DNA from: Nemertoderma westbladi
Taxonomy: Eukaryota > Animalia > Xenacoelomorpha
Direction: 5' to 3'
Length of the DNA: 64,000 nucleotides
Assembly: GCA_032718475.1 (NCBI GenBank)
Contig: JAUCBJ010004959.1
Location: forward strand, 24,305-88,304
Position numbers and translations under genes: made by a program. Every line of letters starts with the position of its first letter. Within the stretch, counting starts at the first letter, position 1. The notes below the pieces were generated by a model that was not told where the DNA came from, made no database searches, and saw only the letters and a program-made list of their open reading frames with translations. Below are positions 1-64,000 of the stretch, piece after piece.

Positions 1-1768
1 ATTATTGGCGCAATATTTGCAATTAATTAAGAATTTTAATTAGCATAGTCAATTAATTGAATTGTAATATAATTTCAATTTTGCTTAATAAAACAGGTCG
101 CTTTCTATTAATATAATGGTATGATTCTCATTTATTCCGCTTCTCGCGTAAAGAAGAAAAAACAAAGAAACACCCCGACTGGGTAAGACATCATTTCAAC
201 TGTATTGCCTACTCGCCCTCTCGAGAACTGCTGCGTTCCACGGCGCAAATCCTGTTTCAATCTTTAGACAGTCTACATCTGTACAATGTTTGGTTTAATT
301 TCATCAAAGATTAACTGAGATATTAGCCTTCAAATATTTGCCTATTTGATACCAGGGGTGTTGTATAAATACTTGGGAATGGTGGGAGGAGGGTGGGTGG
401 GGAGGTGTCTCTCTGTATTAAAGTGCAACACCAGACCCTGTCACCCCATCCGTAGCTCTATAGTTACACTTACATTCATCGAAAGTGTGGGTTATTTCCG
501 TTACAAACTATTAGCAAGACTAGCAATAATACATAATGGCGACAGAACAAATGAAAATAACATAATTACCATAAATACCATACTTTAATTTTTAATAATT
601 AATAATACACATTTCCGGGTGGGATCCAGGCTCCTCTAATAAGTGTTGAAGGATTTGAGAGATGAGGTGGATACGTTGTCTTTATAATGACATGGTTCTT
701 AACACTTCATTTGTTGCGAATAAACATAGAAATAAACACATTCTTTGAAACTTTTAGAAACTTTCATTTAGTCTGCTTGTTACGATATATCGATATACCG
801 AAACAGCCCATCATACAGTATAAAATAAATTAGATAAGTATAATACGTAATTATAGTATAATTAATTAGATAAGGTAAATAAAATCTACAAGTTCATTTT
901 ATATTCATTTAATTTTATACAGTATGTAGCTTTAAATACGTATATTTTATAATAAAACCGCAGTGTATTAAATTACGGTGGCAAAAACCTATAAATCAAA
1001 TATATGAATCTGCCATTATATACTGTAATATCTTTTAAATCCAGAGGCGTAGCGAGGGGGGGGGGTGTTCCCCCGTGCGCACTCACCCAGGGGCGCTGAA
1101 CCTCCCTCCTCCGAGGAGGGAGGTGAAACTATCTCTGTTTCAAATTTCATGCAATCTCATTAAGATTTGTAGAAAAATTTGGGGGAGGGGGGGGGGGGGG
1201 GGCGTGTACCTGAATAACGACACTATATTCCAGGACATGGTGTAGCGTCGTATGCTTTATTGTTTCTTTCGGTTTATTATATGTTTTGTGAAAAACAGTG
1301 AAGGTTGTATAACGACTCCTATGTATGTGCGCGCCTTGTTTTATTGCCCTTAAAAGGTGCCTTGTAAATATATTATTACTGTATTATTTTTTCATATTCG
1401 TTGAAAAATAAACATATGTATTTTCCTTCATAGTAAAGAACACGTCATCGTTGAGACCACGTTCCGTTCACGGCATGAACTAGATAGATAACCAAGTCGC
1501 CTGCGAATAATTTAAACTTAGTAAAGCTACGGCTTTGAGAAGCAATCACCTTCCAGAATGCCCCGCAGCTGCTCTACTGTACTTAAGTACTTTCGTAAAT
1601 CGGGTTCTATCAAATATTTGGATGCGGTTTTTTAGGAGAGCTTTACAAAAACTTTGAGTTTCCCTTTAATACTGAAGTCGTTATATATCCTAGATAATAA
1701 GTAGTATTGTTCTGTCCACAAAATAGAAGAGATTTTCGAAAATTCGTAAATAATACGAAAATTTTCTA
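1..1768 (+). repeat. Copy 1 of tandem segmental duplication (ankyrin 3' flank)
   Basis: Starts ATTATTGGCGCAATATTTGC and aligns near-identically (few indels and substitutions) with 5168-6964. Similarity stops after ...AAAATTTTCTA at 1768. Confidence 0.95.
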
Positions 1769-1801
1769 AAGAAAGCCGTAAAGAAAGCCGTCAACGACGC
1801 A

Positions 1802-4387
1802 GTGACGTCACAGTTGTCGTTTAGCCCTGTAGTAACGGTGGAGCCCAGACGTCGCCGCTTCCATAAGCGCGTCACCGTTACCATACCAACACCAAAGTGG
1901 TTTGACCCGAGTAACCCAAAGTCGTTGCGACTTGTTTCCAGTATTGCTGGTGGCACCTCGGCCTCACATTGGGAAGACATCACCGATAGAAATCCGTTAT
2001 CCTTCGTTCCAGACGGGTCCACGGTTTCGTTCGAGACCAATCTATCGGCCCGATTCTGGTTAGTCAACCAGCCCGGCGATGGTGTCTTCGACGCCGCCGG
2101 GTTCGCTCATCTCGTCCACAAGGAGTTGGTCCCGGTGCCCTACATGGCCAAGTTCGTGGTCTTTGCGAAACGTCACGACCCGCACGAGGCCAGGATGCGC
2201 GTGTTCTGTGTGACCGACGACAAGGTGGATAAAACATTGGAGCGGCAGGAACATTTCGAGGAGATCGCGAGAAGTCGTGACGTCGAAGTTCTAGAAGGTA
2301 AACCGCAGTTTATCGAATGTACCGGAAATCTCGTCCCGGTTCTTAAATCCGGGGAGCTTCTTCGGTTGAACTTCTTCGCGTTTCGGGAGAATCGTTTGGC
2401 TTTCTTCCTTCGCGTTCGGGACATGGAGACAGATGCGGCGGGCCGGTTGGGTTTCTTCCGGGAGTCGAGAAGTTCTGCGTTGCGTCGCCAGGAGACCCCA
2501 GTGCCGGTGTGCAGCCTCAACGTGACGCTCCCTGAGCATGACGGCTCCCAACCGATCGGACCGCTGGTCGTCAACTTTGCATCATTGGATCTCCGACGAC
2601 GGCGAGCTTCGCTCAACGAGTTGGGTCTGAGTCCGAACTCGTCGTACGAGCGGGCGCAGTTCCGGTTGCAGGGCATCGCGGAACACCTTGGCGTCGATTG
2701 GAAGCCGTTGGCGATGCGTTTAGGGTTGGGGAGGGAGTTGGTGGAGAATCTAGAGAACCAGTACGGGAAGGAGCACGCAGCGGCTGCTTACGCTATGCTG
2801 CACTACTGGGCCGAGAGAGAGGGAGTGGAGGCGACTGGTAAGCGTTTGGGTGACTCCCTCACCGCCATAGGACGGGACGATATAAACGCTGTCTGTATGG
2901 GACGGGTGTTCAAGTTTAGGAAGACGGTTATAGATGATATCACTTACGAGACATTAGAGAGAGATGCAAGGGGGCGAGCATCGATGGCAATGATGGCACC
3001 ACCTAGAGTAGTTGCGAGACCAGAGTCGACCTCCACAAGACCAGATTCGACCTCCACAAGACCAGATTCGACCTCCACAAGACCAGAGTCGACCTCCACT
3101 AGACCAGAGTCGACTTCCACTAGACCAGAGTCGACCTCCACTAGACCAGAGTCGACCTCCACTAGACCAGAGTCGACCTCCACAAGACCAGAGTCGACCT
3201 CCACTAGACCAGAGTCGACCTCCACTAGACCAGAGTCGAACTCCACTAGACCAGAGTCGACCTCCACAAGACCAGAGTCGACCTCCACAAGACCAGAGTC
3301 GACCTCCACAAGACCAGAGTCGACATCCGCTAGAATAGAGTCGAGATCCACACGATCTCAATATTCCACCACTAGAACAGAATCTTCCTCAATTAGAATA
3401 GATTCTACCTCAGTAATCACGGCACCACCCCAAGTATACGAGGTTGTATCGCAGGTAAAGGAGAATGTGCAACAAGAAAACGAAAATGCGCCACAAAAAA
3501 ACGAAAATGCGCTACAAGAAAACGAACAAGTGAATGAAATTGCACCACAAATGAGTTCCATAAATATGAAATTAAACACGGCACCAACAGAGCAACTAAA
3601 TATCTCTGTCGTGGGTGGTTTACCTCCAGATCCACCAAAACGGACGGCCCCCTTGTCTCCTGCGTACATCGACATTGGGAGACTAGTGTTATACGACGAA
3701 CCCAGCGTCCCCCTGCGAGTCAGCGAGGAACCCAGCGCCCTCCAGCAGGTCGGAGAGGAACTGTTTACCGAGTCGCGCCCCCAACGTGCCAACACCGCTC
3801 CCCAGCTGTCCCTCGACGACGAACCCTTTGTGGACGACGTGGACTCTGCCGCCGCGGTGGACTGGTCCTTCTGGTGTCCGCCGGCTCCCGGCTCCTCCGC
3901 CAGCTCCGACGACGAGGCCTTCCGGAGAGCCGTGGAACCTCTGGACAACGTCGAAGAAGATTGCGCGTTTGTGACGTCAGTCCGCGCTGCCCCCATCGCC
4001 ATGCAACAACGCGTCGCCATGGAGACTGTGGAGCACACTAAGCGGAAGATAACCCGGGTGATACTCGTCGATAAGGAAGGGTTGAAGCGAGAGATTGTGT
4101 TGGAAGATGGGAAGGTTGCGGACGATATCAGCGAGGAAGACCGGGAGTTGGTGAGCCGAGCGATGAACCCCGGAGGTGACGAGGATAGTGACGTCACTAC
4201 AACGCGAAGGATCGTGGTCCGTCGGCAGGTGGTGAAGCGAACGGTGATACGTGACGGCGAACCCCCCGAGGAGAGTGTAACCGTGACAACGGACGGGCCT
4301 TCGCCCGAGACCCTCAGATCCGATCTGCAACAGGTGGTAGACAGCTTTATGGACCCGGTCGGTGGTCATACCGAGTCGGAAGTCTAA
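1802..4387 (+). CDS. ANK: Ankyrin C-terminal part (end of second ZU5, UPA, death domain, C-terminal tail); 5'-truncated duplicate, intronless
   Basis: FSPVVTVEPRRRRFHKRVTVTIP, LRLVSSIAGGT...WEDIT...SARFWL and VPYMAKFVVFAK...FCVTDDKVDKTLE...FRENRL match ankyrin ZU5b/UPA. IAEHLGVDWKPLAMRLG...MLHYW...L..IGRDDI is a death domain (~2650-2895). The ORF-track start is GTG, the first ATG is at 2144, and there is an in-frame TAA at 1751, so it may be a pseudogenic fragment. Confidence 0.9.
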   Translation: MTSQLSFSPVVTVEPRRRRFHKRVTVTIPTPKWFDPSNPKSLRLVSSIAGGTSASHWEDITDRNPLSFVPDGSTVSFETNLSARFWLVNQPGDGVFDAAGFAHLVHKELVPVPYMAKFVVFAKRHDPHEARMRVFCVTDDKVDKTLERQEHFEEIARSRDVEVLEGKPQFIECTGNLVPVLKSGELLRLNFFAFRENRLAFFLRVRDMETDAAGRLGFFRESRSSALRRQETPVPVCSLNVTLPEHDGSQPIGPLVVNFASLDLRRRRASLNELGLSPNSSYERAQFRLQGIAEHLGVDWKPLAMRLGLGRELVENLENQYGKEHAAAAYAMLHYWAEREGVEATGKRLGDSLTAIGRDDINAVCMGRVFKFRKTVIDDITYETLERDARGRASMAMMAPPRVVARPESTSTRPDSTSTRPDSTSTRPESTSTRPESTSTRPESTSTRPESTSTRPESTSTRPESTSTRPESTSTRPESNSTRPESTSTRPESTSTRPESTSTRPESTSARIESRSTRSQYSTTRTESSSIRIDSTSVITAPPQVYEVVSQVKENVQQENENAPQKNENALQENEQVNEIAPQMSSINMKLNTAPTEQLNISVVGGLPPDPPKRTAPLSPAYIDIGRLVLYDEPSVPLRVSEEPSALQQVGEELFTESRPQRANTAPQLSLDDEPFVDDVDSAAAVDWSFWCPPAPGSSASSDDEAFRRAVEPLDNVEEDCAFVTSVRAAPIAMQQRVAMETVEHTKRKITRVILVDKEGLKREIVLEDGKVADDISEEDRELVSRAMNPGGDEDSDVTTTRRIVVRRQVVKRTVIRDGEPPEESVTVTTDGPSPETLRSDLQQVVDSFMDPVGGHTESEV
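3017..3330 (+). repeat. 21-bp coding minisatellite (RPESTST x ~15) in ankyrin tail
   Basis: AGACCAGAGTCGACCTCCAC(A/T) repeated in frame. Confidence 0.95.
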
Positions 4388-5167
4388 CTATTTAATAGTT
4401 TCATTATTTTAGCTACTATAAATTATTACTATTTAAATTCGTGTTTTAAATAGCGGCTCATCAGTTTATTGCAGTTTTTTTCTAACTACTTAAGGTTTTT
4501 AGTTTAGTAATTAATAATTAATAATGTGCTTTTTAGAAAATTGATTCTACATATTTTATTTATTTAAATTGTGTAAGTAGAATTTCCAACCTTTATGCAT
4601 TAAATTGTCGCAGTGATCACATACAATAATGTTGTGGCCTTGTATGTAGTTTGTTTATCTTACATTAGTTTTTTAGCATTAATATAATTTTCTACCTCGT
4701 TAGTTTTTACTTAATAAATATAACTGGATGAAATATTCGCTATGCCCCCCCCCCCCCCCCAAATAGATTAATTTTAAATAGTGCTATTAAATTTGCCTTC
4801 TATATCACTTCCTCAACTACAATTTTAATATTTTACTTCATTTCTTTACTTTCAATGCCTTATAATGTACAGGTAATGCCGTTTAATGGCGTATCAATTT
4901 AGTGCAGTTTTATTATCAATATATATATTTTTTAGTTTGTAGGAATGGGTTGATTTATATATATATATTCTGTGCATGAGCTACTTAAATATATAGAATA
5001 TTTAATTTTTTTCTAATACTTTATAAATATTTTGTTATACTCTATTCTAGTTTGTATTTGTTTTTAAATATTATATTAGTGATAACTTTATGCAATTTTT
5101 CTTAGATATTCATATTCAGCAATTCAATTTATTTATTTATTTACTTAAAATATTTAGCATGAGTTCT

Positions 5168-6964
5168 ATTATTGGCGCAATATTTGCAATTAATTAAGAA
5201 TTTTAATTAGCATAGTCAATTAATTGAATTGTATTATAATTTCAATTTTGCTTAATAGAACTGGTCGCTTTCTATTAATATAATGATGGTCTTGTTCTCA
5301 TTTTTTCCGCTTCTCGCGCAAAGGAAAAAAACAACAACGAAACACGTTAGTGGGTAAGGGTCGGTTACCATTATTTCAACTGTATTGCCTACTCGCCCTC
5401 TAGCGAGAGACTGGAGAACTGCTGCGTTCCACGGCGCAAATCCTGTTTCAATCTTTAGACAGTCTACATCTGTACAATGTTTGGTTTAATTTCATCAAAG
5501 ATTAACTGAGATATTAGCCTTCAAATATTTGCCTATTTGATATCAATGTTGTAGAAATACTTGGGAATTGAATGGGGGGAGGAGGGTGGGTGGGGAGGTG
5601 TCTCTCTGTATTAAAGTGCAACACCAGACCCTGTCACCCCACCCGTAGCTCTATAGTTACACTTACATTCATCGAAAGTGTGGGTTATTTCCGTTACAAA
5701 CTATTAGCAAGACTAGCAATAATACATAATGGCGACAGAACATATGAAAATAACATAATTATATTACCATAAATACCATACTTGAATTTTTAATAATTAA
5801 TAATACACATTTCCGGGTGGGATCCATGCTCCTCTAATAAGTGTTGAAGGATTTGAGAGATGAGGTGGATACGTTGTCTTTATAATGACATGGTTCTTAA
5901 CACTTCATTTGTTGCGAATAAACATAGAAATAAACCCATTCTTTGAAACTTTTAGAAACTTTCATTTAGTCTGCTTGTTACGATATATCGATATACCGAA
6001 ACAGCCCATCATACAGTATAAAATAAATTAGATAAGTATAATACGTAATTATAGTATAATTAATTAGATAAGGTAAATAAAATCTACAAGTTCATTTTAT
6101 ATTCATTTAATTTTATACAGTATGTAGCTTTAAATACGTATATTTTATAATAAAACCGCAGTGTATTAAATTACGGTGGCAAAAACCTATAAATCAAATA
6201 TATGAATCTGCCATTATATACTGTAATATCTTTTAAATCCAGAGGCGTAGCGAGGGGGGGGGGGGGGGGGTGTTCCCCCGTGCGCACTCACCCAGGGGCG
6301 CTGAACCTCCCTCCTCCGAGGAGGGAGGTGAAACTATCTCTGATTCAAATTGCATGCAATCTCATTGAGATTTGTAGAAAAATTTGGGGGGGTGGGGGGG
6401 GGGCATGTACCTGAATAACGACACTATATTCCAGGACATGGTGTAGCGTCGTATGCTTTATTGTTTCTTTCGGTTTATTATATGTTTTGTGAAACACAGT
6501 GAAGGTTGTATAACGACTCCTATGTATGTGCGCGCCTTGTTTTATTGCCCTTAAAAGGTGCCTTGTAAATATATTATTACTGTATTATTTTTTCATATTC
6601 GTTGAAAAATAAACATATGTATTTTCCTTCATAGTAAAGAACACGTCATCGTTGAGACCACGTTCCGTTCACGCCATGAACTAGATAGATAACCAAGTCG
6701 CCTGCGAATAATTTAAACTTAGTAAAGCTACGGCTTTGAGAAACAATCACCTTCCAGAATGCCCCGCAGCTGCTCTACTTAAATCTTTCGTACATTCGTA
6801 AATCGGGTTCTATCAAATATTTTGACGCGGTTTTTTAGGAGAGCTTTACAAACATTTTGAGTTTCCCTTTAATACTGAAGTCGTTATATATCCTAAATAG
6901 TAGTATTGTTCTGTCCACAAAATAGAAGAGATTTTCGAAAATTCGTAAATACGAAAATTTTCTA
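5168..6964 (+). repeat. Copy 2 of tandem segmental duplication
   Basis: Matches 1-1768; the copy starts are 5167 bp apart. Confidence 0.95.
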
Positions 6965-7003
6965 GAACTCGAAGTCCATAAATAATACGAAAATGTTCTA
7001 GAA

Positions 7004-8683
7004 TTCGAAAGTGCTTATGAAGTTCGTGGCCAACATTTTGAAGATTTTCATAGTGATTGTTATAGTGCGTTTTGCACTTTTTACGATTGTATTATTCTAC
7101 AGTAGAATATAGTCAGCTGATATAAGATTATGTGGTAGCTAGAGTTTTCTTTGGTACAGTCATTCTGCCTAATTTGAGACATGGACCCAAACGTGAGACA
7201 AATTCAATATCAACTTCAAGGGGCTCCTATAGCCAAATAATTACAGAAACCTACTTAAAACTAATTCGAATAATGATCTGTAACCATTCCTGTACATCGT
7301 TAGGTATAATTCAACCGGATTGGATATACTTATAATATTCTAGCGGCCCGTCAAAAATCGAAGCTTTTTTTCATAAATTTTAAGGTTTTAAAATCGATAT
7401 GAGATTTTTGCATTCCACTTTGACCTGATTCTCGAAATTATGACATTTTATAGTAAAAAGGCTATATTTTTATATAAAACTATTTTTATGTGGTAAAGAT
7501 TTCATAGTTTTACATTTGACTACTGTCTTTAATATGGTATCGGTTTCCATGAATTTCCCCTAATTTGAGACAAGGAAATTATAACCATAACAAGAGACAA
7601 ATGTAGGCTAGGCCTTTGTATCTAAGTATCTGAAGTATAGAAACCATAGGCCCCCTATACACATACATTATAATTGCATCTGACTTCTTTCCGAAAGTCA
7701 CACTACAGTACCTGTAGGCCTACTGAATGTATCAGTTACATCAAGCTTAAATCATATATAGTACAGTCATTCTGCCTAATTTGAGACATGGACCCAAACG
7801 TGAGACAAATTCAATATCAACTTCAAGGGGCTCCTATAGCCAAATAATTACAGATCTTTTGTCTCAAATAAAGGCTGTAAGAACCTAACAAGATTCTCCG
7901 TAATATTTATGAGGTTATTTCATGTTAGTTATTAAAAAAAATTACAATTGAATTTCTTGTCTCACATTAGGGAATCGATGCCAAATTTGAGACATGCAAC
8001 ATTTCTTCAAAATTCAGCAACTGCTAGGCGAAATCAACTTTCGAGACCCCGAAAAATGGATTCTACGCCCCGGGAAACCCCTTATTACATAATTTCTGAG
8101 GAAGTCCAGTGTTTACATTTTTACACAGAACCCAACGAAGTTCAAAACCTGTCTCTTATATGGACCAATGACTGTAGCTAGTAAATAATTTTTACTAGCT
8201 ACAGTAGTAATTTTTTAATTTTATTAATTTTAAGGTCTCTAGTAAATAATTTTTACTAGCTAGGTATTTTTATTTAAATTATTTTATTGTATTGATTTTA
8301 ATTGTTCTTTTCATTATACATTAAATAAATTATTAGTTCGCATATTCTATAAATTAACTGTATGTACAGAATATTGCATGTATATATAATATAAATTATT
8401 TATTTATTTTGCAATTGCGTATATCAAATACATGGCATGGCATACTAAACATCAAACCATCTTTCATATTGTTCTCCAATAGTGCAAAGACATTTTTTTT
8501 ACAAAAAAACAACTACTACTAGCCTCTGGAATATAGAATATTAAACAAAAGTATACTAGAATTCTTAAAGAACTGTGAACAATAATAAGAAACACTAGAA
8601 ATATTAGCAAAAAACTAGCTGCTACTATAAAAAAAATTATGAATCTCAAAATGTTGGCCACGCACTTCATAAGTACCTTCGAA
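7004..8683. mobile_element. Old inverted-repeat-bounded element
   Basis: 7004-7051 TTCGAAAGTGCTTATGAAGTTCGTGGCCAACATTTTGA is an imperfect reverse complement of 8638-8683. Confidence 0.5.
7157..8174. mobile_element. Tc1/mariner-like MITE (TA target) with duplicated left end
   Basis: TA|CAGTCATTCTGCCTAATTTGAGACA at 7157 and again at 7764 (~90 bp identical). Right end TGTCTC...CAATGACTG|TA at 8174. Confidence 0.6.
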
Positions 8684-9549
8684 AGTCTGTAAATAATACT
8701 AAATTGTTCTTGAACCTTCAGATTTTTCGATTTTCCTTGAAGGATTACGTTTGGATGCCGTCAAGAACTACCCTACCACCTACTGTATCTGATTATACAC
8801 CATATACTACATATAGTATATACACTACATATACGCAATATTAGGCACTATATTTTTATGTGGGGCGAGCCACTAAGTGAGTGAGCCTTAGCGTAGGGGT
8901 ACCATTAATCAACCTGTTGTTCTGTCGTTCTGTCGCGTTTTTTTTTCAGTATTTTATTTTAAACGTTAATAAATCGGCCAATCCTTGATGAAATCTATCC
9001 AAACTTGGTACACATGTTGTTTGGCAAAAGTTTGAAAATTTTCCAAGTAGAATTTGCGTGGGGCCTTCGTGCAGCATCAGTGTAACTGTTATTGCAGTTA
9101 TAATAAATTTATTTATCCAAATTTAAAATGCGTTAAATTATTATTACTGTAGGATAAATCAGCTGGGTTTCTGGACAAATTTTGCAATACATTGGGGCAG
9201 TCTGCATGTACCATGTGTACCGGTACTGTCAGGCTGTACTCAATCCCTGAATCGAGAATCCTGCAATCCACAATCAGTCAATACTGCAATACTGGTCAGC
9301 CGGTACCATACACTGCAGACATGCCATATCATGTAATCTAATTAAAGCTACCGGCAACCCTTGCGGTGATTATAGTTTAGGCCTAATTCAGTAATTAGCC
9401 CAGTACCGGCACCGGTAATAATAATATAATAGTTTAGATAGTTACCGCTAATCATTCAGTTATTGGCACGGTACACCGTATTGCTGTACTGCCGTTGTAG
9501 TGCACACCGTAGGTACCACCCTACTACCGGTACCGGCTGACCGGTGGCA

Positions 9550-10141
9550 GGTGGGGATACATGACCGAACGTAATCAGGATCGAATGTAACATAGTTATT
9601 TCGTATCGAACGTAACTGCAATTATGTTACATTGGATCCTATAACTATGTTACATTCGATCTACAAATTACTAAGCTCGAATGTAACATTGCCATTTACA
9701 GATTTAAAGGAGCAGGTTACACAGGCGTATTGGGGGAACCAAAACAATAAACGAAAGTTAACAGATGTTACAAGATTATGCAGGTTACTTTTATTTAAAT
9801 GCTGAAAGGAGCAGGTTTCAGAGGCGTGTTGGGGGAACCAAAACAATAAACGAAAGTTAACACATGTTATAAGATTATGGAGGTTACTGGGTACTTAATT
9901 GGGTCTTGGGTCTTTGTTTTATACTCACCAAACTGTTTCTTCCTGTAAATAAACGAAGCATTTCATCGGTTAACTCCTGAAATCAAAACACAACTGAAAT
10001 AAATGTATGTTACATTCGAGCTTAGTAATTTGTAGATCGAATGTAACATAGTTATAGGATCCAATGTAACATAATTGAGGTTGCGTTCGATTCGTAAAAA
10101 CTATGTTACATTCGATCCTGATTACGTTCGGTCTGTCACCC
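9550..10141. mobile_element. Long-TIR MITE (MULE-like)
   Basis: ~127-bp inverted repeats (9563-9689 and ~10007-10133). Flanking direct repeat GACCGGTGGCA at 9539-9549 and 10142-10152. Internal ~84-bp direct repeat (9706 and 9805). Confidence 0.7.
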
Positions 10142-10356
10142 GACCGGTGGCAACCAGCACTTCAGCACTTGCAGACTTGCACAGCAACAGCACTACCGGC
10201 GATACACAGGTTGGAATTTATGTAGAGTTTGCTCAACAGTACAGATATAAAATAGTTATCTAAATTATATATATTGCTATTGACAAGTATTGAAATATAT
10301 ACCGTTATTCGTGTTATCAGTATTTGCAACATCTGACATTGAAGAGGTGAGAGAAG

Positions 10357-10700
10357 ATGAATACCGGCACTCAACAAAACCAACGCTTATCACAGGTCGG
10401 TATGGTTACCTCGAAACCGGCGCGACTGTCCACTCGAATACAACTTCAAAACACAAACGCCAACAATAAACTGAAAGCGAATCGAACGTCTTTAGAAGAA
10501 TCTGTCATTGGGACGAAGAAAAGGAAGCCGAAACCACGGGAATGGACCACAGTTAAGATTGAATGCTCCCATTGTCAGAGTTCCTGGACCGAAATTGAAA
10601 CACCAATTGCCGATGGGCTTGATCTCTCAAACCAAAACTTCCTCTGCGGGGTTTGCGCGGCAGTAAAGATTGAAAGTCTGGAAGCTGGCATCCCTAGGTA
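10357..10700 (+). mobile_element. Possible LINE ORF1 5' remnant (Zn-binding/PHD-like motif)
   Basis: IECSHC...W...FLCGVC followed by a short helical segment. No downstream ORF2. Confidence 0.3.
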
Positions 10701-11914
10701 TTATTATTATAAAGAGCGTCAGCCTGCGTTTAATAAATATATTTTAATACAAAACAGGTCGAACGCAAAGAGGATTATAATGAAGACGAGTACTGCATTG
10801 ATTATATTCCTATAAACCACCTGGCTTTGCATATTGAACGTGCGTTTGGAAATAAGTTCGTGCTACCCTTCCGTGGGTGGTAGATGTCGCGGTTATGTAT
10901 TGGTGGGTGGGGGGAGGGGGGGGCTGTGCAGATTAAAAGGGGTGAACACGTACTGTCCCCCTTTTTTTGATTAATTGGTGGTGTGGGTTAATATCTCATA
11001 ACCTGATTTTGTGATACAGTCGCACAATTTTAATTTGTATCTCATAACTGGGACTCGTGCTGCGCGAAGGCCCCACGAACGTGTTCTTAAACTTTAAATG
11101 CGTTTATCTCGGAATTGTATTTTTCACATTCAAAATACTACTACTCAGCCATTTCTTAACCAATTTTCGAAATTTTTTTTTTGTTTGATTTCTTTTCGGG
11201 TTTTGATCAAAAGTTATCGGTTAGAATTTTGAATTGTGCCATATTAATTTCTTGAAATTAGTTAATATCTATTAAGTAATAATTAATATTAGTTAATAAT
11301 ATTCAAAAAATATTTAAGACCTAAATCAAAAATGTAACCGATAAGTTTTGTGGAGCAGATGATGCTGATTCAGAAAAACCAACTTTCGAAAATTTTCGCC
11401 CAAAATTGTGAGACTAGTAGTGTTTTTAGTGAAATTAACAATTTTGCTGGTGGCCGCTAGAGGGCGACGCAAATTGGAAAATTTTTTTTTGAACCCAATC
11501 TTTGGCCATATGTTAATCCCCCGAAAGGTATAAAATATACAAAATTACACACAAGCAGAAATTATAGCCATTTGCAAATAAGGTCCATAGGGGGGTGTAC
11601 CCCCCCCCCCCCCCCCCCCTTAATGAAATATTATTCCTGACAATTTATTATGATAGATAAAGTTAATTCATATATAATAGAGCAGTAAAGGCACTACTGA
11701 TGCTCGGAATAAATTTAGCTTTTGATTCCAGGTGATTTCCACACCTTGATAGTTTATTTATGCCGAGCAGACCATGCCTTGACCTTCAGTCATTATCTAT
11801 ATCTAAGATCCAAATGGTATTCCAGATGGTTCTCATGGTACTCAGTTAGCTTGGATGCATAAGTGGAAGTATTCACAAATTGTGCTGATGCAAATTGTCC
11901 CATGATCCCAGGTA

Positions 11915-12110
11915 ACAGAAGTCGTCCACATGCTCAAGCATACCAACCTTTGAGCTTATGCCCATCCAATCAGTGATTTGCTGAGGACTTTCAAAGTTAA
12001 CTTTCAAAATTGTGGTCTTTTTGGAGTTAACAAAAAGACCAACACTAGAAGCGGCTTGTTCTAATGGGCTGAGGAGCCGTTGGACACCTAGGTACTTTCA
12101 GTTAGATCAG
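11915..12110 (-). mobile_element. RTE-like LINE RT fragment
   Basis: GAAGTCGTCCACATGCTCAAGC and CAAAAAGACCAACACTAGAAGC match 17990-18135. Confidence 0.6.
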
Positions 12111-12562
12111 TAAGGGGGATCTCCTCGACTTCTGGAACCAGTAGGTGGGGTTACCATCACCCCATCATCATTATGATGATCGTATAATATAGCCAACCAC
12201 AATTATGCATAAGATGAATTTAATGAGAATAAGGTGTGAGCACTCCGAGACATCGATAGGACCACTGGGCACTGGAGCTTGAATTGATAAACATTTTCCA
12301 ATGTTTCTTCTGAAACGATGTACCAACTGAAAACAGTTTATTCGCAATGGTGAAAACCTGCAAAATTTAAAAATAGTGTTTGCCATGGTTGTTCTCTACC
12401 CCCAAGGTATACTTGATCTGAGAAACAAAGAGACATTCCAGTCCCCAAGAATAGCAAGAAAATCATGTTGATCCCATTGAATATACAATTATTACCACCT
12501 TGGAAATGTTAAAATAAAATCGTACCAGAACATAAGTGGCTGGGGATGATTGTTTAGGTTAA

Positions 12563-14119
12563 CCCTATTAAACCCGGGGGGGGGGGGGGTCAATATGACC
12601 CCCTCCGTGGTTTTTTTATTATAATTCTGAAACATACGCAGTTGGGAATCTGAAACTTTATGACTTTTCCTAAAAATCTATTGTCTTCATGGTAGTGAAA
12701 ACCATTTTCAAAAATATTCGGTACTTTTCGAGTTATAGCACCATTTTTAAACCCTACTTTTGGCACTTTTTTTGAGACGTTTTTTGAAAATTACATTTCA
12801 TTAAATATGAATTGTAACATCTCTATTTTTGATTTACACCGGTTTTTTGGTCTTAGAAAGTGGATGGAATTCATATAAATTGATTTAGAAATTTCAAACT
12901 TGTTTTTTTCGATGGGTGCCAAATTTTGGTGCCAGCACCAAATTTTGAAATAAGTCAATTTTGTAAATTGATTGTTTGAAACTTGTTTTTTACGCAATTG
13001 GGGTTTTTTGAGGTTCTGGATTCGATGAAATATATACGAGTTGAACCAAGCGTATCAAACTTGTATTTTTCGGTGCTGTGTGCTAATTTTGGTGCTAGCA
13101 CGAAATTTTAAAAATCCATTCAATATATAAAATTGCTTGTGACAATTTATTTCTTGCGTTTTAGAGGTTTATGGCTGTTCTGAATTCAATGGAAAATATA
13201 ATTATCGAACTAGACATCTCAAACTTGTATTTTTCGGATGTGGGTGCAAAATGTGGTGCTAGCACCAAATTTTGAAAACCATCAAATATATCAATTGATT
13301 GTGTCACCTTGTTTCTTGCGTTATACGGGTTTGTGATGGTTCGGAATTCAATGGAATCAGTAAAAATTTCATAAGAGTTCTCAAACTTGTATTTTTCGCC
13401 GGTGGGGTGAAAATTGTTGTGCCAGCACCAAATTTTGGAAAATATGCAAATTGATAAGTAGATAGTATCACCGTGTTTCTTGCGTTATACGGGTTTATGA
13501 GGGTCCTGAATCCGATGGAATCAATAAAAACAGCACTGGACATCGCAAACTTGTACTTTTTGGTGATGGGTACGAAATTTGGTGCTAGCACCAAAATTTG
13601 CTAAATTACGCCGAAAAATACAAGTAGCAATGATCTGGCATATTAGAAATGTATTCCATTAGAATCAGCGCCCTCGAAAACCTGAAAATGTGAATTTATA
13701 GCATCGTATAAGTGAATTAAAAATGTTGTGTTCTAACTGAAAAGTGCTGGTTACTTGTTTTTTTCATTTTTTTCCTACGCAGAGAGGACTAAACAGCCAT
13801 TTATAGTAATCATATCATTTTTAAATATGTTCCAATGTATTTTGCACCCCAAAAAACCTGTATTGAAAAATAATTAGCCGAAAATGTAACTTTCAAATTT
13901 TGTGAAAATTGTGCACTACTTGTAATTTTGGTGCTGCAATATAACCACCCCAGTACATTTTTTCGAAAATTTTTTTTTTCGATCGGATCCAGACAAGTGA
14001 TACCTGCGTACAAACAAAAAATCAGACGTTTTCGTAAATATTTGTAGATTTTAGAGGGGGGGTCAATATGACCCCCTCCCGGTATTTGTACAACATTTTA
14101 TAGCCCGGTACTAATAGGG
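12563..14119. mobile_element. piggyBac-like non-autonomous transposon, copy 1
   Basis: TTAA|CCCTATTA...TAATAGGG|TTAA. Subterminal palindrome GGGGTCAATATGACCCC at both ends. About 5 internal ~162-bp subrepeats. Second copy at 21049-22598. Confidence 0.85.
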
Positions 14120-14489
14120 TTAAGTGGCCTTCCTTATCCTAGTTGGCATCGAGAGTAGGAATTAGGGGCAACTGGTTACAACTTATAACAACCTCCTGAC
14201 TTTTAATAGGAAGTCCGATTTATTACCAATTATCAATTATTTACTTATATTTCAATTAATGCACAGATGGTTCTCATATTTGTCCAACATTCCAGGATGT
14301 TACAAGTACAAGTACATAATGGATATGGGTACCATGGAGATGGGGTGAATTTTTTGTTATATTATTATATATTTTAAAATCATTAATGGAAATTTATAAA
14401 AAGTGATGCATTCGACTTCTTTTAAAGAAAATGATTTGTTGTCTACTGTACTTTAGGTAGGGGTGGCGCTACTCCCATCCCTTGTTTGC

Positions 14490-14570
14490 TCCCAGTAATT
14501 TAACTGGTCCTCATTTTATCGACCCCAGTGGATGAAAGGCTGAGTGGACCCTGGCGGGGTCCACTCAGCT
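14490..14570. mobile_element. SINE-core-like remnant inside an EGF-gene intron
   Basis: CTGGTCCTCATTTTATCGACCCCAGTGGATGAAAGGCTGAGTGGACC resembles a widespread animal SINE central domain (from recall, not searched). Confidence 0.35.
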
Positions 14571-14594
14571 TGAACGCCTGAACATCTGTTTCAG

Positions 14595-14717
14595 ATGACG
14601 ATGAGTGCAGTGATGAAACCCATAATTGTGATATCAACGCTGACTGCAACAATAACGAAGGTGGATTTACTTGCACTTGTCATCCTGGCTATTCTGGAGA
14701 CGGGGCCACTTGCGATG
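14595..14717 (+). CDS. Calcium-binding EGF exon (phase 1-1)
   Basis: TTTCAG|...|GTATGT, 123 nt, encoding DDECSDETHNCDINADCNNNEGGFTCTCHPGYSGDGATCD. Confidence 0.8.
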
Positions 14718-15291
14718 GTATGTGTATAGCAACTTTTGTTTGTATATTTAGCTGTATCATAACTATTTACATACTTAGAGAAGTTGATTGGCTCTTTCTA
14801 CCAGTGAGATAATTAATTGTTTATAATGCTGCAGCAGATTGGTTGTATTAACCTGCTGATGGGTGTGGCACGAACTAATTGGATTTCCACAATCTGCTAC
14901 AATTGGACTTCTGTTAACAATTTCTTTCAGTTTGGAATATGGTCTGACAATGGGATCTTTTCACCCTTCTTTGAAAGAAAATGCATACACTATCATTGGC
15001 TGTGTAAATGGAAGCATTCACAAAGTGTGTGTATCTCCCACAGTGATCCTTTTCTTCAGTGACCCATGTGTAATACCTGTTGGAGACCCCAATATTGAAT
15101 TCTTCCTCCACACTTGGGTTTTTTCTAAGCAGACCAGTTATGACTAGTGGTGGGCTTCTGCAGAGTCTAGTTAAACGGAGACTGACTTTTACTTCTGCAG
15201 ACAGGATGATATTCAGTTTGAAAATGTTATGCTGTTCTATGATTTAATATTAAGTCCAATTCACTACCTATCTTATCAATTGTTTACTTAG

Positions 15292-15411
15292 ATGACGATG
15301 AATGTACTGATGGTTCTCATAACTGCGATTCCAATGCGACTTGCACCAACATTCTGGGAAGTTTCGATTGTAACTGTAATGGGTACCATGGAGAAGGGTT
15401 AATCTGTGATG
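15292..15411 (+). pseudogene. Calcium-binding EGF exon with mutated donor
   Basis: TTAG| then DDECTDGSHNCDSNATCTNILGSFDCNCNGYHGEGLICD, followed by CTAAG where GTAAG is expected. Confidence 0.7.
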
Positions 15412-15556
15412 CTAAGATCGTTATATTTATTTTGTAATTTAAATAAGTTCTGCAATTTTACAAAAGGTGATGTAATCGACATTTTTTTCAGACAAATTGA
15501 TTTTATATTTTCTTCTTATATATAAGAACGAATGTTTTGATATACTTCTGTTTCAG

Positions 15557-15664
15557 ATGATGATGAATGCAGTGATGAAACCCATAATTGTGATATCAAC
15601 GCTGACTGCAACAATAATGAAGGTGGATTTACTTGCACTTGTCATCCTGGCTATTCTTGCGATG
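15557..15664 (+). pseudogene. Calcium-binding EGF exon, duplicate of 14595-14717 with a 15-nt deletion
   Basis: Near-identical to the first exon but lacks GGAGACGGGGCCACT. Bounded TTTCAG|...|GTGTGT. Confidence 0.7.
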
Positions 15665-17439
15665 GTGTGTGTATTGTGTATAGCCGTGTCGGTTTTTCCT
15701 TTGATCACTATTATTTTATTCATAAATTTTGAATAGTGTAAATATTTTGCTTTGCTATAACAATTGACATACTAGTGAAAAGTAGCAGTTAACATTGTCA
15801 TGATCTGAGTGGTTTATTACATGAACGAACATAGTCAGGGAGTCAGATAGTAGTAAGTCACGAGGATTAGTACTTTGCAATACAACAATTATAAAATATT
15901 ATTTAGCTCTATTATAAAATTGTTTGGACTAACGCCTCTCCCCAACAAAATGCGTCACATTCATGTTTACATTTATCAGATAGCGACTTAATTGTGGGTT
16001 CTGTTGTGTGTACTATCTAGGAAGGTATTCCAAACTCAATGATATTTTTGTACTGTCTGAATATGACAATTAGCCTGTCTATGACATTTTGTAGTGCGTG
16101 ATTTGGAATTACTTATATACTGTGCAACTGTTGTTACCGGTTTTCCATGGAGTAGATTTGTGCTATTAGTTATCCGGATTTACATGACTGACTGATGAGG
16201 AATGCGGAAATAATCCATCACTATTCTATGTGAACTACAATGTGGCGTATTCTAATTGACAGTTGTTTGTAGTTAAACATACATTAACTGTGTTTAGCCA
16301 CACCTTTATACCCATTCTAAACTGGTATCATTGTAACTAATTAACTAAATTAACGGTACAAATAATGTAACCCTCTGTAGAACAACATTAAACTGAATGA
16401 ACTTTGGCTGGCTTTGATAAATTATATTTTATTTAATCAGCAACAAATAAAATAAGATTATTAATATCCTCCGTTGTATCTATTGTATATAACCCACACA
16501 TATAAATACATACACTCAATTCTGCTCCATCGTAGTTCCTGTTGCTATAAATCTACTTAATTAATACTTGTTACTTAATAATTGTTTAGTATAATAAAAA
16601 ATAATCCTCTGCACACACAATATACAAATTTTAATTACACCAGCACCCATGCCCCAGGAATTCTCAAGTAAAAATAAAAAATAAAATAAAAGAAGACTAC
16701 CTGTATTATTTGAGCAAAATGGTATATAATTCAATATGCAAACCAGGTGGCTTAGGGTATAGCTAACACAGTACTCGCCTTTATTACTACTCTCGTTGGG
16801 CTCGTCCTCTACATCTGGTCACCAAGTATATAACTTACAACATCCAGTACTGAACAAAATGGTAAATCGTCCAACATGCTAATATGGAAATATAATATAA
16901 TAGGCCTATTTAACACGTCCAATATGGATGAATGATTTAATAATCAAATACTATATAATATATAATAATAATATAAAATATATAAATTTTGGCACTACTC
17001 CAAGTGGGTGGAGAGTTTTATGTAGTGGGCATGTCCAAGGGTAATTGCCACCTGGGAGAGGAGGGAGGGTTCATGACTCGAGGTGGGAGATTACTGTGAC
17101 ATCTAGTGCTATGGGTTGACCCCTTTTCCAGTTTGGGAGGAACACATCAGCAGGGCGAGTGAGAGAGCAATGGATCAGAGGCCATGGAGTTCACTCCTGG
17201 GCACTGGAGTGGCTGATTGAGTAGCTTGGAAGATAGCATCCCAGAATAAGTCATGGTGGGATATCCTGTATCCTTCACCATCACAGCCAATATGGTGGAG
17301 CCTGAATTCCTGGTTTCGGAAGTGTAGGCCCAGGCTCTTAGACTACTACTACTACTAGTACTACTACGATCGGTATGCTTTATTGCAGCTGCATTATATA
17401 TATATTACATATATATTAAGAATGCTGTGCCGGCTTGTC

Positions 17440-18230
17440 ATCAAAATTGTGCCTCCACAACTCCCTATCACCCATAACATTTGCTAGATCATCTGCATCT
17501 TCAAGGCCAGTGTCCTTTGAGATGCGTTTCAAGAAAGTCATGGGCTGTCCACCATGCTTATTCACTCCCAGAGGCCACAATAGCACTTGCTTCATTCACT
17601 GGCTGGTCCTCATGGCTAAAGCAATATCATGCAACGCGGAGGCGGTTCCATTCAAGTGTCAAGCCAGGGAATACTAATGAAATACCTCGAATGTTGTATA
17701 AAGTCTGATTGGAGATCTGTTCATTGTACTTGACACAATGATCCCAGCGCAGCATTCTTGTGAAAGTGCCATCCTGAAATTTGGTATCCTATGCAGTTAG
17801 AGCCCAGCATGGACTCCCATATAAGAGTACAGGTACTACTACTGCCATAAATAATCGAACCTTAAGGTTCCGTTTTATTCTATGGGACTTCCAAATCCTG
17901 GACAGACTAATTAGCAGACCATGCCTTCCCCTTATGTATCCGAAGGTCTTCACCTGACTTTCTGATCCATGATCCCATGTAGCAGAAGCAGAAGTCATCC
18001 ACATGCTCAAGCAAGCCATCCTTAGGGCTTATGCCTTTACTATTAGACATTTCTTGAGGGCTGTCTAGGTTGACTGTCATGATTTTGGTCTTCTTGGAAT
18101 TTACAAAAAGACCAACACTAGAAGCAGCCTGCTCCAATGAGCAGAGAAGCCTTTTGGCTCCCTCTAGTGATTCTGACAGTACCCCTAACAGCAAAGTCTA
18201 GATCAGTAAGGCTTTTAGACGGAATGGCCT
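17440..18230 (-). mobile_element. Degenerate RTE-like non-LTR retrotransposon, RT C-terminal region
   Basis: Broken frames give LTDLDFA, LEQAASSVGLFVNSKKTKIM, LEHVDDF..YMGSWI, KAWSA and LKVRLFMAVVVPVLLYGSPCWAL. Confidence 0.8.
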
Positions 18231-18422
18231 GAAGCCAGTCCCCAGCATGGTGCAAATCCGTGCAGTTGCCATGGGCCTGGTGCAAGATATACACCTGTAC
18301 AGGCTGATCAGTTTTGAGATTGCAGATTCTGGGCTGCCCCAGGGCTGTCATCTCACTACTATAGTATAGTCTTGTAATTCTCATTAGTTACTGTTGTTTA
18401 TTTGAAAGATTATATTCGTAGA

Positions 18423-18995
18423 ATGGAGATTTCATATCGGTGTGTTTTTGTGCTACTTTGTGCTGCTTTGCAATTTACGATATGCACTGCTGTCAGTTGT
18501 GAAACCGGATTGGCGAAGATGTCGGTCAAGGTGGATGACAAAGTCATTGAAGAAGCGATTGGTGATTTATTTCCCGCTCCTCCACCTACAACCACTGAAA
18601 ATGATTGTATTTATTGTCAGGATATTTCTCAGTTATTGGGAGGTACAATGGATCAGGGTGATAAGAAATACAAAATGCTAATTGCTGTCCAGGATCTTAA
18701 GTGCGTAAAAGCAGAGGCCTGTTTGGCTTTTAATCAGGAAGAATGCCCTAGTGTGGTTAGGGAGGAAATGGATGGCGGGAATGAGGAGTTGCACAAAATG
18801 TTTTCATCAATAAATATACAGTGTGAAATTCAGTGTTGCAAGGGGACCTGCCCAGATACGGTGTGGAAGAATAGCCCCATCGGTGTCGGGGGTGAAGTCG
18901 ATTGGACTAACGCTTTGTTCTCGGATGCCCGCCATCAATCAGCTCCAATTGCTATTCTACTTGTTGCTATGGCAGTAGCCGTGCAATTGTTTTAG
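18423..18995 (+). CDS. Secreted, probably GPI-anchored Cys-rich protein (Ly6/uPAR three-finger-like), single exon
   Basis: ATG at 18423, hydrophobic signal peptide, 10 Cys in the mature part ending CEIQCCKGTC, and a hydrophobic C-terminal tail with no cytoplasmic domain. Confidence 0.7.
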   Translation: MEISYRCVFVLLCAALQFTICTAVSCETGLAKMSVKVDDKVIEEAIGDLFPAPPPTTTENDCIYCQDISQLLGGTMDQGDKKYKMLIAVQDLKCVKAEACLAFNQEECPSVVREEMDGGNEELHKMFSSINIQCEIQCCKGTCPDTVWKNSPIGVGGEVDWTNALFSDARHQSAPIAILLVAMAVAVQLF

Positions 18996-19276
18996 GGGAC
19001 TCACATTAGATATTAACAGACACACCTTAATTTCTGTACTAAGATATCTTATTTATCACAATGTGGTAGTTATGTGTAGAGTATTTCATATAAATATTAG
19101 TTAATGATAATTTCAAATACTGCAAATGTATTTATGTCTGATTTCGAAAAGCCTGTTTGGAAAGATTGAGTTGCAGTAGTAGTTGAAATCGATGAATCAT
19201 TGTTTAATTCAGCTAGAAAATCCGTTATTTGAGCAAAAATGACTTTTTAAAGTCTTCACATTATTTACACAGCTAA

Positions 19277-20082
19277 AGGCCCGTTCACATCCAACGGAAC
19301 GGTACACCGCGCGGTGTACCGCGCAGTGTACCGCGCAGGGCCAGCGGTACACCGCGCGGTGTACCGCGCAGGGCCAACGGTACACCGCATGGTGTACCGC
19401 GCAGGGCTAGCGGTACACCGCGTGGTGTACCGCGCAGGGCCAGCGGTACACCGCGGGGTGTACCGCACAGGGCCAGCGGTACACCGCATGGTGTACCGCG
19501 CAGGGCCAACGGTACACCGCGTGGTGTACCGCGCAGGGCCAGCGGTACACCGCGTGGTGTACCGCGCAGGGCCAGCGGTACACCGCGTGGTGTACCGCGC
19601 AGGGCCAACGGTACACCGCGTGGTGTACCGCGCAGGGTCAACGGTACACCGCGTGGTGTACCGCGCAGGGCCAACGGTACACCGCGTGGTGTACCGCGCA
19701 GGGCCAGCGGTACACCGCGTGGTGTACCGCGCAGGGCCAGCGGTACACCGCGTGGTGTACCGCGCAGGGCCAACGGTACACCGCGTGGTGTACCGCGCAG
19801 GGCCAACGGTACACCGCGTGGTGTACCGCGCAGGGCCAGCGGTACACCGCTGACTGTGAACGACCAAACAGGTAGTTGTGCGCTAAACCACGCGGGTTTA
19901 CTGCAGCCCATTTAAACAATGTTAAAACAATTAATGTAATTTCCTGTTGAATTCACAGCCGACAGATAAACAATCAGTTACCGCAACGGTACCGTTAGGT
20001 GTGAACGGGCTCCGGGTAGTAAACCGCTGGCTTACCGCTAGACTACTTTACCGCTCATGAACCATTGGATGTGAACGGGGCT
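19277..20082. mobile_element. PIF/Harbinger-like MITE
   Basis: TIRs AGGCCCGTTCACATCCAACGG and CCATTGGATGTGAACGGGGCT, flanked by TAA/TTA. Exact termini are ambiguous. Confidence 0.7.
19300..19850. repeat. 33-bp tandem array of palindromic units (~16 copies)
   Basis: Unit GCGGTACACCGCGTGGTGTACCGCGCAGGGCCA, containing the 10-bp stem GCGGTACACC/GGTGTACCGC. Confidence 0.95.
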
Positions 20083-21048
20083 TTAGCTAATCAATATCTC
20101 AAAACGTAATTATAATACTTAACATGCATAGTATTAATTGCAGTAAAGCATCAATTAATTATAGTTAAAAATTTCACTGTCATCATTACGCAATTTGTTT
20201 ATTAGTACCTGTGTCTGCCATCATTACTGTACTGGTATTTAATAATTGTTGAAATATTATTATCATAGTAAATTATTTGTGATTTAGCACAATTAATAGA
20301 ATCTAGGAATAAACACATGATTTAATATATATTTCAAAATAATGTTGATTAAAACCTGACAATTGTTTGTCTTATTTAGATGCGAGATCGAATTATTACA
20401 CATAAATTATGAGTTTGATTATAAATATATTAATAACATTTTTACTAATTTTTGTAAATCTTAGAGGTATATGTGCTAGGGAGGTGGGTGTTTACCTTTA
20501 CTTCCCCAACCAGTGTTACAAACAAGCAGTCTGCTACAGAGGCCGTAGCCGATCTAAGGCAGATCGGCTACTCCGTCCATAGCCTATGGGCTCGAAAAAT
20601 AGACATAAACGAAAAACGCTATTGACGCAATGGTAAAATAACACCAATAACAGCTGGTGTCGTGATGAAAAATGGCTTATGTAATGTATTTTTATACAGG
20701 CTTAGGCTTAAGTGTTTTATAGCCAGTGCATATACTAATTCGTTTATTGTTTTGGTTAGATTCCAGCCCTTCTGTAACTTGTGTTATTGGTGAAAACCTG
20801 GTATTCTTCACATGGGTGTAAATGCAAAGTGAAATATAACGGCAGAAAGTCAGGTATTCTTCACGTGGGCCCCATGCCTAATAATAATAAAATTATTAAT
20901 AAAGTTCAAAGGCGCGTGGTCGGAATTGAGTTACTGTGGAAAGACTAAGGTGAAGAAGTGAGTTTTTGCATAGGCGTTTTTGTATAGGCACTATTAAAAG
21001 TTACTGGTGCAGTGTAGGTGAATGCTCGTTGACCGTATGTTTTTAAAA

Positions 21049-22598
21049 CCCTATTAAACCCGGGGGGAGGTCAATATGACCCCCCACCCCATGGTTTTTT
21101 GATTATAATTCTGAAACAAACGCAGTTGGGAATCTGAAATTTTATGACTTTTCCTAAAAATCTATTGTCTTCCTAGTAGTGAAAACCGTTTCCAAAAATA
21201 TTGGGTAGTTTTCGAGTTATAGCACCATTTTTTAACCCTACTTTTGGCACTTTTTTGAGACGTTTTTTGAAAATTTCATTTTATTAAATATGAATTGTTA
21301 CATGTCTATTTTTGATTTACACCGGTTTTTTTGGTGTTAGCAATTGGATGGAATTCATATAAATTGATTTAGAAATTTCAAACATGTTTTTTTCGGCGGG
21401 TACCAAATTTTGGTGCCAGTACCAAATTTTGAAAGATGTCAATTTTGTAAATTGATTGTTTGAAACTTGTGTTTTACGCAATTGGGTTTTTTGGGGTTCT
21501 TGTTTCGATGGAATATATACGAGTTGCACCAAGCGTATCAAACTTGTATTTTTGGTGCTGCGTGCAAATTTTGGTGCTAGCACGAAATTTTGAAAATCCA
21601 TTCAATAGATAAAATTGCTTGTGACAATTTATTTCTTGCGTTTTAGATGTTTATGGCTGTTCTGAATTCAATGCAATATATAATTATCGAACTAGACATA
21701 TCAAACTTGTATTATTCGGAAGTGGGTGCAAAATGTGGTGCTACCAACAAATTTTGAAAACCATCAAATATATCAATTGATTGTGTCATCTTGTTTCTTG
21801 CGTTATACGGGTTTGTTAGGGTTCTGAATTCAATGGAAGCAGTAAAAATTTCATAAGAGTTTTCAAACTTGTATTTTTCGATGGTGAAAATTGTTATGCC
21901 AGCACCAAATTTTAGAAAATAAGCAATTTGATCAGTAGATAGTATCATCTTGTTTCTTGCGTTATACGGGTTTATGAAGGTCCTGAATCCGATGGAATCA
22001 ATAAAAACAGCACTGGACATCGCAAACTTGTACTTTTTGGTGATGGGTACGAAATTTGGTGCTAGCAACAAAATTTGCCAGATGTCGCCGAAAGATACAA
22101 GTAGCAATGAGCTGGCATATTAGAAATGTATTCCATTAGAATCAGCGCCCTAGAAAACCTGAATATGTGAATTTATAGCATCGTATAAGTGAATTAAAAA
22201 TTTTATGTTCTATCTGAAAAGTGCTGGTTACTTATTTTTTTAAGTTTTTTCCTACTCAGAGAGGACTAAACCGTCATTTATTGTAATCATATCATTTTTA
22301 AATATTTTTAAATGTATTTTGCGCCCCAGAAAACCTGTATTGAGAAACAATTAGCCGAAAAGTGTAACTTTCAAATTTTGTGAAAATTGTGCACTACTTG
22401 TTATTTTGGTGCTGCAATAAAACCACCCAGTACATTTTTTCGAAATTTTTTTTTCGGTCGGATCCAGACTAGTGATACCTACGTACAAACAAAAAATCAG
22501 ATGTTTTCGTAAAATTTGTAGATTGGGTGGGTCAATATGACCCCCCCCCCCCCCCCCCCGGTATTTGTACAACATTTTATAGCCCGGTACTAATAGGG
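21049..22598. mobile_element. piggyBac-like non-autonomous transposon, copy 2
   Basis: Colinear with 12563-14119 in the same orientation. CCCTATTA...TAATAGGG|TTAA; the left flank reads TTAAAA. Confidence 0.85.
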
Positions 22599-23029
22599 TT
22601 AAGTTAAATTTGGGTACAATTAGAGTCAATAGTTGTTGTGTGCGGGTTGGGTTATTATTTGGCATCAATATGTCAAGATTGTATTCGGGACTGAGTTTGA
22701 TAATGGCTTTCCATGTGATTGAGCAATCTTGTATTTGATCCTATATCTTACTGGTAACCAGTGTAGTTCTTTAGTGTAGATTTTTAATGATCCTAGCGCA
22801 GTTATCCTGGGCAACTTGTAGAAAAGTATACCCACGTATGCAATAGTAGTAGACTAGTAGTATTATTATATTCGCATTGCATTGTTGTCGAGTTACTTTA
22901 TGAGATAAACAAAACGTTGCAGAATATGGTGCATTTATGAAATAGAACACTGTAAATGGCCTGCAGCAATGGCAGATAGGAGGAACTGGACGTAGATAGG
23001 GGGGGACTGGACGTATTAAAAATTCATCC

Positions 23030-23210
23030 CTCTCCAGGGGAAATTGGACTTCAAATAACAGCGGATTACTCTCAAAAATAAAACTGTATCCTGTTCTATT
23101 GTATTTAGTTTATTGTTTTGGTCGATGGTTAATAACGTGCCATTGTAACATGTTCCTTAGAGAATTTTACATTGAGGCGGGATATTAATTCGCCAAGATG
23201 GGATTTGCGT
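23030..23210 (-). repeat. Dispersed repeat family member (other copies ~47755-47965 and ~55765-55980 on +)
   Basis: Shared motifs GCGAATTAATATC, AACAATAAAC, AATAGAACAGG, AGCTGTTATTTGA and TTTCCCCTG in the same order. Confidence 0.55.
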
Positions 23211-23339
23211 CCGTTTCCCCCATTGTCTCAGCAAAGGACGCAAATACATGCAACATTCGCCACATTGCCTCATATTGTCTCATATTATTAACTCGTGGAT
23301 CAGGTTAGGTACGGTACCAGACCTCTTTGGTAAAACTAT

Positions 23340-24500
23340 TATAACAACACTTCACAAGGGTCGGGATCGCCTCCTCACTTCCTCCTATCGCCTTATCGCA
23401 CTATCTCCACTGTAAGTATCTTTGCGAAAATTGTTGAATCCATTATTCTCAGAGAGGTCCTTAACACGTGTGATCTCATTTCAACTTCCCAGATGGCCTA
23501 ACAATTTAAATTAGGCTCAGATATTTGTCCTATACATTATACAATATTTGAATGTCTTGAGTTTCAACGCTAAAGGGGTCAAACTGTGAATTTTTCAAAC
23601 TGTGAATTCCGATGGTTATGTATATAGTATCAACAACATGTGGCTTGGCGCGATTGCATATGCCGACGACTTACTCATCATAGAGAATTCGCCTTCCAAA
23701 ATAGAACATCAAGTGCAATTGATTACCAGCAAACTCAACATTATTCACATGAGTGTCGAGAGCAGTAAATCCAAGTGGTCTTACATATGGTCACGGCCAC
23801 CGTCCTACATATGGTCACGGTCACCGTCCTACATATGGTCACGGTCACCGTCCTACATATGGTCACGGTCACCGTCCTACATATGGTCACGGCCACCGTC
23901 CTACATATGGTCACGGTCACCGTCCTACATATGGTCACGGTCACCGTCCTACATATGGTCACGGTCACCGTCCTACATATGGTCACGGCCACCGTCCTAC
24001 ATATGGTCACGGTCACCGTCCTACATATGGTCACGGCCACCGTCCTACATATGGTCACGGTCACCGCCCTACATATGGTCACGGTCACCGTCCTACATAT
24101 GGTCACGGTCACCGTCATCATACAGCAAATATACCAACTCTAATAATCATGAACGGCACATTTCACCTTCATTAACCTTTCGCGGTTGTAAAATTAACTC
24201 CCAGTCAAACTATATTGTGGGGGAATTCATTCGAGCAATCATATCCTTATCCGCTACGTTTCAAATTAATAGCTGGACCGGTGGCTCGACATTGGGTCCC
24301 TTCTGTGGAATGCTCTAGCTATCCCCGCTATCACATACAGTAAGAAGTTTTTAATTGGGTCGACATCCCCCACAAAGCTTGATGATGTCGATGTGGTGTT
24401 TAGGAATGCACTTCGTGCTTTACTGAATGAAGGAACAGTAATGATATCACCTACAATCTCCTTCACAGTAAACCTATACCACTGGTAGATAGGAAGGGAA
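23340..24500 (+). mobile_element. Degenerate non-LTR retrotransposon RT fragment
   Basis: LHKG...SSYRLIALS, SIFAKIVESII and GAIAYADDLLII motifs. Boundaries approximate. Confidence 0.65.
23778..24116. repeat. 24-bp tandem array (~14 copies) inside LINE remnant
   Basis: Unit GTCCTACATATGGTCACGG(T/C)CACC. Confidence 0.95.
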
Positions 24501-25439
24501 ACTGGAGGCATATTCTGAATGTATTTTCTGTACCCTTAGAGTGTCGCATTGTTCAAACACCATGCTACAAACCATTTTAAGAATTTCTCTTCAACTTAAC
24601 CCAAACACCAAACCCAGGTACATTGGTCTTGGGAGCACAAGTGCCTCGACGCATAACCGATGTCGCACATCAACTCACTCCTTACATACAATTACACCAA
24701 ACAAAACCTTTTAGGTCGCATGCAACCAGGACCGCTCTCCTCTGGGGAGCTTGTCTTGTCAAATGTTCATTCATATCGAACTGTTTCAACCATCACTTCC
24801 TACATTAAGAGTCCACTAGGATATCGATTGTGCAGTTTTTATTTTATTTTCTTTTTTGTTTTGTTTCTTTTTAAGATATGATTGATTATTCCGAGGGGAT
24901 TGGTAGTTGGATTTAAACCTACTGGATCACACATTGTTGTTTAATTCATTAGGATTAGAGTGTATTATTTTTCGAAACTTTCACAAGTATGCTATTTGGA
25001 TCATTCAATGTTCAGGATTAGGACAATTTTACCAGCAATATATAATTCTATGTCAAACCATTTTACTCCGCAGTTCCTATATAATATTTTACCGTATTGT
25101 AGTGCAGTCAGACTATCTTACTCACGCTGCACTCACACCATGTACTATGGTACGTTGTAACTAATATTATACAAAACGTCATTAATAAATGCCGGCTTGA
25201 CGGGGCGCACCAAGTGAAATGAAATGAAATTAATTATTATCAAATATGAATATACATTTTGACAAGTAAATCTATATAATAATGATATTTTTTATTAAAT
25301 TCTAGCATATTAATTACGCGTAATGAAGAAACAAGATGTAGCATTTTAAAAGCTCAACTAAATATTAATTAATATTCTAGAATAAAGACAAAAAAAGGAC
25401 TATTATTCAATAAAAAAAAGTAAGCGGAAAACAGAGTTT

Positions 25440-25615
25440 TTTTTCACTCACTTCAATTTAGCGAAATTCAACTATTCTGTCTGAGTGGTTGAGTTTTACA
25501 AGAGTTAGCAGGTTTTTAGCACAAGCGAAGCGAGTGTTAAAATACCAACGAGTGGAAATTCAACACACAAGGGCAGAATATCTGAATTTCGCTAAAGAAA
25601 ATAAGTGGAAAATAG
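25440..25615. mobile_element. Palindromic MITE-like remnant
   Basis: TTTAGCGAAATTCA...TATTCTG and CAGAATATCTGAATTTCGCTAAA form inverted arms around GCGAAGCGAGTG. Confidence 0.45.
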
Positions 25616-26194
25616 TGTTTACTGTTACGTTTTTATATCGAATATATTGTTTTATTTGAAAAAAAATATCACCAGCGTTATCAATGTTTACGACGTATAA
25701 AATTACTATATTTTAATACGGAATCTCAAATCTTAAATAAATACATAGCTAGCTGTACGTACTGTAAGCTACCCGACAAGCCTCGGTCTACATCATTATA
25801 ATCATTATGCACCAGGAACTTACTCAATGATATGAAAGTATGTATCAATTTGATTATATTGTGTATTAAATAGTTCATAATAAAAAAAAAAATAAATAAA
25901 AAAAAATTTGTTAAAAAAGGTAAAAAATTAGTTTAAAAAAAAGTAAAAAAATAAAAATTAGTTAAAAAAAGTTAAAAATTTGTTTAAAAAATACTTTTTT
26001 TAACTAATTTTCTGGAAATTAGTAAAAAAAAGTTAGATTAATTAACTCAATTTTAAAAATATTAGTGAGAAAAAGAGTCTTTTTCAAATAATACAATAGA
26101 ATATAATATAGCGATTTTCGTCTCAAAATTAGTATTTGGATATTCTCTTTGGCATTTTTTAGTAGTATTGTTCAAGTATTTTTCTAAAAATGGT

Positions 26195-26790
26195 TGTGGG
26201 GTGAGCAACGAAGTGAGCGAAGCATTAGCATATGGGTGCCATTAATGAGTTGTCTGTAGTCGTCGTCGCCTGTTGTCGTCGTCGTAAATTTTTGATCGCT
26301 AATAACTCGTCATTCCTTGATGAAATTAAACGACACTTGGTACGTATGTAGTCCGGCAAAAGTTTAGAAAGGATCGGAAGTTTGGTAAAAAAAACTAACG
26401 AACGCAACGAGTTTATAGTGGATACAAGTATCCATCTGCCATAAATCAGCAGTTACTCTAATAGTTTCAAGACTTTCCATAGTTATAAAGGTCGTTAGTC
26501 TCCGCTTAGGAAAATTATTACGAGGTTAATGAAGGAGAAGAGTATTATAAAACTAAAAATGGCATACTTCACTTAAATAGCCCTAGTTAGTAGGTTTACA
26601 AATGACAGTTACAGTGTGTAAGTGCAAACTGAAATGACCTCTGTTATAACAAATATTTTTTCGCAAACTTATAGCATCGCCATCACTCATATATATTTTG
26701 GGAAAGACGGTTTTCGTATATCTAATACAGAGTTTAGTATACAGTACTTTCTATAGGCTCTCGTGTTGCGCGAAGGCCCCACGAACGTGT
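26195..26790 (+). mobile_element. Helentron-associated (HINE-like) element, copy B
   Basis: Same termini and GTC microsatellite as 8859-11084. Confidence 0.5.
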
Positions 26791-27121
26791 ATATATGTAC
26801 CAGGACGTGCTGTGCAAGTGCAATTGTACAAACTGCATTCTGAATTGTATCTACAATAGGCCTAATCCATCACCCGTAGGCTTACTCTCTCGATATTGTA
26901 ATTTTACTTATTGATAACAATCTATTAAATATTTTATAATGAATCAACATTTGTATTGAAAGATAAATTTACTGGTGCCGGTGCCGGTATAATTATAAAG
27001 AGAGAACCAACAGACTCCACCCCGTATTCTCTTGAAGTTAAACAAGAGAACAACGTTAACAGATCATGTCCCATCGAAGATCACAACAATTTTCCCTTTG
27101 GAGTAGATGTTGTCCCTGTAC

Positions 27122-29168
27122 AGGGCAAATTCCACCATTGATGTACTGTAACACTTACGTCGGAAATAAAAAGTCATCTAATCGGCATAATTTTGGTATC
27201 AAAATGACGAGAAACAATGAAATTTGTAATAAAAGTGACGGATTTTTAATATTCTTGAGGGTAACAACTGGTTTTTCATTATTCAATATGAGGAAATTTT
27301 TTTACGTATTTTCAAATTTGCAGAAATTAATCCATGTCATTTTTGACATAATCTTGTACTACCATTGAAATTGTCTGACTAAGACAGGTAATTACACCAA
27401 CCGAAAATTCAACATTTATTAGAAGCTATTGATGAAAAAAATTTGAATATAGACAGCGTAGCATTGTGTATTCAAAGTTTCAAAAATTTTAGATTTGGCC
27501 TACAGAATTATGTGAGTCCGTAACGAAAAGTACTTAAAGTTTTAATTTGGAGTACACCCCGCATGTACGGTATATTGCACTGATAATCATTTTCCTTTGG
27601 GTTTACAACCAATCAAAACCATCCATTAGGTCTCTATGTTCTGTATTGCAGCTGAAACGTTTAAGAACAGCGTTACGGACTCACACATTGTTCGTTATGG
27701 ACTCACCATGCGGTAGGTTAGGTAAGAATCATTCATTTTTTTATACAGTACATTATTCACGATGTAAACTGAAAGTATTCAGATCCTTTTAGTTTGACAA
27801 TTGTCCATCGACAGTACATTCGAACGTATTCATTCATACATCATACTACTGTACGACATTCTTCATTGCGCCCGTTTAATCCTTTAATCCTGTCTCTTAC
27901 GTCTAATACTCACACTTCTGGTGCTGAAAGGGCCAAACGGCATATATCACCGATGACGGAAATTACTGACCAAGATGTTAAGTATGATACCCTCGAAGTT
28001 CCTCAAGATTTCATAAAACGAGTGAGCGAATGATGGATTGTGATACAAAAAAAAATCGTACGTTAGTACAGGGATTACGCACAAAGTCTCAATAATTATT
28101 ACCAGTGCGGTCCCCCCAGACCTACTGTATATTCCCCAAAGGAAACTCTAGTACTCATTTAGCTACCATTTACGGAAGGAAGAGATGCGCCCTGGCTAAT
28201 AAGTCCCTTCATGGTCTTTAAAGTATTCGTGCCGAAACGAAAACTACCCTAGCCCCCACGATGGGATCGAAACCACGACCCAAGGAGAGATGTGATTTCA
28301 ATGCCACCGATTTAACCAACTACGCCAAGGTGGAATAACTTAAGTACAGTGATACATCGAAATACTGTTCAAAATTTATTTTTCAGTATAAAAAATTTTC
28401 CGTGAACGTGGTATTTATGTTTTTAAAGAACTAGAAATTGGTCATTTTAACAAATTATGGTCATATGAACTTAGGATATTAAATATACACGAGTACTATA
28501 ATACACACACAAAATATGCCTACTCAATCTCATAGATATGATGTACCTTTATAACTTCATGAACAATACTAAAGATATATCTAATAGTGATTCTTAAGGT
28601 ACATTGTGAAAGCGAAAGGTATATGAGCAATAAATATATTTATTGAATAAACACCATAAACATTCATTGGTCGTTACTCTTTTTGTCAACACAAAATAAC
28701 GAGTGCATAACGATTTCAAGTGTGAGTCCGTAACATTTTTTTCTGTGAGTCCGTAACGAACAATTTCTCTGTAAATGAGGTTTACCACCATATGTTTCTG
28801 CTATTCACTTACAAATTTACAAAATTTGATGTATCTACCTCGCATTGTGAAAGTTATAACGTATGGCGTTAAACATTTCAAGAGAATTTGTCAAAATAAA
28901 ATTGTGTAATTTTTCTTTGTCCATTTGCATTTGAGTCCGTAACGGGCACTATATTTACAATATCCTATGAATCAACTGAGATACAACTCTTTTTTTATAA
29001 GTCAAAGTAAAGATGTACCATTAATCCATCAGCCACTATAGCTAATTGTTATTTCTATTGTAAAGTTGTTAATTAAATATGTCAAATTCGAAAATAAAAT
29101 TTAAAATTTTCGAAAAAAAAATTTGAAAATTTCGTTCGAATGTGAGTCCGTAACGATGGAATTGCCCT
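27122..29168. mobile_element. Non-autonomous DNA transposon (GGGCAA-type TIR; superfamily uncertain, Zator/Sola-like)
   Basis: Left AGGGCAAATTCCA, right TGGAATTGCCCT, short (T)AC duplication at the flanks. Motif TGAGTCCGTAAC repeated 5 times inside. Confidence 0.7.
28090..28330 (-). mobile_element. tRNA-derived SINE nested in the DNA transposon
   Basis: Minus strand reads TGGCGTAGTTGG (A box)...GGTTTCGATCCC (B box), followed by a non-tRNA body. Confidence 0.55.
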
Positions 29169-31588
29169 ACTAGATGACGAAGATATTTCTTATGAACCAT
29201 CTGGAGATTCTCTTGTTGTCGAAAAACGGGAAAACGACAGCCCAAATTGTTCGTATGGTAGGCCTATTGAAACTGAAGATGCAGACATTCATGGTCATCA
29301 ATCTGCTTCTGGGTTGCAGTTTATCAGTGTAAAATCTGAAGGTTGTTTTTTATTTTCTGAGTCATTAGCAGAAACTTTAACTTTTATAGAACAATTTAAC
29401 GTTGCTGGTACCTCTCGTGACAACGTTGATCTTTACAGAACTACTGAACCGACAATCAGTAGTGCAACAACAGAATCAGATATTTCTAGTAAAACTATTG
29501 GGGAGTTGGTATTTTCTTCAGGTACCAGTTACTGCTTCTTTTGCAATCAATTACATTAATGACAAAGGACATTTAGAGCGACATATAAAATCCGTTCATA
29601 AAGAAGTCAAGAATAAGTATAAATGCGATTATTGTGAGAAACGTTTTAGACGCAAGGATTATATAAAGATGCATGTTGACGCTATCCATAAACTTCACAA
29701 ACATAAGTGCGGTTATTGTACCTGTAATAAGGAATTCAGCCAGCAAGGCAAGCTAAACATCCATGTTAACTACATTCATAAAGATATCAGGTGTACAGTA
29801 GGTGTTTTGATTGTGGAAAATCATTTGCTACAAAAGCCGTTCTAAAACAACATGTCGACTCTGTCCATAAAAAGATGCCAAACATAAATGTCGCTATTGT
29901 ACAGTAATAAAAAATTCACCCAGCAAGGCCGTCTAAACACTCATATCAATAGCTTTCATAATTAAATTATACGTTCGGTTATTGTAATAAAGAATTCAGC
30001 CAGCAAGGCTGTCTAAATACTCATGTCAACTACTTTCATAAAGATATCAAGTACAGCTGCTTTGATTTTCGGAAATCATTTGGAACAAAAAGCAATCTAA
30101 AACGACATGTCAACTTTATCCATAAACATATCAAACATAAGTGCCGCTATTGTAATAAAGGATTCAGTCGGCAAGGCAATCTAAAGACCCACATCAACTC
30201 TGTTCATAAGTCTTAAGGTTAAATTACAATATGTAGGGAACAATAGTTACTTCCTTTATTATTATAAGTTTATGTGGCGATTTTAATTGTTCCAAGTTCT
30301 TCGTGTTCCGACCGGGTCTAGGCTAGTGCTGTGAACTAAAGGAAAAATCGAAATTGATCTTTTGATCAGAAATTGTCTTTGGCATCTTTTCCAAACTGAA
30401 ACTTTTTTTTAAACTGAAGCTGGAATTAGAACTGAATTCCACAGAAAACTGAAGATATTATTAATGTTCCAAGGTCATGGTGTTCCGACCGTGTCTACTG
30501 TAGACTAGTGTTGCGAACTAAAACTGAATTTTTTTTAGAATTTTTTCTGAACTGAAACTTATTTTTTTTAAACTAAAACTGGAACTATATCTGAAACTGG
30601 CTACTTTACTGATAATGGAAATAGAACTGAATTGGAATTCTCTAACATTTAAAAATGAAAGTATATTTTATATATTAGGAAAAAAGAAGTATAGTACAAT
30701 GATACAAGTACAATGATTGCAGTGTTTGTAAACACAGTTTTAAAAAAAAAAAAATTTAATTTGATTTCTTCTGTAAATTATTACTCAATAAAATACAAAA
30801 CAAAGTATTGGAAAGAGAATTATTTTTTCTAAAAATAGCAACGAGTGCGAAATGCAATCAATACATCTGGACAGAAGAATATCGGAATTTTTTTTCTTGG
30901 AAATAATGAGTGATTTACTTTCCGGATACCGAGCGAGATCATGTTTACAGAGGCATCAGGGATAAGTGTTATTTTATTTTCATGATTAATAATTAAATGG
31001 CTGCCATCGGGCGGTGACTTTCAAATCATTATCAACCAATCGGGTTCCATCATCTATTTATATACCGGCACTGTATTAAGAATAAAGTTGCAAAGTGTGG
31101 TGAATCTAGAACTTAAAGTAAATTGAAACTTTTTTTTTGGTAACTGTAACTGAATTACCGGAGTGGTTTATTTGAACTGAAACATGAACTGAATTTGAAT
31201 ATTTTTTTGGAAACTGCAACTTTAATTATTGTAGGGCCTACTCTCCATTATTTTACAAGCAATAGACTACAGTTGTTTAGGCCCACATGTCAAAGATACA
31301 GTCGTGTCTCAAAGTGCATCTGTTCTTTGAGATTCTCTCAAAGAATTAAAAGTGTCTCAAAGTTCTAAAAGTGGTCCAAGAAATGACAAACTGACCTCAA
31401 ATATTTCAATGTAAATCAAAGTCCTGTCTGTCTGTCATTTCAAAACTTCCCTTTCTGAAACTGTTGGGGGCTATCGGAATGTGATACCCTATCTACTGTA
31501 GGACTATAGGCATATTAATGTACATGGCCTACTGTATTTCGGTTTAAATCTATATTGCTCGGTTTAGCCCACAGAGCCTTGACCTGTT

Positions 31589-31888
31589 GGGTGCAATCTT
31601 CGCTCCCGGGAAATCTTCTCCGGCGTCCAATTTCGCCTGCATCCAATCTTCGCCCGGAACAAACCTTCGCCCGCAGGCAATCTTCGCCCTATACGATTTG
31701 CGTTAGTACTGTATAACCATTTTAGTTACCAATTGAGGGAAAGGGGCAGGTTACAAAGACGGCTGTTTCTAACCAAAATAATAATTGTTTATTGGTCTAA
31801 GATTGCCTTTAGGCAAATGTTTCCGTCGGTCGATAGTGTGTTATTTTTAGGGCGAAGATTGCTCGCGGGCGAAGTTTGCTGCGTACCC
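31589..31888. mobile_element. Small MITE with inverted subterminal repeats
   Basis: AATCTTCGCCC repeats on the left, GGGCGAAGATT on the right, GGGT...ACCC ends. Confidence 0.5.
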
Positions 31889-32532
31889 CTTTAACCAAGA
31901 ATTTCAATATGGCCAGCCAGCACTTATTTGCCAAACTGCTATTGCGGTGAAACGTTTTAGTAGCTTTCTTATGTTATATACAGTACAAAGATATAGCGGC
32001 TGGTACATAGAGAGAAATGATAAGAGCTCACTAATTGGCTGTTCCCACAGATACAGTACTGTAGGTTAGTTTTATGCACTGAAGGTACGCATATAGTCAG
32101 GCCGCCCGACCATAGTCTAGTCTGCACATTATGTAATCAAATAGTACTACCCCACGGGGTGGGGGGGGGGGGGGGGGGGGGGGGGCAGCTTACTGAACAT
32201 GGGTTTATTGATATTGAATTGCAAAGCAAAATATGAACTGAGGGATTTCCCGCCGAGTCCTGAACCAGTTTCTGAAGTCAACACGCTAGGATATATCGAA
32301 TTAGTCCCGGGTCACACAAGGATATTAACTTCCAACTCTACTGTTAGTTGGTCTGGGTGGTCAAGCTGCCCAATCGCAGTTACAATCCAAGAAAAGCGGG
32401 GTCATCACAATCCAAGAAAAGCGGGGTCATCACACTCCAAGAAGGCCAAATGGGGGGGGGGGGGGGGGATTATTACAGTAGGCCTAGAGTAAGTAAAACA
32501 ACGTAAGAGAGAAGCATTTCGAATTTAGGCTC

Positions 32533-33076
32533 TGTTAGCTTATTCAATCCCGCTAACACCCCATAAAGTTAAGCCGATAAGCAATATTGGGGGCCACGAG
32601 ATTGGGTAATCACCAACTCGTGTCACCCCAACAAAATGGGAAGGAGAAACACAATGAGGGTCAGGGGCCAAACCCCTAACCCAGAGAGAACAGGTGGAGT
32701 GAACGGGAACACTCCAAAGGGCGCCAACAAGGGTATCAACCAATCAGAGGGGGGAAAGGCATCGATTAGGTAGAGTAACAAGGCCAACCCGTGCAATATA
32801 GCCAGTTGGCAGTAATCATTTCATTCAGTTATCTCAGTATCATATTGGTGCTAGTTAGGTTAGTTAGTTTAGCTAGGGAAGGACCGGGACTTTAATTACC
32901 GTATCCCGCCTTCCGTATACGACAACATTATCCATATCTATACCTATATCTATATACCCGTACAACCGATTATTATATACGACGAACGACACGAACTCTT
33001 TTTACCTTTCACACACGGCGGGGACGCGTGAACTAAACAACCGGATAAACCGGGATCCTTCCTGGATCCCGTCACA
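32533..33076 (+). repeat. 5' LTR (544 bp)
   Basis: TGTTAGC...CCCGTCACA. About 4 substitutions versus the 3' LTR by eye. TATA-like AATATA near 32795 and Inr-like TCAGTT near 32825. Confidence 0.97.
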
Positions 33077-33150
33077 GTAATTAAATCTCAGAGCTGCCGC
33101 CCTAGCTAGCTAAACCCAGCGACTACCAGCCACCAATCGAACCAAGCGAG

Positions 33151-36100
33151 ATGAGTCAGTCGGGAGAGACGACGCCGACGCGGACCCCGGACGAAGAATT
33201 AACGATCCGCGAGGCCGCAACCAGGCGGTACAGGCCCACAACGCCGGACCCATCGGTAACGGGTCATCCGGCAGCTCAGGATGAGGGGGGCCGCCTGGAA
33301 CCCGAGGTCGAGCCGAGAGAAGGAGAGAGCGAGACGGAGGGAGACGGAGACGAGTCGACACGAGACGTGGGTCGACGTACTGATGTCGCCGGCCAGCCAC
33401 AGGCCGAGGGCGACGAGCGGCCCACCGAAACGGCGACGGTGGGGCCGACGGTACGACGCCGGACCCGGAGAGACGGAGGAGATGTCGGTACCGATGTCGC
33501 CGGCCAGCCACAGGCCGAGGGCGACGAGCGGCCCACCGAAACGGCGACGGTGGGGCCGACGGTACGACGCCGGACCCGGAGAGACGGAAGAGAGGTCGGC
33601 GACGAGGACGTCGGGGTTTCTGATCGACTTCGACGGGCCTACAACGCGACCCAGAAACTGTTAAAGGAGGCCAAAGAGGGGGCGAAGATAGACGAGGTGA
33701 GACTGAGGAAACGACTAGGTGAGTCGAATAGACACTTTTATTATCTAATGCGCTTCGGGCAAAGAGAACTGGCCAAGGAGAGAGCGAGAGGGGTTGCCGA
33801 GGAACTGTATGACTTATGGCGGTGTAGGGGTATGGAACCTAGCGTAGTGTACGTAGGGCCATACTTAGTCGATGCCCGGGGAGTAAAATTAGTGGGTTGG
33901 GAGAGACCTGAGGAGGACGAATCCGAGGTTAACCCCGAGGATTCGGCCTCGTCGGTCGGAGGAAGTTCCGGGAGGCGGGGGAAAGTTAGTAGGATCGGGG
34001 AGGCGGAGGGAATCCGTCTACAACCGATAAGTCTGCTACATCCTCCGTGAAAGAAAGACGGGTGAGAGAGATAAATGCCACGTACCGTCTCGATTTAATA
34101 GAGCAAGGTCAAAGGGAAGTAGGTAGACGGTTAGAGGAGGGGAGAGTGCTGCTAGAGAGGGAAATGGCGTTGATTAAGGAAACCGGAGAGAGGGCCGACG
34201 AGAAGCCTTAGGGAGTGTGAGGAAGTAGGGAGGAAGGAACAAGAAGAGCGCGAGGCGAGAGGGAAAAATGAGCGCAAAGAGCGTGAGGCGGAACGTAGGG
34301 AACGTGAGGCGAAAGAGGAAAACGAGTGCAAAGAGCGCGAGGAGAGAGAGGAAAACGAACGCAGAGAGCGTGAGGCGAGACGAAGGGAGGGGGCTAGAAG
34401 AGAGTTGGAATTGGCCGAACGGGACGCACGGGAGTGTAAGGAGAGAATGGCAAGGAAGGAGTGTGAGCAAAAAGAACTAGAGAAACGTCAAGGTGAGCTT
34501 ACAGGGTACAAAGCTATACACGCGCGCGAACGGGAATTGGCGGGAATAGGGGCGTCTGAGAGTGGGGCTAGCTCGAGTATTTTCGAGGAGCCAGGGGCCG
34601 TGGATACATTTATTAATACCCCACTTACAGGGACCGCACGACAGACCCAAGACTGGTGTGACCGTACGGGCGGGGGGGGGGGGGTAATAATAATGCTATA
34701 GTAGACGTCATTAATATTAATAGTACCGTATTGGATAACCCTAATCCTTTTATTGCAGCAAATAATACTTTACCTAGTAGCAGTGATTTAAATTTAAATA
34801 CAAATAATAATTTCAATTTAAATGTGCAAAATAATCCGAATAATAATTCGGATGGTTTACATGCCCGCCTAGGGGGGTTAATTCTGTTTGCACTTTTAAG
34901 ACCTTTGGCAGTTTAACCCGCCAAATCTATATGTCTTCTAGGTTATAAATCGACTTTAGGCGAGAGAAGAAAGGGAACGCAAGGAGCGTGAGGCAAGGGA
35001 GGAAAAGGAACGCAAGGAGCGTGAGGCAAGGGAGGAAAAGGAACGCAAAGAGCGTGAGGCGGAACGCAAGGAGCATGAGGCGAGAAAGGAAAGTGAACGT
35101 AAGGAGCGTGAAGCGAGGCGAAGGGAGAGTGCTAGGAGAGTAGCAGAGTTGGCTGAGCGGGACGCGCGGGAGTGTGAGAGGAGAATGGCAGGAGCCGAGC
35201 GAGACCATGAGGAATTAAAGAGACGCCAAAGTGAGCTTGGGGAACATAGGGTTAGACGCGCGCACGAGCTGCAACTGGTGCGGGCGGGGGCGTCTGAGAG
35301 CGGGACTAGCTCGAGTATTTTCGAGGAGCCAGGGGCCGTGGATACATTTATTAATACCCCACTTACAGGGACCGCACGACAGACCCAAGACTGGTGTGAC
35401 CGTACGGGCGGGGGGGGGGGGGGGGGGGTAATAATAATGCTATAGTAGACGTCATTAATATTAATAGTACCGTATTGGATAACCCTAATCCTTTTATTGC
35501 AGCAAATAATACTTTACCTAGTAGCAGTGATTTAAATTTAAATACAAATAATAATTTCAATTTAAATGTGCAAAATAATCCGAATAATAATTTAAATTGA
35601 GAAAACAATAATAATTCAAATAATTTAAGTAATGATCCAAGCCCGAATTTACAAAATAATTCAAATGATTTTGTTTCAAACGAACAAATTAATTCCGTTT
35701 CCAATATGGGTGCTATTAACGTGAACACGTCGGGCGTGTATGGCCAGGCAGACGAAGGCCTGGTAGGCCGTATAATTGGTAGGCCGGATGTGGCGGGATT
35801 GAGCCAACCCAGAGAGGGCCTTGTAGGCCACGTAGTTGATAGGCAGGGAGTGGCTGGGTTGGGTAGACCCAGCGAGGGCCTGGTAGGCCACGTAGTTGGT
35901 AGGCAGGGAGCGGCTGGGTTGGGTAGACCCAGTGAGGGCCTGGTAGGCCACGTAGTTGATAGGCAGGGAGTGGCTGGGTTGGGTAGACCCAGCGGGGGCC
36001 TGGTAGGCCACGTAGTTGGTAGGCAGGGGGGTAGAGGGCCTGGTAGGCCACGCAATAGCAGAGGGAGAGGCGGGGGTGAATAGACCCGACCATGGTAGGG

Positions 36101-37174
36101 TTGATGTGTCGACGAGAGAGGGATATGGTAGCGGGGTGAGAGATAGTTAAGTTAGATGTGGCGAGTGGGGGGGGGGGGGGGGGGGGGGGGCTACAAGAGC
36201 CCCACAACAGCGAGTTAGCGGCGAAAGGGGGGGGGGGGCAGAGAGTGCTCCACAGCCGTCAGCGGATAATGCGCGGGCCGAAATAGGTAAACCGCAACAC
36301 CCAGCGACGGAGAGTAATAGGGGGATTGCGAGTATCCCCAGCAGCGTGCGACCGAGCAGAGAGAGACAGGTTGACGTCGTGAGAGGGCGGACGAAGCGTC
36401 GAGCCCGATCAGAAGAGGGAAGAAGAACAGTGGGGTTTAACCAGGAGGTCGACGAGAGATCTCACGAGCGAGAATACTACACTGAAAGGAGAAGAAGAGA
36501 AGACAGTAGTAAAAGTATCGCCGTGAACGATAGAAGAGCAAGGACGGATAGCGAGCCGTCGGTAGTCGAGATGAGAACGGAGAGTCAGTGGGGTCGGACT
36601 CCGGGAGATTGCCGTCGCCCCGGAGAGATGCGACCTGGTGAGGTACATTACGCGCTGATGGAGGGGTACGCGATGTACCGGTACGAAGACGAGAACAGTA
36701 GAGAGGGAGGTCGAAGAGAAACTTTCCGACGGAATGTACCTACCGATCGAGAATACGGTAGCCGTGGGGAGGACTATTCGAGAAGAATAAACTTCGATCC
36801 CGAACGACACATGCAGACTGTAGGACATACTGTAGGCCTTACTGCACATACCATAGGCCATGCTGAGAGAGGCAATGTAGGCGATAGGAGAGCGCGGACA
36901 ACGGGATTAAACCCGGAAGTCGCGGAATACATACCGGCGAGTAGGCCAGAAGCTGATAGGCCTATACCGGTACCAGTACAGCAGTATGACTACAGCATGC
37001 AGGGGCATAACATATACCCAGGGGAGGGGGGAATTATTGCGGATAGGTGTATGGGCCCCAATATATTAACATCAACCCCAGTACCAAACATACCGGTGGG
37101 GGGGGGGACAGGGTGACATTCCCCCATCACAATATCAACAATATACCCCGATAGGAGCAAGAACAACAAGACCC
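33151..37174 (+). pseudogene. Very long, frameshifted N-terminal extension of Gag
   Basis: ATG at 33151, VNPEDSASSV motif, E/R/K coiled-coil repeats, Asn-rich tract and 60-bp GLVGHVV repeats. Frames break at G runs (34672, 35410, 36167, 37098) and at stops. Confidence 0.65.
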
Positions 37175-40100
37175 TTGGATGAAAATAGGTCGTGTGACAC
37201 AGAGATATGGAGGGGGCCGCTACCCCCGATGACATACCCAAGTCAAAGAAAATCAAGAAATAGGACGGACGAACCGCACCAGACAGGAGAAACTATACAG
37301 CACCCATCGAATCCATTGGAAGCGCAGGCGATGGGGATGGCCACGTTGATCGATGCGTTGAAAATGAGGATCGAGTTACCACCCGTGGAACCATTCAAAT
37401 TCGATGGGAGTAGGCCGGAAGAATATCTACAGTTTCGGCGCATGTATAGTAACGAAATACTAACAAAAAACTTGACGCAGGCGGAGTGCCTAAAGTATCT
37501 GCAAGTATACACGGGAGGCCCAGCATACGATATCGTGAGGCAATATCAAGGCATAGAGGGCGGCTTCACGACAGCATGGCGGGCACTGGACAGGGAATAC
37601 GGGCACCTGGCCAAGATCATCAGACAGACACTGAGAGGCATAACATCGGGTGGCCTACAGGATAATCCCGTTAGCATTAAGACGTTCGCTAACAAAGTCG
37701 AAAAGGCGCTAATCGTGCTGAAGACGCTAGACGCGCCATACGAGCTCAACGCGTCCAATAACATCACCACGATAGCGCAGGCACTACCGAACTGGCTGTG
37801 CAACAAATGGAGGAAGATCGCTTTCTCCACTCGAGACAAAAAGGGTGTGGAACCGGGTTTAGAAGAAATGTCAAGCTTCTTAAACTACGAGGCTGAACTA
37901 ATAACTGACCCAGTCTATAGCGAAGAAAGCCTGGGAAAGGGACCAAAGACAGATTACCATAGACCGAAACCAGAGCACAATACGTCAAACGCATTACCGA
38001 GGCTCAGGCAATCATTGCCATATGCAGCGACGCAGGGGACTGCAAGTCCACAGATAGGCGAAAGTAAGACCACACCATGGAACGGACAGGGGAACAATAA
38101 CAACACGAATAAATATAACCCCAGTACGTCCAGTAGGCCGAATCCAAACAATAAGAATAGTAGGGACTTTGGTACAAACGCAGCTGCGATACGCGATGCG
38201 CTGTATAAGGAGGGCTACGACCCAAAGAGCAAATGCCAGCTACACGCAAATGCGCTTCATCAAACCATGAACTGCAGGTACTGGCAAGCGCTACCTAGGC
38301 AAGATCAGATAGACTATGCGTTGAGCAATAAAATCTGCTCGCGATGTGTGATGAGTGGACATAGAGCAAGGGAATGCAAGGAGAAGCCAGTCAAGTTTGG
38401 TCAAAGGAGAGGCCAAACGATGGCAACGAGCACAGTAGGGGCAAAGAAGAGAGGAACGGTGTTACTTGGAGTAGTACCCGTGCGAGTGATTGGGGAAGGC
38501 AATCGATCAGTAACAACACTAATGCTGGTTGATAGTGGAGCTGCCTTCACATTAGTCGAGGAATGGGTGGCCGAAGAGATAGGATTGAGAACGAGGCCAA
38601 GCAGAATGGCGGTAACAACCATCTCTAGCAAAGATGAGATCCTGGAGATGAGAACAGGACGGTGCGCAATTGCAGCGGTGGCACCGGGATGCGACTATGG
38701 GGCAACCATCGACCCCATCCAAGTGATAGAGTCAATTAATATCAATGCCAGGCGGCCAACCAACATCGAGGTCAAGCAATATAAATTCCTGGATGACATT
38801 GACTTCTCAATCCCAGATGTGGACGTTAGGAAGGTATCCATCATAGTAGGAATGGATTGCCCAATGGCCCACGAAAGAATGCAAACGGTCTTCGGCGAAG
38901 ACAAGCAGTGTGACCCGGTGGCGATATTAACACCATTCGGGTGGACGCTGAGTGGCCCAATCAAGAGCAAGATACCATTTAGGATGTCGGAGACATCAGG
39001 ATGCATGTTCGCGGGAACAATGCAGGAAATGTGTGATGAGGGAGCAGAGGAGCAGCTTAAAAGACTGCTCAGACAAGATTTCGAGGGACTAAAAGAGACC
39101 GGGGTCGGGACCTCGGTAGAAGACAAGCTGGCTTTACAAAGCGTGGAGGAATCGATGACATGCAATGAGGGGCGGTATACTATAGGAATGGTATGGAAAC
39201 TACCGAAGATACCGCTGCCCGATAATAGAGGGATGGTACTCACGAGACTCCGCAAGCTGAAACAAACACTAAAACGGAGCCCCGAGAAGAATGAGTACAT
39301 CCACAGAACGATTAAGAAGTACGTCGAGAAAGGATGGGCCGTGGAGTTACCGGTCGACGAGCCGAACACGGACAGGACATATTACCTGCCACTCCGCGTG
39401 GCTTTAGACCCAAAGAAAGGTAAACTGCGGATGGTAGTCGACGCATCGGCAAAGACCAACGGAAAATGCTTAAACGACTATCTGTTAGAAGGCCCAAACA
39501 TATACAACTCGGGCATAGAGGTCCTACTTAGATTTAGGAATGGGAAACACGCCTTCACGTGTGACATAGAAGGCATGTTCAACCAAGTCCGTGTAACGGA
39601 GGAAGATAGCGACAGTCAGCGCTTCTTATGGTATAACGGCGAGGAAGAACCGTCGATAATACCAGCATATAAGATGGTAGTACAAAACATGGGAGCCAAG
39701 TCGTCTTCATTTACGACGACTATGGCAGTCAGAGACACAGTGAAGGGGAAGGAAGATAGATACAGCACTAGGGCCGTCGATATGATTCGACGTGGCTTCT
39801 ACGTAGACGACGGAATGGAGTCTGGAAATACGGTTAAGGAGATACTGGACACGGGGCGCGAGGTTCGCGACATCCTAAAAGGATCCGGCTTTAACCTGAC
39901 CAAATTCCAATCCAGTTCGGAAGAATTTATCAAGGCGATAGAGGACAAGAGGCCAGAATCGACCATGGATAATCCCACAACAGCCAAAGGGCAGGACATG
40001 GCGAATAAGAGAACAGAATCTCAAAAGAAGGCATTGGGAATCGTGTGGAACAGAGAGACAGACGAACTGAAGTATCAGCTGAGCCAGGAGGGCGCAGACA

Positions 40101-42440
40101 TCCACACGAAGAGGGGATATGTATCGTATATAGCAAGGATATACGATCCCCTAGGCCTAGCATCCCCATTATTAGTCACGGGGAAACAGATACTCAAGAG
40201 AAGTATACAAATTGAAGGATGAGTGGGACGTAGAGGTACCAGAGGAAATCAAGAAACAGTGGAGTAAGTGGACAGGAGACTTGGAGAAGATGGGAACATA
40301 CAGCATGCCACGAGTGTATTTCCCAGATGGGAACATGACGAATCTGGACCTACACATGTTCTCCGATGCGTCGTTGGAGGCGTACGGAGCGGCACCCTAC
40401 TTAGTACAACAAGAGGGGGCTCATAAGCCCAGACTAGCCTTTAGCAAAGCAAAGTCAACACCGCCAGATTCAGCATCAGTTCCCAAGTTAGAATTGACAG
40501 CTGCGAGACTAGGAGTTAGAGCCACAGCCTACCTAGTGGATACTATTCCCAACATAATGGAGACACACTACTGGACGGACTCCATGGTAGTACTTGGTTA
40601 GCTACATAACGAAAGAACGAGATACCCAATATTCGTCGCAAATAGAGTGGACGAAATAAGGGCGACCACAGAACTGGAAAGGTGGCACTACTGCCCAACG
40701 GACGAGAACCCAGCGGACTTGTTGTCGAGGGGCGTGGTACGCCACACTTTCTTGAAGAAGGAAGTATTGTGGCAATATGGGCCACAATTTCTGAGCGATA
40801 AGGAAGCCTGGCCGCCGATGAGAAAGATGGACCCGGGCTCAGAAGTAGTGTCAGAGGGAGAAGGGGGAGATTCAGAGGGAGAAGAGATATACTCCCAGAT
40901 GGTGAGGGAGATTAGGGACGTGCAACCAAGACGAGAACTGTGCGATAACCTGACGGATAAACTCCTCAGCTACAGTTCTAGTTGGTATAAGACCAAGAAA
41001 TTAGTGGCGTACTGGAGAGCCTTCGGGAATTTCCTCACGGGAGTTGGCAAGGACAAGAAGATCAGGACAACCATAGATCTGGAAGGAGCGGCCAAGGCAG
41101 TGATCCGCTATGAACAACGGAAGAACTATGGTGACGAGGTGGAACGCGTCGGTAACCAACAGCACCTCCGACGGGACAGCGAGCTGATTACGCTGTCGCC
41201 ACAACTTAATGACGACGGGATTCTAGTAATGAACTCTAGGGTGGGATACAACAACAGCATAATCGTACCACCGAAACCCATCATCATTCCAACAGGATCG
41301 CCAATAGTTCACCAGATTATCTGGGACTCCCACAAGTCGATATTGCACGGGGGCACCAACCAAACCCTCACCGAGATAAGGAGGACCTTTTGGGTCAAAC
41401 AGTTGAGGAAGAAGGTAAAAGCGGTGGTGGGGCAGTGCCAGACCTGCCGACGAGCGAAGAAGGAGCGAGCCATACAAGAGATGGCGCCACTACCAGCGAG
41501 TAGAGTAAGACAGCACGACCTGCCATTTACGCATTGCGGTGTGGACATGTTCGGGCCGATAAAGATAAAGGTGATGCGGCACACGGAGAAACGCTACGGT
41601 ATCATCTTCGTATGTAACAACACGCGGGCGGTAGGGATAGAACTCGCCCAAGATGCAACCGCATCAGCATTCATTAATGCCTTAGAAAGGTTTAGAGACC
41701 GCAAAGGTGGGACAATCGCAGTGATATACAGCGACAACGGCACCAACTTTGTGGGCGCAGAGAATGAGATGGCAGAAGCCTTGGACATCTTGGAAGGGGA
41801 GGAAGTCAGGGCGGCCATGAGACGACGACAAGTAAAGTGGGAGAGAAGGACGCCGTATGCACCACATACACTAGGGTGCGTCGAGAGATTGGTGGGCAGT
41901 TCAAAGCGTCTAATGACGAAGCTAATGAACACCCACATGGTCACTGAGGACGTCTTACGGACAGTGCTTGCGAAGTGCGAGGGGATCATTAATAGCAGAC
42001 CGCTATACCCGGAGAATGATGACCCTGAGTCACTAGACGTGCTGACGCCTAGCCATTTCCTGATGGAAAGGCCAGCGACCATCGATATGCGGGGTGTAGA
42101 CCCAGATGACATACACTCCCGCCAGAGTTGGAAAGTCGCTAAAGCAATAAGCGCAGAGTATTGGAGGAGGTGGGTCGAAGAATACCTGCCCACACTCCAT
42201 AAAAGAAGCAAGTGGAGGAAGCCAAATAGGGAGTTAAGAGAGGGAGATCTCGTAATCGTTACGGATGATACTATCATCAACAACCAGTGGCGGTTGGCGA
42301 GAGTTGTAGGCACTTACTCCGACGAGGATGGAAGAGTCCGATCGGTAGAAGTGCGGATAGGTGGTAAGATAGGTGCGAAGGACAGAAAAACCTACAGGAG
42401 AGCTGTAGGGAAATGCTGTCTGTTAGAAGGGGCACCTTAG
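37175..42440 (+). pseudogene. BEL/Pao Gag-Pol (capsid-like domain, Zn knuckles, protease, RT, RNase H, integrase), disrupted
   Basis: Gag LPPVEPFKFDG; knuckles CQLH....H....C and CSRC....H....C; protease LVDSGA; RT FYVDD; RNase H MFSDAS; integrase H-H-C-C, GVDMFGP, YSDNGTNFVGA, GCVERLV and YWRRWVEEYLPTL. One-base frameshift near 40198 and TAG at 40599-40601 in place of a conserved Trp. Confidence 0.95.
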
Positions 42441-42559
42441 TGGAGTTAGTAATGTGTTTAGTCGTCCAAGTTTGGACTGAGGGGGGTGGGATTGAGGGCG
42501 AGACGCCCTTCCCACACATAAAAAAAAATAAAAAATAAAAAAATAAAATAATAGTACAT

Positions 42560-43130
42560 AGTAGGTACGCAGTTAGTAGGCAGAAGTTAGTCAGTAAGAA
42601 GGTACGTAGTACCTAGAGTTAGTTAGTTAAGAGGTACATAGTACCTAGAGTTAGTTAGTTAAGAGGCACGTAGTAGTACCTAGAGTTAGTTAGTTAAGAG
42701 GCACGTAGTAGTACCTAGAGTTAGTTAGTTAAGAGGTACGTAGTACCTAGAGTTAGTTAAGAGAAGAGTTAGAGGGTACGTAGTACCGTTAGTTAGAGAG
42801 TTAGAGGGTATGTAGTACCGCTAGTTAGAGAGTTAGAGGGTACGTAGTACCGTTAGTTAGTTAAGAGAAGAGTTAGAGGGTACGTAGTACCGCTAGTTAG
42901 AGAGTTAGAGGGTACGTAGTACCATTAGTTAGAGAAGAGTTAGAGGGTACGTAGTACCGTTAGTTAGAGAAGAGTTAGAGGGTACGTAGTACCGTTAGTT
43001 AGAGAGTTAGAGGGTACGTAGTACCGCTAGTTAGAGAGTTAGAGGGTACGTAGTACCGTTAGTTAGACAAGAGTAAGAGTTAGAGGGTACCTAGTACCGT
43101 TAGTTAGAGAGAGAGTAAGAGGTAGAAGGG
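42560..43130 (+). repeat. Tandem array (~30-40-bp variable units) between pol and ORF3
   Basis: GGTACGTAGTACC(G/T)..AGTTAG(AG)AGTTAGAG units. Confidence 0.9.
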
Positions 43131-43597
43131 TATATAAGATATAGATATTAGTTAGCAGTTAGTAGCGAGAGGGGGGCATATGAGTACAGCTGGGTAAATC
43201 GTGTGGCCACGCGACGCATACTGCTGTACTGCACAGGCCCACAGAGTAGGTCAGAATGTGGATTAGAGAATAGAATAATCCATAGGCAATAGTAAGTAGT
43301 AGGACAGTAGAATTAAAATTAAAACTAAACTAAAAATAAATAGAATAGGGCTGAAAGTTACAAATTATGGCAACACTAGGAAAGTTATTCTGGAACATAA
43401 TAAATGTAACGGACAGAAATCGAAATTAGGGTGTATTTACTAGCTTCAGAATTAATTAGTAATAATTTAGGCTAAAAGGCGCAGTTAAGTAAGGAATAGG
43501 CCATTATCGGACCGTACAGAATATCTTAGATACATCACTCATCTGTATTGCGCCTTGGTAAGGCACCACCTTACAGGTGAGCGAGTGAGTGTTCGGA

Positions 43598-46144
43598 ATG
43601 GCGAGCAAATTGATCAGAAAGAGAAAGGCGGAGTCAGGAGGAAAGGAGATACTGGTGGATTTCACCGAGAGGCATCCGGAAGAGAAGACGAGAGGATACT
43701 ACGAGAGGTTGGAAAGGGGTCACGCGGCACGAGCGCTGCAGGATCACTTCCGGGAGATGCACGAACAGCGGCTGGTCGGGACCTACGGGACGCCGTCGCT
43801 GGACAACGCGATCTTCCAACACTTCCACTACGTGGTGAAAGGGGACGAGGCGAAGTTCGGGATTCCAAAGTACCCGAGGGAATCACCGAGGAAGGACTGG
43901 AAGAGATTCATAGAGTCCGTCAACAGGGGAGGATATATGATCCTAGACGACGAGGGAACCGTGAAAGACGAGGAGGGTTCGAGACGAGGATCGGCGGGGT
44001 CAGCCAGGACCATACTCCTACATTTGGCCGCGCCAAATGGGGACATCTTCTTATTCGATCTAGGAATGTATGGGAAGAAGGACGGGCCGAAATTAAATCG
44101 GTTACCGAAATCGGTACAAGTCTTGGTAAGAGAGAATTCGACGACGAAAGTGGGATCGGCGATTTGCGAGGACGCGGAGAGAATCATCGGTCCGGACGCC
44201 ACCAACCTCCTGGATATGCAGAAGGTCTTTATGGCTATGACGGCACCGGATGGGTTGGGGGTAGTCGAAAACACAGGCCAATGCGGGGTGGTGGCAATGG
44301 GCCAACTATTGGGGCTCGTGTGCCACAAACCGATGGACTGGGGGAAGTTCAGGGAAGAATACGGAGCAGAACTAGCGAACTCGCTAAAGTGGGGAGCGAG
44401 ACCAGGAAAGCAAGAGGTATATCAATTCCGCAGAGGAGCGATAAAGGTATATCAGAAGCGATATATCCTGCAGGAAGACTGGATGATGATAAGTTTGCTT
44501 AACTTATTTATGACCATGGTTATTGAGAGGGAACCAGCGGCATTTCTGTTATCGGGATCACCCCTAAGCTACAGGAGAGCCTTTAAAATGGCCTTCGACG
44601 GTCTGGTAGACCACCCGGGGCTGAAGGGCGAGTCGGTGTACTACAACAGCCGACATCTGGTAGACGGGGAGATAGATACGCCGTATCAGAGATGGGAGCA
44701 GCTAGAAACGGATAGACGAGAAGCAAAGCGACTGGAAGAAGTCGCTAGACGGGAGAGGATAGAAGCAGAGGAGAGGGAAGAGGAGGCCAGGACGCAGAGT
44801 TACGGCTTCGAGGAACAGGCAGGCTTAGACGAACTTCATTGGACTTCGTCAGGGAGTTCGGGGGAATCTCTAGGGCGAGAACTGGGATGGACGGTGGGAT
44901 CACCGAAACAGTCGACGTCGGGGTTGCAAGAGATGCCCATACCAGCGGGCGCCGAGGGCGACCAACCGCCAAGGAGGTTGAGGGAGTTAGAGGGATGGAG
45001 AGCTATGGGCGAGAGCCAAGGCGGGAAGGGACATAGTGGATCCATCGGGATACCGGGGTTGGAGCCACTGCCAGAGGAGGAGGAGGACGACGACGAGTTC
45101 GGAGAGATGCCGCCCATCGAGAGGATAGGCCACTCGGACACGGACTGGGTTGGCGGAAGGGTGGTGACGGCCAGTGGGGCGAGGGCCTTCTGGAACAGAT
45201 CCGGCAAGCGGACCTGGGTGCACGAGGAGCCGGCGATGGATTTCGCGGGGAGCACTATCAGGTTGGGCGAGCAACCGGGGACGGCACCACGGATAGTATT
45301 CGGGGAGACGATGCCCGAGAGGGGCAGAGAGATCGACGTAGACAGAGACACCAACGTGGAGAAGTTCGCCTACCAGCGACTCCACAGACCGCGGAGATCG
45401 CTTGGGACGAAGGACGACGTGGGGCGGGAGACATTGGTACTCGGCTGCGACTACTGTGGCAGGCAGACCCACCAGGAAAGGAGCTGCTTGTACCGGTTCC
45501 AAAAGGGAACCTTTTGTCTCTACTGCCGAGAGCCGAGCCACAGGATGGGGGCGTGTCCACGGTTGCATAACCGATGTCCAAAGTGCAACTTTCGGGGACA
45601 CTACGGACGCCAGTGCGACTGGATGGATGACGAAGAGAAGTTCAGAAGATTCGAAGAGTGGGCCGACGTCGGGGCCATGACGCGCCAGCGCATGAAGGCC
45701 CAGGAGTTCAAGTGGGGTTTCTTCCTTATCAATCAGGAGGCTCACATGGAAATCATAAAGCGGAGGCTACCGTTTACCTATCAAGAGGTAGCAACGGCGG
45801 CGTCGTATGCCGGAGTGATGAACACACAAAGATATTTGGACAGGTGGACGCCACAGAACCGAGGGGAGTTTAGGGATTTCTTGGCGGAGCACGTGCCGCG
45901 AGCAATGAAGATGATCCTATGGGACGACACCAGAGGGAGACAACAGGGCCACTCTGAGGGGCCACCGGCGAAGCGATATCGGGCACTAATAACACCAGTG
46001 CCCAAGGAGCCAACAACCGGAATCAGCAGGGAGGTGGCGGCGAAAGTCCGAAAGCAGAAAGCGGATCCCAGAGGAGCGGTGGTAACCAAGAAACGACCCA
46101 GGGAAGAGGACGCCAGGGGGAACTATCCCCAGAGGAACAGATAG
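43598..46144 (+). CDS. Retrotransposon ORF3: DEDDy (WRN/EXD/MUT-7-like) 3'-5' exonuclease plus three CCHC zinc knuckles, 848 aa
   Basis: ExoI YMILDDEG (43934); ILLHLAAPNGDIFLFDL; LPKSVQVLVRENSTTKVGSAICEDA (ExoII); NLLDMQ; YQKRYILQED (ExoIII, 44462). Knuckles CDYCGRQTHQERSC, CLYCREPSHRMGAC and CPKCNFRGHYGRQC at 45446-45616. Confidence 0.8.
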   Translation: MASKLIRKRKAESGGKEILVDFTERHPEEKTRGYYERLERGHAARALQDHFREMHEQRLVGTYGTPSLDNAIFQHFHYVVKGDEAKFGIPKYPRESPRKDWKRFIESVNRGGYMILDDEGTVKDEEGSRRGSAGSARTILLHLAAPNGDIFLFDLGMYGKKDGPKLNRLPKSVQVLVRENSTTKVGSAICEDAERIIGPDATNLLDMQKVFMAMTAPDGLGVVENTGQCGVVAMGQLLGLVCHKPMDWGKFREEYGAELANSLKWGARPGKQEVYQFRRGAIKVYQKRYILQEDWMMISLLNLFMTMVIEREPAAFLLSGSPLSYRRAFKMAFDGLVDHPGLKGESVYYNSRHLVDGEIDTPYQRWEQLETDRREAKRLEEVARRERIEAEEREEEARTQSYGFEEQAGLDELHWTSSGSSGESLGRELGWTVGSPKQSTSGLQEMPIPAGAEGDQPPRRLRELEGWRAMGESQGGKGHSGSIGIPGLEPLPEEEEDDDEFGEMPPIERIGHSDTDWVGGRVVTASGARAFWNRSGKRTWVHEEPAMDFAGSTIRLGEQPGTAPRIVFGETMPERGREIDVDRDTNVEKFAYQRLHRPRRSLGTKDDVGRETLVLGCDYCGRQTHQERSCLYRFQKGTFCLYCREPSHRMGACPRLHNRCPKCNFRGHYGRQCDWMDDEEKFRRFEEWADVGAMTRQRMKAQEFKWGFFLINQEAHMEIIKRRLPFTYQEVATAASYAGVMNTQRYLDRWTPQNRGEFRDFLAEHVPRAMKMILWDDTRGRQQGHSEGPPAKRYRALITPVPKEPTTGISREVAAKVRKQKADPRGAVVTKKRPREEDARGNYPQRNR

Positions 46145-46847
46145 GTTCCCAGGGCCGGGGGAGAGAAACTGAGACTTGGACGTGGTACGCCTGGAAGGCG
46201 CCGCGTGGGACGTACGAACTATTAAGTACAAATTAAGCTGATGCAAATAATTAAAATAAGTGCAATTATATGTACGTACGTTGTGATCAGTAGTTTAGCA
46301 ATAAAATATACGTTCGGAGTAAGTACTATAGTCATACAACCTTTCTCAATTAGCTACTGGGACTGGGGGGATAACTGACTATGGCACTATGGACGAGACA
46401 CCAGACGATTTCACACTTCTTGAGTGCGACGGCACAAGAGGGGGGGGAGATTCGTCAGAAGGGATGAGGTAGTCGAAGTGGGGTTGAGGGACGGAGTAAT
46501 GGTGCGAAGTGCGGAGAGAGTGCGGACGCAATTCTAATGTGGGGGGGGGAGAATAAGAGGCTGAGTGAGGGACGAGGAGGTCCGAGGGTATGCGAGAGTT
46601 AGGGTGAGAGTGGAGAAGAGATAGGGCGAAAATGTTGGGGAAACAAAAGTCGCGTGAGAGGTTAGCGCGATCGGCCCGACATGGGACGCCAGGCATACAG
46701 GGTAGAGTTATCATACCCATAGGGAGCGGCCTGGAAAGCCGGCTCCGAGAGAAAAGAATTCCACCCCACACCCGATACTAGATCGGGATCCAGCGGGATT
46801 GTAGCGCACTTAAGGTGGATGCTATCCTCTCACCGGGAAGATAGCAT

Positions 46848-46856
46848 GGGGGGGAG
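46848..46856 (+). other. Polypurine tract
   Basis: GGGGGGGAG immediately 5' of the 3' LTR. Confidence 0.85.
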
Positions 46857-47400
46857 TGTTAGCTTATTCAATCCCGCTAACACCCCATAAAGTTAAGCCG
46901 ATAAGCAATATTGGGGGCCACGAGATTGGGTAATCACCAACTCGTGTCACCCCAACAAAATGGGAAGGAGAAACACAATGAGGGTCAGGGGCCAAACCCC
47001 TAACCCAGAGAGAACAGGTGGAGTGAACGGGAACACTCCAAAGGGCGCCAACAAGCGTATCAACCAATCAGAGGGGGGAAAGGCATCGATTAGGTAGAGT
47101 AGCAAGGCCAACCCGTGCAATATAGCCAGTTGGCAGTAATCATTTCATTCAGTTATCTCAGTATCATATTGGTGCTAGTTAGGTTAGTTAGTTTAGCTAG
47201 GGAAGGACCGGGACTTTAATTACCGTATCCCGCCTTCCGTATACGACAACATTATCCATATCTATACCTATATCTATATACCCGTACAACCGATTATTAT
47301 ATACGACGAACGACACGAACTCTTTTTACTTTTCACACACGGCGGAGACGCGTGAACTAAACAACCGGATAAACCGGGATCCTTCCTGGATCCCGTCACA
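46857..47400 (+). repeat. 3' LTR (544 bp)
   Basis: Same length and termini as the 5' LTR, followed by GGCTC. Confidence 0.97.
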
Positions 47401-48933
47401 GGCTCCTACTTGTAAGTTGAAAGCTGGTATCCCTACTGTGGCATTGACAATCAATTAGAAGTTATTATTTACCTATATTGCGAAATCATTCAAATAGCTT
47501 TTCTTTAGCCAATGATGTTTTTGTGAGATGAAATTCGAATGTAATACGATTTTTTCGCAGGTTTTCACATTTGGTCGACTCTTTATACAGTAGGCATTTT
47601 ATATATGAAGACTACGTTTTTATTTAAATTTATCTTTATGAAGGGTCGATTATCTTCCTTACAGTATAACCCGTTCAGATACTAATTTGTTTATTGTTTT
47701 GGTTTTATTCAGCCCTCGAACCGCGTAACCTCGCTTTTTTTAGACAGTTGGAAACTGGATGCAAATCCCATCTCGACGAATTAATATCTCGCCCCAATGT
47801 TAAATTGCCAATTTGGGGAAAGGAGCAGTTTGCTTTGTATTGGCATGTTAGTTAATCTAAACACAACAATAAACGAGAGTCAATAGAACAGGTTACTGTT
47901 TTATTTTCGAGTTTCATCAGCTGTTATTTGAGTCGATTTCCCCCTGAAGAGGGATTAATTTTTATTGCGTCGAAAGTCTCCCAATCTGCGGTTTTTCGTG
48001 AAAACCTATAGTTCTTCCTTCACATAGGGTACTGCAAAGTGAAATATAACATTAGAAAGTTTAACAACACAATAATATAAATTTTATAGCAATACAAATA
48101 AGTTTTTTGCAATAATATTACCTACTTTTCCATCAAAAAATAATATTGAATTAAAATAGGCCTAGTAGACTCTACTGTAGACTAAAAGAACGTTTAAAAA
48201 AAGTTAATAAATCGAGCACTAAATCACTCAACTCATATTTTTAGAGTGTCAACATCCCCTAAATTTGATCATTGCAGTTATGTGTGAATTGTATCAATTT
48301 TAGTGTATTTGTCAATATGGCATCAAGGCGCTAATGTTGACTTGTGCCGGACTTCACATTTTCTGCAATTTCTCAGAAACTATTCGCTCTATGAATGTTT
48401 TGAAGGTGTCTACACCAACTAAATCGGTCATTGCGGTTCTAAAGAGCATAATATCAATGCAGTAGGAATACTAGAAGTTAATCATCATAAAAACTGGGAA
48501 TATGACTCACTTGCGCCAAGGCATTAGAGTGGAAAATGGCCTTGTGCCTGTGGAAATATTTCCTGCATCCCCAAATCAAAATTTTGGTATCTATCGAAGT
48601 TTGGACCCATTTGATGACATCTGACAGTCTGATGTGCGAACTGCTCCCGAGTTGAAATTCGGAAAAAAGTTTTTTTTGGACCACCCTAATGAACAACTGT
48701 CAGACTGTAACGTACTGCTGTACTGTGTACTGCAGTGTATGTATTTATGTACCGTAGGTACAAGTTGTAGTTCTGTAGTTGGTTGGTATGGTTATGGTAC
48801 ATACCGGAATTCAACTGCAGAATTGTCCATTTTCTGATACCAATATAATCTGATAATCTGATACTAGATACTAAATAAGCGAAAGACTAGGCCTAAGACT
48901 TAAGAAGACACATACAAGAGCAGATTCCATCCG

Positions 48934-49554
48934 ATGGCATCCACCAACGCCCCCGGCGCTCGAACTAATCCACGCCGAGTGCCCCACCCATCCGAACTCG
49001 GTCTCCCGCATCCCTCCGTTATCGGAATGAATCCCGTCGTCTTTAACCCGGAGATAGAACGCCAAATGCGCGTTCCCGACAGAATACAAGTCGGTAAGGA
49101 GCAAGTCCAAAGCTTCGCAGATGATTCCTCTTTGCGTCACTTGAGGGAGCAAGAGAACACCGCTACTAAACAAAGTTCTATTATGCAAATCCCCGAGAAA
49201 ATAATTCTCGCCGAGGAAGATATTGACGACGACAACGTGGCTAAACAAAATTTGGATCACGGACACGGAGACGCCAACTATTACACGGAGCCTCTGGAAA
49301 CGCCTCCTGGTGGACCGAACGGTCACCTACCTCGACGCGATGACGTCACGACCCCACATTACCCGGGTTACGGCTCCAAGGAGTATTACAACCCGCCCCA
49401 GGAGCAGTCGTTGCAGACCCAGATGTTCTCCCTGCGGCAGCGCGTAAACGTTTTGGAACGTCGGGAAATTGAACGAACTAATCGGGAATTCTATCACTTT
49501 ATACTCACTGGGTTTGTTGTGGTCATTTCGCTCCATCTATTAATGCGTCGGTAG
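48934..49554 (+). CDS. MFF: Mitochondrial fission factor, single coding exon
   Basis: Two Drp1-binding repeats (MRVPDRIQV, MQIPEKIILA), LETPP, coiled coil LRQRVNVLE..E.ER..RE and a C-terminal transmembrane anchor ending in RR. Confidence 0.9.
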   Translation: MASTNAPGARTNPRRVPHPSELGLPHPSVIGMNPVVFNPEIERQMRVPDRIQVGKEQVQSFADDSSLRHLREQENTATKQSSIMQIPEKIILAEEDIDDDNVAKQNLDHGHGDANYYTEPLETPPGGPNGHLPRRDDVTTPHYPGYGSKEYYNPPQEQSLQTQMFSLRQRVNVLERREIERTNREFYHFILTGFVVVISLHLLMRR

Positions 49555-51349
49555 TCTGCAGTCTGGTTGTATGAATTTATATTACAGTATTACTGCAGTA
49601 AACTGACCAAATAATCTCTAATAGTGAATACAAGAATAGGTGTCTTCTATTGGACGGTAAAGCTGCCGCCATGCAAGACCTGTTAAAATTTAAAAAGTAA
49701 ATAATTTTTTCCATCTTTGAGACATTTCTTTACTGCCGAGTGAGGTGAAAAGGTATAACTTTTCTTCCCTTTCACATTTTTTTTCATTATTTTTCTGCTA
49801 ACAAAACAATTATTTTTTTAATTTTTTCCCACTTTTTTTAAACTAGAAATCCCTTCTTTCGAATTGTGTTGGTCAACAAATATCTGGAATGATTTTTATT
49901 TAAACGTGCAAACATTAGCGCATCACCCCCTATAAGAAGATAATCACATACAGTTGAAGTACCTTCTAATTTATAGTTACAATTTTATCGTAAAGAAATG
50001 TTTCAATTGTTTTAGAACTTTTACTCACATTTATATTCACTCAGTTTGTGAAGCATTCATTGTAATAATAGCGGCTACATTATTCTAATGAATTGAATTG
50101 AATTATTTACTAGAAACCTTTAATATAGTTATACCGTTACCCTAGAACTTCTAACAGTTTATAACAAGAATACCGGCCATTGGCCACTTCTTTACAATAA
50201 GTCTTAAAAAACTTTTGACGACAATTTTTCACCATTCATTCCATTTCTTGGCCCCACCGATGTATTTATAAACTTTCTCACTAATATTATTTACTTTAAC
50301 TATCTACTTTACGGTATTATGTCTATAATACATCCGTCTCACGTTAACCCCTTCAGGTATATTGTATAGTTTTAGATTTTAAGTTTTAGTTTGTCTGCAG
50401 TCTATTAATACTTGAAGTTATTCATTGTGCTACCGAAAATTGTGTAATCTTTTCAATTACTAATATATTATATACACCATGAACCGTAATATAAACTACT
50501 GCTAGGTACGTAACGTACGTTCCGAAACGGACACGATATTACCGGCCATTGTGTACTAAGTATTAATAGTGCGTTAATGGTAATCTCGGTATTTATTCTT
50601 TAATTTTCTATAGTTTAGTTATGAAATATAGTTTTATAGTACACATACATACAATCACAATCACAATGCTAATGCTAATCTAATGAAATAGTATTTCGGT
50701 TATATATACATATTATTTATAATATTTCTTTAAGAACTTTTTATTAGCATCAGTTGTACTAAGACAATCGTGATGCAACCAGATATTTATGTCCCGCCCC
50801 TAATGCACATATAATAGTATCCGCGGTACTGTTAGTAGCAGATTGGATTGCTTGAACAATTAGCTAATCTAGTCGCACCATTTACATTCTACATATATAT
50901 TTCAGTAGAATTATTACACTGATAAATAATCCTACACGTAATTTATTTCTAGTTAATATAATATGTTTGCGTCATGTTCTTATGCTAAAATTATATATTT
51001 CACTGAACGAATCATAATATTTTTGATACATTTTATCAGCGTTCTGGTGGTGATAGCGTCGGAACGCTGCTATGTATTCGCTAACCTTGTAACACTAAAT
51101 ATCTAGAACACGTCTTGAGTATTATAATACTTATAATATACTTATAATAATACTTATAATAATTTATAATTCTCCATTGATGATGGCCATTGCAGGCTAA
51201 GTGTAGGATTATTTACCATAGAGTTGTTACAGTAACAGGAATTAAAGGCATAAAAGGGATATTAATTATGAATTTCATTTATATTCCTAAACATTTCAAT
51301 ATTTAAGCGAATAATTTAGAATTCAAAACGCTGATAAGTAACGTAAGCA

Positions 51350-52011
51350 CTCTGGAGTCCCGAATAGACGGGGTGGGTGGAATAAACGGGGTGGGGGGTG
51401 GAATAAACGGGGTGGGGGTGGAATAAACGGGGTAGGGGTGGAATAAACGGGGTGGGGTGGAATAAACGGGGTAGGGGTGGAATAAACGGGGTGGAATAAA
51501 CGGGGTGGGGTGGAATAAACGGGGTGGGGTGGAATAAACGGGGTGGAATAAACGGGGTGGGGGGGTGGAATAAACGGGGTAGGGGTGGAATAAACGGGGT
51601 GGGGTGGAATAAACGGGGTGGGGTGGAATAAACGGGGTGGGGTGGAATAAACGGGGTGGGTGGAAAAATTTCATTATGCTAGTAGTCGGGGTGGCTGGAA
51701 TTAACGTAGTGGGTGGAAAATTTAACATACTTACTAACATACAGTTACTGTATAGGCGTACAAGTACAGTAGTACCTACGGCTACCGGTGGTATACTCGG
51801 TACACGGTTTTTGGTTTCTTTCACTTTCAAATCTCAATTATTATGAGAACAAACGTTTATTTACTCAATAAAAAATGTACTAATTTTTTTAGAAAAAAAC
51901 TCACCCACAATTATCTTATTCCAGACACCCCTTCTGGAATAAGATAATTGTTGGTGAGTTTTTTTTCAAAAATTAACAGCCGTGTCGCCCCGTCTATTCG
52001 GGACTCCAGAG
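51350..52011. mobile_element. Tc1/pogo-like MITE with internal G-rich array
   Basis: Perfect 24-bp TIR CTCTGGAGTCCCGAATAGACGGGG, TA on the right flank. GGAATAAACGGGGT(G/A)GGGGT array at ~51370-51665. Long hairpin at ~51893-51966. Confidence 0.8.
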
Positions 52012-53877
52012 TATTATTAAGTATAAGTGACATAGTAACCAAATTTCATACGCCATTGTGTGAAAAGAGCAATTAGCGTTTATGACCCTTTTATATTTAT
52101 TTAACTCTCTCGCTGCTCTCGTTCGGCTCGGTATAATATACATAATGTAATATTATGGTTTGTACAGAAAAATTGGAAAAAATTAGTAAGCATCTCACCG
52201 GGGGTTGAACCAGCGCTATACGTATGCCTCATCAGCAGCGCTAACCATTTCAGCCTCAGTTAGAGTGAAACAGGAGGGAAGTAGAAATAAATAAATATTC
52301 AGCTCGAGTATAGCTGCCAGGTGATAAATAAATAAATTAATTGTAGTTGAGCTTTTAATGCAACTTTAATGAATAATATTGTAATAAGTTGTTCAGAAGT
52401 GGCCTCATCAGTAGGACAAACCAGTTCAGCCACTTGCCCCTGACACTCATACTCTCTCATCTAATCCACTTATTGATCAGTAAAAATAAACAGTACAAAT
52501 AAATAAAGTGAAAAAGAGTACAAATAAAGTACATATAAAGTAAAGTAAAATAGAAGTATAAAGTACAAATAAAGTAAATAAAGTAAATAAAGTACAAATA
52601 AAGTAGCATATTATTATATCCTATCAATTTTCACCATTTCTGAACTAACCCATTATATATTACATCATATTACAGTTGCATTAACAGGTCAACTCAAATT
52701 CATTATATTCCTAGAACACATAGGCTACTGTAATTACACCCGGACCATAAAACGCTGAAAAGTGAATTGAATTGAATTTATTTATTTCCTCAAAATTTAT
52801 ATAAAAACAACAAACTAAACAATACCACAGAATCTGCTGGGTACTTTGGAGTGTGGGTGAACCGCCGCATGATATAATTATTATGATCCTTTATGTTTTC
52901 TCAACCTTTACGTCTTGGTACTGTAAATATTTAAAAGGTTGGTTTCAGTCTACTAGCGTATCTACGTCTAGTTTGCAACTTAAAGTAATGCCATTTGCAT
53001 GGTAGCACATACATTTTGCTTTTCGAATAACCGCGCGAAATGAAAGTATATTGTACGAAAGTATTTGAAGCTGTAAGCGTAGCTGTCCAACTTTGTCACT
53101 ACGTACTGCGCCGTATGAAATCTTAAAACCAAAACCCATCTGGATATTAACAACAACACCAACAACGCTACCAACAAACAACAACACCAACAATGCTACG
53201 CGGGCCTAAAAATAGTTATTTTATCTGATCGATTCAAAACTGTTATATAAGGATTATTGTTTAGGCTAGGCCTAGGCCTACAATATATCTCACTCTGATA
53301 CTGTATAATATTATACTGTGGTGCCGGTATGCATGTATGTGGTGTTATAGTCATGTAATGTTTTATATATAATATGATTCAAGAATATTATAATGTCACA
53401 AATGTTTACATATTTTATATTACATCACTGAGTAGATGACACGACACATAAACTTAAGAAAAACCTAAATTTAATGGGGATTTCATATCTGAAATTGGTT
53501 ACTCGACATAATGGCCCATTCTTGTTTTACTGTTGCAATCTAAATAACAAAGTGTGCCGAACGCTCTCGGCCTTGTTTCATACAGTATTTAATATGGGCC
53601 ATATGGATATGAGCATTAATTAGGTGGTGAATTACTGTATGACACTGTTCCAGGACATGGTGTACCGAATGAGTTTTAACATCGGGATCAGTATCTCTAT
53701 AGTTCTTTAGTCTAAGTACTAGAGGATACAGTATAGTGACCTACATTTTTTAGGTCCGCGTAACGAGACCTCTACACTAGTTTACTCCGTTGTTGGTCTT
53801 TGTTGTGAATTTCCAGTTGGGCTTTATAAGGATTAATAATAGCGAAGTTGGAAGATCATTGGACTTGGGATTCTAAC

Positions 53878-53941
53878 GGCGCAGTAGCGAAGTTGGTTGA
53901 GCGTTGGACTTGGAATCTCTAGGTACCGAGTTCAATCCCAT
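53878..53941 (+). mobile_element. tRNA-like SINE head or tRNA pseudogene
   Basis: TAGCGAAGTTGG (A box) and GAGTTCAATCCC (B box), but no closing acceptor stem. Partial duplicate just upstream. Confidence 0.4.
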
Positions 53942-54081
53942 TTTGTAATTTGTGGTGAATATTTTGGTAGAAGAATGGTAGTACGCCGTTCATGGAGACA
54001 GTTTATGCGTTAGTAGACGCGGACCTTTGCGCGATTTCGCGCATGTCAAATAAAACACCCATCTAACATTGACAAAAAAGC

Positions 54082-54134
54082 GGCGGGAAATTTGATATTT
54101 TGCTGTTTTGAACACAAATTTTATTATTTCAGTT
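54082..54134 (+). promoter_or_regulatory. Putative MRPL37 promoter (E2F/CDE plus CHR-like, Inr-like TCAGTT)
   Basis: GGCGGGAAATTTGAT at 54082-54096 and TCAGTT at 54129-54134. Confidence 0.4.
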
Positions 54135-54273
54135 CAGCTTCGCATACAGGTACATCTGTATGTGGGTAGTCGTAGTAGGCCCATTCAGTCGCATTTTTCT
54201 AAATAAACAAGCTCGACTCTCGACATAGCATTGCTGCATGGGTTCCTCGGTATTAAATCTTTAGGCAGTTAGG

Positions 54274-55503
54274 ATGGCGCTGAATTTGGCAGCTAAAAGG
54301 GCCGCCATTTCTAATCCGATGCTTAAAACGAGAACATTATTAATACCAAACAAAGTCAAACAAAATCGGAAGTTCTGCTTAAGTTTGCTAGACAATGATC
54401 CGGAGAAAAACTACGAATTCGTTGTAAAGCGAATGATTGACAACCGGGCGACCTTAGAGAAAGAAGTTCTGGAATCGGGAGTTCTAGAAGGCAAACCTGA
54501 GTTGGAGATTGTCGACGACGAACACCGAGTTTATCCTGTAGAATCGAAGGTTAAAGCTATTCGTTCAGAACCTTTGTATCAATTCAGAGATAGTAGATCT
54601 ATCCTGTGGGAAGGACCAAAACAGGGTCTATATCTAACCAAGTCTATAATAGTTGATTACGATCTTCCAGCATCCATTAAAGGGTTACGGGGCCGTTATG
54701 AAGTCCCAATACAAGACGCGATGCTACGTAACGCTATAGTCCACGCGAAACTGACAGACAACCAGTTGGAGCGGGTCCCGGAAGATATATGGATCGGGAA
54801 TCTTGTCACTAGTGTCCTCAGACTCACAGACACCCTAGGGAGGTGGATGCCGGAACTATGGAAACGGGGCGGCGCTGAGGGAGTGCGGACTCGTGTGCGG
54901 TGGACACGAGAGGGGAAACTAATCGAAGTCTTCGGGAAGTTCGGTAGAGTTCTCACCTGCGAGCAGCCGTTAGCGCCAATAATATCGGACTCTCGGGAGA
55001 TTCTCTCTACTGAATCTCGTAGATTCGAGAGTTTCTACCCCGCCAGCCCTACGGTAGATCTACACAGAGTCTACGACTACTCCGATAACTACGAGATATC
55101 CACTGGTTTCTCCTCGGGTTATAAGAACCCGGCGATGCACACCCAGTTCGTCGCCCCGTTCCATCGCCGCTTCCCCAACTCGCCCTGGTCCGATACCCCG
55201 ATTCTCTTCGCCCGGGCGCTATTCGCCGCATTCTCCGGGGCGTTGTCTCGCGCCCTAACTCGCCCATCCGACCTCCCCGTGGTCACTCAGGCCATCGCCA
55301 CCGACGGTAGATTGTTCCACTTTCTCGTCTTCCAGTTGAACTCCCTCGATCTGGATTCCACCGACACCGGGGTTCGCAATATGGTCTGGTGGCTCCCCGA
55401 CCAGGCCTTGTACGAACGCTGTAACTATGGCGACTCGCAACCTGTTAACTACAACCCCGAAGTCTTTCAGACTATTATAGCTATGCTAAGTAATGGCGCC
55501 TAG
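54274..55503 (+). CDS. MRPL37: Mitochondrial ribosomal protein L37 (mL37), single coding exon
   Basis: PVVTQAIATDGRLFHFLVFQLNSLDLD....VRNMVW...Q.LY, G.KQ.L.LTKS and FYPASPTVDL match the mL37 family. Basic N-terminal presequence. Confidence 0.9.
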   Translation: MALNLAAKRAAISNPMLKTRTLLIPNKVKQNRKFCLSLLDNDPEKNYEFVVKRMIDNRATLEKEVLESGVLEGKPELEIVDDEHRVYPVESKVKAIRSEPLYQFRDSRSILWEGPKQGLYLTKSIIVDYDLPASIKGLRGRYEVPIQDAMLRNAIVHAKLTDNQLERVPEDIWIGNLVTSVLRLTDTLGRWMPELWKRGGAEGVRTRVRWTREGKLIEVFGKFGRVLTCEQPLAPIISDSREILSTESRRFESFYPASPTVDLHRVYDYSDNYEISTGFSSGYKNPAMHTQFVAPFHRRFPNSPWSDTPILFARALFAAFSGALSRALTRPSDLPVVTQAIATDGRLFHFLVFQLNSLDLDSTDTGVRNMVWWLPDQALYERCNYGDSQPVNYNPEVFQTIIAMLSNGA

Positions 55504-57697
55504 TAATTGACAATATTGACTTTATATTATAATTATTATTATTATTTCCTAGTTGCGAAATTAAAAATGAAAAAGAAATTAAAAATTTAATAATGTTTTC
55601 TTCCTGTTTTTCTTATATTTCTGGCTGCAGTTCTCTGAGTGTTTCCACTTTCACTATGGAATTTTGGATCAGCTAACTTTTATTATTTAGAATTGACGAA
55701 CAAAATTTCCTGGAACAAAATATAACTATTAATTAGATGGGAATATATAGTCTTTTTATCCCTTTGACCTTGAGATGGAGATGAGTTCTACTCGGCGAAT
55801 TAATATATCGTCTCAATGTGAAACAATCAGTTAAGGTAAAGGATCAGGTTACAGTCCAGTGGCGCTTTTTCTAACCAAAACAATAAACAAAAGTCAATAA
55901 GAACAGGTAACAATTTCATTTTTGAGAGTAAACAGCTGATATTTTCGTCGATTTTCCCCTGGAGGAGATTGAATTTCGTCCGCTGTCTGTTAAAAATAAA
56001 TAAGTTAAAATAAAGCTGTAATTTTCTGGAATAAAATAATGATATATTATTCCGGAATATTTTTTTTTTGAATACTACCTAGGCCTATAAATACGCCCTA
56101 GTATCGCCCTGAGTAAAACATATAAGTTCCACACGCCACGGCCTCTATATTTCGGCTATTTCCTATTTGTCAACAAAATTCATATTAATTTACACATTAG
56201 GATCATTAAAGTAAGGCAATCTTACCATCAGCACCAACATTATTACGAAGATTTCGAAGAATATCTGCCGTGCAACGGCAGTAAGGCCCGTAACTACAGC
56301 AGTCGGAGGAGACCTTCACTTTTTTCATAATATTTGAACTCAAAGTAGAAATTTTACAAATTATCTCTGTTTCAAATTTCATGCAATTTTATTAAGAACA
56401 TTTTAGAAAATTAGTAGACGGCTTAGTGTACCTGAAATAAAACTAAAATTAATATTAATATAAAATAAATAAAAATATTCCTGAGCCTGGTGTATGATTA
56501 TTATTTTAATTAAAATAATAATAGATTTTTTATTATATTTACTGACATTTGAACTATTATGTCGTCTCCAACACAAAATACTATTATTAACTAATTTATT
56601 ATTAATAGTGCTGCGAAATTTGGTACGATAATTATTGTAATAGGCCTACTGTCAACACTGTCTGCTGGCCTCAGTGGCAGCCTGGATCTTACAATTCTCT
56701 ACTTATTTTGCTACAACAAACCGCCTATTTTGTAAATTGTCAAAAAACTTTTTTTATTATACAGTGCCGAATTTAATGGAGATTTCAAATCTGCAATCAG
56801 TTTTCTAAACTTTCAAACCGTTTTCAAATAAATATAATTCCTAAAAAGTTGTTTTATTAGTTATACAGATGTTTGGCAAACAAGAAATTTTCTTGAATTT
56901 CATTCATTTTTGACAAATATATTGTTCCACAAAGAAAAATAGAATTATCTAAAAGCGGGACGGTTTGATTTGTTCCTTAAACTAAACACCTTTATCTCAG
57001 ATTGACGGTTTTTAATGAAAATGGCTATTTCTCCGCTAATATTAACTGAAATTAGTTGGAATTTGGTACACTTGTTCAGAACACCCTTGTCCATAATTCT
57101 TGTGAACAAATTTGGTTGGCAATGCAATTTTTCATCAAAATGGCCCATAAAAGCCCTTTTTTGGACCATTTTGGTCTAAAGTGACCCCAAACAATTTTCA
57201 GTTAAAAACGTTCAGAAGAATTGGAAGCAAGGGTCTTCCGAACATATATTCTACATGAAGTACAAATTCTACATGAAGTATATTAAAGAAATATGGAGAA
57301 ATAATAGCCTTTGGCGCAAAAAGGCACTTTTGGCCATTATAGAGCCATTTGGGGGCCAATTTTAAAAATATTTTGTTTGTCTATTCTTAAACTACCCAGA
57401 CGATGTTTAGTTTAGTATTTCAAAAATAAATAAATAAATTCCACCAAATTTTAGGGACCAGGGAAACCAAAATGTAAGGTTACATTTTGGGGTGTGCTGA
57501 GGCTGACCCCCCACCCCTCCTTAAACACGCTATTTCGACCGTTTCTTCATGTTTTTACAAAAAAACACACCCCACCACTCGATTCATAACACCTTATTTA
57601 ATTGTTTCTAGCCCAACAATTATTTTTGCGCAATAACCCTATTCGAATTTTCCATGAGAGCCATTCAGATACAACAAACCATCACTAATCAATTTAG

Positions 57698-57751
57698 CCA
57701 ATAGCGAACCATTGGGCAGTAGGCATTCCTACAAAAGGCGGGTTATTTGAA
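57698..57751 (+). promoter_or_regulatory. Putative SLC35F promoter (two CCAAT boxes plus CDE/CHR)
   Basis: CCAAT at 57698, ATTGG at 57711 and GGCGG-N4-TTTGAA at 57737-57751. Confidence 0.45.
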
Positions 57752-58053
57752 ATACTTCCTTGGTTTAGGAAGAAAACGTTCGTTTATTTGTTTTCAGCCA
57801 ACTGTCAGCAGTGTCAGGTACCGGTACTGTTCACTGTTTCAATATACTGGACTACTCATTATTGTACCAATTAAATCTTGGTAATTTGCGCGTTTCGTAG
57901 TTAGCTAGCACTTTTATTTCGGTAGGTTTGTTTTGTACAACCGTATTGTAATGGTGTAAAGTAACTAATCGACTTTCTTCAAAGTATAATAAGTATGTAC
58001 CAGTACCACTACGTTTATTAAAATATTAAACTTGCTATAAAATAAATAAGAAG

Positions 58054-59187
58054 ATGGAACCACCGCCGCCTCAACCTGAAGTTAGAACAAGGCAGAAGAT
58101 GTGCTACGGAATACTGCTCGTGGTTCTTATTGCCGTTACCTTTTCCACCAACACCCAAATAGGGAAGTCCACATTGACTAAAAACTTCCAGGCCCCCTTA
58201 TTTATGATTTGGTTCACCACAAACTGGGGTTGCTTTTTATTCCCGATCGTCTGCGTGCCAAGACTAATCAAACGACGACGAGATCTGTCTCTATTCGATA
58301 TGTACAGAGAATCCGCCACTGTGTTTTCCGTAAATGGGTTAACCTTTGAAAGTTTCCTTTTCAAAGTTGGTCTGTTCAGTGTGATCTGGCTGGTGGCCAA
58401 CGTCACTTACATGAAAGCGTTAGAAACCAAAGCAGCAACAGACGTTACTGCAATATTTTCCGTAAATAACGTTTTCGTTTACATCTTGTCGCTGATAATT
58501 CTAGGAGAGTCTGTTCTCGTTTTAAAGTTATGTTCAGTGCTTCTCTCTGTCGGAGGTGTTGTTCTTATTGTGTCGGAAGATGGATTTAAAGGTCCTTCCG
58601 CCCTTTCTGTCTCTTTGGTTTTGTTGGCTGCGTTTCTGTCAGCGCTATACAATGTTTTATTCAAGAAAATAATAGGCGACGCATCTCTTTATCAAGTGGC
58701 TTTGTTTATTTCTATACTCAGTATATTTAATATGATTATTTTTTCTCCTTTGGTGTTGGCGCTAAAAATGTCTGGAACAGAACATTGGGAATGGAGTGAT
58801 ATTCCATGGGAGATGCTGATGGGTATGTCAGCCACCGGTCTAGCTTTTAATTTCTTTGTCAATTTTGGTGTTATTTACACCTACCCGCTGTTTATTACGA
58901 TAGGAATGCTAACTGGAATACCTATCAACGCTGCCATTGACGCTATATTTAGAAGCGTTTATTTCGGGGCGCTAAAAGCTGGCGGATCGGTTTTGATAAT
59001 ATTTAGTTTTGTTTTGTTGGTTTTGCCGAATTCGTGGCATATTAAATCGTGCAGCCTAATGAAACGAATGTGTTGTTGCCGGTCTCGTTGCGCTGAACGA
59101 AACGAAACTGTTAATAGGAGTATTACTAATGAAGAAGTTCAAACAGATAACGAAGTTACCGAAACCACCAGTCTTCGAAAGTTTTGA
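58054..59187 (+). CDS. SLC35F3: SLC35F3/F4-like DMT/EamA transporter, single coding exon
   Basis: F.APLFMIWFTTNW..FLFP, NVTYMKAL....ATDVTAIFS.N..FVYILS, SALYNVLFKK and FNFFVNFGV..TYPLFITIG....IPINAAID, with about 10 hydrophobic segments. Confidence 0.88.
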   Translation: MEPPPPQPEVRTRQKMCYGILLVVLIAVTFSTNTQIGKSTLTKNFQAPLFMIWFTTNWGCFLFPIVCVPRLIKRRRDLSLFDMYRESATVFSVNGLTFESFLFKVGLFSVIWLVANVTYMKALETKAATDVTAIFSVNNVFVYILSLIILGESVLVLKLCSVLLSVGGVVLIVSEDGFKGPSALSVSLVLLAAFLSALYNVLFKKIIGDASLYQVALFISILSIFNMIIFSPLVLALKMSGTEHWEWSDIPWEMLMGMSATGLAFNFFVNFGVIYTYPLFITIGMLTGIPINAAIDAIFRSVYFGALKAGGSVLIIFSFVLLVLPNSWHIKSCSLMKRMCCCRSRCAERNETVNRSITNEEVQTDNEVTETTSLRKF

Positions 59188-60399
59188 ATAAATTGTATAA
59201 GAATTCATTTTAGTATTTGCAGACAGGGAAGGGTAAACTTGACGCAAACCCCATTTCGACGAATTTATATTTATATTTATTTATACAGGTTACAGTTTAT
59301 TTTTGGAAGTAACCGCTGTTATTTGTGTCGAATTTTCCTGGCGAGGGATGAATTTTTTATTCATCACGTCGAACCCCCCCCCCCCCCCCCCCCCCCCCTT
59401 TCATCTCATGCTCCTCCCACCTCGGATCATTACTATATTTATTAACAATTTCAAAAATTTAAAGTAGTTAGTAATGTTATCTTTTTATTTCTTATGTAAC
59501 GGTTGTTTATTTATTGATAATTAGAGCGGTATGAGTCAAATCACCAAGTTACCATAAACAAAACAAAATACTAAATTGCTAACAATGTTAAATTGTCCGA
59601 TAGTAATATTCAACCAAAATATTGTACTCATTTCAACTCACTATCGCCAAAAATAATCACCATCAATAAAGATTGAAAACAGTTTATTTACCAGAATATT
59701 GTATAGTACAGTAGTAATAAATTATTGTTCTGCTAATTTTATAATCTCTAAAGCAGCTTCTGCTAACTTAACTTTTTAGCGAAGAATACAGAAACGATAC
59801 AGTAATATATAGATCCACTCTCCAGATCCACTCGCTACTACCGCAGATGGCAACTAAGATACCCAGGACTGATGGATTTGGAGAATTTCGCAATGTCCTG
59901 TAACCGGGAGGCCAGACAATCGTGTCACATTCATTCCCACCCATGTTTTAATATTCCGCTATAAGAATAAATAATATAAATAAATAATATAAATAAATAA
60001 TATAATATATCTAAATAATATTAATAGCTAAATGATATATCTATTTTATAGTGACCTTTTTTGGGGGCTACTCCATCAGACCTTGGGTGGATGACATGCG
60101 AAAGTTCTATCATTTAAGCTGAAAATAATTTCTGTACTGTAACCCTAAAAGTACTACAAACAAATTTACTATCGCCATGCCTTACATGTATACGTACGCA
60201 GTAGTAAGGGGCTTCACAGGGCCAACTAAGTTTGGTAGGTTAGGTTTAGTATTTTGGTTAGGGTTAGTTGCATTGTCATTCATTTTTAAGTTCAAATTAT
60301 ATGTAGCAATCTCACTGACAAATTTATAACTATCACTTATTTAGTCGGAATATTGTAATAATTAACGATTTAATGTGTTTATAAATGATAAAATCGCAC

Positions 60400-60822
60400 G
60401 AGTCCCACACTTTACAATGAAATGTCCCACACTTTACATACTTTGCTGCACTTAAACTACTCCCCTGTTTCATTGATGTTACCTACAAGCTTACTAAAGG
60501 CTAATTTATTTTCCCTACATATCTACTGTACGAACATCATGAAACAAAACATTTCCCACGAACTTTACCCAATTCGCTGAACTTTAGCAATGAAGTTGGC
60601 AGTTGAGAATTTCAACTTGATACGCGTCCCGCACTTTACAATTTTTTTGAAGAAAGAATTCTGAGAAATAGACTGCTGCAGGTTTTTCAAACTGTTTTTT
60701 TTTACTGAACAGATAATTGGTTTTTCTAAGAAACACAAGCATTATAATATTTTAGTTCATTATCTTGATGTACAATGCTAAAGTATGCACAAAATGTCGT
60801 ACGAATGTCCCGCACTTTACAT
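60400..60822. repeat. Spaced motif GTCCC(A/G)CACTTTACA x4, probable DNA-transposon subterminal repeats
   Basis: Copies near 60402, 60423, 60626 and 60807. Confidence 0.4.
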
Positions 60823-61641
60823 GGAATGAGCCTGTTACATAGATATCGCAACAACTTGCGTTCAGGCGCATAAAGCCTGTGATTCACTTGCGACTTACAT
60901 GCGTTACGATGCAAAAATATCGCAAAAATCTGTTGGTTGTGATATTTGTGTAATTTTATAATAATACTGAAACTGTCTAGGGACATAAAATATGATAGGA
61001 TGGCCTTCTGTATGTAGTTGATTATTCCATTACTAACTGTTTGATACTATGGGCTACCATACCATCTGCCTACTTATCTTACATTACACTCTCTAGACAT
61101 AGAACATTATTAGACATCTGTATGAATCAATACTATAAATGGTTGGTTTATATACAGGATAATACAAACATATTAGAATAACCATGATACACTTTTAATC
61201 ATTCCCTATAATTTTCAATTCTATAAAATATATTAATATAATCTCTGTATTTGACAGCCATATTAGATAATTTATATTCACCAATTTTATATTTTAAATC
61301 AATTTATTTCTTAATAGGCAACTTTATTTTAATTAATTATCTTTAGTGTAATTAAAAACATGCGATTCACAAGGGAATTTACTGGAATCATGGTGTAAAA
61401 TATGCGTGAAATATGGTGTGAATCACATGCGCGGAATCGCGTCCGTATTTCTAACATGCGAATCACAAGAGTTTTATCGCTGCAGTATTTAATGAGCCAT
61501 AATAAAAACGCATGGCGCTTTAATATCACTTGCGGGACGCATGCGCATTTTCACTGGGTTATGTAACTCTAGTAACGCCTAATCTTATAGGTAACTTTAA
61601 CGCCTAACATTATGTAACGCTAACCTTAAACCGAGTTCAAT

Positions 61642-62768
61642 GGTTATATTGAAAAATATCGAGACATGAAAAATATCGCGAGTAAAAATATCGAGAGTAA
61701 AAATATCGAGAGTAAAAATATCGGGAGTAAAAATATCAGGAGTAAAAATATCGGGAGTAAAAATATCGCGAGTAAAAATATCGGGAGTAAAAATATCGAG
61801 TGTAAAAATATCGAGAGTAAAAATATCGAGAGTAAAAATATCGATAGTAAAAATAACGCGCGAGTAAAATTAGCTATAATTTTTGGAATGAAACACTAGA
61901 GTACAGTAGCTACCAACGAAAACACTAGCTACAATAAACCACTCGCAGACTGAAATACCATATACCAATATCGGTTTGAATTTCCCGCCATTTGGGACAT
62001 TTATGTGTTTTATTTACACGGTAATATAATTATTTGCTAGCTACCATCTTACTATCAAAAGCTACAATGAAAACACTAATAAACATTGTTTATGTAAAAA
62101 CTCTATGTAGCTACAATGAAAATGCTAGGAAACTTTATAATACCATAGTGAAAATAAAATAAACAACGTCTTATTTATAAAAATTAATTTGTTTTATAGC
62201 TATAGGTGTGGTTTGTAAAACATTAGCTACCATAAAAATTTATTCGATATTTTTACTCTCGATATTTTCGATATTTTTCATCACGCGATATTTTTACTCT
62301 CGATATTTTTACTCTCGATATTTTTTAATCGCGATATTTTTACTCTCGATATTTTTACTCTTGATATTTTTACTCTCGATATTTTTACTCTCGATATTTT
62401 TACTCTCGATATTTTTACTCTCGATATTTTTACTCTCGATATTTTTACTCTCGATATTTTTACTCTCGATATTTTTCAACACTCGATATTTTTACTCTCG
62501 ATATTTTTACTCTCGATATTTTTACTCTCGATATTTTTACTCTCGATATTTTTACTCTCGATATTTTTACTCTCGATATTTTTCAACACTCGATATTTTT
62601 ACTCTCGATATTTTTCAACACTCGATATTTTTACTCTCGATATTTTTACTCTCGATATTTTTCAACACTCGATATTTTTACTCTCGATATTTTTCAACAC
62701 TCGATATTTTTACTCTCGATATTTTTACTCTCGATATTTTTCAGGTCTCGATATTTTTAACCTATACC
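61642..62768. mobile_element. Foldback/MULE-like MITE with inverted 15-bp arrays
   Basis: Left (AAAAATATCGAGAGT)n at 61652-61860, right (ACTCTCGATATTTTT)n at 62245-62757. GGT...ACC termini; both flanks share AGTTCA. Confidence 0.8.
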
Positions 62769-64000
62769 AGTTCACCATTATTAATATTTATGCCACCATT
62801 TTCCTCTTTGCCGCATGTTTCCTCCATAGAATTTACTACAAAGAAAATGAATTATTTAATAGAAATGAATGAATTGGTTTTCTACAGTATAAAGATAAAT
62901 ATATAATTGTACCTGTATATTTTTACTGTAGGCCCTACATCCATTTTTTTTTGCAACATAGTTACTGTAGTTATAGGCCTAGGCCTACAGATAGAAAGAA
63001 CGTACAGAAAGGCTTATGACTCTGACTAAGTTACAGGCCTCCTCCCTATGACTTGATGACAATGGAATTAATAATTCCACCATTATAAATTCACAAACGT
63101 TATGTGGGTTGTTGTTGGTCAGGCAGTACAATAGGCCACAGATGTCAATAATAGCCAGAATCCCACCGTTGTGTTGCAATGACATATTCCAGCCAACCCA
63201 ATTAATTATTGCTTTTGTGTCCAATGTTATTTATTTATGTTTTGATTCATTTTTACAATAATTATTTATAATCGTTTGTTGTTATTGTTTTTACGGCACC
63301 AATATTCCAGTTCATCTGTTTAATGCTTATTATGAGCCTGCTGAGGTAAGACAATGTTATTATATCACAGCTAATATTGTTCGGCCTACAGAGTCTAGGA
63401 TAAATGATATTGTATTATTAACAATATTACTGCAGGGTCTATTACATAATATTGTAAAAATACATATTTTTCTCAATTTTAATTTAAATACCATATAAGT
63501 TTTTTCAAAGGAATTCAACACTAATAAAAGTGTGATTAGGCCTACACTGAAAACTTGTGTTATCATGTCCGTTGAACAAACGGACATGACACCTTATAGG
63601 CCGACACCACGAAAAATGTATTATAAATTATAATTCATTATTTATTATTACCGTTGACGTGTTATTAATAATAATTGTCAATGACAAATTCAATATTTAG
63701 GCCTACAGTATTTTTCAAATATTGCTTATTAGGACTTTGAATTTTATAAATTTTATACATTTTTTTAATATTTTCTATCTTGAACTACTGTATAATACAG
63801 AAAACTACCACGGTAGCATGGATGGGGCATTACATAGTATATATTAATTTATTGACCGAATGTTTTCTTTACAATAGTAAAGGTACTGTAATACCGCAAT
63901 AATGTCTTATAAACACAATTCAGTCCATTATATAAAATGTACCAAATATAAATTAGGCTTACGTATTGAACTGCTTACATACAGTAGATAATAATAATAC

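Follow-up and report, generated by a model that had tools for sequence, protein, structure and literature searches.

A BEL/Pao-type retrotransposon of Nemertoderma westbladi with a third gene under purifying selection that likely encodes a divergent DEDDy-like exonuclease followed by zinc knuckles

The window analysed here, a stretch of 64,000 nucleotides from Nemertoderma westbladi, contains a 14.9-kb BEL/Pao-type LTR retrotransposon (Table 1) whose third gene, ORF3, is under purifying selection among the copies of the family. Residues ~96-310 of the ORF3 protein likely adopt a very divergent DEDDy/WRN-like exonuclease fold. The explanation preferred here, and put forward tentatively, is that selection maintains ORF3 as an accessory gene of this multi-copy element, and that its likely divergent DEDDy exonuclease and zinc knuckles would act on the RNA of the element.

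Table 1. Features of the retrotransposon and of ORF3 (positions in the window)
Feature	Position	Strand	Remarks
5' target-site duplication, GGCTC	32528..32532	.	
5' LTR, 544 bp, TG..CA	32533..33076	+	4 differences from 3' LTR
Long 5' region, likely degenerate gag N-terminal extension	33077..37069	+	
gag-pol frame 1: DUF1759 (BEL gag), knuckle-like motifs, aspartyl protease, reverse transcriptase	37070..40222	+	
pol frame 2: Peptidase_A17/RNase H region	40176..40601	+	
pol piece 3: integrase (H2C2, rve, DUF5641)	40602..42440	+	stop at 42440
Non-coding spacer, 1.16 kb, repeat-rich	42441..43597	+	between integrase stop and ORF3
ORF3, 848 aa, accessory gene under purifying selection	43598..46144	+	ATG 43598, stop 46142-46144
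Likely DEDDy-type 3'-5' exonuclease domain, aa ~96-310	43883..44527	+	profile, ESM and catalytic-column tests
Acidic, likely disordered linker, aa 401-600	44798..45397	+	net charge -13
Three CX2CX4HX4C zinc knuckles, aa 617-673	45446..45616	+	
Region after the knuckles, unassigned to any known family, and basic tail	45617..46141	+	
Polypurine tract, G-rich, adjoining 3' LTR	46846..46856	+	
3' LTR, 544 bp, TG..CA	46857..47400	+	LTR pair differs at 4/544 bases
3' target-site duplication, GGCTC, 5 bp	47401..47405	.	

The element is assigned to the BEL/Pao type from its pol order (protease, reverse transcriptase, RNase H, integrase) together with the LTRs, the target-site duplication and the polypurine tract, in agreement with the original prediction. 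The Pfam domains recognized are of the Pao type: DUF1759 (E-value 1.5e-9), aspartyl protease, RVT_1, Peptidase_A17 (1.5e-28), Integrase_H2C2, rve and DUF5641 (2.8e-24). The pol of the present copy is broken into three frames. The long region downstream of the 5' LTR consists of several interrupted frames, E/R-rich and of low complexity, with an internal duplication of ~0.74 kb and tandem repeats; five of these frames have no match in Pfam. The spacer between integrase and ORF3 contains an A-rich run, tandem repeats (42585-43132), a TATA-like TATATAAG at 43131 and candidate splice acceptors predicted at 43449 and 43576. An Rfam search gave a single sub-threshold match, which lies outside the retrotransposon.

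ORF3 has no internal stops over its 848 codons, compared with a mean of 180 aa and a maximum of 394 aa for the longest stop-free frame in 200 shuffles of its DNA. It is located 3' of the integrase stop and 5' of the polypurine tract, within the LTRs, which is the env position, and its coordinates agree with the uninterrupted sense frame first proposed. The proposed lack of a signal peptide and of a transmembrane anchor is also borne out, the highest 19-residue hydropathy being 1.23 and the N-terminus basic. Since a hydrophobic anchor is missing, the env reading is rejected and the protein would not be an envelope.

Contigs from two studies, 2760 and 1743 in number, align with the first 1.1 kb of ORF3. 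This part (43598-44700) is covered in 30/30 bins in the two studies and the whole element in 30/30 bins in three runs, so that an assembly artefact is rejected; a one-off capture of a host gene is likewise rejected, because thousands of divergent contigs span ORF3. With LTRs that differ at only 4/544 bases and contigs in such numbers, the family looks young and numerous. Contig read depth over ORF3 is of about the same order as over pol, although depth of this kind can neither rank genes nor give copy number. One further run, X6, guessed to be RNA but labelled as another organism, has a depth below 5 on ORF3 and is set aside. There are 93 variable sites in 43598-44700, and the best 40 of them divide into 28 synonymous and 12 non-synonymous. 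Sites that segregate among copies (again from the best 40 of 93) are 24 synonymous to 5 non-synonymous (pN/pS ~0.11, binomial p 8e-8), while those private to the present copy are 4 to 7 (pN/pS 0.89), a pattern expected of a gene that is purged during transposition and drifts after insertion. The catalytic codons of ORF3 are unchanged by any of the best 40 of 93 variants, E293 having a synonymous one, and no indels are listed for this part among the family variants. On the few sites listed, the integrase has 13 synonymous to 2 non-synonymous, and the linker and C-terminus of ORF3 have 6 to 2. ORF3 is thus under purifying selection among family copies rather than evolving neutrally, and it must serve some purpose in the spread of the element.

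All of the exonuclease motifs quoted in the original prediction are present in ORF3. In ExoI, D117 and E119 occupy the invariant columns of the D-x-E motif, and D192 of ExoII lies within KVG-x5-D. ExoIII reads Y289-I-L-Q-E293-D294-W295, in which E293, as had been noted, occupies the column of the canonical Asp and D294 follows it. Because this Glu departs from the canonical Y-x3-D, ORF3 is described here as DEDDy-like and is not classed as a canonical DEDDy member. The order and register of the motifs (ExoI, LxxLA-strand, KVG..D ExoII, Q..Y ExoIII) are shared with the WRN-exo/EXD2/MUT-7-Nibbler/EXD1 group, and D117, E119, D192 and E293 with Y289 likely form a two-metal site. The substitution of Glu for Asp may lower or abolish activity; a literature search for data on such an ExoIII mutant found nothing.

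Three partly independent tests give one family and one register, and for this reason the DEDDy fold is preferred. In a search with ESM features, 24/30 matches of ORF3 carry PF01612, the best of these at 0.94 (the top match, at 0.95, is unnamed), and shuffled proteins reach 0.9 or more in 4-10 per 100. With a glocal profile built from 128 DEDDy domains, the ORF3 score is reached by 1-4/1000 shuffles and by 0/86 natural control windows. In the third test, ORF3 has a fitting residue in each of the five catalytic columns (D, E, D, Y, E), which 0/300 shuffles achieve, with Glu accepted at ExoIII by a choice made after the sequence had been seen; four of the five are filled by 7/300 shuffles. The conserved columns beyond the catalytic ones are at chance level, ORF3 being identical at 11/43, a value that 184/300 shuffles reach. 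Since the catalytic columns are kept while the others are not, selection on the active site is suggested.

The fold is thus favoured by these tests, whereas the standard libraries give no significant match and the fourth acidic residue is Glu. Pfam and NCBIfam have no DEDD (PF01612, DNA_pol_A_exo1) match up to E 10, and hhalign gives a probability of 0.14, which is not significant. Searches with hmmsearch and profiles built for this analysis are weak, the best being reached by 2/500 shuffles. With separate profiles, the shuffles per 100 that reach ORF3 are 2 for WRN-like, 100 for NanoRNase C-like, 9 for RNase D and 0 for the combined profile. The predicted DnaQ-like fold does not emerge from AlphaFold on the lone ORF3 sequence, the model having a low pLDDT of 31.9 and no usable fold. 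A model with a borrowed alignment has a pLDDT of 56.5, a best Z of 7.8 and a Foldseek E-value of 1.5e-3; since this alignment contains 33 exonuclease rows, its fold matches are circular and are not independent evidence. A BLASTP match to E. coli RNase D (40 columns, pairwise E 7e-4) is discounted, being out of motif register.

The C-terminal half of the protein is as originally described, with an acidic linker and three knuckles, which begin at aa 617, 640 and 660. Between the exonuclease-like part and the first knuckle lie about 300 residues. A search with ESM features for aa 580-790 finds only CCHC-type clusters, all below 0.9. The tail (aa 781-848) has a net charge of +11.

Searches for relatives of ORF3 were negative. 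In a set of 5.8 billion sequences, no homologue was found for the whole protein among 7988 candidates of 466-1484 aa, nor for aa 1-371 among 3930 candidates of 204-650 aa; aa 1-371 also have no homologue among 1.84 billion representatives. No ORF3 homologue appeared among metagenome and viral contigs, tblastn against phages and plasmids gave only chance matches (E 2-5), and a search of PDB sequences gave no significant match. The rotifer ORF3s discussed below are not among the matches of any of the protein homologue searches. A scan based on the integrase yielded one contig of 1459 bp (L184), too short for an ORF3. The protein is therefore, as judged by these comparisons, without a detectable relative in the large collections searched.

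In the tentatively preferred explanation, ORF3 would be expressed from a subgenomic message of its own, produced by an internal promoter or by splicing. The three knuckles would hold single-stranded RNA so that its 3' end is offered to the nuclease, in a working mode like that of trypanosome RNase D. The substrate would be RNA rather than DNA, probably one that arises as the element replicates. Action would be mainly for the copy that encodes the protein, for example by shortening its transcript or its primer at the 3' end, or by trimming small RNAs on its ribonucleoprotein. If ORF3 acts on the RNA or primer of the element itself, this would add an extra step to LTR replication.

A possible, though doubtful, alternative is that ORF3 is a non-catalytic or weakly catalytic RNA adaptor, in which the DEDD fold and knuckles bind element RNA and pass it to the transport, export or germ-granule machinery, or serve as a decoy. 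It would work like EXD1, Maelstrom and Egalitarian, the last of which has a role in transport, and would replace env by helping the RNA to reach the germline. The Glu in the ExoIII Asp column, the long acidic linker and the basic tail are consistent with such a role, and the fold matches of the circular model include an Egalitarian-BicD-RNA structure. Both EXD1 and Maelstrom derive from DEDD enzymes, having lost activity but retained RNA binding (PMC5408684). Conservation confined to the catalytic columns, with chance-level identity at the other conserved columns, speaks against an adaptor.

It is unlikely that ORF3 is a counter-silencing nuclease, which would trim or destroy host piRNA or siRNA guides, or compete with enzymes of the MUT-7/Nibbler type, to the protection of the family. 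The fold does occur in host DEDDy enzymes that work with small RNAs (PMC5408684 and abstracts on MUT-7), and trypanosome RNase D, with the same domain order, trims small guide RNAs (PMC7797062); the young and numerous look of the family would also fit. However, rotifers show no clear link between DEDDy ORF3s and copy number (Rodriguez et al., PMC5408684). ORF3 has no MUT7-C domain, nor any other small-RNA-pathway domain, in Pfam, while a mut-7 homolog (P0028) has PF01927; nothing else points to MUT-7/Nibbler/EXD1 specifically, and that part of the original prediction is weakened. Selection per copy should weaken for a diffusible suppressor common to all copies, in contrast to the pN/pS of ~0.11 among the best 40 of 93 sites. 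It is just as improbable that a knuckle-anchored Glu-variant exonuclease trims or destroys small-RNA guides against the transcript of the element and so let the family multiply. If host small RNAs are in fact its target, ORF3 would be one of the few cases in which an animal transposon counters host defence with an enzyme.

Quite improbable is a DNA-directed enzyme that trims cDNA 3' ends or edits mismatches, either while reverse transcription proceeds or ahead of integration, even though the ORF3 motifs are most like WRN/EXD2-type domains and zinc knuckles can bind single-stranded DNA. Since ORF3 is separate from the pol polyprotein, entry into the particle would need a route of its own. The DEDDy domain of Dada transposases is proposed by Kojima and Jurka to process DNA at its 3' end (PMC3706591), which favours DNA, but RNA is the substrate of the one exonuclease-knuckle protein with a solved structure (PMC7797062). 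Most improbable of all is that the N-terminal domain is not DEDD, its motifs having arisen by chance in some other knuckle-bearing nucleic-acid-binding protein. In favour of this are the searches of Pfam, NCBIfam, PDB sequences and homologues, which all came back empty, together with the hhalign result and the ESM scores of shuffled proteins; the agreement of the three tests on one family and register opposes it.

Each of the known systems shares some features with the present element and differs in others. Belpaoviridae with an env-like ORF have the same LTRs, polypurine tract, gag, PR-RT-RH-IN pol and third gene after pol; they are described as 4.2-10 kb long, and the present element is larger, its third gene is not env-like, and the sequence right after its 5' LTR has no TGG-type start of a primer-binding site. 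In Belpaoviridae, this site is 18 nt long and matches the 3' end of tRNA-Arg or tRNA-Gly (ICTV profile, PMC8742986). A non-standard primer would need a 3' end to be made, which would fit the preferred explanation. Dada elements also encode a DEDDy exonuclease; they are DNA transposons in which the domain lies inside the transposase and retains all four acidic residues (PMC3706591), unlike ORF3. The PF01612 group of WRN-exo, EXD2, MUT-7/Nibbler and EXD1 is similar in motif order and register, although ORF3 is only 13-22% identical to the WRN-like domains in an alignment of 33, has no Pfam match, has Glu at ExoIII, and lacks MUT7-C, helicase and HRDC domains.

In domain order only, ORF3 resembles T. 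brucei RNase D (TbRND, PDB 7C42), a DEDDy exonuclease followed by tandem CCHC knuckles. TbRND is a cellular mitochondrial guide-RNA trimmer with canonical D80/E82/D145/D230, and full cleavage depends on its RNA-binding fingers (PMC7797062). It has four fingers after a linker of ~29 aa, whereas the element-encoded ORF3 has three after a far longer spacer. The TbRND knuckle array is the best PDB sequence match of ORF3, over aa 616-673 only and non-significant (E 0.27), and the pairing in the two proteins is probably convergent. A literature search found neither an exonuclease ORF nor an exonuclease with CCHC knuckles in BEL/Pao elements, a weak negative since the slash spelling 'BEL/Pao' is unsearchable and the search was of papers rather than of Repbase, Dfam and GyDB. 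The expectation that no such fusion is known in BEL/Pao elements thus stands to that extent, but the exonuclease-CCHC architecture is not itself new, given the trypanosome precedent (PMC7797062).

A close parallel is provided by Juno and Vesta of bdelloid rotifers, lineages of the Ty3/gypsy type. As stated in the original prediction, these LTR retrotransposons, together with Terminons, do carry DEDDy ORF3s (Rodriguez, Kenefick and Arkhipova 2017, PMC5408684). In both cases ORF3 is a separate frame after pol, in the env position inside the LTRs, without a membrane anchor, and DEDDy-like with one altered acidic residue and a predicted function only. The rotifer proteins have strong HHpred homology, the motif DEED, low copy number and no reported knuckle array, whereas the domain here is far more divergent, has Glu at ExoIII, is followed by three CCHC knuckles and shows measurable purifying selection. 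The variation test of Rodriguez et al. dealt with env and GDSL ORFs, not DEDDy ORFs, and 3'-end processing of element RNA was proposed for the latter (PMC5408684). The present family would extend the exonuclease ORF3 arrangement to BEL/Pao-type elements, and its added knuckle array suggests a substrate-capture mechanism for a retroelement exonuclease.

ORF3, an accessory reading frame, lies within a BEL/Pao-type LTR retrotransposon whose two LTRs differ at 4 positions and are flanked on each side by the target-site duplication GGCTC, with a G-rich polypurine tract directly ahead of the 3′ LTR. The frames upstream of ORF3 encode, in order, DUF1759, an aspartyl protease, RVT_1, Peptidase_A17, Integrase_H2C2, rve and DUF5641, which is the BEL/Pao set; pol is split over three frames in this copy. 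The mapping of frame, LTRs and GGCTC confirms the original prediction of an uninterrupted ORF between integrase and polypurine tract, inside the LTRs and duplication. The longest stop-free frame in 200 shuffles of the ORF3 DNA is at most 394 aa, versus 848 aa in the real sequence. Since the spacer that parts it from integrase is non-coding, ORF3 is a separate gene. The genes neighbouring the element are animal-type.

Features of the element and of the surrounding window
Feature	Position in window	Strand	Description
5′ LTR	32533-33076	+	544 bp, TG..CA ends
Spacer, integrase to ORF3			1.16 kb, non-coding; tandem repeats, TATA-like box at 43131, candidate splice acceptors
ORF3	ATG 43598 to stop 46142-46144	+	848 aa, uninterrupted frame
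3′ LTR	46857-47400	+	544 bp, TG..CA ends
Ankyrin-type UPA+Death protein, 7-aa repeat	1754-4387		single long frame
Mff	48904-49554		single long frame
PDCD9-family mitoribosomal protein	54265-55503		single long frame
EamA transporter	58030-59187		single long frame

Each of the four host genes occupies one long frame, which suggests an animal genome poor in introns. Long direct repeats occur in two pairs with 94-99% identity (377-1486/5570-6687 and 12980-13705/21463-22182), and the first pair flanks the ankyrin-like frame. Two inverted arrays of a 15-bp unit, about 450 bp apart at 61624-62760, resemble a foldback or MITE-like element. The retrotransposon itself, at 14.9 kb, exceeds the described BEL/Pao range due to a region of about 4 kb (33106-37116) between the 5′ LTR and the recognisable gag. 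This region has E/R-rich, coiled-coil-like frames with no Pfam matches, an internal duplication of about 0.74 kb, tandem repeats of 111, 60 and 33 bp, and poly-G runs. The gag region (38234-38380) has only two knuckle-like motifs, one of them atypical; the usual number in BEL gag is three. No TGG-type tRNA primer-binding site is seen after the 5′ LTR (33077-33106; the sequence starts GTAATTAAATCTCAGAGC), as in some Suzu/Sinbad-type BEL elements. A tRNA primer-binding site is described in the ICTV BEL/Pao profile (PMC8742986). The missing TGG-type site fits a non-standard primer, or may be a lineage trait unconnected with ORF3.

Inspection of ORF3 bears out the predicted acidic linker and three CX2CX4HX4C knuckles (at aa 617, 640 and 660), and there is also a basic tail. 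As predicted, it has no transmembrane anchor, the hydropathy scan giving no hydrophobic segment >1.23. The segment following the knuckles (45617-45730) shows the pattern FEEWAD..G..TR..R...WGF, which may resemble unnamed transposon-linked proteins of invertebrates; domain and ESM feature searches gave no support for relatives of it.

The N-terminal part of ORF3 very probably has the fold of the DEDDy 3′-5′ exonucleases (PF01612), a reading on which three weaker sequence tests agree. When aa 60-370 were compared by ESM features, PF01612 was carried by 24 of 30 matches, the best at 0.94 with 170 features in common and PF01612 on 34% of its cluster's members; the remaining six are unnamed fungal clusters (0.95), and 4-10 of 100 shuffled proteins score at least 0.9. 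A glocal profile built from 128 cellular DEDDy domains, at three gap settings, gives ORF3 a score that 1-4 of 1000 shuffles attain and that none of 86 natural control windows attains; for four earlier profiles (WRN-like, NanoRNase C-like, RNase D and combined) the figures were 2, 100, 9 and 0 per 100 shuffles. In the MAFFT alignment the five catalytic columns are occupied by D117, E119, D192, Y289 and E293; all five are filled in 0 of 300 shuffles and four in 7, with Glu at the last column accepted only after the sequence was seen. Over 43 conserved columns ORF3 matches 11, the chance level (184 of 300 shuffles reach 11). The predicted exonuclease fold is thus upheld by these tests and not by the family searches: Pfam and NCBIfam give no DEDD match, local hmmsearch with DEDDy profiles is weak, and hhalign is not significant, yet in motif register. 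No PDB sequence matches ORF3 outside the knuckles, and searches of 5.8 billion proteins, 1.84 billion representatives, viral contigs and metagenome contigs turned up no relative. AlphaFold gave no usable fold from the single sequence. A model built on a borrowed exonuclease alignment (pLDDT 56.5) matches RNase D, WRN, EXD1/2, Nibbler and Trypanosoma brucei RNase D (TbRND), a result that is circular and was left out of the count. ExoIII is atypical, as foreseen, with E293 in the last catalytic column. As its ExoIII departs from the canonical motif and the family HMM gives no match, ORF3 is kept out of the canonical DEDDy and MUT-7 groups; catalytic activity is probable, though less so than the fold.

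Selection was examined with short contigs from public sequencing runs aligned to the element, which is covered in 30/30 bins in three runs from three studies and 27/30 in a fourth; linkage of ORF3 to pol was observed in the window copy only. At 43598-44700, 2760 and 1743 contigs aligned in two studies, many <95% alike, with no indels listed among them. One flank-crossing contig has a depth of 5 versus 253 for a single ORF3 contig, suggesting many copies of the family, although contig depth is not itself a copy number. Among the best 40 of 93 variable sites, 28 are synonymous and 12 non-synonymous, an excess (p 3e-6) over the 34% synonymous expected for transitions. These best-supported sites were divided by variant share in one sequencing run. 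The 29 segregating among copies are 24:5 synonymous to non-synonymous (pN/pS 0.11), and the 11 at which nearly every other copy disagrees with the window copy stand at 4:7 (pN/pS 0.89). The same tendency shows at the small number of sites listed for integrase (13:2) and for the linker and C-terminus of ORF3 (6:2). This is the pattern of a gene purged during transposition and drifting after insertion; ORF3 is real and under selection in the family, and neutral evolution among copies, named beforehand as evidence against the prediction, is not seen. In two studies contigs pass directly from 45612 to 46168 (depth 386 and 421), and a minority of copies thus appear to be without the part of ORF3 beyond the third knuckle. 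All listed variants at the best 40 sites leave the catalytic codons unchanged, and that of E293 carries one synonymous variant, so Glu here characterises the family and does not reflect decay of the window copy. A non-catalytic RNA adaptor is a minority possibility.

TbRND is a likely working model for ORF3. Its tandem CCHC fingers, according to PMC7797062, bind to single-stranded RNA at a place upstream of the 3′ end, and full cleavage at the DEDD site depends on them. By analogy, the knuckles of ORF3 would hold RNA and the predicted nuclease would trim its 3′ end. Since single copies are what selection acts on in this numerous family, an advantage chiefly for the copy that encodes the protein is likelier than a shared diffusible suppressor, and RNA of the element's own cycle is therefore favoured as substrate; candidates would be the transcript end, the primer, or guides on the element's ribonucleoprotein. 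A counter-silencing nuclease, one of the roles first proposed, is unlikely on the same grounds, insofar as it would be a suppressor common to copies. A cDNA-editing enzyme is very improbable. An N-terminus with a non-DEDD fold would account for the blank family searches and is the least probable reading, given the three concordant tests.

As the original prediction noted, DEDDy ORF3s have a precedent in bdelloids, where Rodriguez et al. 2017 (PMC5408684) describe them in Juno and Vesta LTR elements and in Terminons. The main text of that paper describes a motif altered to DEED, activity undemonstrated, proposed roles in 3′-end processing or silencing, and knuckles for gag and pol but none for ORF3; reviews restate these ORF3s (parts of PMC6431247 and PMC6338049). 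The DEDDy domain is also present in Dada DNA transposases (PMC3706591, in part). Three environmental proteins (P0002, P0003 and P0009) have WRN-like 3′-5′ exonuclease domains joined to PF02511, PF02391 or PF01257. The BEL/Pao third genes named in the ICTV profile (PMC8742986) and in passages of PMC3118150 are env-like only; the word 'exonuclease' is absent from PMC6238403 and occurs once in PMC11599104, within a reference title. No BEL/Pao exonuclease ORF was found in the literature searched, where the slash spelling is unsearchable and repeat databases and supplements lay outside the scope. In position ORF3 matches the DEDDy ORF3s of rotifers; its architecture, a predicted exonuclease with a CCHC array, is like that of TbRND. 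Against the literature searched, what is new is the setting and the make-up: a BEL/Pao-type element whose ORF3 joins an exonuclease, likely DEDDy-like and Glu-variant, to a knuckle array.
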